Part shown: positions 1 to 40,338 of the stretch, piece after piece
Numbering within the stretch: position 1 is the stretch's first letter
How the letters are laid out: the number at the start of each line of letters is the position of its first letter
Assembly (NCBI GenBank): GCA_020434205.1
Contig: JAGRBF010000357.1
Coordinates: forward strand, 1-40,338
Reading direction: 5' to 3'
Source: Calditrichota bacterium
GTDB lineage: Bacteria > Calditrichota > Calditrichia > RBG-13-44-9 > J075
Length of the DNA stretch: 40,338 nucleotides
Made by a program: the position numbers and the translations under genes
Notes under the pieces: generated by a model
Database searches by the model: none
Told to the model about the DNA's origin: nothing
Seen by the model: only the letters and a program-made list of their open reading frames with translations

Positions 1-20
1 AACTGTTTCAATTGACAGAC

Positions 21-910
21 TACTAACCATTGGTGCTAGTTGTTTAAAGGTTGTATTCAGCAATACTCAGAGGGATAAACCCAGCATCATCTGGTTTTAG
101 TCCGTCGAATTGCACCAACAAGTTGAAGGCAGAGACCATAAATGCCAGTCTCATCTTGAAATAGGTCCATTTTCTGTGCATCATTTTTTTGAAATGGCAG
201 ATTAAAGTCAACATTGAGAAAACGGTCTCAACCAACATTCTATCGTTCCAGGTTCCCCTCGGACATAGTTTCAAATTCCTGGGATCACCTGTTTTGGCAT
301 GAAAATGCTGATCTGCAAACACAACCATTTTATCTTCAACCTTTGCGATCAGTGGTTGAAATACTTTGTCAGCGACATTGGCCGTGCTACAATCCCAGTC
401 TACAATGAGGCCGAATTGATTCAGTTGCAGGCAGAATTTTCCACCGACGATCCAGCGATAGTTGGATTTACCTTTCTTGCCAATCTGCTTGGGACTACGG
501 CCTTCCCGAATGGGATGGATTAATTCAATCCCAAAGCTATCGATAACCCCCAGGATGGTGGGTGAGGCAAGAAATCGGTCCGACCAATCCCGATGGGTGG
601 CAAACAAACGGAATAGACGAGTACGTTCCGGTAATTTGGGAAAAAGATGAACCCAATCCCGTTTGAGCCAACGATAGAAAGCACGACAGCCTACTCCTTT
701 GATGGCAAAAAGAATAGCCAGGGTAACAATTTCGCTGGGGTAGAGCTGGCTTTGAGAATGCTTCTTGACCTTATTCATTTGATTATCTATAGTTAGAAAA
801 ATCCGAATGATGAAATCTTCAGTAGGCATGGGGTTTACCTTTCTGTTTGGTCTCTCAACCTTAAGTTAGGTAAATCCTCGCCTACTTTAAACTAGCACCA
901 ATGGTTACTA
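21..910 (-). mobile_element. IS982-family insertion sequence (core 26-905, about 880 bp) with target-site duplication
   Basis: Visibly AT-rich block in a GC-rich window containing a single transposase ORF. Perfect 16-bp terminal inverted repeats ACCATTGGTGCTAGTT (26-41 versus the reverse complement of 890-905), extended by a TTTAAAG block after a 3-nt indel. Flanked by the 5-bp direct repeat TACTA (21-25 and 906-910). Confidence 0.85.
44..829 (-). CDS. DDE transposase, IS982 family
   Basis: 261-aa ORF with an ATG start. From memory it is collinear with the lactococcal IS982 transposase: SEIVTLAILFA...FYRWL...FPKLPERTRLFR, GVIDSFGIEL, GKKGKSNYRWIVGGKFCLQLNQFGLIVDWDCSTANVAD, and a C-terminal ETVFSML...H block. 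It lies between the inverted repeats. Confidence 0.8.
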   Translation of the reverse strand: MPTEDFIIRIFLTIDNQMNKVKKHSQSQLYPSEIVTLAILFAIKGVGCRAFYRWLKRDWVHLFPKLPERTRLFRLFATHRDWSDRFLASPTILGVIDSFGIELIHPIREGRSPKQIGKKGKSNYRWIVGGKFCLQLNQFGLIVDWDCSTANVADKVFQPLIAKVEDKMVVFADQHFHAKTGDPRNLKLCPRGTWNDRMLVETVFSMLTLICHFKKMMHRKWTYFKMRLAFMVSAFNLLVQFDGLKPDDAGFIPLSIAEYNL

Positions 911-1933
911 GGGCAGGTCCGCCACACAGCGAAAGCCGGTGTGGTTAAAGGCGGAATCCCGGGTGGAGCGCATCCGCCGGGCTACCCGGTAGCCGCTGCA
1001 GTAGCTTTCGTTGCACAGAAAAGAACCCCCGCGCATCACGTATTTTTCGGCATAAGGCTCCATGGGGTCGTATGCTTCTTCGGGACCGGCGGGATCCTCC
1101 TGAAGACCAGCCGCCGCGGCAGCAGCGTAGGTGCGCACGTGGTATTTGTCCGCACACCATTCCCACACGTTGCCGGCCATGTCGAACAAACCGTAGCCGT
1201 TGGGGGGAAAGGACTTCACCGGCGCGGTGGCGTAAAAGCCGTCCTCCAGGGCGTTGCGGTAGGGAAACTGCCCCTGCCAGAAATTGGCCTGGGCGGCGGA
1301 GGCCTCAATAGCGGCATTGCCCCAGGGATATTTGGGATCCTCCAGCCCGCCCATGGCCGCCCACTCCCATTCCGCCTCGGTGGGCAGGCGTTTGCCCGCC
1401 CATTTGGCGTAAGCCCCGGCATCGTCCCGGGAAACGTGCACCACCGGATGGTCCATCAGGCTGTCGATGTTGCTGCCGGGGCCGGTAGGGTGGCGCCAAT
1501 CCGCACCGATGGTCCAGGCCCACCACTGCGAAAAATCTTCCGGATTGACCGGACCGTCGGTTTCCCGGAACACCAGGGATCCCGGCTGCAAGAGGGAATC
1601 CGGCGGCCGGGGGGTGTCCGGGGGAAGGGATTGGCGAAGGGTTTCCCAATCCAGGGCCCGCTCCGCTTCGGTGCGATAGCCGGTGGCCTCCGTAAAGGCG
1701 GTAAACTGGCGGTTGGTTACCTCGTGGATATCGATAAAAAAGGGGGAAACCCGCACCGGGTGGCGGGGCAACTCGTCCGGCTGGGCCTGTTCGGACTTGC
1801 CGCCCATCAGAAATTGGCCGCCGGGGATATAAGCCATTCCCGCCGGGGGAAGGGGCGGATCGTCCTGGGCGCCGCAGGCGAGCATCAAACTCAAAAAAAG
1901 GACCGGCAAAATCCGGCTGGCGAAACGTCTCAT
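908..1933 (-). CDS. Formylglycine-generating enzyme (SUMF1/FGE-sulfatase domain) family lipoprotein
   Basis: Motifs GNVWEWCADKY, RGGSFLC, YCSGYRVARR and NHTGFRCV. N-terminus MRRFASRILPVLFLSLMLAC has a lipobox. The ATG at 1933 is preferred over the track's TTG at 1939. The stop codon (908-910) lies inside the IS target-site duplication. Confidence 0.85.
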   Translation of the reverse strand: MRRFASRILPVLFLSLMLACGAQDDPPLPPAGMAYIPGGQFLMGGKSEQAQPDELPRHPVRVSPFFIDIHEVTNRQFTAFTEATGYRTEAERALDWETLRQSLPPDTPRPPDSLLQPGSLVFRETDGPVNPEDFSQWWAWTIGADWRHPTGPGSNIDSLMDHPVVHVSRDDAGAYAKWAGKRLPTEAEWEWAAMGGLEDPKYPWGNAAIEASAAQANFWQGQFPYRNALEDGFYATAPVKSFPPNGYGLFDMAGNVWEWCADKYHVRTYAAAAAAGLQEDPAGPEEAYDPMEPYAEKYVMRGGSFLCNESYCSGYRVARRMRSTRDSAFNHTGFRCVADLP

Positions 1934-1994
1934 CCGCAAGTTTAGCCGCGGGCGGTTATATAAACAAATCTCCCCGGCAAACCGGGATTCCCCT

Positions 1995-2023
1995 TGGCAT
2001 TATTGCCGCCCTTTTGGTATATT
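1995..2023 (+). promoter_or_regulatory. Candidate sigma70-like promoter (TTGGCA-N17-TATATT) upstream of the GPH transporter
   Basis: TTGGCA at 1995-2000, a 17-nt spacer, and TATATT at 2018-2023, about 150 nt upstream of the ATG at 2177. This is pattern match only, and the promoter consensus of this organism is unknown. Confidence 0.3.
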
Positions 2024-2176
2024 AAAGTCCATTTCAAACACACCGTAGGCCGCACAGGTCGCCTCGAACCCCGGTACGGGTCCGGCCGGTATTGTTTTGC
2101 CCGGCAGGGCAACCTCTCCCCGAAACAACCTTTCCTTCCTCGCCAACAACACCGAAACCCGCTGGGGCTATAAATC

Positions 2177-3568
2177 ATGACTAAAATTCAAAAACTGTCC
2201 GTCTGGGAAAAAGCCGGTTACGGATTCGGCGATCTGGCCTCGGTGCTGTACTGGCAGACCATCAGCGCCTATCTGCTCTATTTTTACACCGATGTTTTCG
2301 GGATTACCGCCGCCGCTGCCGGCACCATGATGCTGATGAGCCGCCTGTGGGACGGGGTCAACGACCCCCTGATGGGCATCCTCGCGGATCGCACCCAAAC
2401 CCGCTGGGGCAAGTTCCGCCCCTATCTGCTGTGGATGGCCGTTCCCCTGGCTATTGCCGGGGTCCTGGCCTTTACCACCCCGGACCTGGACGATTCCGGA
2501 AAGCTGACTTATGCCTACGTCACCTTTTTCCTGCTGATGATGCTTTACACCGCCATCAATATCCCCTATTCTTCCCTGCTGGGGGTGATCACCCCGGACC
2601 CCATCGAACGCACCAGCGTATCGTCCTACAAATACGTTTTTGCCTACATCAGCGGCACCATTGTTTCCGCCCTGGCCCTGCCCATGACCAACTATTTCGG
2701 CCAGGGCGACGAGGCGGCCGGGTGGCAGTGGACCATGGTCATCTTCGGGCTGGCGGCCACCCTCTTTTTTATGATTACCTTTGCCAGCGTGCGGGAACGG
2801 GTTACCCCGCCTAAAAATCAAAAAACCAGCATAGACCGGGACCTGCGGGACTTGCTCAACAACGTTCCCTGGGTGCTGCTGCTGTTCGCCACCCTGCTTT
2901 TTATCCTTTTTGTCGCCACCCGCCTGAGCGTCACCACCCATTATTTCAAATATTTTGTGGGAGAGCAGGAGATTTCCATTCTGGGCTTTTCCGGCAGTTA
3001 CGGTTACGTAGCGCTGACCTCCGCCTTTAACGCCGTCGGCACCTGGGCCGCCATTGTGGGGGTGATCTGCACCAACTACATCGCCGGGTGGATCGGCAAA
3101 AAGCGCGCTTTTCTGATGCTCTTCGTGGTGGCCGCCCTCTCCACCGCCGCCTTTTTCGTGCTGAAGCCGGAGCAGGTGGAGCTGATGTTCGCCCTTCAGG
3201 TAATCGGCTCCTTTACCGGAGGACCGCTCTCTCCCCTTATCTGGGCCATGTATGCCGATGCCGCGGATTATTCGGAATGGAAAACGGGGCGGCGCTCCAC
3301 CGGGCTGGTGTTCTCCGCTTCCACCATGTCTCAGAAATTCGGCTGGGCGATCGGCTCTTACGTGGCGGGAATTCTGCTGAGCTCCTTCGGCTTCGAGGCC
3401 AATATGGAACAGAACGCGGAGGTGCTGTGGGGGCTGAAGGCTCTGATGAGCATTATCCCTGCCGGTGCGGGAGTTCTGGCTATTTTGCTGATTCTTTTCT
3501 ATAATCTGGATGAAGCCAAAATGCAGGAGATTGAGCGGGAGCTGCGGCAACGGCGGGAGGGGGCGTAG
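2177..3568 (+). CDS. Glycoside-pentoside-hexuronide (GPH):cation symporter, MFS superfamily (MelB/YicJ-like)
   Basis: 463 aa and multi-pass hydrophobic. The N-terminus LSVWEKAGYGFGDLASVLYWQTISAYLLYFYTDVFGI and the block RLWDGVNDPLMGILADRT..RWGKFRPY are typical of GPH transporters. Confidence 0.85.
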   Translation: MTKIQKLSVWEKAGYGFGDLASVLYWQTISAYLLYFYTDVFGITAAAAGTMMLMSRLWDGVNDPLMGILADRTQTRWGKFRPYLLWMAVPLAIAGVLAFTTPDLDDSGKLTYAYVTFFLLMMLYTAINIPYSSLLGVITPDPIERTSVSSYKYVFAYISGTIVSALALPMTNYFGQGDEAAGWQWTMVIFGLAATLFFMITFASVRERVTPPKNQKTSIDRDLRDLLNNVPWVLLLFATLLFILFVATRLSVTTHYFKYFVGEQEISILGFSGSYGYVALTSAFNAVGTWAAIVGVICTNYIAGWIGKKRAFLMLFVVAALSTAAFFVLKPEQVELMFALQVIGSFTGGPLSPLIWAMYADAADYSEWKTGRRSTGLVFSASTMSQKFGWAIGSYVAGILLSSFGFEANMEQNAEVLWGLKALMSIIPAGAGVLAILLILFYNLDEAKMQEIERELRQRREGA

Positions 3569-3584
3569 GCGGCAGAGGGAAGAA

Positions 3585-3760
3585 GATCCTGAGATCCGAA
3601 GACCGGAAGACTGGAGGACCGGAGGACCAGAGGACCAATAGACCAATAGACCAATAGAGCAATGGACCAATAGAGCAATGGACCAATAGACCAATAGACC
3701 AATAGACCAATAGACCAAAGGACCAAAAGACCAGAGGATCAAAAGATCAAAAGATCAAAA
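3585..3760 (+). repeat. Tandem array of 22 units of 8 bp (GAYCNNRR; dominant unit GACCAATA)
   Basis: Read directly, with units starting at 3585, 3593, 3601 and so on to 3753. A period of 8 is not a multiple of 3, so the array is non-coding. Confidence 0.95.
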
Positions 3761-3794
3761 GTTTGAAAGACTATTGGAAAAGCGAAAAGAAGGC

Positions 3795-3864
3795 AATCGC
3801 TGATCGCTTCTCGCTGATCGCCCATCGCCTTTCGCTGGTCGCTAATCGCTGATCGCTAATCGCC
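3795..3864 (+). repeat. Tandem array of 10 units of 7 bp (NNTCGCY; for example AATCGCT and GATCGCT)
   Basis: Read directly: aatcgct gatcgct tctcgct gatcgcc catcgcc tttcgct ggtcgct aatcgct gatcgct aatcgcc. Confidence 0.9.
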
Positions 3865-3922
3865 GCAGGCGATAACCATGTAACCATTTAACCATTATCA
3901 GTCATCAACCATTGGAACCCTT
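3859..3922 (+). promoter_or_regulatory. Conserved hairpin (ATCGCC-GCA-GGCGAT, 3859-3873) plus 8-nt-periodic TAACCNTK leader ending at the start codon
   Basis: The block ATCGCCGCAGGCGATAACCATGTAACC (3859-3885) is identical to the reverse complement of 13433-13459. It is followed by taaccatg taaccatt taaccatt ... aaccattggaaccctt ATG. Confidence 0.6.
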
Positions 3923-4915
3923 ATGACATATCAACCCGGCAATAATCGTTACGATACCATGCGCTACAATCGCAGCGGACGCAGCGGACTCAAACTGCCC
4001 GCCATATCCCTGGGACTCTGGCACAATTTCGGGGAGGTCGACCTCTTCGAAAACTGCCGCAAGATGGTGCGCGGGGCTTTCGATTTGGGCATCACCCATT
4101 TCGATCTGGCCAACAACTACGGCCCTCCCCCCGGCTCCGCAGAGGAAACCTTCGGACGCCTGCTGAAAAAGGACCTGTACCCCTATCGGGATGAACTGAT
4201 TATCTCCAGCAAGGCCGGCTATCTGATGTGGGACGGTCCCTACGGGGATTTCGGGTCCCGCAAATACCTGGTGGCCAGCCTGGACCAGAGCCTCAAGCGC
4301 ATGGGTCTGGAATACGTGGATATTTTCTACCACCACCGTCCCGATCCCGATACCCCGCTGGAAGAGACCATGGGCGCCCTGGACTATATCGTGCGCAGCG
4401 GGCGGGCCCTCTACGCCGCGGTCTCCAACTACCCGGCCGATCTGGTGAAACGAGCCGCGGAGATCCTGCGGGATCTGGGCACCCCCTGCCTGATCAATCA
4501 GCCGGTTTACAATATGTTCAATCGCTGGATCGAACCCGAATTGCTGGACGAACTGGAACGGCAGGGAATGGGCTGCATCGTCTTTTCCCCCCTGGCGCAG
4601 GGCATGCTAAGCGACAAGTATCTGAAGGGCATTCCCGGGGATTCCCGGGCCGCCAAATCCCACGGATTCCTGAAGAAATCGGCCATTACCGAGGCCCGCC
4701 TCAGCCAGATCTCCCGGCTGAACGACCTGGCGGCGCAGCGCGGACAAACCCTGGCGCAGATGGCCCTGGCCTGGGTGTTGCGCCACCCGGGGATGACCTC
4801 CGCCCTCATCGGCGCCAGCCGCATCAGCCATATTGAAGACGCGGTCAGCGCCCTGCAGAACCTGGCCTTTTCGGATGAAGAGCTGGGCCGGATCGACGCG
4901 ATTTTGGGAGAATGA
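3923..4915 (+). CDS. yghZ: Aldo-keto reductase, YghZ/Gpr-like (L-glyceraldehyde-3-phosphate reductase family)
   Basis: 330 aa, collinear from memory with E. coli YghZ: SGLKLPAISLGLWHNFG, AFDLGITHFDLANNYGPPPGSAEE.FGRLL, YRDELIISSKAGY, GSRKYL.ASLDQSLKRMGLEYVDIFY.HR and MALAW.L....VTS.LIGASR. Confidence 0.9.
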   Translation: MTYQPGNNRYDTMRYNRSGRSGLKLPAISLGLWHNFGEVDLFENCRKMVRGAFDLGITHFDLANNYGPPPGSAEETFGRLLKKDLYPYRDELIISSKAGYLMWDGPYGDFGSRKYLVASLDQSLKRMGLEYVDIFYHHRPDPDTPLEETMGALDYIVRSGRALYAAVSNYPADLVKRAAEILRDLGTPCLINQPVYNMFNRWIEPELLDELERQGMGCIVFSPLAQGMLSDKYLKGIPGDSRAAKSHGFLKKSAITEARLSQISRLNDLAAQRGQTLAQMALAWVLRHPGMTSALIGASRISHIEDAVSALQNLAFSDEELGRIDAILGE

Positions 4916-4936
4916 GGGACCTACGCAAAACCCCCG

Positions 4937-4971
4937 AAAAAAAAGAGCGCCCGGTCTATCACGCCGGGCGC
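4937..4971 (-). terminator. Rho-independent terminator ending the minus-strand sugar-utilisation gene run
   Basis: Perfect 8-bp GC stem GCGCCCGG/CCGGGCGC (4947-4954 and 4964-4971) with a 9-nt loop. On the minus strand it is followed by a run of 8 T (A-run 4937-4944 on plus). It lies 64 nt past the SSS transporter stop. Confidence 0.65.
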
Positions 4972-5034
4972 CCCTCAGGAGGCTTATCGAGGGTCCGAAA
5001 CTCGACAGAGGCCAAAATTTGAGAACGGTATCGC

Positions 5035-6828
5035 CTAATCCTGCTCCAGCTTGTCGTACCAATTGATCTTCAGGATGTAGCTGGTAATCGCCAGCACCAC
5101 CACCGCGTAAGCGGCATAGGCGTTTTCGCGGATCACCAGGTAAATCGGCAACGCCACCAGGCAGGTCTGCCAGACAATCCCCACCGCAACGTTGAACATA
5201 TCCCGACCAAAATTGCCGTTGGCGATAAAGTCCGGCTGCTCCGCCAGCACCGCCTGGTGGACCGGCCCCCAGAATCCCCAGGGGCGCACCTGCCGGTAGA
5301 AGGACTTCAGCACCGCCATATCTTCCGCGGGAGTCGCCAGGGTGGCGACAATGCAGCCGATCAGGGAAATCACCAAAATAATCGGGAATTGATAGATGGT
5401 AGGATGAATGTCCACCACCTGCGGCACGATCAGGGAAGCCAGAATCCCGGTGACCATGCCCCAGAAATAGCCGTGCCCGTTAAAGCGCCACCAGTACCAT
5501 TTCAGGAAATTGGCGGCGGTATAGCCCCCCCACAGGGCGTTGACGATCCACTGGGTCACCGAATCGATCGACTCCACCACAAACCCGAAGGCGATGCCCA
5601 CCACCACCACCGCGAAGGAGGTGAGGTAGCTCATGCGAACGTAGGTTTTGTCGTCGGCATCGGGGCGGATGTATCGTTTGTAAATATCATTGACCAGATA
5701 GGCAGGCGCGGCGTTGACGGTGGCGGCAAAGGTGGACATAAAGGCCGCCAGCAGTCCGGCCATCAACACGCCCAGCAACCCCACCGGCACGAAATTGCTC
5801 ATGGCGTAAGGTAAAATGAGCTCAAAATCGATGGCATTGCCCATTTCCGCCAACTCGCCCCGGAAGAACACCAGGGCCAGAACGGTGAGGCCGGCGATCA
5901 TCATATAGCGGGGGAAAAAAAGCACCACCGATACCAGCCCGCTCATCTTGGCGGCTTCCGCCGGGGATTTGGTGGCCAAAATGCGCTGCATGTCGTAATT
6001 GGGAGCGGGACCGGCCAGGCTCACCAGCATGCCTTTGAAAACCATCATCCCAAAGAAAAGGGCAAAGAGGGAGTAGCCGTCGTCGGCGATCCGGGTGTTC
6101 ACCGAATCGAGAATACCGCTCCAGTCCAGCCCCAGCTCCCAACCGAAGAAGATGTCCTTCCAGCCGGCCGGCAGCACCGCGTTCAGGGCTTCCGGACTTA
6201 CCTGGGTGATGGCGATGATGCCGATGGCGATGGAGGCCACCGTCATGATAACAAACTGGATCAATTCGGTGAGCACCACGCTGAACATCCCGCCTTTGAT
6301 CACATAGAGAGTGGTGATCCCCATAAAAATGAGGGCGTAGGTGTTGGCGGAAAGCTCCCAGGGCAGAAAGGATGCGGAGAATTTCCCGATCCCCTTGAAG
6401 CCGTAGGCCAGGAAGCCGATCACGCTGACGATCGCAAAAACGACGATGATGGCGTGGCTGAGGGTGGCGCCGCGACCGGTGCCGAAGCGGGTTTTCAGCC
6501 ATTCCGCCCCGGTCATAACGTTGGAGCGGCGCAGCCAGGCGGAGAGAAACACCATCAGAATCACCTGGTTAAAAACCGGCCACAGCCAGGGAATAAAGGC
6601 CCCCTTCAGCCCGTAGACAAAGGTGATGGAAACCAGCCACATGGTGCCGGTGATGTCGAACATCCCCGAGGCGTTGGACACCCCCAACACATACCAGGGA
6701 ATGGCGTTGCCCCCCAGAAAATAGGAATTGATATCCCGGGAAGCGCGGCGCGAGATGAGAAACCCGACCAAAACGGTGGCCAGCAGGTAAATCACAATGA
6801 TGCTGACGTCAATCCAATGCAGTTGCAT
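5035..6828 (-). CDS. Sodium:solute symporter family (SSS/SGLT-like) transporter
   Basis: 597 aa and multi-pass hydrophobic. The N-terminus IIVIYLLATVLVGFLISRRASRDINSYFLGGNAIPWYVLGVSNASGMFDITG is typical of SSS transporters. ATG start with AGGA upstream. Confidence 0.85.
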   Translation of the reverse strand: MQLHWIDVSIIVIYLLATVLVGFLISRRASRDINSYFLGGNAIPWYVLGVSNASGMFDITGTMWLVSITFVYGLKGAFIPWLWPVFNQVILMVFLSAWLRRSNVMTGAEWLKTRFGTGRGATLSHAIIVVFAIVSVIGFLAYGFKGIGKFSASFLPWELSANTYALIFMGITTLYVIKGGMFSVVLTELIQFVIMTVASIAIGIIAITQVSPEALNAVLPAGWKDIFFGWELGLDWSGILDSVNTRIADDGYSLFALFFGMMVFKGMLVSLAGPAPNYDMQRILATKSPAEAAKMSGLVSVVLFFPRYMMIAGLTVLALVFFRGELAEMGNAIDFELILPYAMSNFVPVGLLGVLMAGLLAAFMSTFAATVNAAPAYLVNDIYKRYIRPDADDKTYVRMSYLTSFAVVVVGIAFGFVVESIDSVTQWIVNALWGGYTAANFLKWYWWRFNGHGYFWGMVTGILASLIVPQVVDIHPTIYQFPIILVISLIGCIVATLATPAEDMAVLKSFYRQVRPWGFWGPVHQAVLAEQPDFIANGNFGRDMFNVAVGIVWQTCLVALPIYLVIRENAYAAYAVVVLAITSYILKINWYDKLEQD

Positions 6829-6856
6829 AATTACGTCCTGTCAGTAAGCATAAAAG

Positions 6857-8284
<1,428 letters not shown>

Positions 8285-8308
8285 CTATTAGGGCGTGTTG
8301 CCGCGGCA

Positions 8309-9331
8309 TCAGACCTGAGAATTTTCCTTCACAAAAGCGATCAGCTCATCCACCCGGGCAAAAGCCACCGCGGTGTAGGTATCGGCCGCCCCGTAATAGA
8401 TGGCGATCCGCCCGGTTTCGGCATCGGCCAGGGTGGCGCAGGGAAAGGCCACATTGGGCACAAATCCGGTGGTTTCGTAATCCGCCTCGGGGGTCAGGAT
8501 GTAATCCCGGGTGCGGTAAAGCACCTTGCTGGGATCGTCCAGATCCAGCAGGGCGGCGCCCATGCTATACACAAAACCGTTGCAGGTGGTGGTTACCCCG
8601 TGGTAGATCAGCAGCCAGCCTTCGGTGGTTTCGATGGGCACCGGACCGGCCCCGATTTTGGTGGATTCCCACCAGCTTTCCACCCCGCGGGACATCACAT
8701 GGCGGTGTTTGCCCCAGTAGACCAGATCCGGACTGTGGCTGAGGACGATATCGCCGAAGGGGGTATGGCCGCTGTCGCTGGGGCGGCTGAGCAGCACATA
8801 CAGACCGTTGATCTGCCGCGGAAAGAGCACCCCGTTGCGGTTAAAGGGGAAGGTGGGATTTTCCAGCTTCACAAAGGTTTTGAAATCGCGGGTCATCCCC
8901 ATTCCGATGGAGGGGCCGGGGAAATCGTCGCACCAGTTGATGTAATAGGCGTCGCCCAGTTTAAGCAGGCGGGGATCGTAGGCGTAGCCGTTTTTCACCG
9001 CCTCCCCGGCCTCGTTAACCCACTTGATGCGCTCGGGGCGGATGTCCCATTTCAGGGCATCCTCGCTGGTGCCGAAATACAGCTGGGGTTTGGCGTTTTT
9101 TTCGTCGGCCCGGAAAATGCCGACAAACCCGCCCTGGTAGGGAATAACCGCGCTGTTAAAGATGCGGGCCGCGGCCGGAACGGGATTCCACCCGATGATG
9201 GGATTGCCGCTGTAGCGCCACACCACCTGATGGCAGCCGGCCGGTTTGTCCTCCCAGGGGATGTTGGGAAGAGCGGTGCCGTTAACAATCCGGGCGCCGG
9301 TTTTTGGGGACTTGGTAGCATTGGTGCTCAT
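8309..9331 (-). CDS. GH130 beta-1,4-mannoside phosphorylase (mannosylglucose/mannooligosaccharide phosphorylase family)
   Basis: 340 aa with no signal peptide. Blocks FNRNGVLFPRQINGLYVLLSRPSD, KIGAGPVPIETTEGWLLIYHGV, MGAALLDLDDPSKV, GFVPNVAFPC and IYYGAADT match recalled GH130 sequences such as TM1225. Confidence 0.8.
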   Translation of the reverse strand: MSTNATKSPKTGARIVNGTALPNIPWEDKPAGCHQVVWRYSGNPIIGWNPVPAAARIFNSAVIPYQGGFVGIFRADEKNAKPQLYFGTSEDALKWDIRPERIKWVNEAGEAVKNGYAYDPRLLKLGDAYYINWCDDFPGPSIGMGMTRDFKTFVKLENPTFPFNRNGVLFPRQINGLYVLLSRPSDSGHTPFGDIVLSHSPDLVYWGKHRHVMSRGVESWWESTKIGAGPVPIETTEGWLLIYHGVTTTCNGFVYSMGAALLDLDDPSKVLYRTRDYILTPEADYETTGFVPNVAFPCATLADAETGRIAIYYGAADTYTAVAFARVDELIAFVKENSQV

Positions 9332-9377
9332 GTAAAAATTCCTGGTTGGTTGTTGGGGTTACAGGGTTGCATGGTTA
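9332..9377 (-). promoter_or_regulatory. Third copy of the TAACCNTG-periodic leader module, filling the GH5-AGE / GH130 intergenic gap
   Basis: Minus-strand read: TAA TAACCATG CAACCCTG TAACCCCA ACAACCAA CCAGGAAT TTTTAC ATG. The first 22 nt differ at 1 position from the module at 13412-13444. Confidence 0.5.
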
Positions 9378-11702
9378 TTAAGGCGCCTTTTCCAGCATTT
9401 CAATACAGCGAATAAGGGCCCGGATGTTGTGGTAATTGACCTTCCAGTCGCGCGCTTTGGGAGCCCGGATTTGTCCGGGACTTTGGTCCAGTCCTTCTTC
9501 GTACCAGCCGCCGTTCACCTTGTCGATCAGGTAGCTGTCTATATAGCGCCATTCGCTCTCAAAAGCGGCCTGGTAGCGCGCTTCGTCCGGATAAAGGCGG
9601 CTCATCAGCAGAAAAGCATTGAGGGCTTCCGCCTGCACCCACCAGGTTTTCACCTCATCGATAATGGAAATGGGACCGTTTTCCTCGAGGTAATAGCCCT
9701 GGTAAAAGAGTCCCCCGTTTTTGAAATCCCACCCGTTGCCCAGGGCATGGTCCACCATTTTCCGGGCAACCTTTGCGGTGCGGGCATCATTTTCCATCCC
9801 CAGCACCGCGGCCGCCTCCAGCATCAGGAAGGCGGTCTCGACATCGTGCCCAAAGCTGACGTGATCGTAATATTTATTGGCCATACGTTCCGCTTCACTG
9901 GCCTGGCGGAAGGACACCGGGGTCCAGTCGCGCTCCAGAAAGAGGGTCAGATACCCTTTTTCGGTGGTGATGGTATCCCGGATGAGGGTCAGGATTTCCA
10001 GCAGGCGCTCGCGCAGGGTGGGGTCCGGCCATACCTGATACAGGGCGGTGTAGGCTTCCAGGATGTGAATGGAGGAATTCTGATCCTTCCAGGGCGCTTC
10101 CTTGCGGGGGTGGCCTTTGAGAAAGGACCAGGAGCCGTCCCGTTCCAGAATATCGATATAGCCGCCTTTTTCCGGATCCCGGCTGTGTTGGTCCAGCCAG
10201 GCGAAGGTTTTTTGGGCCAGTTCCAGGGCCTGCGGATCTTGGGAAACGGTGAAGTAAGCCGACAGGGCGTAAATGGCAAAGGCATTGCTGTAAGCGGTTT
10301 TGGCGCCACCGTCCCCGGCTGCTTCTCCCTTGCGGTTGCGCAGAAAATAAAAGCCGCCGTATTGGGCATCCCACATTTTGTCCCGCAAAAAGCGAAAACC
10401 GTGCGTGGCGATTTCCCGGTAGCGATCGTCCTGATAAAACAGGGCCAGTTGCGAGGCGCTCCACACGTGGCGGGTCTGGGAAACCAGCATCTTGTTCTGA
10501 GCGCCGGCGGGCTGCCAGCGATAGTCAAAATCGCTCAGAAAACCGCCGTCGCTTTTGTCCAGGGTGCGGGGATACCAGGCCCTGACCACGTATTGCTGCA
10601 GAGAATTTTTCAGCTCTGCGACCAAAGCCTTGCGGCCTGTTTCTGCGGCGGCTTCCGCGTTGTTCAGTTTCATCATTTTGTCCCGGAAAAAGGTGCCCTG
10701 GCGGGTCGGCTCAAAGGTCCAGTCGCGGATCAGTTGGGGCGACCATTGGGGATCGAACACCCAGGCGGTCCAGGAAATACCCTTGCGATCGAAAAAGCCG
10801 ATAATGGCCTCGCCGTAGCTTTCATCCCCGATCACCGGGATGTGCGCCCCGCGCTCCCCGCTGCTCATAAAGCCGAACTCCGTGGCCATCAGCGGATAAG
10901 TATCCGCCGCGAATCCCCAGCTTTCCTCCCATTTGTCCTCCCAGGGTTGGGAGCGCTTTTGGGGATAGGGATGGGTTACGTAGGCCACCCCCGGAAAATC
11001 GATAGGGTCGTAGCGCAGGAAGGACAGATCGTATCCCCAATTGAGCCCGGCTACCAGGGGAATGGCCTCCGGATTGATGGCGTAGATCATCGCGATCAGA
11101 TCTTCCATCAGGGTTTTGTGCTGGGCCCAGGTGTATTTCCCCAGTTTCCCCTCATATTGGGTGGGTTCGTTGAAAAGCTCGTAAAAGGCCACGGTGGGAT
11201 TACCGGCATAGCGGGTGGCGATGGTTTGCCAGAAGCGAAAGGTTTCGGTTTGGGTGGTGTTGTACATCGGCAGAAAAAACACCTCGGTGCGCAGATTGCC
11301 GATGGAATGCCAGTCAATAATCACGTGCATCCCAAGCTCTTCCGCCCAGGCCACTCCCTGGTCGATCAGCCGGAGGTAATCCTCCGGGCCGCGCTCCCGC
11401 CAGGCGCTGGGGTGTACCGGAAAACGCACCACGTTGGCGTGCCAGTCTTTGGCGGCCTGGAAGTAGGCCTTATTCCAGCGCTTTTCCTTTTCCAGCTTGT
11501 CCGGATCGGAGAAGGAGACCCCGCGGAACACCACCGGATTGCCCTGACTGTCGACAAATTGATTGCCCTCTACCTTAATCCGGGAGAGGGGGGCGCTTTT
11601 TTCCTGAGGCAAGACGCTTGTCGCCAGAGCGATGATCAGGAAAAGCGGCAAAAGATTTTTTATGGTGCTGAAGCAATTTGCGATCATGATCTTGTCCGTC
11701 AT
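9378..11702 (-). CDS. Bifunctional-looking exported protein: N-terminal GH5 domain fused to a C-terminal AGE-superfamily (cellobiose 2-epimerase / N-acylglucosamine 2-epimerase-like) domain
   Basis: Hydrophobic N-terminus LLPLFLIIALATSVLPQ. GH5 part (about aa 40-345, nt 10668-11585) with ELFNEPT and MATEFGF. AGE part (about aa 350-774, nt 9381-10655) with QNSSIHILEAY, SFGHDVETAFLMLEA and KTWWVQAEALNAF. The start overlaps the upstream stop as ATGA. Confidence 0.75.
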   Translation of the reverse strand: MTDKIMIANCFSTIKNLLPLFLIIALATSVLPQEKSAPLSRIKVEGNQFVDSQGNPVVFRGVSFSDPDKLEKEKRWNKAYFQAAKDWHANVVRFPVHPSAWRERGPEDYLRLIDQGVAWAEELGMHVIIDWHSIGNLRTEVFFLPMYNTTQTETFRFWQTIATRYAGNPTVAFYELFNEPTQYEGKLGKYTWAQHKTLMEDLIAMIYAINPEAIPLVAGLNWGYDLSFLRYDPIDFPGVAYVTHPYPQKRSQPWEDKWEESWGFAADTYPLMATEFGFMSSGERGAHIPVIGDESYGEAIIGFFDRKGISWTAWVFDPQWSPQLIRDWTFEPTRQGTFFRDKMMKLNNAEAAAETGRKALVAELKNSLQQYVVRAWYPRTLDKSDGGFLSDFDYRWQPAGAQNKMLVSQTRHVWSASQLALFYQDDRYREIATHGFRFLRDKMWDAQYGGFYFLRNRKGEAAGDGGAKTAYSNAFAIYALSAYFTVSQDPQALELAQKTFAWLDQHSRDPEKGGYIDILERDGSWSFLKGHPRKEAPWKDQNSSIHILEAYTALYQVWPDPTLRERLLEILTLIRDTITTEKGYLTLFLERDWTPVSFRQASEAERMANKYYDHVSFGHDVETAFLMLEAAAVLGMENDARTAKVARKMVDHALGNGWDFKNGGLFYQGYYLEENGPISIIDEVKTWWVQAEALNAFLLMSRLYPDEARYQAAFESEWRYIDSYLIDKVNGGWYEEGLDQSPGQIRAPKARDWKVNYHNIRALIRCIEMLEKAP

Positions 11703-13405
11703 TTTTGTCGCTTGATAATGCAGGCCAGGTCCCGTTCGAAGGAGGCTACCGCCAGGCGCAGTTGCCCGTCTTCACCCACCCGGACCTTTTCGGTTTTGCC
11801 CATAAAAGTACCGCTTTGCGGATCGTACCAGCGCACCTCATAGGCGCCGGGCAGCATCCCGGGAATCTCCTGGGTAAAGTCCCCCACCTGCTCGAGCTGA
11901 TGCCCTTCGCTGACCATCGACCACTGGTAGTTGAGGTTCTTCATCCACAAAGCGGCATCCGCTCCGGCGTAGATGGCCCGGATAAAGCCGAAGACCTGCT
12001 CGTCCGGTTTGGCCGCCAGGCGCCCCGGCACCAGGGTTTGGAATTTCAGGTGGGCCTGGCCGAAGTCCAGCTCCCCGGCAAAACGGGCCAGGTCCCCGAA
12101 CTTGTGCCACAGATCGAGCGGATCGATGTAGTTGTCCCACCACCAGCTCATGGGAATCACCGGGGTTTCGCTGAACCACCCCGCCCAGATGCTGTTGTGC
12201 AGGCCGATATGCTGGGAATCCGCTTTGGCGGTGCGATCGGCCCCCCGGTATTCCACCCCGAACTCGCCGATCACCATCGGTTTCTGATAAAAATCCACCG
12301 CCATTTCGTGAATATCCACCATGTGAGGGGCCATGTTGAGGGCGTTGTAAATATGAAACATGGCGTAGTCCATCGCGGGGGACCGGAAAGCGTCCGCCAC
12401 CTTTTCCGGATAATTGCGGGTGGCGCTGGTGGAAACCAGCCGTTGGTGCACATCCACCGACTTGATGAACTCGGCCATTTCGATATGCCAGCGGTTCATG
12501 GGAATAGCCTGCCCGGCCATCAGGTCCGCTTCGTTGTAGAACTCCCAGGTGCCCAGACTGGGGCTATGCCCAAAGCGGGAGACGATGTATTTGTATTTGC
12601 GTTTGAAATGTTCGATCGCCACCGCATTGGTAAACAGCTCTTTGCCGTCCGTGCAGGGGCCCCCGTTGATTTTATTGTAGGGACTGTCCAGCCAGCGGTT
12701 TTCCCGGAAAAAACCCTGTCCCTTCTGGGCAATACCGTGATAATCCAGGCACAGCATCACCGCGATGCCATATTGTTCCGCCAGTTCCAGAATCCCGTCC
12801 AGGCGGCGGGCGCTTTCCAGATTGTAAACCCCCAGCCCGGTTTCCTGCCATTCGAAGGAGAGGTTCCAGGGGCACATCCAGATCCGGGTGATATTGGCCC
12901 CGTTTTCCTTCATCTTGCGGAAGTAATGCTCGTAATTATCGGTCCAGCACACGTTCAGTCCGATGCCCCGAAAGGTTTCCCCGTTTTCGTAGGCAAAGGT
13001 GGCGTTATCATCGGCCAGCACCAGTCCGCCGCGCACCCCGGGAGCGCTGTTTTGAACCGGGATCGAGAAGGCAGCGCGTTTTTCGCCGTTTATAATGATG
13101 TTGAAGGCGTGCTCCCCGGCCTGTTTGGGGGCGAAGCGCGCCTCCCACTGCTCCCTTCCCGCCTCATTTTTGCCGTCGTAAAAGAAGGACAGGCTGAGGG
13201 TGGTCAGATCCGGCTGGCGAATTTCCAGCTCTATCTGATTGCTGCGCAGGTCGAAGGGATTTTCGAAACCCAGGTTTTCCTGAAAACGGATTACCAGCGT
13301 TTCAAATTTTTTGCCTTTGGCCGGTTTTTCCAGGGATTCAATGGCCCCGGAAACATTTCCCGCCAGGCAAACGCTCAATATCATCAACAAAAACACTCTG
13401 ATCAT
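11699..13405 (-). CDS. Secreted clan GH-A glycoside hydrolase (GH5-like, mannanase/cellulase type) with N-terminal Ig-like (DUF5060-like) domain
   Basis: Signal peptide MIRVFLLMILSVCLAGNVSG. Acid/base-like WEFYNEAD and nucleophile-like VIGEFGVEY. The ATG at 13405 follows a GAGGTG Shine-Dalgarno, and the track's GTG at 13411 lies inside that Shine-Dalgarno. Confidence 0.7.
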   Translation of the reverse strand: MIRVFLLMILSVCLAGNVSGAIESLEKPAKGKKFETLVIRFQENLGFENPFDLRSNQIELEIRQPDLTTLSLSFFYDGKNEAGREQWEARFAPKQAGEHAFNIIINGEKRAAFSIPVQNSAPGVRGGLVLADDNATFAYENGETFRGIGLNVCWTDNYEHYFRKMKENGANITRIWMCPWNLSFEWQETGLGVYNLESARRLDGILELAEQYGIAVMLCLDYHGIAQKGQGFFRENRWLDSPYNKINGGPCTDGKELFTNAVAIEHFKRKYKYIVSRFGHSPSLGTWEFYNEADLMAGQAIPMNRWHIEMAEFIKSVDVHQRLVSTSATRNYPEKVADAFRSPAMDYAMFHIYNALNMAPHMVDIHEMAVDFYQKPMVIGEFGVEYRGADRTAKADSQHIGLHNSIWAGWFSETPVIPMSWWWDNYIDPLDLWHKFGDLARFAGELDFGQAHLKFQTLVPGRLAAKPDEQVFGFIRAIYAGADAALWMKNLNYQWSMVSEGHQLEQVGDFTQEIPGMLPGAYEVRWYDPQSGTFMGKTEKVRVGEDGQLRLAVASFERDLACIIKRQK

Positions 13406-13453
13406 CGACACCTCAATTAGACAGGGTTACAGGGTTACATGGTTATCGCCTGC

Positions 13454-13509
13454 GGCGATGGGCGAATAGCGAGAAGCGAATAGCGAGAAGCGATCAGCGA
13501 TCAGCGATT
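13454..13509 (-). repeat. Tandem array of 8 units of 7 bp (plus strand RGCGANN, the complement of the NNTCGCY units in copy 1)
   Basis: Read directly: ggcgatg ggcgaat agcgaga agcgaat agcgaga agcgatc agcgatc agcgatt. Confidence 0.9.
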
Positions 13510-13532
13510 GTCTTTTTCTCGCTTTTCCAAGA

Positions 13533-13660
13533 GTCTTCCGGTCTTCCGGTCTTCCGGTCTTTTTGTCCTCTGGTCCTCTGGTCTATCAGTCTTCCGGTCT
13601 TCCGGTCTTCCGGTCTTTTTGTCCTCTGGTCTATCAGTCTTCCCGTCTTCGGATCTTCTT
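13533..13660 (-). repeat. Tandem array of 16 units of 8 bp (plus strand GTCTTCCG / GTCCTCTG / GTCTATCA / GTCTTTTT) with a higher-order repeat
   Basis: Read directly. Units 13533-13588 (7 units) and 13589-13636 (6 units) repeat the same order: 3 x GTCTTCCG, GTCTTTTT, 1-2 x GTCCTCTG, GTCTATCA. Confidence 0.95.
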
Positions 13661-13663
13661 CCC

Positions 13664-16165
13664 CTAATTCCCCTCCTGCAACAGGGCCTCCCCGGCCAGG
13701 GTCAGGAACATAAAATGGGTGGCGCCCCCGCCGATCACGTATTCGGTCTGATGCCAGAAGAACGGCCATTTTTTCAACTCCGGCAAATCCGGCCGCACCA
13801 ACCCCGTGCCGGAAACCACCCCGCCGGGGATGTAAGACCAGTCGGCCCGGTTGGTCCCGTAGGCGATCTCCACGGACTCCCCCCCAACCCCGGAAACAAA
13901 GGATGCGTGGTTATCCCCGGGATGGACGCCCAGCATAAAATTGAGCGCGTTAAAGACCGGCTCCCGGGAAAAGCGCTCCGGCCAGGCGCGGTGCAAATAA
14001 TAATACTGCATGGCAAAACGCTGGATGTCCCAGCCGGGGCCCCAAATGCGCGGGCGATAGGGCACCCCGTAAGGATTGCGATCCATTTCTTCCTGGAGCT
14101 TCCGGGCGGCATCTCCCGCCGCAGTGCTGATCTTTTCCCGAAAATCGGGGTTTTGCAGGCGCGGCCACACTCTGGCGATCAGCCAGCCCAGGCGCTCAAA
14201 CTGCCCCGCAATAATCTCGCCCTGTGCTTCGATGGCCTCCCGGTACTGCGCCTTGCCGGTGGTCAGGAGTAATTCGCAGGAGGCCTCGACCCGTGCCGCG
14301 GCAAATTCCGGGCGACCGGCATAGCTCTCCCAGATCTTTTCGGCGATGGCGAGGGTCTCCCGGGACAGGTCGCGATTGTAGTTCTGCATCACCCGCACCG
14401 CGGCAGCCAGGCAGGCGGCCACATAGAGCTCCCGGCCGGGATTCTCCTCGGTAAACACCCGCCGGTCGTCGTTGCGGCCGGAGCGTTGCCCCAGCATTTC
14501 TCCGGGCCGCAGGGTGCTGTCGAAATTCAGGTTATCGGTCATCACCGAGCCGTCGCCCAGCAGGACGTACTGGCGCAAATCCGGACAGATGATCCCGCGG
14601 TACAGGCGGCCCAGATTGCGATATCCGCCGACGATACTGAGCAGCCCGTGCTCGATCTGCTGCAAAATATCCAGTTTGCCATCCGGGCGGTGCAGTTCCA
14701 CCAGACGCGCCTGCTGGTCCACGGTGGTCTGATCGTAATGGACCCCGAATGCCTCGCGCATCAGGGCCAGCACCCGCACCGTTCCGGCCTGGGATTCCAC
14801 CCGCAGGTCGTAATCGCCGGCATCGTGCCATCCCCCGCGATCCAGCCCCGGGACATGCTGGCCGGATTCATAACGGGTCAGGGTGGAAGGCCCCTGGCGG
14901 TAGCCGTCGAAATGCAGGGTATCGGTATCCGCCATCAGGGCGTCGTCGAGATGACAGACCCCGTGCCAGACCCGGTAGCGGTCGTTGATGCGCATGTGGC
15001 ACATTTGCACCGGCAGGAAGTAGGCCAGAGTGGGCTGCCAGACGTGGCGCTCCAGAACCTGCGGGTCGATGCGAAAGGGATGGGATTGGATATTGCCGTA
15101 ACTGATCCGGTAAGTGCCCGGCTCTTCAACATTGGAGAAATCGAAGGTTTTGTACTGATAGCGCAGGAATTTTCCCCAGGAGGCCGGCTGGCGACGGATT
15201 ATGGCTTTAGCCTCTCCCGAGGCGGCAATACGCCACAGGGTCACCTCCGGCTCCCCTTCCTCCCTGGCATCGCATTCGATAACCGCCACCTTGCTCTGGC
15301 GGGGATGATATCCCAATTGAGAAAGCTGGATCTGAGGCGGGTAACGCCAGCCGGGAACGGTATGGGCGGAAATACGCCAGCGAATCGCCCCTTCTGTGGC
15401 GCCGGAGGGAATGGGGCCGCGCACGATAAACCAGCCGTTGTTGTGGTGAGCTCTGCCGTCCAGCAACTCCAGCTGACCGCTTTGGGCGGTGATGGTGAGG
15501 CGTTGCAGGGGGTTTTCCGGGGCCACGGTCAGGCTTTTTCCGGTGGCGAGGGGGGCCACTTCCCAGGTATCCGGATCCTGGCCCGGCACCATCGGCCCGT
15601 TCAACTGGCGCGGAAAAAGGCCGCCCCGCTGGTCCATCTGATAGGTTTTGCCGAAGAGGTCGGTGGGAAAAAGCTCCAGATTAAAACCGACCTTCCCGAT
15701 CCACCCTTCCGGTAGCGGCTGGTCGAGGTCTACGGAAATCAGGATATCCGGACCTTCGGCTTTCAGGGAGATGCGGTAGGAAAAGTTTAAGTCGGGATAA
15801 GTGATGGGGTTAAATCCCTTGCGATCCAGATCCGGATTGGGATAGCTGCCGGGCACGGTAATGCGGTTGTTATCCCGGTCTATCTGCGGCTCGCCGATTT
15901 TCGGCACCGGCTGCCACTGGCCGGGAGCGGGCTCCAGGCGCACGTCCCCGTTGGCGGCCACCCGGGATCCGTGCTGGATAAGGGTGATCCCGCCCTGGTG
16001 CCCCTCGGGATAAATATCCTGAAAGGCCATGACGTTCAGGCCCGGCATCTCGAAATAACCCAGGTCGTTCAGGCGCAGCCCGTCCTGCCCTAACAAACAG
16101 GAAATTTGTAACAGCAGGGCCAGGAGAACCGCTATCCCGGACACCCTTTTTTCACTTCGGATCAT
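13664..16165 (-). CDS. Secreted GH9-family glycoside hydrolase with N-terminal Ig-like domain
   Basis: 833 aa with signal peptide VSGIAVLLALLLQISCLLGQ. GH9 signature DRGGWHDAGDYDLRV and a C-terminal QTEYVIGGGA resembling the catalytic-Glu block. The size fits Ig-like plus (alpha/alpha)6 GH9 enzymes. Confidence 0.7.
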   Translation of the reverse strand: MIRSEKRVSGIAVLLALLLQISCLLGQDGLRLNDLGYFEMPGLNVMAFQDIYPEGHQGGITLIQHGSRVAANGDVRLEPAPGQWQPVPKIGEPQIDRDNNRITVPGSYPNPDLDRKGFNPITYPDLNFSYRISLKAEGPDILISVDLDQPLPEGWIGKVGFNLELFPTDLFGKTYQMDQRGGLFPRQLNGPMVPGQDPDTWEVAPLATGKSLTVAPENPLQRLTITAQSGQLELLDGRAHHNNGWFIVRGPIPSGATEGAIRWRISAHTVPGWRYPPQIQLSQLGYHPRQSKVAVIECDAREEGEPEVTLWRIAASGEAKAIIRRQPASWGKFLRYQYKTFDFSNVEEPGTYRISYGNIQSHPFRIDPQVLERHVWQPTLAYFLPVQMCHMRINDRYRVWHGVCHLDDALMADTDTLHFDGYRQGPSTLTRYESGQHVPGLDRGGWHDAGDYDLRVESQAGTVRVLALMREAFGVHYDQTTVDQQARLVELHRPDGKLDILQQIEHGLLSIVGGYRNLGRLYRGIICPDLRQYVLLGDGSVMTDNLNFDSTLRPGEMLGQRSGRNDDRRVFTEENPGRELYVAACLAAAVRVMQNYNRDLSRETLAIAEKIWESYAGRPEFAAARVEASCELLLTTGKAQYREAIEAQGEIIAGQFERLGWLIARVWPRLQNPDFREKISTAAGDAARKLQEEMDRNPYGVPYRPRIWGPGWDIQRFAMQYYYLHRAWPERFSREPVFNALNFMLGVHPGDNHASFVSGVGGESVEIAYGTNRADWSYIPGGVVSGTGLVRPDLPELKKWPFFWHQTEYVIGGGATHFMFLTLAGEALLQEGN

Positions 16166-16218
16166 GTAGTCCCCACATCAAACGACCATCGTATTCCCGG
16201 AACGGTCGACAGAATATT

Positions 16219-17331
16219 TCAATAAGCTTTCAGCAACTCCAGCATTTTCCGATCGAGCTTATGCCCGCGGTAATTTTCGTATTTCACATCGCCGCGGTTG
16301 CTGTTGAGAGGGCCGAAATCTCCCTTCAGATTCCACATGGCCTGTCCCCAGCCCGCATCCTTCCACAGGGAAAGAACATCTTCCATCCAGGCCATGGCCA
16401 CCGGGTGCGGCGTTTTGTTGTAGCATCCCCACTCCCCGACGTGCACGCTGATCCCCTGCTCCACCAGGGGTTGCCAGCGGTCGATGAGCTTGGCCTTCAG
16501 GGCGGCTTTGTCCCACAGTTTACCATCGTCGCCTTTTAGAGGCCAGGTGGGCGGGTCGAAGGTTTCGAATTCATCCTCGGGCACCCAGGTCGCGGTGTAA
16601 TGGCTCACGCTCATAGGATCATACCCGCGGGTGCTCTGCACCAGGCCCAGCCCGGCAATGCCCATCACCGGGTTACGCCCGATATCTTTGCCGTCCGCGA
16701 CGATCAGGCGCTCGGGATCTTCCTCGCGAATTCCCTGAACCAGGGCTTCCACGATCTCCACATAGCGTTTTTCATCCTTCATCTTGGGCGGCTCATTGAT
16801 CAAATCGAAACTGAGCCGCGAATTGGGGATGCCCTTGTAGCGCGCGGCAAAATGTTTCCAGTGATAAACCGCGGCATCCAGGGCCTTTTTCATGTTTTCG
16901 GGGGTATCGTCGAACAGATCGACCGGCTCCAGATTGCGCCCGTTAATGCAGTATCCGGGCACCCGGTGGAAGTTCAGGTTGATGTGCACCTGATACTGTT
17001 TGCCGAGCTCCACCACCGCGTCGATATCTTTGAGCACGGACTCGTCCATCTTGCGCCAATCCTCCACCGAACCCCAGCTCCAGTAGGACATGGGGATTCT
17101 GGCAAAGTCGAATCCCCAATCGGCCATAATCTCAAAATCTTCTTCTTCGAACTTTTGGTGGGGATTGCGGCCGCTGAACTTGGCCAACAGGTTAAATCCG
17201 CGATAGCGGGGAAAGGTTACCGGAACCGGCAACGACTTTTCCGGGCCGGAAGCAGCCTCCAGGGGATTCCTCACCAGGGAGAGCGCTCCCAGGGCGCTCA
17301 TGCTGGTCTTCAAAAAATCTCGGCGATTCAC
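16219..17331 (-). CDS. Tat-exported GH5 glycoside hydrolase (cellulase/mannanase type)
   Basis: GTG start preceded by AAGGGAG. Twin-arginine motif MNRRDFLKTSMSALGALSL, acid/base FDLINEPP and nucleophile HVGEWG. Confidence 0.85.
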   Translation of the reverse strand: MNRRDFLKTSMSALGALSLVRNPLEAASGPEKSLPVPVTFPRYRGFNLLAKFSGRNPHQKFEEEDFEIMADWGFDFARIPMSYWSWGSVEDWRKMDESVLKDIDAVVELGKQYQVHINLNFHRVPGYCINGRNLEPVDLFDDTPENMKKALDAAVYHWKHFAARYKGIPNSRLSFDLINEPPKMKDEKRYVEIVEALVQGIREEDPERLIVADGKDIGRNPVMGIAGLGLVQSTRGYDPMSVSHYTATWVPEDEFETFDPPTWPLKGDDGKLWDKAALKAKLIDRWQPLVEQGISVHVGEWGCYNKTPHPVAMAWMEDVLSLWKDAGWGQAMWNLKGDFGPLNSNRGDVKYENYRGHKLDRKMLELLKAY

Positions 17332-17346
17332 TCGCGCACTCCCTTC

Positions 17347-19206
17347 TCACTTAACATACAGCATTTTGCCGGTAGCAGTGGCGCCCTCGCGCCGGGCGGT
17401 CTGCAATTGATAAAGGTATACGCCGGAACTTAGCAGTTTCGATGCGTCCCGCGCCGGATCCCAGGCCAGGGTTTGCTCCCCGCGTCCGTCAAAAAAGCGG
17501 GAGCTTTGATGCACCAACTGCCCGGAAAGGGCGTAGACTTTGAGGCTCACCTCTCCCGCTCTGGCCAGGTGGAAACGAATTACGGTGCCCCCGTTAAAGG
17601 GATTGGGATAATTGCCGATCAGCTCCAGGGACTGGGCGAGTTGCGGTGTTTCCACCGTTCCGATGCCGGTGACCATACCTTCTCCTTCGCGAATCACAAT
17701 GTGTTGGTTGGTCGCCAGATTGGAGACCCGGTCCACCCCGCCGCCCGGCCAGTGCACCGTAAGCAGATCGATGCGGTTGGCGGTGCCCAGACCGAGATGC
17801 ACCGGCAGCAGATTTTGCCCGAAAAACTGAGCGCCGTAATTGAGGCGGTGATACGTTTTTCCGTTGGCCTGCACCTCCACCCGCGCTCCCAGACCGTCGC
17901 GATTGGCGGCGGTTCCCTCCAGGGCCACCGAGAGCCAACTCCCACTCCCGGCGTTGTTCTGATACAGTGCAGGCTGATCGGTGAAATTGGAGATCAGGAT
18001 ATCCTCGTCCCCGTCGCGATCATAGTCGAAGGCAACCACCCCGCGGGCTTCCCGGGTATCGTCCATTCCCACTGCGGCGGCGACATTGTTGAACACCGCG
18101 CTGCCCCCGCTCAGATCGTTGCGAAAGAGGTAGTTGGGAAAAACCACCTGATAATAGCCGGTAACCACCATCAGGTCCTGATCCCCGTCATTTTCCAGGT
18201 CAAAAAAGGTGGTGCCCCAGCCCCAGCCGGCCAGATCCACCCCGCTGGTGGCGGCCTGATCCAGAAACAAGCCCTGACCGGTGTTCATGAACAGGGGGTT
18301 CACTTCGTTGCCGGTGCCCGTTTCGGTAATATTGGTGAGATAGATGTCGAAGTAGCCGTTGCCGTCGCAATCGGTTACCGCCACACCCATGCCGTGATAG
18401 GGGTTTTCCAGGCCGTAGTCCGCGGTTTTTTCCTGAAAGGTTTTGTCCCCATTATTGAGGTAAAACTTGTTGTCCCCGAAATCGTTGGCCAGATACAGGT
18501 CGATATGCCCGTCGTTATTGGCGTCGATGGGAATGGTGGTCCAGGTTAAGCCCGGGTCCGCCAGGCCGGAAGCGCCCGAAACATCGGCAAAAGTGCCGTT
18601 GCCCAGGTTCTCGTACAGGTAGTTGGCGGTATTGGGCCCGGAGCGGTAATCCGCCCAAACCCCCACATAGAGGTCCAGGTCTCCGTCCAGATCGTAGTCG
18701 AACCACAGGGCGCTGGAGCTGAGTTGGCTTTCGCTGCCGGCCACCCCGGCGGTGGCGGTTACCTCGGTAAAGCTGCCGTCTCCGTTGTTGTGAAAGAGCT
18801 GATTAAAGCCCAGGTTGGTCAGATAGAGGTCCGGAAAACCGTCGTTGTCGTAATCCCCCCAGGAGGCCCCCAGCTTATAGCCCATGGAACTGCTGACCAG
18901 CGGATTGTCGCGCCCGCGCAGGGCTTCGCTGGTCCCGATTCGGGCAAAGGTGCCGTCGCCGTTATTGCGATAGAGGCGATTCCAGGTATTCTGATCCTGA
19001 GCGGAATAAGCGGCTTTGGCCACAAAATAAATATCAAAGTCCCCATCCCGGTCATAATCCGCCACAGCAACCCCGTTGGTGGCGGTCATCTGTTGCAGAC
19101 CGGCGTTCTGGGTGCGCAGCACAAAATTTTGGGCGGCAGCCGATTTGCTCTGCAAGGCCAGGGCAGTTAGGATCAGGATAAAAAGGGGGCAAACCAAACG
19201 GTTCAT
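17347..19206 (-). CDS. FG-GAP/VCBS-repeat beta-propeller protein with ASPIC/UnbV domain (CRTAC1 family) and T9SS C-terminal sorting domain
   Basis: Seven D-x-D-x-D-G-x-x-D repeats, for example DYDRDGDFDIY, DYDNDGFPDLY and DYDLDGDLDLY. UnbV-like GARVEVQANGKTYHR...HLGLG. T9SS C-terminal domain at 17350-17622 (NYPNPFNGGT...GVYLYQLQ...MLYVK). The start is set at MNRLVCPLFILILTALA; the track ORF extends to 19269. Confidence 0.8.
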   Translation of the reverse strand: MNRLVCPLFILILTALALQSKSAAAQNFVLRTQNAGLQQMTATNGVAVADYDRDGDFDIYFVAKAAYSAQDQNTWNRLYRNNGDGTFARIGTSEALRGRDNPLVSSSMGYKLGASWGDYDNDGFPDLYLTNLGFNQLFHNNGDGSFTEVTATAGVAGSESQLSSSALWFDYDLDGDLDLYVGVWADYRSGPNTANYLYENLGNGTFADVSGASGLADPGLTWTTIPIDANNDGHIDLYLANDFGDNKFYLNNGDKTFQEKTADYGLENPYHGMGVAVTDCDGNGYFDIYLTNITETGTGNEVNPLFMNTGQGLFLDQAATSGVDLAGWGWGTTFFDLENDGDQDLMVVTGYYQVVFPNYLFRNDLSGGSAVFNNVAAAVGMDDTREARGVVAFDYDRDGDEDILISNFTDQPALYQNNAGSGSWLSVALEGTAANRDGLGARVEVQANGKTYHRLNYGAQFFGQNLLPVHLGLGTANRIDLLTVHWPGGGVDRVSNLATNQHIVIREGEGMVTGIGTVETPQLAQSLELIGNYPNPFNGGTVIRFHLARAGEVSLKVYALSGQLVHQSSRFFDGRGEQTLAWDPARDASKLLSSGVYLYQLQTARREGATATGKMLYVK

Positions 19207-19308
19207 GAACGTTTTCCGGTTTTGTGAAAAAGCAGACGGACCGGACATCCGGCCCGTCTGATCAGCCACTCAATAACCCAAAGGAAATTGGTGATCAAGT
19301 CGGCGTGT

Positions 19309-21846
19309 TTACTTCACCAGCATCATCTTGCGGGATCTGATGAAATCGCCGGCTTTAAGACGATAGAAATAGACACCGGAAGCGACCTTGCGGCCGTCGT
19401 CATCCCGTCCGTCCCACTGAATCTTATAGAGGCCGGCAACCTGATTGTGGTTTTTCACCAGGGTGCGCACCTTTTGGCCCAGAAGGTTATAGACCTGCAG
19501 GGATACTTCCGCCCGCTTGCCCAGGCTGTAGGTAATGTGGGTGCTGGGGTTGAAGGGGTTGGGATAGTTTTGAGCCAGCTCAAAACCGTCGATATGGGTA
19601 ACGTTATCCCCGATACCGGAGACCACCCGTTCCAGAACCAGCTGGGCGAAGTCGATATTCACATTATTGGCGCCGCCGATGGTGACGTTATGGGTGCCGG
19701 CGGTAAGGCTGAAATTGCCGGTCAGGATGTCGCCGCCGGCAGAGTCGCCAACCGCGCTGGTCAGTTCCACACCGGAGAGTACCGTGCTGCCGTCTACGGC
19801 AATGTCCACGAACTGGGTGCCGGCAGGAGCCTGATAGAAAACGGTCAGGCGGTAGGTGCCGTTTTGCGGTGCTTCCAGAGGCATGGTTACGCTGCCGCCG
19901 TTCAGGGCCACGGACTTAAAGCCGCGCGGGGTCCAGGGAGCGCCTTCGCCGATCAGTTCCACAATGGCGTAGTCGGTGATGTCCGGGGTGGTCAGGGTGT
20001 GCAGCACGGTGCTGGTACCCTGGGTCAGAACCTCAAAACCGCTGAAATCCTGATATCCCCAGGAGGGCTCGACGCGGATGGTGTTGGTCCCGGCCGGCAG
20101 GTTGAGCGCGTCCCCGCCTTCGATCAGGTTGCCCTGCTCGATCAGGTAGGTCTGCCAATCGGTAGACAGGTCGCTCCAGTAATATTCGCCGTAGTTGGCG
20201 TCGTTGCGGATGTTGGTACCGTTAACGATGATGCGCTGTCCGCGCTGAACGTCATTGCTGCGGGTTTCCACGGTCAGGTCCACCGTGGTTGCGGCAGCCA
20301 TGTCGAACGTCCACTCAAAATACCCGCCGCCCTGCATTTGGACATAGGCAAAACCGCTGAAGGTTTCCACGGTTGCGCCGCCGGCCAGGGTACCGTTTTC
20401 GGCATCTTCGTCATCCACCGGGATGTATTCGATGATTTCCCCGGGAATGGCTTCGATATCGGCGATGTATTGGGCTTTGTTTTGTTCGAAGACTTCTTTT
20501 TCGGTGGGGAACCAGTTCAGGTCGCCCAGGGGCAGTCCGTCCGTAGAGCCGCTTTGCAGCGCGGTACTGGTATAGGTGAAGTCTTCCGGCAAGGGCCAGC
20601 TGGGGCATACGTTACAGTCGCCGCCGCCGGGCAGTTGGGGAATTTCATACATATAGTCGGTGGCCGGGGTAATACCGGCGCGCAGATCCATGATATTGGA
20701 GATCATCAGGTTGATTTGCGCGGAGGAGAAGGTGGTATTGAGACCCGGATCGGTAAAGGAGGTGTCTTCAAACACCATCTGATCGTAGGTATTGATGTAA
20801 TCGCGCTTGGTGACGTCGTTCATCAAGGGCTGGGCGCGAATGGAGTCCGCGTAATAAGCGGCGAACAGAGGATCGCGGAAGGCATTGTTATGCGAGAAGG
20901 CGATGCGGCGGCCTTCTTCCGGTCCGTAGATGGAAGGCAGGTCGGCAATGGAGAACAGACCGGAGGCCCAAACCTCGGGATCGCGGTTGGGATTGCTGAG
21001 GTCGGCATTGCCTTCACCGTGCCAGAAACCGTTGACGATCAGGTTGTTGGTGAAGTAGGCTTCCCGCCACCAGCCGCCGGTGTTGACGCTGCGGCCCAGG
21101 TTGATGATGGTGTTGTGGTTGAAGCGGGTGTAGGAAGCCGCGCCGCCTTCCACCTGCAGGGCGGTCATCCCCACGTTGAAGAACGTACAGTTTTCCACGA
21201 TCACGGTGTCCTGATCGATCCACACCGAGGTGCCGCGCCCTTCCCACTGCTGGGTGCTGGGGCGACCAACAACGTTGCGGAAAACGCAGTCGTTGAATTT
21301 AATGGTGTTGCCCGAGTTGGTGAAAGCGACAAAGGAAAAGTTGGTGCGCTCGAAAATGACGTTCTCGAAGGTGTAATTGCGACCGGAACCGGACACTTCG
21401 ATGGGCTGGTAATACGTTTGCACCCCGTTTTCGTCGCACCCGATCAGATACAGGTTTTTCAGGGTAACGTCCCCATTACCGGTGAGCATTTTACCGTCCA
21501 CGTCCCCGTTGTCGTTGCTGACCATCTGGATGGTGGGCGGATTGCCGAACACCGGATCCCCGGGATCCCCTTTTTGCCCCACGATGCGCAGGTGGAAGCC
21601 ATTGGCTTCGATGCGGTCGTTGTTCCAGTAGAAACCGCCCCGCTCCAGCTTGTAAACGCGGTTGGCGGGATGGGTGCCGTCCGGCAGGGTGTCGCCGACG
21701 ATGGTATTGCGCAGGCTGTTTTCCAGGGGATTAATCCCGTCCAGCGACCAGGGCACATCCAGGGTGTCCAGCTGGGCGAACAGCGAACCGCCTGCCACCA
21801 TTCCCAGAACCAGGGCAGACCAAATTAGTTTGTACAGATGCTTCAT
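19309..21846 (-). CDS. Secreted right-handed beta-helix protein with two CBM-like beta-sandwich domains and T9SS C-terminal sorting domain (function unknown; glycan-binding or lyase/hydrolase candidate)
   Basis: Signal peptide LIWSALVLGMVAGGSLFAQ. PbH1-like repeats FENVIFERTNF, KFNDCVFRNV, VIVENCTFFNV, FNHNTIINLG and FTNNLIVNGF. CBM6/35-like segments ENGTLAGGATVETFSGFAYVQ...IRVEPSWGY and GTYRLTVFYQAPAG. T9SS C-terminal domain at 19312-19578 (NYPNPFNPST...GVYFYRLKAG...MMLVK). AGGAGG Shine-Dalgarno. Confidence 0.6.
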   Translation of the reverse strand: MKHLYKLIWSALVLGMVAGGSLFAQLDTLDVPWSLDGINPLENSLRNTIVGDTLPDGTHPANRVYKLERGGFYWNNDRIEANGFHLRIVGQKGDPGDPVFGNPPTIQMVSNDNGDVDGKMLTGNGDVTLKNLYLIGCDENGVQTYYQPIEVSGSGRNYTFENVIFERTNFSFVAFTNSGNTIKFNDCVFRNVVGRPSTQQWEGRGTSVWIDQDTVIVENCTFFNVGMTALQVEGGAASYTRFNHNTIINLGRSVNTGGWWREAYFTNNLIVNGFWHGEGNADLSNPNRDPEVWASGLFSIADLPSIYGPEEGRRIAFSHNNAFRDPLFAAYYADSIRAQPLMNDVTKRDYINTYDQMVFEDTSFTDPGLNTTFSSAQINLMISNIMDLRAGITPATDYMYEIPQLPGGGDCNVCPSWPLPEDFTYTSTALQSGSTDGLPLGDLNWFPTEKEVFEQNKAQYIADIEAIPGEIIEYIPVDDEDAENGTLAGGATVETFSGFAYVQMQGGGYFEWTFDMAAATTVDLTVETRSNDVQRGQRIIVNGTNIRNDANYGEYYWSDLSTDWQTYLIEQGNLIEGGDALNLPAGTNTIRVEPSWGYQDFSGFEVLTQGTSTVLHTLTTPDITDYAIVELIGEGAPWTPRGFKSVALNGGSVTMPLEAPQNGTYRLTVFYQAPAGTQFVDIAVDGSTVLSGVELTSAVGDSAGGDILTGNFSLTAGTHNVTIGGANNVNIDFAQLVLERVVSGIGDNVTHIDGFELAQNYPNPFNPSTHITYSLGKRAEVSLQVYNLLGQKVRTLVKNHNQVAGLYKIQWDGRDDDGRKVASGVYFYRLKAGDFIRSRKMMLVK

Positions 21847-21928
21847 TACAGACCTCCTGATGAGCAGTCTATGATACTGTTAATTAAGTGAGCTCCAAAA
21901 AGCTGCTGCGTCCATTTCAAACGGGCCT

Positions 21929-24898
21929 TTAGAACCTGAGCCGGGCTCCAAAGTCCATGGTGAACCCGTAATACTCGAGATAGGTCGGGTCCTCGAGGGC
22001 GTCTCCCCGAAAGTTTCGATCCTCCCTTTTGTTAAGGTTTGAGAAGTTGGCGTAGAATTGGAGATGTTTGGTCACTTTCTGCTGCAAGCTCAGATCCCAG
22101 CGGGAGTAGGCCCCGGAAAAGTTGTCCAGTTCCGATCCGCGGCGGTCGATAAACTGCAGCTTATCGGTGTTGTACAACCAGGAAAGACGGGCCGAAAAAC
22201 CCTTGAAGTCGTATCCGACCGTCATGTTGGCGATGTGCCGGGGTTGGTTGGGCATCGAGGAAACCCGGGAGCTGTCCACCACTTTGTAGCTATATACCGG
22301 AGGGCGCGGGAAAATCAGGGAATCCTGCTTGGTCAGGTAAATCGGGGTGGTGGTCTCCGCGTCGATCAGGGTGTAGTTGACGTTCAGGATCAGCCCGCTC
22401 AGGAAGGAAGGCAGATACCAGAAGTGGGTTTGCCAGTCCAGTTCCACCCCTTTGTAGGTGGTCTCGTAGGGGTTATTGATATACAAATCCGCGCTGGGAG
22501 CGGTATTCCTCAGCCAGCTTTCCGGAATATTCAAACCTTCCGGCACCGGGACCCCCAGCCGGAACTGATAGTTGGTCTGGAATATCAGGTCGTCGATTTT
22601 TTTGTGAAATCCGGAGACGGTAAACAATCCCACGTGATTCTGGTAGAGGGAAACCGAGGCGTCCAGATTGGTGGAGTGGGCCGGTTTCAGCAGCCCGTTG
22701 GCGGCCCGGATGTAGGTCTGGAAAACGTTGATCTGGGTGATCGGGGCATATTGGTTATAATCCGGCCGGGTCAGGCTTTCGGTGTAGGCCAGGCGAATCT
22801 GCACCTGGTCCGTGGCCCGGTAGCGCAGGTGCACCATGGGCAGGAAAAAGTCGTTTTTGCGCACGTTGGTGATGGTGTCCAGATCGGCCGGAGGACCCTG
22901 GGTGTTGTTGAGGGACACCTCGCGGAAGCTGTGCCCGGTGTAATCGGAACGGTCGGATTCGTAGCGGAAGCCGGGAATCAGGGTCCATTTTTTGCCCAGA
23001 TCCAGCTCGGCCATCAGGTAACTGGCCCAGAAACGCTCCTCCCCGACGTAATCCTGAGAGAGAGAGCCGATGGAGTAATCCAGAAAATCCCCGCTGTCCT
23101 GCAGGGTTTTGGTCACCATAAAGAGCATATCCTTATTGGTGGTAAAACCCAGGGGATATTCTCCGCCCAGAAAATCGTTGCGGCGGTAATTGTCCAGAAA
23201 AATGGTAATGGGCAGCAGACCGTAGGTGTCCACCAATTCTTCCACGTTCCAGTCCGGATAGGCCCCGTCCAGGTGGGAGAGCAGTTCATTGGGGCCGCTG
23301 GTATTGCCGTAGAGCAGACCGTCCCGCCCCCGCTGATTCACGTCGTTGCTGCGATCCAGCCAGCGGAATTTGCTACCGGTCCTCAGCACCCCTTTAACAG
23401 AGCTGCCCAGGTTAAAGGGCATGTTCAGATCCAACTTAAAAGCGGTCTGATCCTCCTCGCGGCGACTGTCCCACAGGAAGGCTTCCGCCAGGGCGGTGCG
23501 GCTGGTATCGTTGGTGGCCAGCAGGGGAATTTCCCGGGGATGGGTATTTTCGTCAGTATCGGTGCTGGTGTAGGCCCCGGCTTCCTGGCGGAACTGCCAG
23601 GTGTAGCGCTCCGGCTCCTTAAAGCGGGTGGCGCTGCGCGAGAGAACCGCGTTATAGCCGAAATGGTCGAACTGCTGTTCCAGTCCCAGGGCCCCGGTAA
23701 AAATGGAGGTGGTGTTTTCGGTGTCTTCGATATCGTAATAATGGCGGTTTTCCGAGGTGTTGAGACGGTTGGCGCGCAGGGAGAAATCCGAACCCAGACG
23801 GTTGTAAAAGGCGTTTCCGGTCACCTTACCCTGGGGCAGGCGGTAATCCATCAGGAAGCTGGCCCCGCTGCGACCGCGCAACAGGGACTCCTCGCGCAGC
23901 CCCACGTTGGTGGCCACGATAAAGATATCACCGGAACCGTCGGAGGCATTTTTGGTGCGATATTCCCCGGAAAATTTATCGGCGCTGCGGTTGTATTCGT
24001 CGGTGTTGAAGCTGGCGATTACCCCCAGTTTATCGTCGTAGAAACGATTGCTGATGCGGGCGTTGAAGTTGTAGTTCTTGTAATAATCCTGAAGCTGGTT
24101 ATAGCCGCCCTGGGCAGTGCCTTCCACCTTCAATCCCGAGGGAGCTTCCTTGAGTTTGAGGTCCACCACCCCACCCAAAGCGTCGGCATCCATATCCGGG
24201 GTAATGGCTTTTTTGACCTCGATCCCGTTGAGCATGTTGGAAGAGATCAGGGAAAGGTCCACGCTGCGATCGTCGGCGCCGGTGGCGGGAACCCGCACCC
24301 CGTTGACGGTTACCGTATTGTATTTGGGGGCCAGCCCGCGAATGGAGATGGTGGTGGCTTCCCCACCGGTGCGGTTGATGGCCACCCCGGGCAGGCGTCC
24401 TACCGACTCGGCGGCGTTGACGTCCGGCAGCTCCTCGATGCGCGCCTCGGAGACCACGTTGGCGATGGTGTTGGAAGCGAGCTGCTGGTTGATGGCGGAA
24501 ATCTGCCCCTCCGCCTGGGCGGTAACGTTGACCACCTCTCCTTCAATGGTTTTGAAGGTCAGCGGGACTTCCAGGCGGGTGGTTTGCCCTTCGTTAACCG
24601 TTACCGGGAGCACCTGTTTTTCATATCCCAGGTATTCGATCGACAGTTGATAATCCCCTACCGGGACATTGAGAATAATAAACACCCCATCCAGATCCGT
24701 GGCCGCGCCATAGGCGGTGCCTTCGATATAGGCGTTGGCGCCCACCAGGGGATTTTGATTCTGGCTGTCGCGGATGAGGCCGGTAATTTTACCGGTGGGT
24801 GCGGCCATCAGGCAGGATTGCAGCAAAAGCCAGAGAACGGCGAGAACGGGCAGCAGTGGGAACCGCGCCGGCGAAGCAGATGGGTAACGATTAAACAT
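21929..24898 (-). CDS. TonB-dependent outer-membrane receptor with N-terminal carboxypeptidase-regulatory-like domain
   Basis: Start set at MFNRYPSAS... (ATG at 24898, AGGAGA Shine-Dalgarno 7 nt upstream) with signal LLPVLAVLWLLLQSCLMA. CarbopepD_reg-like GKITGLIRDSQNQNPLVGANAYIEGT. Plug DVNAAESVGRLPGVAINRTGGEATTISIRGL. The barrel ends in the aromatic terminus ...GARLRF. No SusD-like gene follows. Confidence 0.85.
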   Translation of the reverse strand: MFNRYPSASPARFPLLPVLAVLWLLLQSCLMAAPTGKITGLIRDSQNQNPLVGANAYIEGTAYGAATDLDGVFIILNVPVGDYQLSIEYLGYEKQVLPVTVNEGQTTRLEVPLTFKTIEGEVVNVTAQAEGQISAINQQLASNTIANVVSEARIEELPDVNAAESVGRLPGVAINRTGGEATTISIRGLAPKYNTVTVNGVRVPATGADDRSVDLSLISSNMLNGIEVKKAITPDMDADALGGVVDLKLKEAPSGLKVEGTAQGGYNQLQDYYKNYNFNARISNRFYDDKLGVIASFNTDEYNRSADKFSGEYRTKNASDGSGDIFIVATNVGLREESLLRGRSGASFLMDYRLPQGKVTGNAFYNRLGSDFSLRANRLNTSENRHYYDIEDTENTTSIFTGALGLEQQFDHFGYNAVLSRSATRFKEPERYTWQFRQEAGAYTSTDTDENTHPREIPLLATNDTSRTALAEAFLWDSRREEDQTAFKLDLNMPFNLGSSVKGVLRTGSKFRWLDRSNDVNQRGRDGLLYGNTSGPNELLSHLDGAYPDWNVEELVDTYGLLPITIFLDNYRRNDFLGGEYPLGFTTNKDMLFMVTKTLQDSGDFLDYSIGSLSQDYVGEERFWASYLMAELDLGKKWTLIPGFRYESDRSDYTGHSFREVSLNNTQGPPADLDTITNVRKNDFFLPMVHLRYRATDQVQIRLAYTESLTRPDYNQYAPITQINVFQTYIRAANGLLKPAHSTNLDASVSLYQNHVGLFTVSGFHKKIDDLIFQTNYQFRLGVPVPEGLNIPESWLRNTAPSADLYINNPYETTYKGVELDWQTHFWYLPSFLSGLILNVNYTLIDAETTTPIYLTKQDSLIFPRPPVYSYKVVDSSRVSSMPNQPRHIANMTVGYDFKGFSARLSWLYNTDKLQFIDRRGSELDNFSGAYSRWDLSLQQKVTKHLQFYANFSNLNKREDRNFRGDALEDPTYLEYYGFTMDFGARLRF

Positions 24899-25146
24899 CA
24901 ACAATTCTCCTGTGACGTGTTGACGAGCTTTGAGAATCCGCGGGTTCGGAGGTATATCTCCGTGCTTCCTGCGGAGGGTTCCCTGGTTGCCCGAAAAAAG
25001 GTTATCCGGCAACGAGGGGATAAGGGAACTGGCGGTATCAGAAAAATTTTGATTGTCGATGCGATATGAGGGGCTGGTGGTGGCGACCGGCGCCGGGGAG
25101 GATCGTGCCCACGATTTCCCGCTGTGAAAACAGGCCCCTGCGGCTC

Positions 25147-25164
25147 TTCGAAAACGTTTTCGAA
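25147..25164. promoter_or_regulatory. Perfect 18-bp palindrome TTCGAAAACGTTTTCGAA, candidate LacI-family operator
   Basis: Verified self-complementary. The central AAACGTTT core with a CG centre matches the general LacI/GalR operator pattern. It lies in the divergent region between the TonB-dependent receptor and the LacI gene. Confidence 0.6.
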
Positions 25165-25167
25165 AAA

Positions 25168-25196
25168 AAGATAGATTGAGCAGGCAAATAAAGCAA
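25168..25196 (-). promoter_or_regulatory. Weak sigma70-like promoter candidate (TTGCTT-N17-TATCTT) placing the palindrome over the predicted transcription start
   Basis: Minus-strand read: TTGCTT (25196-25191), a 17-nt spacer, TATCTT (25173-25168), then 3 nt later the 18-bp palindrome. The hexamers match the consensus only 3/6 and 4/6. Confidence 0.25.
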
Positions 25197-25367
25197 TAGC
25201 ATTTTTTGATTTTTTTCTGAAAAAGACTCTGGAAGGAAAGCTGTAACGGCAAAAATTTTGTGAATTCTTTTATATAAAATCAAAACAAACAGTATTTTAA
25301 AAGACTTACCGCCAAACACCTTTCGGGAGAACCAAGCCTCCCTGGGCGTGAACGATGCTCCCGGACC

Positions 25368-25385
25368 TTCGAATTTTTTTTCGAA
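25368..25385. promoter_or_regulatory. Second TTCGAA-N6-TTCGAA site (TTCGAATTTTTTTTCGAA), possible autoregulatory operator
   Basis: Same hexamer spacing as the 18-bp palindrome, about 180 nt upstream of the LacI ATG. Further TTTTCGAAAA palindromes occur at 25377-25388 and 25419-25428, and a TTCGAA at 25518-25523. Confidence 0.4.
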
Positions 25386-25567
25386 AAAGGATTGCGTGGT
25401 ATTCCGAAAATGTGCTTATTTTCGAAAAAGTTTCGTAGATTCTGGCCGATTTTATGGGTACCGTGGGCTTTCGTCACCAAAAACAGCCCTGAGATCAACC
25501 CTACGACCCAAAACCGGTTTCGAAGGACCGGGATTGAGCGTTTAACTGTCCGGAAAGAGTACCCCCC

Positions 25568-26626
25568 ATGAAAAACCCGCTGACGATTAAGGATATTGCC
25601 CGGCTTGCCAATGTCTCCCAATCCACCGTCTCCAAGGCGCTCAACAACCGCCACGACGTCAGCCCCAAAACCAAAGAACGTATTCTGGAAATTGTCAGTC
25701 AGCACAATTTTATCCCGGATGCCTCCGGCAAGGCGCTCAAAAATCGCTATACCAACAACATCGGGGTTATTTTTCGCAAGGACGACAACCCCCTGCGCAA
25801 CCCCTTCTTTTCCCGGGTGCTGGAAGGCATCGAGGCGGAAATCGCCTTCAACGAATACAACCTGATCCTCTACCTGATGCCGGATCACAAAAAACCCGGC
25901 CTGCCCAAAATGGTTCAGCAGCGCCAGGTGGACGGCATTATCCTGGTGGGCACCCAGAGTCCCGATTTTGTGGACACCCTGCGCGAAGCAGGAATTCCCA
26001 CGGTGCTCATCGATCCGCGCGCCCATATCCCCAGCCGCCCCCAGGTGCTCATCGACAACGAAAACGGGGCCTTTCTGGCCACCCGCCACCTCATCGAACA
26101 CGGCCACCGCAAGATCGGCTTTATCGCCGGGGAACTCAGCATCCCCAGCTTCCAGCAGCGCCTGGACGGATACAAAAAAGCCCTCACCTATTACGGGATT
26201 CCCATAACCAAATCGCTGATCAAATGCGGCGGATATGAGGAAGGCTACCGCTTTACCCGCGATTTGTTACAGGACGCGGTAAACCGGCCCACTGCCATCT
26301 TTGCGGCCTACGACATCAACGCCATCCACGGCTATCGGGCCATTTACGAAGCCAACCTGCGCATTCCGGACGATATCAGCTTCGTGGGTTTCGACGATAT
26401 CGACCTGGCGCGCATGGCCAGTCCCCCGCTCACCACCATCCGGGTCTACAAGGAGGAACTGGGATCGGTGGCGGTGCGCAACCTGCGGTCCATTCTCCTG
26501 GGGGAAACCCCGCCCTCCACCACCTCCATCATCCCGGTAAAACTGGTGGAGCGGGATTCGGTTCGCAGCGTGGAAGTCCAGCAGGAATCCGCCCCGGCCA
26601 GGCAGGCCAGCGCCAAAAAAATCTAG
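25568..26626 (+). CDS. LacI/GalR-family transcriptional regulator
   Basis: N-terminal helix-turn-helix TIKDIARLANVSQSTVSKALNN, followed by a periplasmic-binding-protein-like sugar-binding core (VDGIILVG, HRKIGFIAG, SFVGFDD). Confidence 0.9.
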   Translation: MKNPLTIKDIARLANVSQSTVSKALNNRHDVSPKTKERILEIVSQHNFIPDASGKALKNRYTNNIGVIFRKDDNPLRNPFFSRVLEGIEAEIAFNEYNLILYLMPDHKKPGLPKMVQQRQVDGIILVGTQSPDFVDTLREAGIPTVLIDPRAHIPSRPQVLIDNENGAFLATRHLIEHGHRKIGFIAGELSIPSFQQRLDGYKKALTYYGIPITKSLIKCGGYEEGYRFTRDLLQDAVNRPTAIFAAYDINAIHGYRAIYEANLRIPDDISFVGFDDIDLARMASPPLTTIRVYKEELGSVAVRNLRSILLGETPPSTTSIIPVKLVERDSVRSVEVQQESAPARQASAKKI

Positions 26627-26742
26627 GGTTTCTCTCCGCAGCGCGGGAAGCGTCCTCGCCTTCCCACCCGCCCAGTGAACACCGTGACTATCCGGCTGAA
26701 GAGAAACCTCTTTACCACCATACTTAGCCACCGGAGCTTCAC

Positions 26743-28896
26743 ATGAAGGTCTTCTTGCGTCGTTTTTTGCTGTTTGTGCTGCTTTTTACCCTGCCCTCCC
26801 TGGCTCAGGATAACCGCATCCGCTACAACAATCAGGATCTATTTCTGAGCGGCTGCAACCTGGCCTGGCTCAATTTCGCCCGCGACATCGGACCCGGGGA
26901 AACCGGCTTTAGCGAGTTCGGCAACATCATGCTGGAAATGCACGACAATGGCGGCAACGCCCTGCGCTGGTGGCTGCACACCAACGGGGTGGTGTCTCCC
27001 GCCTTCGACGGCAACGATCTGGTAACCGGCCCCGGGGCCGGGGCTATCGAAGATCTGCGCACCGTTCTGGATCTGGCCTGGGAGCGGGAAATCGGCCTCA
27101 AGCTGTGCCTGTGGTCTTTTGACATGCTGCGCCTCTCCAACAGTTCGGATATGCTGCGCCGCAACCGTCTGCTGCTGGAGGACACCACCTACACCCGCGC
27201 CTACATCAACAACGCCCTGATTCCCATGGTGGACTCCCTGGCCGGGCATCCCGCCATTATCGCCTGGGAGATCTTCAACGAACCGGAGGGCATGAGCAAC
27301 GAGTTCGGCTGGGCGGACATCGGCCACGTGGCCATGGCGGACATCCAACGCTTTGTCAATCTATGCACCGGGGCCATTCACCGCAGCGATCCCAACGCCC
27401 TGGTTACCAACGGCACCTGGTCCTTTCTGGCCCTCACCGACATCACTACCGGGGCCCGCGAGGAGGCCCAAACCCGACTGGCAACCCTTTCCACCGCCCA
27501 AAAGCGCGATATGGAAAGGCGTTTTACCGCCAAATACGATCTGAAACTTTCCGCCGAAGAGATCATCCATCACTTCGCCAAAGTGGACAGCAATACCAAC
27601 TACTACCGGGACGACCGGCTGATCGCCGCCGGGGGAGATCCGGACGGGGTTCTGGACTTCTACTCCGTGCACTACTACGACTGGGCCGGCACCGCCCTCT
27701 CCCCCTTCCACTGGTCCAAGGGGCGATGGCAGCTCAACAAACCCCTGCTGATCGCGGAATTCCACATGATCGACACCTTCGGGATTCCCAAAACCGAACT
27801 TTTCGAGCGCCTGCATCTGTTCGGATATGCCGGGGCCCTGCCCTGGTCCTGGACGGATAATCAGGTAACCCGCGTGCCCGATATGCTGGCCGGGATGTTG
27901 TCCATGTGGCAGAATCACCGCGCGGATGTGGACGTCCTGGGCATCGGGGGAGACTGGCCGCTGGTAAGCATCACCAGCCCGGACAGCGGGGCGGTTTTCG
28001 GGGACAGCGCCACCGTAGAAATTGTCGCCGACGCCAGCGATGCCGACGGCAGCGTGAGCCTGGTCGAATTTTACGCGGACGACCTCCGTCTCGGCGAAAG
28101 CAGCAGCACTCCCTTCACGTTCTCCTGGAGCGGCATGGCGCCGGGGCAATATTTTCTGAGCGCGGTGGCCACCGATGACGCCGGCCATCAGCGCACCTCC
28201 CGGCGAGTACCCGTCACCATCGGCACCTTAACCCGGGTGCGCCTGGAGGCGGAGGACGCCGAGCTGGCGGGCACTCCCAGCGTCGAAAGCCACCCCCAGG
28301 CCAGCGGAGGACGCTACCTGCGTTTCGGCCAAAACGGGACGGTAACCTACCATATCGCCGGAGTTCCCGCGACGGGCACCTATCAGGTCACCTTGGGATA
28401 CCGCAGTCCTTTCGGGGAAAAAACCCAGTACATCAATGTGAACGGGGTGCGCACCCACACCCTGGTATTTCCGCTCACCAACAACTGGACTGAGATGACC
28501 ATTTCGGTGGACCTTCTGGCGGGCAACAACGAAATTCAGATGGAGCTGTTCTGGGGATGGATGGATCTGGATTATATGGACGTGCCGGCGGGGATCAGCC
28601 TGGTGGCAATCGGCGATCCGGTCGTCTTACCGCAGGATTTTGTTCTGGAGCAAAACTACCCCAACCCCTTCAATCCGGCCACAACCATTGGGTATCACCT
28701 GCCGCAGGCCGGTCGGGTAACCCTCAGCGTCTTCGACCTGCTCGGCCGGGAAATTGCGGTGCTGGAAAGCGGGTTTAAAACGGCGGGCCGCCACACGGTT
28801 CGTTTCGATGGGGAGAATCTGCCCAGCGGGGTCTATTTTTACCGGCTCAGGGCCGGGGAATCGCTTTCGCAAAAACGTATGATTCTGGTGAAATAG
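26743..28896 (+). CDS. Secreted GH5 endo-beta-mannanase-like enzyme with Ig-like domain, CBM6/35-like domain and T9SS C-terminal sorting domain
   Basis: Signal peptide. LSGCNLAWLNFARDIG, acid/base AWEIFNEPEG, VHYYDW and nucleophile-like LLIAEFHM. Ig-like VSITSPDSG...ATDDAGH. CBM-like RLEAEDAEL...GRYLRF...GTYQVTLGYR. T9SS C-terminal domain at 28645-28893. Confidence 0.75.
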   Translation: MKVFLRRFLLFVLLFTLPSLAQDNRIRYNNQDLFLSGCNLAWLNFARDIGPGETGFSEFGNIMLEMHDNGGNALRWWLHTNGVVSPAFDGNDLVTGPGAGAIEDLRTVLDLAWEREIGLKLCLWSFDMLRLSNSSDMLRRNRLLLEDTTYTRAYINNALIPMVDSLAGHPAIIAWEIFNEPEGMSNEFGWADIGHVAMADIQRFVNLCTGAIHRSDPNALVTNGTWSFLALTDITTGAREEAQTRLATLSTAQKRDMERRFTAKYDLKLSAEEIIHHFAKVDSNTNYYRDDRLIAAGGDPDGVLDFYSVHYYDWAGTALSPFHWSKGRWQLNKPLLIAEFHMIDTFGIPKTELFERLHLFGYAGALPWSWTDNQVTRVPDMLAGMLSMWQNHRADVDVLGIGGDWPLVSITSPDSGAVFGDSATVEIVADASDADGSVSLVEFYADDLRLGESSSTPFTFSWSGMAPGQYFLSAVATDDAGHQRTSRRVPVTIGTLTRVRLEAEDAELAGTPSVESHPQASGGRYLRFGQNGTVTYHIAGVPATGTYQVTLGYRSPFGEKTQYINVNGVRTHTLVFPLTNNWTEMTISVDLLAGNNEIQMELFWGWMDLDYMDVPAGISLVAIGDPVVLPQDFVLEQNYPNPFNPATTIGYHLPQAGRVTLSVFDLLGREIAVLESGFKTAGRHTVRFDGENLPSGVYFYRLRAGESLSQKRMILVK

Positions 28897-28904
28897 GGCA
28901 ACCC

Positions 28905-28933
28905 CAGGTCCCGAAGGTGAACATCGGGACCTG
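28905..28933. terminator. Stem-loop between convergent genes (9-bp stem CAGGTCCCG/CGGGACCTG, 11-nt loop)
   Basis: Read directly. There is no U-tract on either strand, so its terminator function is uncertain. Confidence 0.35.
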
Positions 28934-28944
28934 ACATCAACGGT

Positions 28945-30243
28945 TTACTGCTGCGCCTTTTCGATTTTTTTGGCGGCGTCTTTGGCCCGGTCGGTGCCGG
29001 GAAATTTGTCGACCACCATCTGGTAATAAGCAACCGCCCGGGCCGCATCGTTAAGGCGCTTTTCGCAGATTTCCCCTGCGGCGATCAGGCGCTCCGGCAC
29101 CTTTTCGTAGGTGGGATAAAACTCGGCAAGTTTGGCCAGGGATTCCGCCGCCAGGGCATATTCGGAGAGACGGTCCTCGTAGATATCCGCCACCTTTTCC
29201 AGCGCCTCAATCCCCTTGGGGTCGGCGGGGTATTTTTCCACAATCTGGCCGTACAGCTCCACCGCCCCCGGATAATCTTCCAGGCGTCGCTCCCGGATCT
29301 GCGCAGCCCGCCACAACCCTTCCACCGCCTGGGCATTGGCGGGATACTGGGCTACCAGCAACTGGTAATCCGCCACCGCGCCCTGGTAATCCTTCTGTTT
29401 CTCGTCCTTGATTTCCGCAATGGTAAACAGGGCATTCCCGGCCGAGGCGCTGTCCGGATAATCGGAAACCACCCGGCTAAGCAGTTCGATGGCCTTTTCG
29501 GGATTGCGAATCTCCCGGTAGTAAAGTTCCCCCTGCTTGAAGAGCACGTTGGCCAGCTGAGGACTGTTGGGAAAAAGCACCGTGAATTTGGCAAAGATGT
29601 TATTGGCCTCGCGGTGGTCGTTGCTGCTCAGATAAGCCTCCGCCATCCACAGCACCACCTGATCGTTGCGGGAATCGCTGCTGAAACGGCGGAAGAACTC
29701 CCGGCAGGCTTCCACCACCGCTTCACGCATCCCCTTGCTTTCAACCTTCAGCAGGGTGGGGATGTAGCGGATATAAGCGTCGGCGGTGCTGAGGCCGGAA
29801 TAGTCCTGATCCACCAGTTCCTCCAGCCAGTCTTTCTGATCGCGGAAAGCCCGCTCGTTGGCGATGATGGCCCGCATATCGTCCTTGTTGGCGGGCACCA
29901 CCCCGGAATTGGGATACAACATCAGCATTTTCAGGTAGTGGGCCAGGGCCAGCTTTTCCTGCCCCTTTTCCCGGTAGACGCTGGCCAGCATATACTGAAC
30001 CCGCCCGGCGTTGGGATCTTCCGGAAAGAGGGTCAGAAAGTGGGTCAACTCTTCGACCAACAGACTTTGAAGAGACTTGTCGTGTTCGTTGAAGGTGTTG
30101 TCCAGATAGGTGAAATAGCGGTCGGCATTGTATTGGGCGCTCAGGGGAAAGGTTGCCGCCATTACCAATACCAGCAGCAATCCTCCCCTTAGCACCGGGC
30201 GGCAAAACGGGCTTAAGCAAGCCATGGATTCCCCTTTTCCCAT
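28945..30243 (-). CDS. Exported tetratricopeptide-repeat (TPR) protein (YbgF/BamD-like repeats)
   Basis: Signal LLLVLVMAATFPLSAQ followed by repeated TPR-like units (A..Y..G....A...F..L...YP.S). An alternative ATG exists at 30225. Confidence 0.7.
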   Translation of the reverse strand: MGKGESMACLSPFCRPVLRGGLLLVLVMAATFPLSAQYNADRYFTYLDNTFNEHDKSLQSLLVEELTHFLTLFPEDPNAGRVQYMLASVYREKGQEKLALAHYLKMLMLYPNSGVVPANKDDMRAIIANERAFRDQKDWLEELVDQDYSGLSTADAYIRYIPTLLKVESKGMREAVVEACREFFRRFSSDSRNDQVVLWMAEAYLSSNDHREANNIFAKFTVLFPNSPQLANVLFKQGELYYREIRNPEKAIELLSRVVSDYPDSASAGNALFTIAEIKDEKQKDYQGAVADYQLLVAQYPANAQAVEGLWRAAQIRERRLEDYPGAVELYGQIVEKYPADPKGIEALEKVADIYEDRLSEYALAAESLAKLAEFYPTYEKVPERLIAAGEICEKRLNDAARAVAYYQMVVDKFPGTDRAKDAAKKIEKAQQ

Positions 30244-30339
30244 TGGTTGGTGACGGTCGGTTTTGCCTTAAGATCCCAAAACACCCTCACTATTGCAAGG
30301 AACAAAAAAGGCGTTCAGCCCGGAGCGGTCGTTTTTTTC

Positions 30340-31587
30340 TCAACTACCGTACTCGGGTTTCCAGGTTTCCGGCAGGCCGCTGCGCATGGCCTGGTTGGCC
30401 ATATCAACCGCGATGGCCACCTGACAGCCGTTGTCTATATTGGAGCGGGGCGTTTTCCCGTTGCGCACGCAATCGGCAAATTCCAGGAACATGGCGCGGG
30501 TGGCTTCCACATCATCACCGGTATTCTTCTCCACGGTGATGGGAATTCCCTCCCCACTGGCCCAGGCCCGCCGGCTGGCGCTGCTGATGGCGTCCACCGA
30601 GTCGATTTTTTCCTTCTCCAGCACTTCCGCCACCCGCACCGGCTCCGCAAAGAAGAAGGCTTCCTGCCCTTCCTGGTTTTTTACCACGATGGTGCCTTCG
30701 CTGCCCATAAAAATCATTTTTACATCCTCGTAGGCGTTGCTGAGCATGGACTGAAAGCTGGCTTTTACCCCGCCCGGATAATCGAAAATAACGTTGACAT
30801 TATCGTAGGTTTCCCGGCCGTCGCGGTAGAAGTTGATGCCCCCGCTGCCGATCACCCGCTCCGGCAAGGCCCCCAGGACCCAGTTGGTGATATTGATTTG
30901 ATGGGAAAGCAGCTCCGCCATCAGCCCGCCGGAATACTCCCGGTACATCCGCCAGTTAACAATGCGTTCCAGCCCGGGGTCGGAGAGTTCTTCGCGCCAG
31001 TTGGTGTGGAAATTGTAAGTGCCGCGCACCTGGGTCAGCTGACCGATTTTTCCGGCGCGGATCATTTCCCGCACCCGGGCGAAGAGGGGGATCGATTGCC
31101 ACTGGTAGGCCACCTGGAAAACGGTGGAATGGTTTTTGACCGCCGTGGAGAGGGCCAGGGCGTCTCGGGTATTGAGGGTGAGGGTTTTTTGGCAGATGAT
31201 GTGCTTGTGGGCGTCCAGGGCGTCCAGGGCCATGGCGTAATGCAGGTGTTGCGGGGTGCAGATCAGCACCGCATCAAGTTCTTTTTGCCCGAGCAAATCG
31301 CGATAATCCCGGTAGCCTTTGGCCGCCGGATTCGATCCCTCCAACCCGGCCCGGAGATGATCCGGCAGAATGTCGCAGCAGGCCGTCACCCGGATACCGG
31401 GAGTGTTGTGCAAAATCCAGGCTTCGTATGCGCCGCGATCCCCGGTCCCGATCACCCCGATGTTCAGGGTATCATTGGCGGAAACGGTTTTATGGTCCTG
31501 CCCCTTCAGTTGGGCGGAAAGGGCTAAACTACCCAGCGCGGCGGCGCCGGTTCGGATAAATTTACGGCGGGAGTAAAGGGGGGTCAT
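30340..31587 (-). CDS. Tat-exported Gfo/Idh/MocA-family NAD(P)-dependent oxidoreductase
   Basis: Twin-arginine signal SRRKFIRTGAAALGSLALSA, Rossmann NIGVIGTGDRG and a C-terminal GFO_IDH_MocA-type domain. The ATG at 31587 has a GGAGG Shine-Dalgarno that overlaps the track's earlier ATG at 31602. Confidence 0.8.
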   Translation of the reverse strand: MTPLYSRRKFIRTGAAALGSLALSAQLKGQDHKTVSANDTLNIGVIGTGDRGAYEAWILHNTPGIRVTACCDILPDHLRAGLEGSNPAAKGYRDYRDLLGQKELDAVLICTPQHLHYAMALDALDAHKHIICQKTLTLNTRDALALSTAVKNHSTVFQVAYQWQSIPLFARVREMIRAGKIGQLTQVRGTYNFHTNWREELSDPGLERIVNWRMYREYSGGLMAELLSHQINITNWVLGALPERVIGSGGINFYRDGRETYDNVNVIFDYPGGVKASFQSMLSNAYEDVKMIFMGSEGTIVVKNQEGQEAFFFAEPVRVAEVLEKEKIDSVDAISSASRRAWASGEGIPITVEKNTGDDVEATRAMFLEFADCVRNGKTPRSNIDNGCQVAIAVDMANQAMRSGLPETWKPEYGS

Positions 31588-31640
31588 GAAGATGTCCTCC
31601 ATTTAGGGTAAAGGATGATAAAACGGGCGGGCCGCCTCAT

Positions 31641-32885
31641 CTATGGAGTGCTGAGCTCAATCCGCAAGGGTTGGCGCAGGCGGCGCGCGGCGGCGCGAAT
31701 GGCCTCCGCAGATCCGTCCGGACCCACCCTAAACACCAGATAGGCGTTTTGCTCCCGGTAGCGGCTGCCCCGGGGAATCACCATCAGCTGATCGTGCACC
31801 AGGCGCCGGTTCCAGTAAGTGATGCCGTGCAGCCATTCTCCGATTTGGGTATGGGGGGCAAAAACCGGCGAGGGATGTCCGGCGCGGTTCCGGATATCGT
31901 ATTGCAGACGAATGCTGCCGAAGGCGAAACCCTGCTGCCGATTGAAAAAACACAACCACGGGGACTCGTTTTCAATGGGGGCCTTTTTGAGAAGATCGTA
32001 ACGCTCCGCAAGGGGAACCGTTACCACTGTCCCGTCCGGGCGTTCAAAACTCAGGTCGGTAAACATACTATCCATGGTCATTTCATCGTTGCGCAGCAGA
32101 TCCAGAGCCAGATCTTCCTCAAAGGCCATCTCAGAGGAAAACACGAAGTACGGCAATCCGTCCAGAAAGCGATACACCGCGCTGAGGCGAATTTCCGGGT
32201 GAAAGGGCGCCGGGCCTTCCCTTTCGGTCCGGATCAGATAGGGTCCGGTTTCCGTCCGGCTTTGAGCGGGCGGATCCCATGCGGCGATGGTGCGGTAGTA
32301 ATCCAGCTCGGGGCGGTGGAAGTTGGGAGCCCAATGAAGATGGTCCTCCGCGTTGGTGAGCAGTTGATTTATCCCGAGCTTCAGGTGCAGTTCGCGAATC
32401 TGCCCGGAGCGGTTGCCGGTGCTGTCCCCGCCGAATTTCTGGCTGAGGGCCACCCGGTAGAACTGATTTTCCACCTGGCCGGTCAATCCGTCTCCCTCCA
32501 GAGCCAGGCGGGTTTGCGGAACCGGAACGCTGCCCGAATCCACCGCCAGCAGAGTATAAAAGCGCTGTTCGTGTTTATTTACAGACCCCACCGGAAACAA
32601 TCCCCGGAAGGAAATTTGAGCGCTGTCGGAAAGGGACGGGCTTTGTTGATAAATCTGAAGAAAGATCAGCCTGTGGCTACTTTCATCACGGACAACCACC
32701 TGCCTGGCGGGAGGAAGCAGTTCCGGAGGGGCCTGCCAGCCGAAATCCGCATAGGCCAGGGTGCGCTCCAAACCGGCGGTTTCAGTCACGGTCAACTTAC
32801 CCAGCGGGGTTTCCTCCCTTCCGGCCAGGGGATTGGCGCACAAGACGGCCCCCAGGAAAACGAGCTTCCGGACAAATCTTCTCAC
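31641..32885 (-). CDS. Exported hypothetical protein (no family recognised)
   Basis: 414-aa ORF with a GTG start preceded by AGGGGAAGG, and signal-like MRRFVRKLVFLGAVLCANPLAG. It is tightly packed, with its start 14 nt from the upstream stop. No motif I can assign. Confidence 0.55.
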   Translation of the reverse strand: MRRFVRKLVFLGAVLCANPLAGREETPLGKLTVTETAGLERTLAYADFGWQAPPELLPPARQVVVRDESSHRLIFLQIYQQSPSLSDSAQISFRGLFPVGSVNKHEQRFYTLLAVDSGSVPVPQTRLALEGDGLTGQVENQFYRVALSQKFGGDSTGNRSGQIRELHLKLGINQLLTNAEDHLHWAPNFHRPELDYYRTIAAWDPPAQSRTETGPYLIRTEREGPAPFHPEIRLSAVYRFLDGLPYFVFSSEMAFEEDLALDLLRNDEMTMDSMFTDLSFERPDGTVVTVPLAERYDLLKKAPIENESPWLCFFNRQQGFAFGSIRLQYDIRNRAGHPSPVFAPHTQIGEWLHGITYWNRRLVHDQLMVIPRGSRYREQNAYLVFRVGPDGSAEAIRAAARRLRQPLRIELSTP

Positions 32886-32898
32886 GGGCCTTCCCCTT

Positions 32899-34860
32899 TC
32901 AGGGTTTTTGGGGTTCGATCCACACCACCATGCCCTTTTTGATATCGGGCAGGGTCACTTTTTGGCCATCCTTGCCGTTGCGGCTTTTAAGCGGGGTAAC
33001 TTCCCCCATAAAGGGCAGGCAGTAAACCTGGCCCCCGGCTCCGGGAAAGGTGACGGTAACGCCTTTTACCGGTTTTTGGGCGGCGTTCTGTTTGGCGACC
33101 AAACCGGTAAAGTTGCTCAGGAACAGGTGGGGACGACCATCCACCCGGGCGATGGTGGCCGAGACCGTTGAGGGAGCATCCACCCGCATGGCGGGAACGG
33201 ACTTCCGCCGGGCGTCCAGATGCTCAAAAAATTCTTCGCGCAGGGTGGCCACATTTTTGCTTCCCTTGCGCAAAGCCGCATAATACGCCTCGCCCCGGCT
33301 TTGGGCGAGCCTGCCACCGCCTTCTTTGGCCAGATCCGCTATTGCCCGCCCACCTTCCGCGGAAAGGGGGGCGCCGGTTTGGTCGTGGCTGCCGCAGTCT
33401 CCGGCCAACCACAGATCCCCCCCATTTTCCACGAAAGACTTCAGTAATGCGCCCTCCTCCCGGGAAAGGCATTTTACCTCGTCCAGGATGAGGGTTTCTC
33501 CCTTAAAATCCGCCAGGGTGCGCGGGGTTACGATCTGGAATTCGCGGTGTCCCTGCAGAAACAGCATTGCCAGACCCCGGAAAACCGGGATATAGTCGTC
33601 CGCAAAGTAGTTGCGGGTTTGCGGAGAGAAATAGACGCCCACCGGATTAATGGGGGTGCGTGGGCGGTAGAAGGTCTTTTCATGGGTGGCGATCCATTGG
33701 AAGAGGCGGGTGCGGTGGGCCAGATCGTTGGACCCGGACATCACGTGGCCGCGGGCGTCCCAGCAGTTGGCGCCGACCATCACCTGAGCCATCATCAGGT
33801 TGTCCATCGCCTCGGGAATGGGGACCTCCTGGTGATTGTCCCAGGAATAGCTGAGCATCCAGGTGGCTTTGTCCCCCGCGAAAGCCCGGAAGGAAAGCAT
33901 CCCGACCTGGTCGGCGAACCAGTCCAGCGGGCTGCGTTCGGCCGCGGTATAGCCGCCGGCGCTGTATTCATGGGCCACCACGTCCACCACTTCGTACATC
34001 TGGTAAACGTCCGCCCCTACCCGCACCGCGGCTTCTTCGATACCGGGATAAATTTCGGCGATGGTTTTAAAGTCCGGGTTTACCGAGCGCCCGTTCTCCG
34101 CCACTTCGGCCATAAAATCGGTAAGGGTCCGGATGCGAAAATCCACCCAGCGCCGGAAGTTGGGATCGTCAAAATCGCCCAGCTTCAGGTCCGTTTTGGC
34201 ATCCAGCCCGCTGACCGCCTTAAAGGCCGCCCGGGTGTATTCGTCAAAACTGGCCCAGGTATCCTCCCAGCCCTCAAAATGGGTCATCCAATAGGGAATG
34301 TCCACGAAAACCCCGTCGATCCCGGTGGCGGCAATCTGGCGGATGCGCTCCATAAAAAGGGTCCGCCATTCCATGGCATAGGGGGAAATCCACACATCCT
34401 CATCTCCCTCGGCAATCCAGAAGGCGTCTCCCCCGCCGAAGACCGCCGGCCGGCCGTTAATATCCCGCTGCACCCAGTCCGGGTGATCCTTGAAGAAGGT
34501 GTGCGGCTTCTGATCGGCATTGCTGGTGATGGTCTCCAGCCCTTCGGTATAAACGAAGACTTTATTGCCGGCCTGATGAGCGAGGCGGGTAACCTTTTCC
34601 AGAGCGGCCAGCTTTTCGGCAGGGTCCATAAAACTTTCGTAGTAACCGGTGAGGCTGTTGTCCACTTCGATGCCGAAAATATGGGTTTGGGCAGCGCCCG
34701 CCACAATTTCCGCGGCGTTTTCCAGGGTTAGTCCATGTCCGGAAGTGCGGACGTAATGGGTCCAGTTTTGCCCTTCATACCCCTGGCCTTCGCCGCTCTG
34801 GGCCAACAGCCCCACGCTCATAGCGAACAACAGGCTCATTGCCACACGGTTAACACGCAT
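32899..34860 (-). CDS. Secreted TIM-barrel glycoside-hydrolase-like protein with C-terminal GH42-trimerisation/GATase1-like domain (GHL6-like, tentative)
   Basis: Signal MRVNRVAMSLLFAMSVGLLAQ. GIDGVFVDIPYW and ...AEIYPG... resemble GH-like TIM barrels. The tail PVGVYFSPQT...LILDEVKCLS...GGDLWLAGDCG resembles the beta-galactosidase middle domain. The ATG at 34860 follows a GAGGTG Shine-Dalgarno. Confidence 0.45.
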   Translation of the reverse strand: MRVNRVAMSLLFAMSVGLLAQSGEGQGYEGQNWTHYVRTSGHGLTLENAAEIVAGAAQTHIFGIEVDNSLTGYYESFMDPAEKLAALEKVTRLAHQAGNKVFVYTEGLETITSNADQKPHTFFKDHPDWVQRDINGRPAVFGGGDAFWIAEGDEDVWISPYAMEWRTLFMERIRQIAATGIDGVFVDIPYWMTHFEGWEDTWASFDEYTRAAFKAVSGLDAKTDLKLGDFDDPNFRRWVDFRIRTLTDFMAEVAENGRSVNPDFKTIAEIYPGIEEAAVRVGADVYQMYEVVDVVAHEYSAGGYTAAERSPLDWFADQVGMLSFRAFAGDKATWMLSYSWDNHQEVPIPEAMDNLMMAQVMVGANCWDARGHVMSGSNDLAHRTRLFQWIATHEKTFYRPRTPINPVGVYFSPQTRNYFADDYIPVFRGLAMLFLQGHREFQIVTPRTLADFKGETLILDEVKCLSREEGALLKSFVENGGDLWLAGDCGSHDQTGAPLSAEGGRAIADLAKEGGGRLAQSRGEAYYAALRKGSKNVATLREEFFEHLDARRKSVPAMRVDAPSTVSATIARVDGRPHLFLSNFTGLVAKQNAAQKPVKGVTVTFPGAGGQVYCLPFMGEVTPLKSRNGKDGQKVTLPDIKKGMVVWIEPQKP

Positions 34861-34923
34861 ACCCACCTCAATTGGTAAAATGATGTTCTTTGGTTTCCGT
34901 AGATTGCAGACATGAGATCATTC

Positions 34924-36462
34924 TCAGACGTTTTTTTTCAGAGTCAGGGACCCGTCGGGATTGCAGGTTTCCCGGCAGGCCCACTGCACCGGATAACGCT
35001 GCCCTTTCACTTCGATTTCGGCGGCGAGGCGCAACCCTTCCCAGGCGGTCCCCTTCGGCAGCATCAGCATGGCCTGGCGCACCTTGCCACCCGGTAACGG
35101 GAGTCCCGCATCGATTCCCCCGCGGACGTCCACCGCGCCGTCCGTGCTGAAAACCCGCACATACAGCACCCCGGGAACCCCGGCAATTCCGTCGTTCACC
35201 AATCCCAGCACCAGTCCGGGATGGCCTTCTTTTTCGAAATGCCAGATCCATGAGGGGCGCGCCCGGTAGCCCAGCACGGCCCGTAAATCGTCGATGGCCT
35301 CCGGATATTGATCGTAATAATTTTTAATGCGGTCGGCCCGGATGCGATGCCAGTTCCACAGGGACATGTAATTGGGTCCCACGTCTTTGGCGTGATAAAA
35401 TATGTTTTCGGTTCGGGGAACCCCGTCAACCAAACGCAGGGTTTCCGGCCGGCCGTCGGACATCCCGTTTTCGATGGTGGCCCCGATCCAGGCGGGCCGG
35501 TTGCTCAACGCCTCAATCTGACGGTTTTCGATGAAGATGGTGTCGGTGCGCAGCCAGTTGTGGCTGCGGATGGTGCGGTCCAGCAGTTCGGAATTGCCCA
35601 CCCGGCTCCAGTCCGGCTGGGTATTGGTGGTCAGCGGGGTTTTGTCCCAGTTTTTCAGCTGATGTTCGAACATCTCCACGAAAGTATTTTCCGCGGTTTG
35701 ATAATCCGGGAAGGGATTCCCCTCGAAGGGCCAGGTATGTCCTTCCCCCCAAAAGCCGTACATGGCGGTGTCCACGTATTCCACCAGGGGGTGTCCGTTA
35801 TAAATTTCCGCCAGCAGGCTGTCCATCTCCTTAAAGGCTTCCATGAAGCGGGGGTTGTCGTAGCGCGGAGCGTAATGCACCTTGCCGGGAAGTCCGATTT
35901 CGTTGGTGGTGCCCAGGCGCACCATGGGGGTTTTTTCCGCCACAAAATCGGGGGCGGAATGGGGTTCGATTACCGGACTCATCAGCTGAATCCGCAGGCC
36001 CACCCGCTTGTTGTATTTTTCGGCCATCTCGAAGGTAATCTTCCAATGGTCGCAAAAGTCCAGGCGTCCCGGGCGGCTCTGAATATCCCGCCAGTCCAGG
36101 CGGATATACAGTTTGTCGCCCAGGGGCATGGCCGCCAGCTCTTCGATGAGGGCGGCCGTGGTGGCGCCTTCCTTGCGAGGCGGGCCGGCCTCGTCGCAAA
36201 CGTAGGTCACCAGCCCCATTCCAAAGTTGGACAGGGGCTTTTTCGATGGGGTGGTGGTCATGATCACCGAGCTGTCCGGCACCACTTCTTCCGGGGCGTA
36301 GATGGGAAAGGGTCCCTGATTAAGCCGGTTGCTCACCACCGGACCGCTGCCGAAGTCGTAGCCGTGCCAGTTGTGGGCCGGCACGAAGGCCCGGGCGGGG
36401 CGGGTAAGTCCGGCGGCCAGGGCGGCGGCGCCGGCGCTTTTCAAAAAGGTCCGTCGCTTCAT
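34924..36462 (-). CDS. Tat-exported GH42-like/DUF4832-DUF4874-like TIM-barrel protein (putative glycoside hydrolase)
   Basis: Start set at MKRRTFLKSAGAAALAAGLTRPARA (twin-arginine; AGGAG Shine-Dalgarno). YIRLDWRDIQSRPGRLDF and AMYGFWGEGHTW resemble GH42/DUF4832 signatures. The track ORF extends to 36600 without support. Confidence 0.5.
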   Translation of the reverse strand: MKRRTFLKSAGAAALAAGLTRPARAFVPAHNWHGYDFGSGPVVSNRLNQGPFPIYAPEEVVPDSSVIMTTTPSKKPLSNFGMGLVTYVCDEAGPPRKEGATTAALIEELAAMPLGDKLYIRLDWRDIQSRPGRLDFCDHWKITFEMAEKYNKRVGLRIQLMSPVIEPHSAPDFVAEKTPMVRLGTTNEIGLPGKVHYAPRYDNPRFMEAFKEMDSLLAEIYNGHPLVEYVDTAMYGFWGEGHTWPFEGNPFPDYQTAENTFVEMFEHQLKNWDKTPLTTNTQPDWSRVGNSELLDRTIRSHNWLRTDTIFIENRQIEALSNRPAWIGATIENGMSDGRPETLRLVDGVPRTENIFYHAKDVGPNYMSLWNWHRIRADRIKNYYDQYPEAIDDLRAVLGYRARPSWIWHFEKEGHPGLVLGLVNDGIAGVPGVLYVRVFSTDGAVDVRGGIDAGLPLPGGKVRQAMLMLPKGTAWEGLRLAAEIEVKGQRYPVQWACRETCNPDGSLTLKKNV

Positions 36463-36480
36463 CAAAGCTCCTCTTGTTTT

Positions 36481-36516
36481 GTTACCGGAGAAGGTTTTCC
36501 CGCCTTCTCCGGTAAC
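36481..36516. other. Perfect 14-bp-stem intercistronic hairpin (GTTACCGGAGAAGG - 8-nt loop - CCTTCTCCGGTAAC)
   Basis: Read directly. It lies between the GH36-like stop (36527) and the next gene's Shine-Dalgarno/ATG (36462). On the minus strand no U-tract follows it. Confidence 0.8.
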
Positions 36517-36526
36517 AGGATTCCCT

Positions 36527-38575
36527 TTAAGGCCTGGGCAGCACTTCCAGCAGCAAAGACCCGTCAAAACTGGCCGCCAGCGCGGCGGTGGGTCCCTCAA
36601 CGGTCCCGTAATCCCGGTCGTTCACATAATCCCGAACGGTGTACTGCCCCGGTTGGAGTCCGCGCAGTTCCACCTGTCCCTCAAAACCATCCCCATAAAA
36701 AGCGTAGTACATGCCCCCGTTTTTGGCGATGGCATGCCCTTCGGGGCGGTCAAAACCGATGTCGTACAAGTCGCCGCGGTATTGGCCTTTGGGCAGCATT
36801 TTTTCGGTGTAAATATCCAGCCAGTGCTGCCATACTTTTTCCCGTTCCGGGGTCAGATCCAGCTTGGAATCCGCCTTGGCGCCCACCGGCCAGGTGAATT
36901 TGGTGCCGATCACCCCGCCAATGCCCACCGAGGACGCGAAGTCGTTGTGATGATCGCTCAGCTCCACGTGGTCGCCGTAATAAGGGGCTGTAGGCCCCAT
37001 CAGGGCTTTGAGGGTCTTACCCTTCAGGCGCACCTGGAAGGAGCTGGTGGGGTCGGAGGCCACCGGTTGGTTCATATACGGCACCTGATGAAAGCCGTAG
37101 GTAGCCCCGCAGGGGCATATTTCCACCACTGCGTCCGGAACGATGCTCAGCGCGGTCTGGTAGATCACCTTAAACAGCTCCGGGGTCTTCTCGAAGGACT
37201 CTTCGGGATAGGCGTGATTATGCGCTTCGTTGTAACAGGGCGGAGCCCCGTTGAGGTGCTGCCCGTCGATTTTGAGGCCGTCGTAACCCCAGGTCGTCAT
37301 AAATTTTTTAACCAGATCCCGGGTGTATCCCTGCACCGGGGCATAAGCCGGACACAGGTAGTAAGCATCCCACCACTCGATCTTCTGATAATTGCCGTCC
37401 TTGTTGATCAGCAGGTAATCGGGATGATTTTTGATGAGGTCCGTTCCCGGGTCCACCGCCATGGGCGCCCACCACAATTTGGGCCGTAGGCCCCTGGCGC
37501 GAATATCGTCGGTGAATTGTTTCATGCTCTTGTCCCCGCGCGGAAACTTGTCCTTCAACAAATACCAGTCCCCTTCCGCATTGTGATACCCATCGTCCAG
37601 GACCGCCCACTTGTACCCCATCCCGCTGACCTTGGGCAGGGTATTGACCACCTGACGGGTGGTAAAATCGCGCTCGTAACCCCAGGCGCACCAGATTGGC
37701 TCATAGGTGCTTTCCGGATAGTCCGCCAGCTTGATGCCGCGCGCCACCATCATTTCCCGATAAGTGGACAGGGTGGCGAAATGATCTCCCTGATGCACCG
37801 CAACAAAGGTATCGTAGGTTTGAAATTCCTGTCCGGGCGCCAGGGTGCGCTCACCCTCCCAACTAACCCCCAGGGAGGCTTTTCCATCGGATACCGATAC
37901 CGGCAGGGACAATATGCGCGGCACCAGTTCCAGATGCCCGACCGCCACTCCCACATCGCGACGCCAAATGTCCACCACCGGGGTTCCGCTCCCGTAGTCG
38001 GTGTAGTTCATCCCCATAAAATTGCGCTGCTGGAAGCCCTCTTTAAGGGGCATTACCCAATCCGGGCGGGTGGTGTAAGATGCCCCCTGATAGGCCCAGA
38101 AAGCCGGCTCTCCCGCGCCCGCCTGCCCCTCAATCCGGTATTGGTTGTTTGCCCAGCCGGTAACCTTGAGCGGCGCCTCGCCGAGGTTGCGGTAGCTTAC
38201 CCGGTAAACCGCCATCCCCGGAAAACGCTGATAAAGGCGCACCTGAACAGTTTTGCGCAGTCCCCCGGCTTCGCCGCTCAGGCGAATTTCCGTCCCGGTC
38301 CCCACCGCATCCTGAAAGGTGCTCTGGGAGGATTGGCTGAGGGGGAAATCGACGATGCTCCGCCCGTCGATTTCAATAACCTCGGAAACCTGGGGCGCTC
38401 CCAGAGCAACGGTTTTGCCGTCAAAACCCACCGCTATGCGGCTGCGCAGGTTCTCGTCAAAGGTGATCTGAATAGCCCCGTCCCCAATGGTTTTTCCGCC
38501 CGAAGACCCGCAGGCCGACAACCATATCACCGCTATACCAAGCAGCAAGACTGTCAGGATGTTTTTTTTCAACAT
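36527..38575 (-). CDS. Clan GH-D (GH36/GH27-like) alpha-galactosidase-like lipoprotein
   Basis: Lipobox LLLGIAVIWLSAC. Catalytic-region blocks YKWAVLDDGYHNAEGDWYLLKDKFPRG, GLRPKLWWAPM, NHPDYLL and GYDGLKIDGQ parallel the GH36 LDDGW...GDW...KFP, the GL.FGLW and KWD motifs. GGAGG Shine-Dalgarno. Confidence 0.65.
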   Translation of the reverse strand: MLKKNILTVLLLGIAVIWLSACGSSGGKTIGDGAIQITFDENLRSRIAVGFDGKTVALGAPQVSEVIEIDGRSIVDFPLSQSSQSTFQDAVGTGTEIRLSGEAGGLRKTVQVRLYQRFPGMAVYRVSYRNLGEAPLKVTGWANNQYRIEGQAGAGEPAFWAYQGASYTTRPDWVMPLKEGFQQRNFMGMNYTDYGSGTPVVDIWRRDVGVAVGHLELVPRILSLPVSVSDGKASLGVSWEGERTLAPGQEFQTYDTFVAVHQGDHFATLSTYREMMVARGIKLADYPESTYEPIWCAWGYERDFTTRQVVNTLPKVSGMGYKWAVLDDGYHNAEGDWYLLKDKFPRGDKSMKQFTDDIRARGLRPKLWWAPMAVDPGTDLIKNHPDYLLINKDGNYQKIEWWDAYYLCPAYAPVQGYTRDLVKKFMTTWGYDGLKIDGQHLNGAPPCYNEAHNHAYPEESFEKTPELFKVIYQTALSIVPDAVVEICPCGATYGFHQVPYMNQPVASDPTSSFQVRLKGKTLKALMGPTAPYYGDHVELSDHHNDFASSVGIGGVIGTKFTWPVGAKADSKLDLTPEREKVWQHWLDIYTEKMLPKGQYRGDLYDIGFDRPEGHAIAKNGGMYYAFYGDGFEGQVELRGLQPGQYTVRDYVNDRDYGTVEGPTAALAASFDGSLLLEVLPRP

Positions 38576-38660
38576 AATGCCTCCTCAAAAATTTTGTTGG
38601 GCCGTAATGAACCGTTGTTGCCGCACAACCGCCTCCCAAGCCGGTTTCTTCCCCCCGGGA

Positions 38661-39770
38661 TCAGGAGCCGCTGAAAGCCCCCGGAAAAATGCGGCGGGCG
38701 TTCCCGGCGTAAAGTTTGTCTACCACGCTTTTGGGCAGCTTCAATCCCTGAAAAGGACCGTTTACTTCCGGCACTTCCATTTGATCATCGCTGACCAGAT
38801 AGCGCCAATCCGCCTGCCATTTGGCCAAAGCAGCCCCGGCAAAAGCTTCCGGGTCTTCCTCTGCGCCATGGGTCAGATCGGTGGCGTAAAGGATACGGTC
38901 CTGATATTGAATCAGGAAGTTGCGCACCGCCTCGCGATCGTGCGCGGATTGATACTGCACCTGTCCCATACGGGCAGCCATATCCACCACCGCATTGGGA
39001 AAGCGATCCAAAAATTTGGCCAGCTCCGCCACGCTCCATTCCAGGCTGGCCAGGTGCGCTCCCATAAACGGCAGCCCTTCGTTTTTGGCCAGCATGCGAT
39101 CCCGGGCCGCCATGTGTTCCTCGTAGGAAGGTTCCTCGGGATGTTGGTACATGTGGTATTGGGGATGATTTTTGAAATACTCGCGATCGTTGTTCACCGT
39201 CATCTCTTCCGCCGGCAGCCAGCAGTTTTTGGGCTCTCCCTGATGCCCCACCAGCACCTTACCCCGGCTTTTGATGAAGGCAAACAGCGGATCAAAACCC
39301 GGGTCGTCAATCATGACGTTTTCCCCGTTGGCGTCCCGAAAGGCCATCCCGATATTTTTCCAGACCTTAACTCCCAGCGCCCCGTCGGCGAAGGTTTGGT
39401 CGAGGTGGCGCTCCGTTTCCCCCAACCACTCCGGCTCTCCCCAGCCGTTCATGGAAAAGGTGCTCACGAAAGCCACCCGTTCCGGAGCGGCCGCCAGCAG
39501 GCCCCTGGCCACCGCCAGCTGCTCCGCGATCGGGGGAAAATCCGGATAGTCCACATTGATGGTCAGCAGGCGGAAGTTATTCTCCGCAGCCAGCTTCACG
39601 AAGGCCTCCCCGCCGGTATTCATGTGAACATGGGCGTCAATTTTGGGAACCGCCCGGAAATCCGCGAGCTGGTAATATTCCACCGCTTCGCTCTTATCTT
39701 TCGCGCATCCGGCCAAGGTTGCCCAGAGAAACAGGGCGGTGGCCATCCGGCTAAATATTCTCTTATGCAT
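38661..39770 (-). CDS. Amidohydrolase-superfamily (Amidohydro_2-like) metal-dependent hydrolase lipoprotein
   Basis: Lipobox LWATLAGC, HxH metal motif KIDAHVHM and a C-terminal conserved Asp context ILYATDL. Confidence 0.65.
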   Translation of the reverse strand: MHKRIFSRMATALFLWATLAGCAKDKSEAVEYYQLADFRAVPKIDAHVHMNTGGEAFVKLAAENNFRLLTINVDYPDFPPIAEQLAVARGLLAAAPERVAFVSTFSMNGWGEPEWLGETERHLDQTFADGALGVKVWKNIGMAFRDANGENVMIDDPGFDPLFAFIKSRGKVLVGHQGEPKNCWLPAEEMTVNNDREYFKNHPQYHMYQHPEEPSYEEHMAARDRMLAKNEGLPFMGAHLASLEWSVAELAKFLDRFPNAVVDMAARMGQVQYQSAHDREAVRNFLIQYQDRILYATDLTHGAEEDPEAFAGAALAKWQADWRYLVSDDQMEVPEVNGPFQGLKLPKSVVDKLYAGNARRIFPGAFSGS

Positions 39771-39804
39771 GAGGTTATCCTTTTTGGTGATTTGCCCGGT
39801 TGGT

Positions 39805-40338
39805 TTACAGGCCCATCAGCTTGAGGGCATTGTCGCGGTAAATTTTACGGAGCACCGCTTCTTCGAGGGCCAGACCGTGCAGGGCCCAATGGTACCCGAA
39901 TTGTGCGGTTTCGTAGAAATGTTCGTCGGCACTCTCCAGAATGCGAAAGGTGATCTCGTACATCCGCGCGTCGGTTCCCATATCGGTCCCATAAACCAGG
40001 CGATCCGCATATTGCTGAAAAAAACGCGCGGTTCGGCGCGGCACCGGGGCCACTTCCGCGTAGCGGGCCCCGATGTCCGCATATAGATTGGGGTAGGTGT
40101 CCATCATGCCGCCCAGAATGCTGAGGTCGTAGCCGCAGTTGGCAAAATGGCAGGCAATGAAGGTGGTTTGAGGATGCCTCTTCAGGGCTTTGGCCAGGGT
40201 CTGAACCGTCGCGGCGTGGCCCAGGTTCTCCGGGTCGTTATCCAGCCGCCAGTCGAAGGCGTTCATTAGCCCGTCATTGGTGGAGTCCATGGGCAAATAC
40301 ATCCAGATCGGCTCCGCCACGTGAATGCTGACCGGCAT
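39805..40338 (-). CDS. Amidohydrolase-superfamily (Amidohydro_2-like) hydrolase, 5' end outside the window (partial)
   Basis: The ORF runs to the window edge. IACHFANCG, YADIGARY, LVYGTDMG and KIYRDNALKL are typical C-terminal amidohydrolase_2 blocks, making it a paralogue-like neighbour of 38661-39770. Confidence 0.6.
   Translation of the reverse strand: MPVSIHVAEPIWMYLPMDSTNDGLMNAFDWRLDNDPENLGHAATVQTLAKALKRHPQTTFIACHFANCGYDLSILGGMMDTYPNLYADIGARYAEVAPVPRRTARFFQQYADRLVYGTDMGTDARMYEITFRILESADEHFYETAQFGYHWALHGLALEEAVLRKIYRDNALKLMGL

Follow-up and report, generated by a model that had tools for sequence, protein, structure and literature searches.

Why do two of the gaps between genes in a mannan/glucan-utilization gene cluster hold long, ordered arrays of 7- and 8-nt repeats, and do these arrays act on their neighbors? 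The cluster lies in a 40,338-nt stretch of DNA (here called the window) from an uncultured wastewater bacterium, which T9SS sorting domains, a CarboxypepD_reg-containing TonB receptor, and best named homologs in candidate division KSB1 assign to the FCB group (Fibrobacterota-Chlorobiota-Bacteroidota). The explanation that we favor, at somewhat better than an even chance, is that of a young, species-restricted, slippage-built compound tandem repeat that was duplicated and is passively co-transcribed in intercistronic gaps. In this it would resemble bacterial compound microsatellites or VNTRs, or the STRR heptamers of cyanobacteria.

Two copies of the element share one module order

Reading by eye, Tandem Repeats Finder, a repeat finder, and a unit-by-unit script all bear out the module order, the coordinates, the 35/39 junction, and the 27/27 block of the original prediction (Table 1). 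Both copies comprise, in the same order, a head, GAC-type 8-mers, a junction, TCGC 7-mers, a 6-bp hairpin, and a TAACC leader.

TABLE 1 Modules of the repeat element and their positions in the window
Feature	Position	Strand	Evidence or remark
Copy 1, whole element	3569-3922	+	Sequence reading, Tandem Repeats Finder, repeat finder, unit-by-unit script
Copy 1, head anchor GGGAAGAAGATCC	3577-3589	+	13/13 match to copy 2 head
Copy 1, 8-mer array	3585-3776	+	22 GAYCNNRR units (3585-3760) plus two in-phase degenerate units
Copy 1, junction anchor (39 nt), GACTATTGGAAAAGCGAAAAGAAGGCAATCGCTGATCGC	3769-3807	+	35/39 identity to copy 2
Copy 1, 7-mer array, ten NNTCGCY units	3795-3864	+	Tandem Repeats Finder, unit-by-unit script
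Copy 1, hairpin ATCGCC-GCA-GGCGAT	3859-3873	+	6-bp stem, 3-nt loop, U-tract absent
Copy 1, TAACC (AACC-periodic) leader, ATAACCATGTAACCATTTAACC...	3872-3922	+	Period 8 at 3873-3896
Copy 2, whole element	13406-13663	-	Module order same as copy 1
Copy 2, head anchor GGGAAGAAGATCC	13651-13663	-	Abuts GH9 stop codon (gene 13664-16165)
Copy 2, 8-mer array	13528-13655	-	15 units plus GACTCTTG
Copy 2, junction anchor GACTCTTGGAAAAGCGAGAAAAAGACAATCGCTGATCGC	13497-13535	-	35/39 versus copy 1
Copy 2, 7-mer array, eight NNTCGCY units	13454-13509	-	
Copy 2, hairpin ATCGCC-GCA-GGCGAT	13445-13459	-	
Copy 2, TAACC leader, ATAACCATGTAACCCTGTAACCCTG...	13406-13446	-	Then GAGGTG and ATG at 13405
Third copy, leader only, ATAACCATGCAACCCTGTAACCCC...	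9332-9378	-	Period 8 at 9356-9377; 22/23 to copy 2

In copy 1, the head begins 8 nt past the stop codon of an MFS_2/GPH transporter gene (2177-3568), and the G-poor, unstructured leader ends at the ATG of an aldo-keto reductase gene (3923-4915). The center of its 8-mer array is homogenized to GACCAATA/GAGCAATG, the edge units correspond to the edges of copy 2, and the two degenerate in-phase units that close the array read GTTTGAAA and GACTATTG. The final 7-mer unit doubles as the 5′ arm of the hairpin. The 8-mers of copy 2 form a 48/56-nt super-repeat composed of GACTGATA, GACCAGAG (once or twice), GACAAAAA, and three units of GACCGGAA.

The gene after copy 2 encodes a DUF5060-GH5 protein, for which a 568-amino-acid start is called in other assemblies. 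Its likely start is ATG 13405, and GTG 13411 is less likely, because GAGGTG precedes the ATG and both NCBI and ENA assemblies call ATG 13405. Copy 2, placed at 13412-13663 in the original prediction, therefore extends to 13406; its modules and strand stand as described, and only the end moves.

The longest block identical between the copies (27/27, ATCGCCGCAGGCGATAACCATGTAACC) runs from 3859 to 3885 in copy 1 and from 13459 to 13433 in copy 2; it spans the hairpin and part of the leader and carries an AUG-UAA start-stop. The first 8-mers (GATCCGAA, GACSGGAA, GACTGRWR, and GACCAGAG), the last 8-mers (GACTMTTG and GAAAAGCG), and the first 7-mers (AATCGCT, GATCGCT, and TCTCGCT) also correspond between the copies, and the unit-by-unit script shows that the array interiors differ. 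This pattern far exceeds chance, and the homologous anchors identify a structured repeat, not random low complexity, as had been proposed.

A third site holds the leader only, filling the gap from the stop codon of a GH5-epimerase gene to the ATG of a GH130 gene. It lacks 8-mers, 7-mers, and junction, has a short palindrome (AAGGCGCCTT) just 5′, and is identical in 5 other assemblies. Because it stands alone ahead of the GH130 gene, the leader is an independent unit. Besides these sites, Tandem Repeats Finder detected no further period-7 or period-8 arrays in the 40 kb, and no extra anchor copies were present in the ~50 kb of genome read.

CRISPR arrays consist of 23- to 50-nt repeats with unique spacers of similar length. 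The units here, as delimited by Tandem Repeats Finder, are 7 to 8 nt long and stand head to tail without spacers, and a CRISPR array was excluded.

The copies fill stop-to-start gaps in the sense orientation

Both full copies occupy exact stop-to-start gaps and lie in sense with their flanking genes, as does the leader-only copy; copies 1 and 2 are mutually inverted, and all three sites fall within 10 kb. The remaining intercistronic gaps of the same operon measure 15 to 82 nt, so the repeat-bearing gaps are long because of their arrays. In more than 10 assemblies, gene callers left both gaps free of ORFs, in agreement with the original reading of both copies as noncoding, sense-oriented intercistronic spacers.

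The GH9 protein encoded 5′ of copy 2 ends at the same place as its homologs, and copy 2 thus begins after the native stop codon. Both upstream genes finish GGAGGGG...TAG, which suggested that the element might supply their final codons; on the same grounds, we rejected this idea. The IS transposase of the window is the sole copy in the database, its nearest homolog being 78% identical.

Copy 1 occurs with 22 or 21 units

More than 10 independent assemblies, produced by different projects with different assemblers, contain the element. Seven of them, the window included, have 22 units in copy 1, and three from one sample series have 21; the sole difference is one GACCAATA unit, the GACCAATA run being 4 or 3 long. 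Copy 2 is identical in the 7 assemblies that span it. With copy 2 invariant and copy 1 changed by one unit, the arrays are not highly unstable, although the sampled population is almost clonal. The two copy 1 alleles, recovered across independent metagenome assemblies, give direct support to the earlier suggestion of a copy-number-variable spacer.

Several contigs break within the arrays: five short-read or Logan contigs stop there, and Logan and MAG contigs end inside copy 2. These breaks could point to an assembly artifact of low-complexity reads, a concern raised in the original prediction, yet more than 10 assemblies agree on the sequence base for base, some of their contigs reaching into the genes on both sides, and an artifact is hardly credible.

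The one-unit difference between sample series is also consistent with a contingency locus, in which units of 8 or 7 nt are gained or lost and thereby switch or grade the downstream gene, as with the 7-nt repeats of hmw1A in Haemophilus influenzae. Our element and hmw1A/hmw2A have in common short-unit arrays before a gene and unit-number polymorphism between populations, and intergenic repeats have documented effects on transcription and, via the 5′ UTR, on mRNA processing (PMC8262952, PMC12721329). In hmw1A/hmw2A, however, the array lies between promoter and gene. Here it lies between cistrons and outside any ORF, a scan found no sigma-70-type promoter elements flanking the arrays, and the units are mixed and imperfect, a makeup that makes slippage less frequent. 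Copy 2, moreover, is invariant, and just two copy 1 alleles, differing by a single one-unit variant, occur among 10 assemblies. We therefore consider a contingency locus distinctly unlikely.

The element is absent from the two nearest relatives, and the junction from IMG/VR

For the GH9 protein, identity to the nearest relatives is only ~60%. At two syntenic relative loci, no period-7 or period-8 arrays are present, and the gaps after the GH9 gene are unrelated and ~100 nt long; with ~60% amino acid identity and a GC content of 48% versus 58%, these relatives are too distant for comparable noncoding DNA.

A scan of a genome collection for the leader pattern matched RGIG10164, a yak-rumen Bacteroidales MAG, which is a different organism and the only other one found to be rich in the TAACC leader repeat. 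Its TAACC arrays occur in both orientations relative to genes, some of them just 5′ of Bacteroidetes −7 boxes. A scan of JGI metagenomes for the hairpin returned 31 loci, 28 of which are coding or otherwise unrelated, mostly encoding the metallophosphoesterase IAAGDN motif; the copies in the window itself were retrieved by neither of these two scans. Three JGI contigs share 19 to 22 nt of identity with the hairpin plus AACC, within an unrelated ~190-nt intergenic element. The junction had zero matches in IMG/VR. According to the original prediction, a regulatory element should have anchors elsewhere, in a consistent orientation relative to genes. Because the anchors were found at no other place (in ~50 kb of genome and, for the junction, in IMG/VR) and the RGIG10164 TAACC arrays take both orientations, the regulatory reading is weakened.

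These searches also bear on whether the element belongs to a dispersed or mobile intergenic family (REP/BIME, MITE, or cassette) that has many genomic copies and spreads by transposition or gene conversion. The occurrence of the full element twice and of a partial one once in 10 kb, inverted, precisely inserted from stop to start, and with nearly identical anchors, would fit such a family, as would the identity to the hairpin and AACC in the three JGI contigs. However, the borders show neither terminal inverted repeats nor a target-site duplication, and the two ends, GGGAAGAAGATCC and a TAACC array, are not mutual inverts; the 50 kb read holds no more copies, the junction is missing from IMG/VR, and the other JGI hairpin matches are coding. 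The element resembles REP/BIME sequences in being extragenic, between convergent or co-directional genes, with a small GC hairpin. A REP, in contrast, is a 20- to 40-nt imperfect palindrome found in hundreds of copies and without tandem 7- or 8-mers, whereas here the hairpin is 15 nt long and 2 to 3 copies were seen in ~50 kb. We regard a mobile family as unlikely.

The element is weakly structured and has no recognizable promoter or terminator

Whole-element folds were no more stable than shuffled sequences (z = +0.86 for copy 1 and +0.47 for copy 2), and leader regions folded at z = +0.5 to +1.2 (+0.74 for copy 1). The sole structure consistent between the copies in this comparison is the 6-bp hairpin. 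The AAGCGA of the junction is able to pair with the TCGCTT of the first 7-mers, and the centroid fold of each copy contains this stem.

Scans of the sense strand of the elements found no sigma-70 promoter (the lineage's own promoter types may differ) and no intrinsic terminator. The hairpin leads into AACCAUGUAACC and received no score in the terminator scan, so it does not qualify as an intrinsic terminator. By eye, we rejected an ECF-type promoter (TGTAAC-N17-CGTC) in the leader, the −10/−7 box of which is inconsistent across the three copies, and a Bacteroidetes-type promoter (TTTG/TAnnTTTG), for which the leader likewise offers no consistent −10/−7 box. Because the scans revealed no promoter or terminator within it, the element is probably part of the operon mRNA. 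Searches of Rfam with the whole window at the gathering threshold and with both copies at an E value of ≤1 assigned no family; a SNORD2 match at E = 0.97 was dismissed as chance.

A long, untranslated, unstructured spacer within an operon could load Rho. In this case, 250 to 350 nt of weakly structured RNA with a YC every 7 to 8 nt, a regular spacing that we read from the sequence, would bring about Rho-dependent polarity or attenuation. C exceeds G in the 7-mer and leader part, the best 78-nt windows of which have 32 to 37% C and 18% G. The corresponding C-minus-G values of 0.14 and 0.19, however, reach only about the 90th to 99th percentile of ordinary coding windows on the same contig (95th percentile, 0.167; 99th, 0.218), and the 8-mers of copy 2 are rich in G (33 to 35%). 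We judge Rho-dependent control to be improbable.

The 8-mer parts are purine-rich (69% in copy 1 and 75% in copy 2). The original prediction had counted 12 GGA motifs in the 8-mer part of each copy and considered a CsrA-type landing pad or sponge; we count 10 and 10 in these parts and 13 and 12 in the whole elements of copies 1 and 2, and the 8 GATC sites reported for copy 1 are confirmed (copy 2 has 3). Many GGA motifs in a purine-rich transcript are reminiscent of CsrB/RsmZ, which differ in being stand-alone sRNA genes with GGA in loops. Here neither is the case, and GGA is not conserved in the units. At 37 to 48 per kb versus 22 per kb for the whole window, GGA is only ~twofold enriched; it is absent from GACCAATA, the dominant unit of copy 1, and the predicted folds of either copy show neither GGA in hairpin loops nor a stem-loop array. 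The Rfam searches gave no match to CsrB/Rsm families, the element has no promoter or terminator of its own, and no Pfam match to the CsrA family was found among the scanned ORFs of the window or the precomputed Pfam hits of the extra 10 kb of contig L053. The CsrA-type proposal therefore finds no support here.

A pad in the operon mRNA could also serve another oligomeric protein that reads 7- to 8-nt motifs. Periodic cores (GAC per 8 nt, UCGC per 7 nt, and UAACC per 8 nt), a sense orientation in 3/3 cases, and the 12 to 13 GGA motifs per copy are compatible with this idea. However, the units differ between copies, with nothing in common beyond GAC, and the TAACC arrays of RGIG10164 lie in either orientation. 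Taking CsrA-type and other readers together, we regard an RNA-protein pad as a shade more improbable than Rho-dependent control.

The orientation independence of the RGIG10164 arrays, and the position of some of them just before Bacteroidetes −7 boxes, would fit recognition as DNA, by a nucleoid-associated protein or transcription factor that controls internal promoters of the glycan-utilization cluster. In the same vein, the cores repeat directly, and 3 × 7 = 21 bp and 4 × 8 = 32 bp would come near whole helical turns; the cluster also contains a gene for a LacI-family regulator (25568-26626). LacI-type operators, however, are palindromic and not direct 7- to 8-bp repeats, the promoter scan was empty, and the units are unconserved between copies. 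A DNA-level binding array is very improbable.

A probable origin by slippage and duplication

The compound tandem repeat that we favor would have begun as an ancestral spacer with a head, a few GAC-type 8-mers, a junction, a few TCGC 7-mers, a small hairpin, and a TAACC leader, and this spacer would have been copied into a second stop-to-start gap. After duplication, the nonrepetitive anchors would have remained near-identical (~5% divergence) while the array interiors were expanded and homogenized separately in each copy, via replication slippage or unequal exchange. Copy 1 would have expanded GACCAATA, and copy 2 the 48/56-nt super-unit rich in GACCGGAA. Homologous edges with divergent centers, a classic pattern, argue for the evolution of the arrays by slippage. 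The arrays most likely represent near-neutral, A-rich, weakly structured, length-variable filler that separates two cistrons.

Judged by sequence features, the credible functional part would be only the hairpin and the G-poor leader next to the downstream gene. A 6-bp GC hairpin 40 to 50 nt before the start codon, followed by an unstructured TAACC leader, may leave the downstream translation-initiation region open. The hairpin could, in addition, shield the new 5′ end if the mRNA is cleaved within the unstructured arrays.

There is weak evidence against neutral duplication (n = 2 to 3): the copies are inverted and yet lie in sense from stop to start each time, the leader three times. In addition, the 27/27 and 13/13 anchor identity beside fully reorganized arrays could reflect purifying selection instead of youth. 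A further reading is that of an undescribed functional intercistronic RNA cassette, in which three periodic arrays would offer many sites to an oligomeric factor that binds RNA (Rho or another protein); this platform, with the hairpin and the AUG-UAA, would set downstream operon expression; arrays in phage contigs (L060 and L062, described below) and the TAACC arrays of RGIG10164 would then belong to the same broad class. We give such a cassette the same low standing as Rho-dependent control.

If the compound tandem repeat is indeed young and slippage-built, it cleanly illustrates the birth, duplication, and divergence of compound short-unit repeats within operons of bacteria; it would also represent a recurrent cause of metagenome contig breaks and provide a natural strain marker in its alleles of 21 and 22 units. 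Should the anchors or arrays prove functional, they would represent an experimentally tractable case in which expression is tuned post-transcriptionally from one cistron to the next, in an uncultured FCB-group lineage with hardly any characterized signals for translation and transcription, and STRR-type repeats, long without an explanation, would gain their first function.

Comparison with known short-unit repeats

Genome-wide abundance is a hallmark of STRR repeats, the genomes of heterocystous cyanobacteria carrying ~100 loci each. Our element has 10 and 8 intercistronic NNTCGCY heptamers in its two copies. In cyanobacteria, 7-bp STRR repeats of unknown function lie between hupS and hupL; they too are tandem, noncoding, intercistronic, and hairpin associated, and their role may relate to the transcript (PMC2670836). 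STRR elements, however, have no flanking octamer arrays, whereas here three arrays (periods 8, 7, and 8) with other units stand in fixed order with unique anchors. The host, moreover, belongs to the FCB group and not to the cyanobacteria.

Eukaryotic compound microsatellites are adjoining arrays of different short units with degenerate edges and homogenized centers. The element shares these traits and differs in its bacterial operon setting, its conserved unique anchors, and its two paralogous copies. The intergenic tandem repeats of Borgs are likewise A-rich, and most of their unit lengths are not divisible by three (PMC9879509); they, too, are lineage-specific, recent, and absent from relatives. 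Borg repeats, however, are perfect, pervasive, and built of ~20-nt units, whereas the units here are degenerate and 7 to 8 nt long, with two or three loci known.

Octamer repeats in Bacteroidetes or KSB1 did not turn up in the literature searched. In IMG/VR, GACCRRRR arrays occur at 14 loci, and the control cores CAGC and GCAC yield 30 and 16; since control cores give equal or greater numbers of arrays, we rejected the notion that the GACC core is special. Arrays of five TCGCYNN units were found at no fewer than 120 loci. Phage contigs commonly contain such octamer/heptamer arrays, and in two of these contigs (L060 and L062) similar compound 8-mer and 7-mer arrays lie at gene junctions.

Two compound repeat elements fill long intergenic gaps

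Direct reading of both regions, Tandem Repeats Finder, a repeat finder, and a unit-by-unit script all agree on the ordered repeat modules originally described (head, GAC-type 8-mers, junction, TCGC 7-mers, hairpin, and TAACC leader). Copy 1 fills the gap that separates the MFS_2/GPH transporter stop codon from the aldo-keto reductase ATG downstream. Copy 2, which lies between a GH9 (glycoside hydrolase family 9) gene and a DUF5060-GH5 gene, repeats the full module series in order and contains 15 8-mers and 8 7-mers. According to the unit-by-unit script, the junctions of the two copies agree at 35 of 39 positions and their longest common block at 27 of 27; GATC sites number 8 in copy 1, as predicted, and 3 in copy 2. 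Because the C terminus of the GH9 protein matches the ends of its homologues, the element begins past the native GH9 stop codon. The gene 3' of copy 2 likely starts at the ATG at position 13405, which has GAGGTG just before it and is also the start called in other assemblies.

Features of the repeat elements and their surroundings (window coordinates)
Feature	Position	Strand	Description
MFS_2/GPH transporter gene	2177-3568	+	
Copy 1	3569-3922	+	
Copy 1 head	3577-3589	+	GGGAAGAAGATCC
Copy 1 8-mer array	3585-3760	+	22 in-phase units (coordinates), plus two degenerate units in the same phase
Copy 1 junction	3769-3807	+	39 nt
Copy 1 7-mer array	3795-3864	+	ten units, NNTCGCY
Copy 1 hairpin	3859-3873	+	ATCGCC-GCA-GGCGAT
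Copy 1 leader		+	AACC periodicity, 3' of hairpin
Aldo-keto reductase gene	3923-4915	+	
Leader-only copy	9332-9378	-	ATAACCATGCAACCCTGTAACC at 9378-9357
GH5-epimerase fusion gene	9378-11702	-	774-aa protein
Copy 2	13406-13663	-	
GH9 gene	13664-16165	-	
IS element	20-911		~890 bp
IS terminal inverted repeats	20-41, 890-911		22 nt, 95% complementary
IS transposase	44-829	-	261-aa DDE, PF13612

A third occurrence of the leader, overlooked in the original prediction, stands alone between the stop codon of the GH5-epimerase fusion gene and the GH130 ATG; the pattern ATAACCATGYAACCNTKTAACC fits all three leader sites. Copy 2 and this leader-only copy lie within a single long minus-strand operon for glucan/mannan use, ordered TonB receptor, CBM35 protein, FG-GAP protein, GH5, GH9, copy 2, DUF5060-GH5, GH5-epimerase, leader, GH130, GH1, and SSF transporter. 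The remaining gaps of this operon measure 15 to 82 nt; the two gaps in the window that bear full copies of the element reach 258 nt (copy 2) and 354 nt (copy 1), a length due to the arrays. Beyond the two full copies and the leader-only copy, Tandem Repeats Finder detected no period-7 or period-8 arrays elsewhere in the window, and none were found in 10 kb of additional sequence from the same genome.

The window, which is a complete contig of 40,338 nt, encodes T9SS C-terminal sorting domains and a TonB receptor with a CarboxypepD_reg domain, and the best named homologues are from candidate division KSB1; on these grounds, the source bacterium belongs to the FCB group (Fibrobacterota-Chlorobiota-Bacteroidota). 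Its locus has been seen in activated-sludge and related metagenomes.

Several other features of the contig were recorded. The fusion protein combines a GH5 cellulase/mannanase domain with an N-acylglucosamine/cellobiose 2-epimerase domain; its position beside GH130 and GH1 genes suggests that mannan or glucomannan is broken down by an epimerase-phosphorylase route within one operon. A 52-nt inverted match (77%; 19534-19585 versus 28638-28689) in the 3' parts of two opposite-strand genes probably reflects the C-terminal sorting domain common to both CBM35/T9SS-domain proteins. An IS element with a low GC content of 45% (versus 58%) occupies the extreme end of the contig and abuts an FGE-sulfatase gene; its nearest database homologue is 78% identical. 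Another assembly of the locus is without the IS element, and the insertion is therefore polymorphic.

The element is nearly invariant and restricted to the source species

Look-ups of flanking proteins recovered the locus in more than 10 independent assemblies (MEGAHIT, metaSPAdes-type scaffolds, Logan, and NCBI MAGs), and the element is real and nearly invariant. Copy 1 is base-for-base identical across assemblies apart from the length of the GACCAATA run, which has 4 units in seven assemblies (22 in total) and 3 units in three (21 in total), the latter all from one ERZ2730xxxx sample series. The proposal of a copy-number-variable spacer thus gains modest direct support. No difference was seen in copy 2 among seven assemblies that span it, or in the leader-only copy among five. 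Five contigs terminate within the arrays and one large contig begins just past copy 1; in practice, therefore, the element causes assemblies to break.

GH9 homologues reach only ~60% identity at best. Arrays of this type are absent from two relatives in which parts of the gene cluster are retained, and the gaps after GH9 there, of ~100 nt, are unrelated. The element is restricted to the source species.

Origin and possible function

The two copies correspond in their first and last 8-mer units and their first 7-mers and differ in the array interiors: copy 1 has expanded GACCAATA/GAGCAATG, and in copy 2 a GACCGGAA-rich super-unit of 48/56 nt has been duplicated. Homogenized, divergent centers between conserved edges are the pattern expected of slippage or unequal exchange after duplication. 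The unique anchors (the nonarray blocks) differ at 4 of 79 positions, a divergence that is consistent with recent duplication and needs no selection to explain it.

The elements match no Rfam family, and a promoter/terminator scan found neither a sigma-70 promoter nor a sense-strand intrinsic terminator in them; their C-over-G excess, a mark of Rho loading sites, is unremarkable. RNA folds of copies 1 and 2 are no better than those of shuffled sequence (z = +0.86 and +0.47), and those of the three leader regions tend, if at all, toward less structure than shuffles (z = +0.5 to +1.2). The 6-bp hairpin and a stem of the junction AAGCGA with the first TCGCTT 7-mers are the only structures common to both copies. 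GGA motifs, which the original prediction put at 12 in the 8-mer part of each copy, number 12 in copy 2 as a whole and 13 in copy 1; the suggested CsrA-type sponge for these motifs failed wherever membership of such a class could be tested.

On balance, the element is best read as a compound tandem repeat, young and restricted to the species, that was duplicated inside one gene cluster and is passively cotranscribed. A REP-like genome-wide family is a less probable candidate. The arrays would be near-neutral filler, rich in A and weakly structured. Credible function would be limited to the hairpin plus the G-poor TAACC leader, which lie 40 to 50 nt before the start codon of the downstream gene; the leader recurs without the other modules before GH130. 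Hairpin and leader may provide an open initiation region for the downstream gene, and the hairpin could protect the 5' end once the mRNA is cleaved.

A 14-codon upstream open reading frame (MQPCNPNNQPGIFT) starts at the ATG of ATAACCATGCAACC in the leader-only copy; its TGA overlaps the start codon of GH130 (ATGA), as is typical of translationally coupled genes. At the position of this ATG, copies 1 and 2 have ATG-TAA, a minimal start-stop.

Similar arrays elsewhere

Cyanobacterial STRR heptamers, which lie between cistrons (hupS-hupL), are hairpin capable, and have no known function (PMC2670836); contingency-locus intergenic repeats, among them the H. influenzae hmw1A 7-nt repeats (PMC8262952, PMC12721329); and the intergenic tandem repeats of Borg elements, which are A-rich and absent from relatives (PMC9879509), are the nearest described systems. 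The window element shares intercistronic placement with STRR; unlike all three systems, it has three arrays of different periods in fixed order between unique anchors, in two paralogous copies.

Scans of IMG/VR show that arrays of this kind are not special. GACCRRRR arrays occur at 14 loci (control cores CAGC, 30; GCAC, 16) and TCGCYNN heptamer arrays at at least 120, with up to 55 units among the matches listed. Three prophage contigs (~49% GC, from isolate genomes) carry very long, perfect TCGCTGG arrays, the longest with 55 units. In phage contigs L060 (whole 4.6 kb) and L062 (2260-2400), sense-oriented compound 8-mer and 7-mer arrays stand at several gene junctions, e.g., (GACCAARA)4, (TGCCAAC)3, then ATG, or (AATGCAA)n, (ACTTTTN)n, then GTG; although their architecture is like that of the window element, sequence homology is absent.

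The leader pattern matches 11 contigs of one yak-rumen Bacteroidales MAG, RGIG10164 (JAGCVQ01), in which (NTAACCNT)n octamer arrays of 3 to 11 units occupy many intergenic gaps (18 arrays in the ~85 kb fetched). About 6 are sense and about 6 antisense to genes, and the rest lie between convergent or divergent genes. Some are directly 3' of terminator-like hairpins, some are just upstream of TAtcTTTG -7 boxes, and some adjoin other octamer arrays (GTTCCAAG, GATAATGG). These arrays look like an undescribed genome-wide STRR-like family.

Two short, mutually inverted TAACC-type octamer arrays (GGTTAAATAGTTACATGGTTACAT ... ATAACCATGTAACCATGTAACC) share one intergenic gap of the Verrucomicrobiia MAG DASRBR01 (L013, 260-360) and could together form a long hairpin. 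In other metagenomes, a conserved intergenic element of ~190 nt (L018, 900-1100; L022, 630-870; L032, 1940-2135) is edged by inverted ACTCAAACTGACC/GGTCAGTTTGAGT motifs and holds the 19-nt hairpin of the window, ATCGCCGCAGGCGATAACC, with ATTCGTN heptamers after it. The L018 copy apparently lies between rplM and rpsI, as read from the flanking translated sequence; the element is possibly a MITE or a structured RNA.

Follow-up and report, generated by a model that had tools for sequence, protein, structure and literature searches.

A predicted exported protein joining a GH5_26-type domain to a cellobiose 2-epimerase-like domain in a putative glucomannan operon

Can a sugar 2-epimerase of the AGE superfamily work outside the cytoplasm, joined to the hydrolase that would make its substrate? 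In the mannan route of Bacteroides fragilis and Ruminococcus albus, a mannanase is followed by a cytoplasmic cellobiose 2-epimerase and a GH130_1 mannosylglucose phosphorylase; in the textbook pathway epimerisation comes after import, and AGE-superfamily sugar 2-epimerases are generally regarded as enzymes of the cytoplasm. The window analyzed here (the whole stretch of 40,338 nucleotides) carries on its minus strand, at 9378..11702, one uninterrupted 774-aa ORF made of four parts: a predicted Sec-type signal peptide, a GH5 domain, a linker of 8-10 residues, and a complete AGE-superfamily domain (Table 1). Our reading, with a probability of about 0.6, is that this is a Sec-exported two-domain enzyme of a TonB-receptor/T9SS glucomannan operon in a diderm, which would cut glucomannan or beta-glucan and epimerise the reducing ends of the pieces.

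Table 1. Positions in the window of the fusion gene's parts and of its neighbors.
Feature	Residues	Nucleotides	Strand	Basis or remark
Sodium:solute symporter (SSF)		5035-6828	-	Pfam; operon tail
Cytoplasmic GH1		6857-8239	-	Pfam; operon tail (5035..8239)
GH130, GH130_2 type, no hydrophobic N-terminus (cytoplasmic)		8309..9331	-	Pfam E 3e-77
AGE-superfamily epimerase-like domain	358-772	9387..10631	-	PF07221, PDB, AF2/Foldseek
AGE residue	H758	9429-9431	-	residue mapping to RmCE
AGE residue	H619	9846-9848	-	FGHDVETAF motif
Clade-specific 15-residue insertion QASEAERMANKYYDH	600-614	9861..9905	-	directly before FGHD motif
AGE residue	H546	10065-10067	-	SIHILEA motif
Fusion junction and short linker KLNN/AEAAAETG	345-356	10635..10670	-	comparison with stand-alone GH5_26 and AGE proteins
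GH5 catalytic domain, GH5_26-like beta-glucanase type	36-350	10653..11597	-	Pfam PF00150 and PDB matches
GH5 predicted nucleophile	E275	10878-10880	-	MATEFGF motif
GH5 predicted acid/base	E179	11166-11168	-	ELFNEPT motif
Predicted Sec signal peptide	1-27	11622..11702	-	n-/h-region and A-L-A, read by eye; alternative start M6
DUF5060 + GH5-like gene, signal peptide		11699..13411	-	PDB 9gmj/9gpc E 1e-53; stop overlaps first ATG of the fusion
Divergent GH9, CelD_N Ig-like domain, signal peptide		13664..16165	-	Pfam
Operon head: GH5, FG-GAP/ASPIC T9SS protein, CBM35/beta-helix T9SS protein, TonB-dependent receptor		16219..25252	-	
LacI-family regulator, divergently transcribed		25568..26626	+	also at syntenic loci L003 and L006

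The GH5 domain is closest to the GH5_26 type, as judged by similarity to solved structures rather than by dbCAN. It matches the PF00150 "Cellulase" profile at aa 50-317 (E 6e-34, profile positions 1-269 of 272), and both catalytic motifs named in the earlier note, ELFNEPT (N178-T181) and MATEFGF, are present, with E179 (FNEPT) and E275 (ATEFG) aligning with the NEP and TE(F/I)G motifs of 8bn7, 4hty, and 5a8m. The best solved relatives are the endo-glucanase CjCel5C (8bn7, E 7e-121) and a metagenome cellulase (4hty, E 7e-119), and SdGluc5_26A (5a8m) matches at E 2e-103. Similarity to these GH5_26 beta-glucanases (SdGluc5_26A 5a8m-5a95, CjCel5C 8bn7, Cel5A 4hty) spans the whole catalytic domain (E 1e-103 to 1e-121), and identity in Foldseek alignments is 43-51%, with an AF2 query that is poor over part of the domain. 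The poor part lies at aa 217-332, because the alignment contained only three GH5 rows, and the inter-domain geometry of the model is not interpretable. No mannanase occurs among the PDB matches of the domain; its nearest relatives are of GH5_26 type, and it is not mannanase-like. Unlike the fusion, SdGluc5_26A, CjCel5C, and Cel5A have no AGE module. The domains joined to related GH5 modules are GH10, GH9, GH18, GDSL esterase, CBM11, or T9SS domains, and a scan of the C-terminal partners of GH5_26-like modules returned none that is AGE-like.

The second domain matches PF07221 (GlcNAc_2-epim) at aa 387-737 (E 2e-42), and its half of the AF2 model has pLDDT above 90. In Foldseek its target-normalised score (TMt) to solved AGE members is 0.86-0.91, with RmCE ranked first (0.89) and the Runella 2-epimerase at 0.86-0.88. 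The motifs SIHILEA (H546), FGHDVETAF (H619, E622), and WWVQAEA (W687, W688, E692), which the earlier note had quoted, were all found, and alignment with cellobiose 2-epimerases shows the full catalytic set kept, including H546, H619, and H758. The key residues R411, Y471, N542, H546, H619, E622, W687, W688, E692, W753, Y757, and H758 match R66, Y124, N196, H200, H259, E262, W321, W322, E326, W385, Y389, and H390 of RmCE without exception. Conservation extends to W688, W753, Y471, and N542, the equivalents of RmCE W322 and W385, which form the aromatic platform for the non-reducing sugar, and of RmCE Y124 and N196.

With cellobiose 2-epimerases (EC 5.1.3.11; RmCE 3wkf/3wkg/9l8i, R. albus CE 3vw5) the domain has in common an (alpha/alpha)6 fold (TMt 0.89-0.90) and the catalytic/core residues, and both are tied to mannan-degrading genes and a GH130. 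It differs from them in sequence (~31% identity; 25-31% across the solved enzymes) and in 15 extra residues before FGHD, and its 169 bits on the model NF041848 celb_epim_EpiA do not reach the equivalog cut-off of 800. Exported short-loop AGE relatives were likewise rejected as EpiA equivalogs, at 108-198 bits. RmCE lacks the 15-residue insertion, which the exported long-loop clade conserves and which forms a short, ordered helix in the AF2 model (aa 603-609, pLDDT >90). Because it lies beside a catalytic His and is missing from cellobiose 2-epimerases, the substrate (oligosaccharide or monosaccharide), or even the reaction (epimerisation or aldose-ketose isomerisation), could differ from theirs.

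One alternative, which we regard as unlikely though deserving of weight, is that the protein is exported but that its AGE domain acts on free mannose and glucose, as in Runella, or mainly as an aldose-ketose isomerase of the mannose isomerase/YihS kind. The best PDB sequence match is indeed the Runella enzyme (8h1k/8h1l, E 3e-55; cellobiose 2-epimerases match at 1e-44 or weaker, RmCE 3wkf at 2e-42), there are weak NCBIfam matches to mannose isomerase and AGE models, and the Runella slithyformis glucose/mannose 2-epimerase Runsl_4512 (8h1k-8h1n) has the same catalytic residues as the fusion and, like it, a larger loop ahead of the His. However, identity to the Runella enzyme is the same as to RmCE (32% versus 31%), so that the clade stands about equally far from both types (~31-32% each), and Foldseek places RmCE first. 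The loop of the fusion is also 8 residues shorter than that of Runella and unrelated to it in sequence, with no counterpart in the clade for D254, the Runella loop residue mutated in 8h1m/8h1n, and N542 and W687 (RmCE positions 196 and 321) follow cellobiose 2-epimerases where Runella has D187 and F335. In these features the domain departs from the Runsl_4512 type of mannose/glucose 2-epimerase. No signal segment is visible in the aligned Runella chain. The fusions to endo-acting glycanases and CBM35 described below point to polymeric or oligomeric substrates.

Export is predicted from the N-terminus, MTDKIMIANCFSTIK-NLLPLFLIIALA-TSV, which by manual reading and hydropathy has a charged n-region (K4, K15), a 12-residue h-region (aa 16-27), and A25-L26-A27, in agreement with the hydrophobic export or anchor N-terminus noted before; AF2 models aa 3-28 as a lone helix of low pLDDT. 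The first ATG (11702-11700) overlaps the TGA of the upstream ORF as ATGA. A second in-frame ATG five codons downstream (M6, nt 11687) is the start picked by other gene callers and gives the 769-aa form P0001. The overlap on which translational coupling to the upstream GH5-like gene had been proposed is there, but with two candidate starts strict coupling is only putative. The long n-region, the ambiguous start codon, and a signal judged by eye, along with the cytoplasmic location of the downstream partners GH130 and GH1, would fit a protein that stays in the cytoplasm and acts on imported oligosaccharides like classical cellobiose 2-epimerases. We consider this quite improbable, since the orthologous stand-alone GH5 and AGE proteins both have clear signal peptides, the operon genes upstream of the fusion all encode signal peptides, GH5_26-like modules elsewhere belong to secreted multi-modular enzymes with a T9SS sorting domain or CBM11, and an endo-glucanase would find no polymeric substrate in the cytoplasm.

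Nor was the fusion what moved the epimerase-like domain outside the cytoplasm, as had been suggested, because its stand-alone relatives (49-64% identity) already bear a signal-like N-terminal segment in 106 of 116 cases (~91%), 74 of these 106 with an A/G/S-Cys lipobox. P0021, which had seemed to be an exception, has a miscalled start: a lipoprotein signal lies upstream of it in frame. Characterised cellobiose 2-epimerases and the NCBIfam EpiA model (405 positions) lack an N-terminal extension, whereas members of this clade carry a signal peptide or, here, are fused behind an exported GH5. The clade appears to be large, almost always exported, and apparently unstudied.

Multi-domain proteins were found that use the exported AGE clade or a short-loop sister group: AGE-GH26 fusions (P0090, P0119, P0125, P0238, L021, L043), an AGE-CE2 fusion (P0124), a GH9-AGE fusion (L054), an AGE protein with a T9SS C-terminal sorting domain (P0166), and AGE with CBM35 (P0195, P0238), CBM35-GH26-AGE being among the architectures seen. 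They have no curated name beyond automatic "cellobiose/mannobiose epimerase" labels; with the fusion they share a secreted mannan/glucomannan coupling, and they differ from it in the partner domains. Those checked keep the catalytic residues, apart from P0166, in which one E has become Q, P0238, which is truncated, and P0175, which is divergent and has no signal. Secreted glycanases often carry accessory modules, and the AGE fold might have been taken over by the glucanase as a non-catalytic (alpha/alpha)6 module for carbohydrate binding or scaffolding, a possibility also raised in the earlier note. This is disfavored and in our view very improbable: none of the 12 catalytic/core binding residues varies in any of the 116 relatives, nearly all independent fusions keep them, and most clade members are stand-alone proteins rather than appendages.

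The junction, KLNNAEAAAETG at nt 10635-10670, falls where a frameshift or assembly join had been suspected (about 10655-10668). Stand-alone GH5_26 proteins terminate in ...KMMQLNPKPVK* or ...KMMDLNPSGRR*, and the mature part of stand-alone AGE proteins starts about 10 residues past the lipobox Cys; the fusion unites these two points, with loss of the AGE signal peptide and lipobox. The join is clean: where the GH5 fold ends, the AGE fold starts with its first helix. At least six contigs, derived from at least four samples, read across it in frame in identical or near-identical ORFs. The same uninterrupted ORF occurs in the window and in L001, L002, L089, and L090, from different assemblies and samples, L090 being a variant allele with two substitutions relative to the window (one synonymous, one K307N), and the contig-end fragments P0270 and P0271 (NCBI) also read through it. 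Members of the fusion's own cluster with 336-414 aa were rejected as unfused versions; they are contig-end fragments, two of which cross the junction. Consensus scans found no promoter or terminator splitting the gene internally above shuffle expectation.

The GH5_26-AGE combination was seen in this one population only. When another GH5+AGE protein was sought among 5.8 billion clusters by a word-indexed search, only the fusion's own cluster came back, and an exhaustive phmmer search against 1.84 billion representatives found no other protein matching both domains; the only two-stretch match with both stretches in GH5, P0067, is a GH5-GH5 tandem. The architecture, which had been put forward as undescribed, is thus absent from all other proteins in both searches, and on that absence it appears unique. 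Restriction to one population, with no other such protein in either search, is what a mis-assembly or a sequencing frameshift merging two genes would also produce, but we give this almost no credence in view of the in-frame junction in the sequences named above, from different assemblies and samples, one an allele with SNPs, the clean join between folds, and the same junction style in the parallel GH9-AGE fusion. From these observations we conclude that the fusion is genuine and not an assembly artefact.

What pathway might such an enzyme serve? The gene downstream is, as had been noted, a signal-less GH130. Its matches to TM1225 (1vkd, E 6e-157) and to the beta-1,4-mannooligosaccharide phosphorylase of R. 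albus (5ayd, E 6e-127) are far stronger than those to 4-O-beta-mannosyl-glucose phosphorylases (3was, E 3e-20; 5ay9, E 1e-19), and it was therefore rejected as a GH130_1 mannosylglucose phosphorylase (BfMGP/RaMP1). Because the GH130 here is of GH130_2 type, whereas the partner of cellobiose 2-epimerases is a mannosylglucose phosphorylase, an exported version of the mannobiose to Man-Glc to phosphorolysis route, as the earlier note had it, is not what the locus encodes. The locus resembles the B. fragilis/R. albus route in that one mannan-related operon combines an epimerase-like gene with a GH130 and a sugar symporter, and it departs from that route in its exported epimerase-like domain, GH130_2, glucanase-type hydrolase, and GH1 for the last step. 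The 370-aa GH5 at the operon head resembles TM1752 and a bifunctional mannanase/glucanase.

In the reading we prefer, an exported enzyme that cuts and then epimerises, a retaining endo-beta-1,4-glucanase of GH5_26 type would cleave glucomannan or beta-glucan at glucosyl residues, and the epimerase domain would interconvert glucose and mannose at the reducing ends of these fragments while they are still outside the cytoplasm. Uptake of the products would fall to the SSF symporter, and inside the cell the GH130_2 phosphorylase and GH1 would break them down. Export itself, the two activities, and the substrate are predictions from sequence, and any advantage of an epimerisation step outside the cell is conjectural; GH130_2 and GH1 act from the non-reducing end and have no evident use for an epimerised reducing end.

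A broader proposal, to which we give somewhat less than an even chance, is that extracytoplasmic, cofactor-independent aldose 2-epimerases (lipoproteins, periplasmic proteins, T9SS cargo) are widespread in the FCB group (Bacteroidota, Ignavibacteriota, KSB1-like) and Gemmatimonadota, where they may edit the reducing ends of glucomannan, mannan, and beta-glucan before uptake and may have been fused repeatedly and independently to GH9, GH26, GH5_26, CE2, and CBM35, the present fusion being a natural cut-then-epimerise hydrolase-epimerase. If so, beta-mannan catabolism gains a previously unrecognized step outside the cell. Were the clade active, many bacteria of soils, sediments, and the sea would process glucomannan in part outside the cell, at the reducing end, polysaccharide utilisation loci would be read differently, hundreds of genes whose only annotation is "AGE family epimerase/isomerase" would gain a function, and a conserved pairing with an uncharacterised GH9 would be explained. 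The fusion serves as a Rosetta-stone link, in that the function of the stand-alone clade is directly testable on glucomannan and mixed-linkage glucan, and a secreted, cofactor-free hydrolase-epimerase could be of use in making epimerised oligosaccharides, such as those of epilactose or glucosyl-mannose type, in one pot.

The link between the clade and glucomannan is recurrent, not universal. GH9, GH26, GH5, CE2, and GH130 recur as neighbors of clade genes, yet they are a minority among 107 neighboring ORFs from about 30 genome loci, which are mostly unrelated housekeeping genes, and in many Bacteroidota genomes the stand-alone AGE gene has no CAZyme neighbor; a universal glucomannan context was therefore rejected. 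In other genomes, too, the GH9 conservedly accompanies the exported AGE module: orthologues (47-63% identity) occur in 13 of 80 genome loci, and in 9 of the 12 loci listed, and likewise in L007, no more than about 500 nt separate the end of the GH9 gene from the AGE gene downstream.

The syntenic loci come from KSB1 MAGs, and from this synteny the host lineage is probably related to candidate division KSB1; a GTDB-species scan gave relatives at no more than 61% identity. In one of them, L003, an AGE gene (62% identity) is directly followed by a separate GH5 (68-72% identity), each with its own signal peptide, between flanks shared with the window locus (LacI, TonB-dependent receptor, CBM35, FG-GAP, GH130, GH1, SSF). 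This gene pair and the anatomy of the junction fit an origin of the fusion in which two genes, still separate neighbors in L003, were joined end to head and the epimerase would have lost its own lipoprotein signal peptide.

The GH5-AGE fusion is encoded by 774 uninterrupted codons (see the table), and Pfam matches both of its halves, with GH5 'Cellulase' at aa 50–317 (E 6e-34) and GlcNAc_2-epim of the AGE superfamily at aa 387–737 (E 2e-42). A single ORF carrying a GH5 and then an AGE domain, as the earlier note had proposed, is thus borne out, and all of the GH5 and AGE motifs quoted there are found in the protein. The first ATG does overlap the upstream stop codon (ATGA), but other gene callers start at a second ATG 5 codons downstream (yielding P0001, of 769 aa), so that translational coupling to the upstream gene in the strict sense is plausible at most. 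By eye, a basic n-region, a hydrophobic core of 12 residues, and A-L-A at aa 25–27 can be made out at the N terminus, which we read as a predicted cleavable Sec signal.

The GH5 half is close to the Cellvibrio japonicus endo-glucanase CjCel5C (8bn7, E 7e-121), a metagenome cellulase (4hty, E 7e-119), and Saccharophagus degradans SdGluc5_26A (5a8m, E 2e-103), and its NEP acid/base E179 and TEFG nucleophile E275 align with these solved beta-glucanases. Because of this high similarity and the aligned catalytic pair, we assign it as a predicted GH5_26-type glucanase rather than a mannanase. The module is in itself an ordinary GH5_26-like one. GH5_26-like domains also occur in unusual combinations in other proteins, with an NRPS condensation domain (P0164), GH18 (P0139), GH10 (P0145), or GH9 (P0147).

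The AGE half matches the Runella slithyformis glucose/mannose 2-epimerase 8h1k (E 3e-55) and the cellobiose 2-epimerases 5zig (E 1e-44) and RmCE (3wkf, E 2e-42). Aligned with MAFFT, it shares 32% identity with the Runella enzyme and 31% with RmCE, and these two share 31% with each other; because the values are nearly equal, the AGE half represents a third branch beside the two. In the AF2 model, which is poor over the GH5 half owing to few GH5 rows in the input alignment, the AGE half has a pLDDT above 90 and a Foldseek TMt of 0.89 to RmCE and 0.86–0.88 to the Runella enzyme. RmCE residues R66, Y124, N196, H200, H259, and E262 correspond to R411, Y471, N542, H546, H619, and E622 of the fusion, and W321, W322, E326, W385, Y389, and H390 to W687, W688, E692, W753, Y757, and H758. 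All 12 of these catalytic or core binding residues, including the histidines H546, H619, and H758, are unchanged in 116/116 relatives of 49–64% identity.

The AGE half might instead be a monosaccharide-type epimerase or an aldose-ketose isomerase, and its match to the Runella glucose/mannose enzyme would fit such a reading. At two positions where the Runella enzyme has D and F, however, the clade of exported relatives has N and W, as do cellobiose 2-epimerases. A 15-residue insertion just before the FGHD motif (aa 600–614), kept in the clade and missing in RmCE, bears no relation to the longer loop of the Runella enzyme, which holds D254, the residue mutated in 8h1m/8h1n. We rejected the Runella mannose-epimerase type on these grounds, and we regard a monosaccharide epimerase or isomerase more generally as unlikely. 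The AGE half is like cellobiose 2-epimerases in residues and fold but differs from them in this clade-specific insertion and in its score against the NCBIfam EpiA equivalog (169 bits, with a cut-off of 800), and for these two reasons we file it as a putative new branch of the AGE superfamily rather than as a cellobiose 2-epimerase. None of the exported AGE relatives scored, including a short-loop sister group, reached the EpiA cut-off.

To our knowledge, characterised AGE-superfamily enzymes are cytoplasmic, and at 405, 384, and 401 positions, respectively, the NCBIfam profiles of EpiA, AGE, and mannose isomerase are too short to include a signal peptide. Stand-alone relatives of the AGE half number in the hundreds; at 430–490 aa they are some 40–60 residues longer than cytoplasmic epimerases, and a signal-like N-terminal segment is present in 106 of 116 (an A/G/S-Cys lipobox in 74, another Cys in 13, and an SPase I-type signal in 19). 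Most of the 10 exceptions start directly at the mature domain; P0059 and P0088 have a hydrophobic segment followed by a Cys that fell below the threshold used, and the DNA upstream of P0021 encodes an in-frame lipoprotein signal. Signal sequences and predicted export would be the norm for the stand-alone clade, and the proposal that fusion is what moved epimerisation outside the cytoplasm does not hold, since these relatives already carry such N termini. A fusion located in the cytoplasm, like the characterised enzymes, is hard to square with the signal peptides of its stand-alone GH5 and AGE orthologues, and we consider it very unlikely.

The clade is found in Bacteroidota, Ignavibacteriota and Melioribacter, Gemmatimonadota, and KSB1-like MAGs, and at least 587 relatives were confirmed among the 600 pattern matches listed when one genome was scanned for each species. 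Cultured bacteria that carry the stand-alone gene include Melioribacter, Algoriphagus yeomjeoni, Fibrella musci, Parafilimonas terrae, and Mucilaginibacter kameinonensis. We also find a sister group whose loop is short, as in cellobiose 2-epimerases, and which is 34–39% identical to the window's domain; signal peptides are frequent in it, suggesting that epimerase-like proteins outside the long-loop clade are exported too. The short-loop group includes P0179, P0183, P0187, P0190, P0197, P0199, P0203, P0229, and P0232, and its multi-domain members include CBM35-AGE (P0195), BNR/sortilin-AGE (P0192), and AGE-metallophosphatase-CBM9 (P0229). The exported clade is, as far as we know, unstudied, although an earlier description in the literature is possible.

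No second GH5+AGE cluster was present among 5.8 billion clusters, where only the self cluster was recovered, and an exhaustive phmmer search of 1.84 billion representatives returned no other protein matching both halves; the GH5_26-AGE architecture thus appears unique to one population. From domain composition, the exported AGE module has apparently been joined independently to several other secreted modules (see the table). The catalytic residues are kept in these other multi-domain proteins, except for one E-to-Q change in P0166, the truncated P0238, and the divergent, signal-less P0175. That the AGE half is a non-catalytic module we consider very unlikely beside this conservation and the invariant residues of the 116 relatives.

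Stand-alone AGE genes, many of which have no CAZyme neighbour, otherwise lie near GH9+CelD_N, GH26, GH5, CE2, or GH130 genes. The commonest is an orthologue of the window GH9 (e.g., at L011, L063, L066, L080, and L081), which is 47–63% identical and present in 13 of 80 AGE loci; in 9 of 12 listed loci, and also in L007, its end lies upstream of the AGE gene at a distance of no more than ~500 nt. GH26 occurs in 11 loci and GH130 in 10, 4 of them clearly GH130_2. The window GH9 is extremely distant from all solved GH9 structures (best E 7e-7), and a GH9-AGE fusion exists in a Chitinophagaceae MAG (L054). Judging from these neighbourhoods, the window-type GH9 looks like an uncharacterised subgroup functionally tied to the epimerase.

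Features of the window and multi-domain AGE proteins
Feature	Source	Coordinates	Strand
TonB-dependent receptor	window	21929-25252	-
CBM35/beta-helix T9SS protein	window	19309-21846	-
FG-GAP/ASPIC T9SS protein	window	17347-19269	-
GH5, closest to TM1752 and a bifunctional mannanase/glucanase	window	16219-17331	-
Divergent GH9 with CelD_N	window	13664-16165	-
DUF5060 + GH5-like protein, signal peptide	window	11699-13411	-
GH5-AGE fusion	window	9378-11702	-
Fusion junction KLNN|AEAAAETG (aa 345-356)	window	10635-10670	-
GH130	window	8309-9331	-
GH1	window	6857-8239	-
Sodium:solute symporter	window	5035-6828	-
DDE transposase fragment	window	44-829	-
~16 tandem copies of 8-mer GTCTTCCG	window	13532-13658	+
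Shorter 7/14-mer arrays, including	window	13421-13508	
Candidate glycan gene	window	26743-28896	+
Candidate glycan gene	window	30340-31602	-
Candidate glycan gene(s)	window	31641-36600	-
Candidate glycan gene	window	36527-38575	-
GH9-AGE, 1237 aa, own signal peptide, junction styled as in GH5-AGE	L054	7556-11266	
AGE-GH26	P0090, P0119, P0125, L021, L043		
CBM35-GH26-AGE	P0238		
AGE-CE2	P0124		
CBM35-AGE	P0195		
AGE-T9SS sorting domain	P0166		

The fusion gene belongs to a long minus-strand operon with a divergently transcribed LacI regulator. Signal peptides are present on the enzymes upstream of the fusion and absent from GH130 and GH1, so that the earlier description of a signal-less GH130 next door stands. 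This GH130 belongs to GH130_2 and is not the mannosylglucose phosphorylase of the Bacteroides fragilis and Ruminococcus albus route, because it matches TM1225 (1vkd, E 6e-157) and the R. albus beta-1,4-mannooligosaccharide phosphorylase (5ayd, E 6e-127) far better than the GH130_1 mannosylglucose phosphorylase 3was (E 3e-20). GH130_1 mannosylglucose phosphorylase is the partner of cellobiose 2-epimerase in the classical route, which is a poor template here because GH130 subfamily and location both differ. Syntenic loci (KSB1 MAGs and one Logan assembly) add GH26 and a melibiase-family alpha-galactosidase (GH27-like), with CE2 in the Logan locus only, and together these enzymes would make up a (galacto)glucomannan toolkit.

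We propose that the fusion is exported to the periplasm or beyond, in a cell implied to be diderm by the TonB receptor and T9SS cargo. Its GH5 domain would cut glucomannan or beta-glucan at glucosyl residues, and its AGE domain, by cofactor-free His/His proton transfer as in cellobiose 2-epimerases, would interconvert Glc and Man at the freshly formed reducing ends; the SSF symporter would import the products for degradation by GH130_2 and GH1. Since these two act from the non-reducing end, the benefit of an epimerised end may lie in how a transporter or receptor recognises it, or in periplasmic enzymes other than the fusion, for instance the conserved GH9. We put this exported cut-then-epimerise model as a whole at about 60%. 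Directly supported are the intact two-domain ORF, the GH5 catalytic pair, the complete conserved epimerase active site, the clade-wide signal sequences, and the repeated linkage, by fusion or by gene neighbourhood, to secreted enzymes of glucomannan or mannan breakdown. Of the earlier interpretation, the signal-like N terminus and epimerase residues survive, and the GH130_1 route and export peculiar to the fusion do not. The GH5_26-AGE fusion is better seen as a variant within a broader pattern, in which an exported epimerase-like clade is repeatedly joined to secreted glucomannan enzymes. Extracytoplasmic 2-epimerases would surprise a CAZyme specialist, and with the fusion this idea can be put to a direct test.

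The junction does lie where the earlier note suspected a frameshift or assembly join, but that the fusion is an artefact of this kind we effectively dismiss: two ENA assemblies, L001 and L002, carry the ORF intact (with 1 and 2 mismatches to the window over their whole lengths), as do assemblies L089 and L090, the last a variant allele with one synonymous substitution and K307N; two NCBI contig-end fragments (P0270 and P0271) cross the junction in frame; GC content is continuous along the gene; and consensus scans found no promoter- or terminator-like signal splitting it above shuffle expectation. The samples with the fusion include those behind ERZ27309228, ERZ27309230, ERZ28655685, and ERZ28655088, the last two labelled SAMN08389218 and SAMN08389217. 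The fusion is thereby confirmed as an observation.

At the syntenic locus L003, a stand-alone AGE gene with a signal peptide (62% identity) is directly followed by a separate 345-aa GH5 with its own signal peptide (68–72% identity to the GH5 half), and the pair is flanked by orthologues of the LacI, TBDR, CBM35, FG-GAP, GH130, GH1, and SSF genes. Because the order is AGE then GH5 in L003 and GH5 then AGE in the window, read-through alone would not have made the fusion, and a rearrangement was needed. At the junction, the natural C terminus of the GH5 fold meets a point ~10 residues past the AGE lipobox Cys, and the AGE half of the fusion has lost its own signal and lipid anchor.

Past the LacI gene, two large ORFs (414 and 558 aa) have no Pfam match, and further candidate glycan genes include a T9SS protein that carries Big_7, CBM35, and a weak match to GH5, a GFO/IDH/MocA oxidoreductase, a weak GHL13 match, and a melibiase-like protein. 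The transposase fragment lies at the contig end, where positions 1–1000 have a GC of 0.45 (~0.58 elsewhere). The DUF5060 + GH5-like protein resembles the solved, functionally unnamed 9gmj/9gpc (E 1e-53) and is weakly similar to GH5 mannanases. Inside the operon, the 8-mer and 7/14-mer repeats take up the 252 nt that separate the stop codon of the GH9 gene from the start codon of this gene.

Follow-up and report, generated by a model that had tools for sequence, protein, structure and literature searches.

The window, by which we mean the whole 40,338-nt stretch of Calditrichota DNA that was analysed, carries a co-directional string of polysaccharide-utilisation genes, in which genes for a TonB-dependent receptor, T9SS-tagged proteins, a GH5 and a GH9 enzyme are followed, beyond the element described here, by GH5-like, GH5/epimerase, GH130, GH1 and symporter genes. 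The element is a mosaic of 258 nt that fills the whole gap between the GH9 gene and the GH5-like gene, both of which lie on the minus strand, and Pfam assignments on either side bear out the earlier note on this DNA, which had placed it exactly between these two genes. Read in the sense direction, the mosaic consists of an 8-mer array (array A), a linker, a 7-mer array, a hairpin, three TAACCNTG units (array B), a ribosome-binding site and the ATG of the GH5-like gene (Table 1). Its 5' anchor directly abuts the GH9 stop codon (TAG, 13664-13666), array A, separated from the start codon by more than 120 nt, is situated in non-coding DNA between co-oriented ORFs (stop at 13664, ATG at 13405), and the last 7-mer unit, ATCGCCG, doubles as the 5' arm of the hairpin. 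The ATG is the one used by gene callers in 10 assemblies, giving a product of 568 aa, the closest homologue of which is 61% identical and carries the name candidate division KSB1. The array and the layout of the repeats far exceed what is expected by chance.

Table 1. Features of the mosaic copies and of the genes around them, with positions in the window.
Feature	Position	Strand	Basis or remark
Upstream gene, GH9 with CelD_N domain	13664-16165	-	Pfam
Copy 2 5' anchor GGGAAGAAGATCC	13651-13663	-	same 13-mer in copy 1 at 3577-3589
Copy 2 array A, 16 units GAC-N5	13528-13655	-	Tandem Repeats Finder (TRF) periods 8/48/56 and unit parse
Array A, sense start			GATCCGAA, GACGGGAA, then super-unit 1 (GACTGATA GACCAGAG GACAAAAA GACCGGAA x3)
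Super-unit 1, 48 nt, 6 units	13589-13636	-	unit parse
Super-unit 2, 56 nt, 7 units	13533-13588	-	unit parse
Array A, sense end			super-unit 2 (GACTGATA GACCAGAG x2 GACAAAAA GACCGGAA x3), then GACTCTTG
Copy 2 linker GACTCTTGGAAAAGCGAGAAAAAGACA	13509-13535	-	23/27 nt identical to copy 1 3769-3795
Copy 2 7-mer array, 8 units N-TCGC-Y-N	13453-13508	-	TRF periods 7/14/21
Copy 2 mini-hairpin ATCGCC-GCA-GGCGAT, 6-bp stem, GCA triloop	13445-13459	-	folds; 19-mer common to copy 1
Copy 2 array B, 8-mers TAACCATG TAACCCTG TAACCCTG	13422-13445	-	TRF 13421-13445; pattern search
Leader TCTAATTGAGGTGTCG, Shine-Dalgarno-like GAGGTG, then GH5-like ATG	13403-13421	-	sequence
Downstream gene, GH5-like, DUF5060, signal-peptide-like N-terminus	11699-13405	-	Pfam
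Copy 1 of the mosaic	3577-3896	+	between MFS_2 transporter and aldo-keto reductase genes
Copy 1 array A, 24 units, GACCAATA dominant	3585-3776	+	TRF; parse
Copy 1 linker	3769-3795	+	
Copy 1 7-mer array, 10 units	3796-3865	+	
Copy 1 hairpin	3859-3873	+	
Copy 1 array B	3873-3896	+	
MFS_2 transporter gene	2177-3568		flanks copy 1
Aldo-keto reductase gene	3923-4915		flanks copy 1
Third, partial copy, array B only: TAACCATG CAACCCTG TAACCCCA	9354-9377	-	

The 16 head-to-tail 8-mers of array A in copy 2 make up 128 bases, covering 13528-13655 when parsed in the GAC-N5 register of the sense strand. Parsed on the plus strand over 13533-13660, they fall into a first block of three GTCTTCCG, GTCTTTTT, two GTCCTCTG and GTCTATCA, a second block of three GTCTTCCG, GTCTTTTT, GTCCTCTG and GTCTATCA, and the closing degenerate units GTCTTCCC, GTCTTCGG and ATCTTCTT. 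Tandem Repeats Finder reports the same stretch at periods of 8 (15.8 copies, score 105), 48 (2.5 copies, 87% matches, score 173) and 56 (2.3 copies, score 189), and a repeat search of the window returned a 12-member family with 8-nt spacing within it. Both the sequence and the three periods confirm that the array is two iterations of an ordered super-unit, as had been claimed, and the recent expansion that was proposed along with this is likewise upheld, since the 56-bp super-unit becomes the 48-bp one upon removal of a single CAGAGGAC. The absence of even one point difference between the two makes the duplication recent, and the higher-order repeat is thus shown to be the product of one very recent block duplication.

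Both full copies of the mosaic have the same layout and the same orientation relative to their flanking genes, and the array B fragment is likewise situated ahead of a start codon: it begins right at the GH5/epimerase stop codon upstream and ends 22 nt before the GH130 ATG. Between copies 1 and 2 the 5' end is identical in 13 of 13 nt and the hairpin block ATCGCCGCAGGCGATAACCATGTAACC in 27 of 27 nt, the 27-nt linker has 4 mismatches, and the dominant unit of array A differs, GACCAATA prevailing in copy 1, in good agreement with the earlier description of near-identical anchors around dissimilar arrays. The 19-mer anchor ATCGCCGCAGGCGATAACC occurs twice in the window where 0.01 occurrences are expected by chance, and TCGCTTTTCCAA, for which the chance expectation in the window is 0.25 matches at up to 1 mismatch, is found exactly in both copies and once more with 1 mismatch at 38995-39006. 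No further mosaic copies were found in an extra 10 kb of the same genome, and the count of two full copies and one fragment covers about 50 kb of it.

Each of the arrays is furthermore built around an invariant core. In the heptamers TCGC is present in 12 of 12 distinct unit types (p about 6e-4 by a rough equal-rate estimate), with positions 1 and 7 reaching 1.7-2.0 bits of entropy, and likewise G-A is invariant across the units of the 8-mer array and AACC in array B. An invariant core surrounded by free positions in every array hints at a periodic binding motif. The notion that the anchors are under constraint can be retained in part, since the perfect hairpin block and the invariant cores agree with it, but the recent common origin of the two paralogous copies explains much of the likeness, and with only two full copies available, shared ancestry could account for part of the conservation seen in anchors and cores.

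Among assemblies of the same strain, whose identity to the window is 99.5-100%, the arrays are not uniform. The intergenic gap that holds copy 1 measures 354 or 346 nt, corresponding to four or three GACCAATA units and hence to exactly one unit, and in copy 2 a variant unit order at the start of the array is seen in two assemblies (L034 and L035), the contigs of which end inside the array; this allele may reflect either the loss of 48 bp or the gain of 8 bp. The changes are confined to homogeneous runs of units, the flanks are otherwise identical, and six assemblies that span copy 2 share one 258-nt allele, while the contigs of many others end inside the arrays. These observations speak for whole units being rapidly gained and lost among strains that are nearly identical, the differing assemblies stemming from a few projects and not being independent lineages. 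The proposal that the arrays evolve faster than their surroundings is accordingly sustained, and the unit-number polymorphism that was to be looked for among close strains does exist at copy 1. Inversion between the two inverted copies was also considered, but all spanning assemblies keep the arrangement of the window.

As regards structure, the 6-bp hairpin is the sole helix that persists in both the MFE and the centroid folds, and as DNA it folds with -5.4 kcal/mol (z = -3.5). Whole-element RNA folds of the two copies and of the antisense strand gave z scores of +0.27, -0.16 and -0.26 against shuffles, and a structured RNA or a long hairpin of the hmw kind is rejected on the grounds that these folds are no better than those of shuffled sequences. 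A sigma-70-type promoter was not found in 13300-13800 or 3450-4000 for either copy, in an organism whose promoters elsewhere are of the TTGGCA-N18-TATATT type (1940-2176) and which also uses Shine-Dalgarno sites. The sense strand of both copies is likewise devoid of terminator-like sites, the antisense strand of copy 1 has one weak site, which is within the number seen in shuffles, and an intrinsic terminator or attenuator is made unlikely by the fact that AACCATG, and not a U-run, is located directly 3' of the hairpin. Since the element has neither promoter nor terminator of its own, it is most likely transcribed within the operon mRNA. Rfam 15 gave no match at gathering score in the window or in five related loci and only noise in E-value scans of both copies, a tRNA/tmRNA scan returned nothing, and viral scans with the hairpin and with (GACCGGAA)3 were likewise without matches. 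Two further candidates were discarded, namely AACC as a general translation signal, the enrichment of which is limited to the three leaders with an array B, and GATC clustering as a Dam-type switch, since GATC is common throughout the genome and its surplus in the element is accounted for by what the units themselves contain.

Intergenic arrays of 7-8-nt repeats have for decades been catalogued in bacteria under names such as STRR, LSSR, TAACTGA and GGGNATC, and to our knowledge neither a function nor a binding partner has ever been established for intergenic short-unit arrays. By its unit length, non-coding location and whole-unit polymorphism the present array is a member of the intergenic LSSR/STRR-type class with units of 5-11 nt; what is known is the class, and the array adds one member to it. 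LSSRs have units of 5-11 nt with heptamers being the commonest, as summarised in PMC4679880 from Mrazek, Guo & Shah 2007, and resemble our array, as far as that summary goes, in being tandem 7-8-nt units beyond chance that are intergenic, phylogenetically sporadic and changed in whole-unit steps for which slippage was proposed. The same paper describes indels in 7-nt steps between Cyanothece strains, arrays placed just before start codons, mixed heptamer assemblages that occupy near-identical intergenic regions in some Bacteroidetes, and Elizabethkingia assemblages in which contigs likewise end in the repeats (PMC4679880). The mosaic differs in that three different arrays follow each other in fixed order, joined by conserved linkers and a hairpin, in that the composite occurs at least twice, and in that its units are not pure but vary around an invariant core. 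TAACTGA repeats of Beggiatoaceae, Cyanobacteria and Bacteroidetes, which are forward-oriented, occur from a few to tens of nt before starts and also within operons, have been proposed to bind a post-transcriptional factor (S1, Csp or CsrA), although this is unproven (MacGregor 2015, PMC4679880). Array B, with its three TAACCNTG units, takes the same position and has TAAC..TG in common with them, but unit sequence and length differ (8 nt in two of the arrays here), over 100 nt separate the long arrays from the start codon, and the gene downstream of copy 2 has a normal Shine-Dalgarno sequence. The cyanobacterial STRR heptamers and the GGGNATC repeats of Xanthomonas and Nostoc have units of 6-9 nt, are over-represented between co-oriented ORFs, are transcribed and vary in unit number, and those that are G-rich occupy the antisense strand no more than 50 bp ahead of ORFs (Rehm et al. 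2015, PMC4692102). Array B is reminiscent of these, reading CAGGGTTA x3 in antisense, but has only two or three G-tracts and thus no four-tract G-quadruplex motif, and the main arrays are not G-rich. In Haemophilus influenzae the (ATCTTTC)n repeat of hmw1A/hmw2A pairs with a G-rich tract into a hairpin that is cleaved by RNase III, and its length inversely grades expression (PMC12721329). Here too a variable short-unit repeat precedes the gene of a secreted or surface protein, the repeat being transcribed in hmw and presumably so in our case, but no long repeat hairpin is predicted in either copy. The pneumococcal BOX elements (boxA-(boxB)n-boxC) and the enterobacterial BIME/REP elements are likewise intergenic and frequently intercistronic composites with conserved ends, variable internal modules and hairpins, which are co-transcribed and can affect mRNA stability. 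The mosaic has no sequence similarity to any of these, and its internal modules are 7-8 nt as opposed to about 45 nt for boxB. REP and BIME elements are imperfect palindromes of about 20-40 nt with a GTAG-type tetranucleotide conserved on the 5' side, and come with a cognate RAYT/TnpA gene and in hundreds of copies. The hairpin of the mosaic measures 15 nt, is preceded by CTA or CCC and has neither GTAG nor a long palindrome; in addition, a Y1 transposase (RAYT/TnpA) is absent among the 20 window proteins scanned.

On this basis we regard the array, with moderate confidence, as the module of variable unit number in an intercistronic mosaic that is lineage-specific and multi-copy, belongs to the intergenic 5-11-nt simple-sequence-repeat kind and is composed of three tandem arrays (GAC-N5 8-mers, N-TCGC-Y-N 7-mers and TAACCNTG 8-mers), a linker and a GCA-triloop hairpin. 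Units would be gained and lost by slipped-strand mispairing or unequal exchange between homogeneous runs, and the self-complementary CCGG of GACCGGAA may aid in this, as adjacent units could form CCGG-AAGA-CCGG mini-hairpins in single-stranded DNA, where such hairpins score z = -3.6 and -3.95. As to function we can make only a tentative suggestion, which we hold with rather less confidence than the assignment itself, namely that the GA(C), TCGC and AACC cores would present a periodic site every 7-8 nt to a putative single-strand-binding or multimeric nucleic-acid-binding factor, or that the arrays would do no more than provide an unstructured spacer. The 5' context of the downstream cistron would be set by the hairpin together with the TAACCNTG units, and a gain or loss of units would adjust the level of expression without turning it on or off; an on/off contingency switch the element most probably is not.

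A possible but somewhat unlikely alternative is that the mosaic is neutral or selfish, a REP-, MITE- or STRR-like piece of junk without a host role that is tolerated in permissive intercistronic spacers, its arrays being by-products of polymerase slippage around a stable mini-hairpin. Polymerase slippage has indeed been put forward as the reason why heptamers prevail (Mrazek et al. 2007, as summarised in PMC4679880), and plasmid blastn with copy 2 recovered generic heptamer arrays only, the same heptamers forming pure (GATCGCT)9 and (CTTCTCG)9 arrays in Agrobacterium and Burkholderia replicons, that is in unrelated bacteria. That structure, promoter, terminator and Rfam family are all lacking is furthermore what one would expect of such an element, and the 7-mer unit being the hairpin arm, and array B starting in the 3' arm, looks as if the arrays had grown locally. 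The arrays are also absent at the orthologous loci of three relatives with about 60% protein identity, which makes the element dispensable for the operon, and since synteny differs there, insertion boundaries are not definable. However, invariant 4-nt cores with near-random spacers are unexpected if units merely duplicate and mutate without constraint, both full copies and the fragment face the same way with respect to the genes, and the perfect 27-nt hairpin block stands against 4 mismatches in the 27 nt of the linker, all of which is in poor agreement with pure neutrality.

The notion that unit number controls the level of GH5-like expression, modelled on the (ATCTTTC)n repeat in the hmw1A 5'-UTR, seems improbable, even though unit-number polymorphism exists, the array probably belongs to the 5' untranslated region, or to the intercistronic RNA, ahead of the downstream gene, and graded control by a transcribed heptamer repeat has a precedent (PMC12721329). 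The repeats pair with no complementary tract in a long hairpin (z about 0), there is no promoter whose spacing the array could change, and the array is found outside ORFs, an 8-nt unit in an untranslated spacer causing no frameshift. In addition, the neighbours are carbohydrate-catabolic operon enzymes and not the usual surface, restriction-modification or virulence genes, and variation is modest, with one copy 2 allele in all six spanning assemblies. For these reasons, and given the distance to the start codon and the missing terminator, the suggestion of a contingency locus has not stood up. Very improbable is also a role as double-stranded operator, in which the 7-bp (N-TCGC-Y-N) and 8-bp (AGAC-N4) units would bind a cooperative repressor of the ribbon-helix-helix type. 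The omega repressor of pSM19035 recognises WATCACW heptads and MetJ the 8-bp metbox AGACGTCT, and the contiguous units with a conserved 4-nt core and free flanks are reminiscent of such sites, as are the 8-10 direct heptads of which the last is paired with an inverted one (ATCGCCG C AGGCGAT) in an omega-like layout. However, the arrays neither contain nor adjoin a promoter, a ribbon-helix-helix domain is absent from the 20 proteins of the window that were scanned, MetJ and omega come from other lineages, 16-24 units is far above known operators, and the heptads of the hairpin are 1 nt apart and not contiguous. That a mis-assembled simple repeat produced the higher-order repeat or the polymorphism can practically be dismissed, since in spite of the frequent contig breaks in the arrays the six identical copy 2 sequences differ in assembler, sample and project of origin, the GACCAATA run, at 32 nt, falls below the k = 141 of the assemblies showing three units, and the distinguishing bases of the copy 2 variant sit within one 31-mer.

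With three cored arrays in fixed order and orientation, and with two paralogous copies, the variable-number mosaic provides a compact test case, all the more so as natural alleles differing by one unit or by one 48/56-bp block are available in otherwise identical strains from wastewater-type metagenomes. Should the cores be read by a protein, or should length tune the stoichiometry of the enzymes of a cellulose- or mannan-utilisation operon, a function would be at hand for a widespread type of array, and should the element be without function, it would be a clean example of hairpin-assisted slippage. In practical terms, such elements fragment metagenome assemblies.

It is finally conceivable, although we consider it doubtful, that the mosaic belongs to a cross-phylum class of intercistronic elements made of a mini-hairpin and short repeats, with a conserved TCGCC-GNA-GGCGA followed by (T)A(A)CC on the sense strand. 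If its recurrence is more than accidental, the hairpin would be recognised by cellular machinery that is conserved or by a factor that spreads horizontally, and would nucleate the arrays; a single-strand DNA transposase and an RNA-processing enzyme for minihelices ending in ACC(A) are candidates. A scan of a genome collection and of metagenomes with the 19-mer gave 63 matches, the source organism not being among them, and most are coding coincidences, explained by exonuclease III-like and phosphoesterase genes in which these bases code for V-I-A-C-G-D. Plasmid blastn with the core of the Ruminiclostridium element found no match. In other genomes ATCGCCGCAGGCGATAACC recurs exactly in non-coding gaps beside arrays of 7-8-nt units. 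It is possibly present in a Treponema MAG and is found in an unrelated metagenomic lineage (L037, L041 and L051), L037 placing it between rplM and the next gene. A Ruminiclostridium MAG (CANRGJ01) has five copies of the module at two loci of one contig (L029, with the atp operon, and L012), and one variant among them has a GAA loop and so keeps the GNA triloop.

The 8-mer array of copy 2 and its higher-order repeat are confirmed and lie far beyond chance. An ordered 8-mer super-unit iterated twice had been claimed for 13533-13660, and the forward strand reads exactly in this way, as three GTCTTCCG, one GTCTTTTT, two GTCCTCTG and one GTCTATCA, followed by the same series with a single GTCCTCTG and then by three degenerate units. 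Tandem Repeats Finder reports period 8 for this array A (15.8 copies, score 105) and periods 48 (score 173) and 56 (score 189) for the higher-order repeat, and a repeat-family search of the window returned a 12-member family at 8-nt spacing in the same array. Since the flanking genes are on the minus strand, the element is described on that strand, where array A reads GATCCGAA GACGGGAA, then super-unit 1 (GACTGATA GACCAGAG GACAAAAA and three GACCGGAA), super-unit 2 (GACTGATA, two GACCAGAG, GACAAAAA and three GACCGGAA) and an end unit GACTCTTG. Apart from one added unit in the longer super-unit the two do not differ, and this perfect identity indicates that the block duplication is recent.

Features of the mosaic copies, their flanking genes and related sites in outside contigs (L-numbers)
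Feature	Location	Strand	Description
Copy 1	3577-3896	+	between MFS_2 transporter and aldo-keto reductase genes
Third site, array B alone	9354-9377	-	directly 3' of stop codon; 22 nt before GH130 start
GH5/DUF5060 (GH5-like) gene	11699-13405	-	Pfam
Array A, copy 2	13528-13655	-	GAC-first register unit parse
Super-unit 2	13533-13588	-	56 nt
Super-unit 1	13589-13636	-	48 nt
GH9 gene with CelD_N	13664-16165	-	Pfam
19-mer, non-coding	L012, L029		two sites, one Ruminiclostridium MAG contig
19-mer, non-coding	L037, L041, L051		three contigs, another lineage
19-mer, non-coding, possible	L026		Treponema MAG
(GATCGCT)9	L099 599-663		Agrobacterium salinitolerans pDG3-1g; pure heptamer array, unannotated
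(CTTCTCG)9	L100 585-649		Burkholderia arboris pla_2; pure heptamer array, unannotated

The 258-nt gap between the GH9 and GH5-like genes is wholly taken up by mosaic copy 2, whose sense strand runs from the stop codon through GGGAAGAAGATCC, array A, the linker GACTCTTGGAAAAGCGAGAAAAAGACA and eight 7-mers of the form N-TCGC-Y-N, the last of which is then inverted to give the hairpin ATCGCC-GCA-GGCGAT, and onwards through array B (TAACCATG TAACCCTG TAACCCTG) and TCTAATTGAGGTGTCG to the ATG. Copy 1 has the same orientation relative to its own genes, with 24 units in array A, where GACCAATA dominates, and ten 7-mers; common to both copies are a 13-nt 5' anchor, the boundary unit types GATCCGAA, GACCGGAA and GACCAGAG, 23 of the 27 nt of the linker and a perfect 27-nt block, ATCGCCGCAGGCGATAACCATGTAACC. 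The two copies (3577-3896 and 13412-13663) are ~300-bp inverted repeats, 72-83% identical, which flank 9.5 kb, and there is no sign of inversion between them, the arrangement being the same in all spanning assemblies. In both (13434-13439 in copy 2, 3878-3883 in copy 1) the ATG of TAACCATG is directly followed by TAA, forming a start-stop pair. At the third site (9329-9377, minus strand) the ATG within TAACCATG starts a 14-codon upstream ORF, the TGA of which overlaps the GH130 start (ATGA), an overlap that suggests translational coupling.

The gene string before the element comprises a divergent LacI-family regulator gene followed by genes for a TonB-dependent receptor, T9SS-tagged proteins, GH5 and GH9, and that after it GH5-like, GH5/epimerase, GH130, GH1 and a sodium:solute symporter. 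The regulator is a 352-aa ORF (25568-26626, plus strand) divergent from the TonB-receptor gene string and also present in the gene tables of contigs L033 and L034; a minus-strand ORF at 25280-26107 has no Pfam match and was rejected as probably spurious.

The exact proteins flanking copies 1 and 2 are present on many independent assemblies, all 99.5-100% identical to the window, and it is between such strains that unit number and order differ, as the earlier note had anticipated in claiming fast array evolution and proposing a comparison of unit number among close strains. The copy 1 gap measures 354 nt in the window, L078, L083, L084 and L088, and 346 nt in L079, L082 and L087, the sole difference being four versus three GACCAATA units. 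Copy 2 has the identical 258 nt in six assemblies spanning the gap and a variant in L034 (Logan contig, SRR776449) and L035 (contig, GCA_035427005.1), which reads GACGGGAA GACTGATA GACCAGAG GACCAGAG GACAAAAA and so on, with two CAGAGGAC units versus one in the window. Both contigs stop inside the array after the variant units, and since the distinguishing bases fall within one 31-mer this is a real allele, produced either by loss of the first super-unit (48 bp) or by an 8-bp insertion. The copy 1 difference and the copy 2 variant therefore give at least three haplotypes among strains that elsewhere diverge by less than 0.5%, and the comparison supports a rapid turnover of unit number. Every change between assemblies is confined to homogeneous runs of array A, and none affects the 7-mer array, hairpin or array B in the assemblies compared. 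Relatives at ~60% protein identity lack arrays at the locus, and none turned up in an additional 10 kb from this genome; it is a lineage-specific, sporadic element. For the GH5-like protein the closest homologue, 61% identical, is named candidate division KSB1, and the record names of the assemblies point to activated-sludge-type metagenomes.

Long simple sequence repeats of 5-11 nt are described as sporadic, with heptamers the commonest, in the summary of Mrazek et al. 2007 given in PMC4679880. TAACTGA heptamer repeats occur immediately 5' of start codons, ribosomal-protein operons included, Cyanothece strains differ by indels in 7-nt steps, nearly identical intergenic regions of Bacteroidetes contain 'assemblages' that mix heptamers, and contigs terminate within heptamer repeats (MacGregor 2015, PMC4679880); furthermore, heptamer repeats are transcribed and preferentially found between aligned ORFs (Rehm et al. 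2015, PMC4692102). The window element agrees with this LSSR/STRR-type class on each feature tested and on that ground probably belongs to it, a class for which no function is demonstrated either. Its fixed three-array order, conserved linkers and hairpin are traits of its own.

On balance we lean towards reading array A as a module whose unit number changes by slippage, within a co-transcribed intercistronic mosaic of the LSSR/STRR type; it may offer a periodic platform for single-strand binding, or act as a spacer. The evolutionary part of this explanation is very probable and the functional part tentative and rather doubtful. The dominant copy 2 unit GACCGGAA includes the palindrome CCGG, and in predicted ssDNA folds of either strand neighbouring units pair into CCGG-AAGA-CCGG mini-hairpins (z = -3.6 and -3.95), a pairing that would stabilise slipped intermediates. 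The hairpin's 5' arm consists of the 7-mer unit, its 3' arm contains the start of array B, and the arrays appear to have grown outward from local sequence. The units of the two pure arrays in Agrobacterium and Burkholderia replicons are the two types mixed in the window's 7-mer array, which indicates that such heptamers readily arise elsewhere.

The main argument that the element may be more than junk comes from invariant cores seen in two related copies. Among the 17 distinct 8-mer types of both copies, positions 1-2 are almost without exception G-A, a purine always occupies position 8, and positions 4-7 are freely variable; TCGC is found in all 12 distinct 7-mer types, with an entropy of 1.7-2.0 bits at positions 1 and 7, and AACC is always kept in array B. 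By a rough equal-rate estimate, the chance of four contiguous heptamer positions staying unchanged under at least 11 random substitutions among the 12 types is ~6e-4. Such a pattern would not be expected from unit-wise homogenisation alone. Cores that return every 7-8 nt, separated by spacers free to vary, resemble a periodic motif for recognition; the same build is known from TRAP sites, omega heptads and MetJ metboxes, which serve as leads only. For the functional scaffold proposed in the earlier note, the cores may be taken as the one signal, a suggestive one.

It is improbable that the mosaic belongs, by more than coincidence, to a cross-phylum class of mini-hairpin and short-repeat elements. 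When 185,579 species genomes and the JGI metagenomes were searched for its 19-mer hairpin anchor, most matches were rejected as coding coincidences, since the 19-mer encodes V-I-A-C-G-D; several are non-coding and adjoin 7-8-nt arrays and other mini-hairpins, and since mini-hairpins form a very large class, this recurrence may itself be coincidental. Mini-hairpin/array mosaics occur in the atp operon gaps of L029, one of five copies being inverted relative to the genes, and the hairpin variants (ATCGCC-GAA-GGCGAT-ACC, ATCGCCGCAGGCGATACC and CTCGCCGCAGGCGACACC) keep the GNA loop and ACC tail; the L037 site is flanked by the L13 gene and the gene that follows it. As to the surroundings of these sites, L029 1-8000 and L012 4290-4570 (CANRGJ010000003.1) carry heptamer arrays of TGACAGT/GTACAGT and their reverse complements, AACTAAC and ACTTTTC, with mini-hairpins of 3-4-nt loops that include the window's hairpin and GCGAAGC-type loops, and the mutual reverse complementarity of the flanking arrays makes each element a long, imperfect palindrome. 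In L037 (~940-1020), L041 (~717-800) and L051 (~1960-2045) the 19-mer hairpin adjoins TTCG-N3 heptamers as well as further hairpins, TCCCGA-TTTA-TCGGGA and CTCAAAC(G/T)GACC-NNN-GGTC(C/A)GTTTGAG.

The contingency locus also proposed earlier finds no support, since the array lies outside ORFs and between no promoter elements, so that classical contingency-locus mechanisms do not apply, and since the long repeat-containing hairpin behind the graded, RNase III-dependent switch of the Haemophilus hmw 5'-UTR repeat (PMC12721329) is absent here, predicted whole-element RNA folds on either strand being no better than shuffles (z = +0.27, -0.16 and -0.26) and the 6-bp hairpin the only helix left in predicted centroid structures. 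The element matches no Rfam family or tRNA, and its sense strand has neither a sigma-70-type promoter nor a terminator; the organism does use sigma-70-like promoters (TTGGCA-N18-TATATT at 1940-2176) and Shine-Dalgarno sites.

Elsewhere in the window, a small IS element at 20-911 (45% G+C versus ~58% elsewhere) has a DDE transposase ORF (44-829, minus strand, Pfam DDE_Tnp_1_3) and 22-bp terminal inverted repeats (20-41 and 890-911). Alignment of other assemblies of the same strain begins only at 906, with ROF and MarR genes in place of the IS, which is therefore a strain-specific insertion. At ~4092-4273, in the aldo-keto reductase gene, six contigs of different assemblies (L067, L070, L079, L082, L083 and L084) end, from both sides, and four other contigs span the region; the ends may reflect a paralogous stretch or strain variation.
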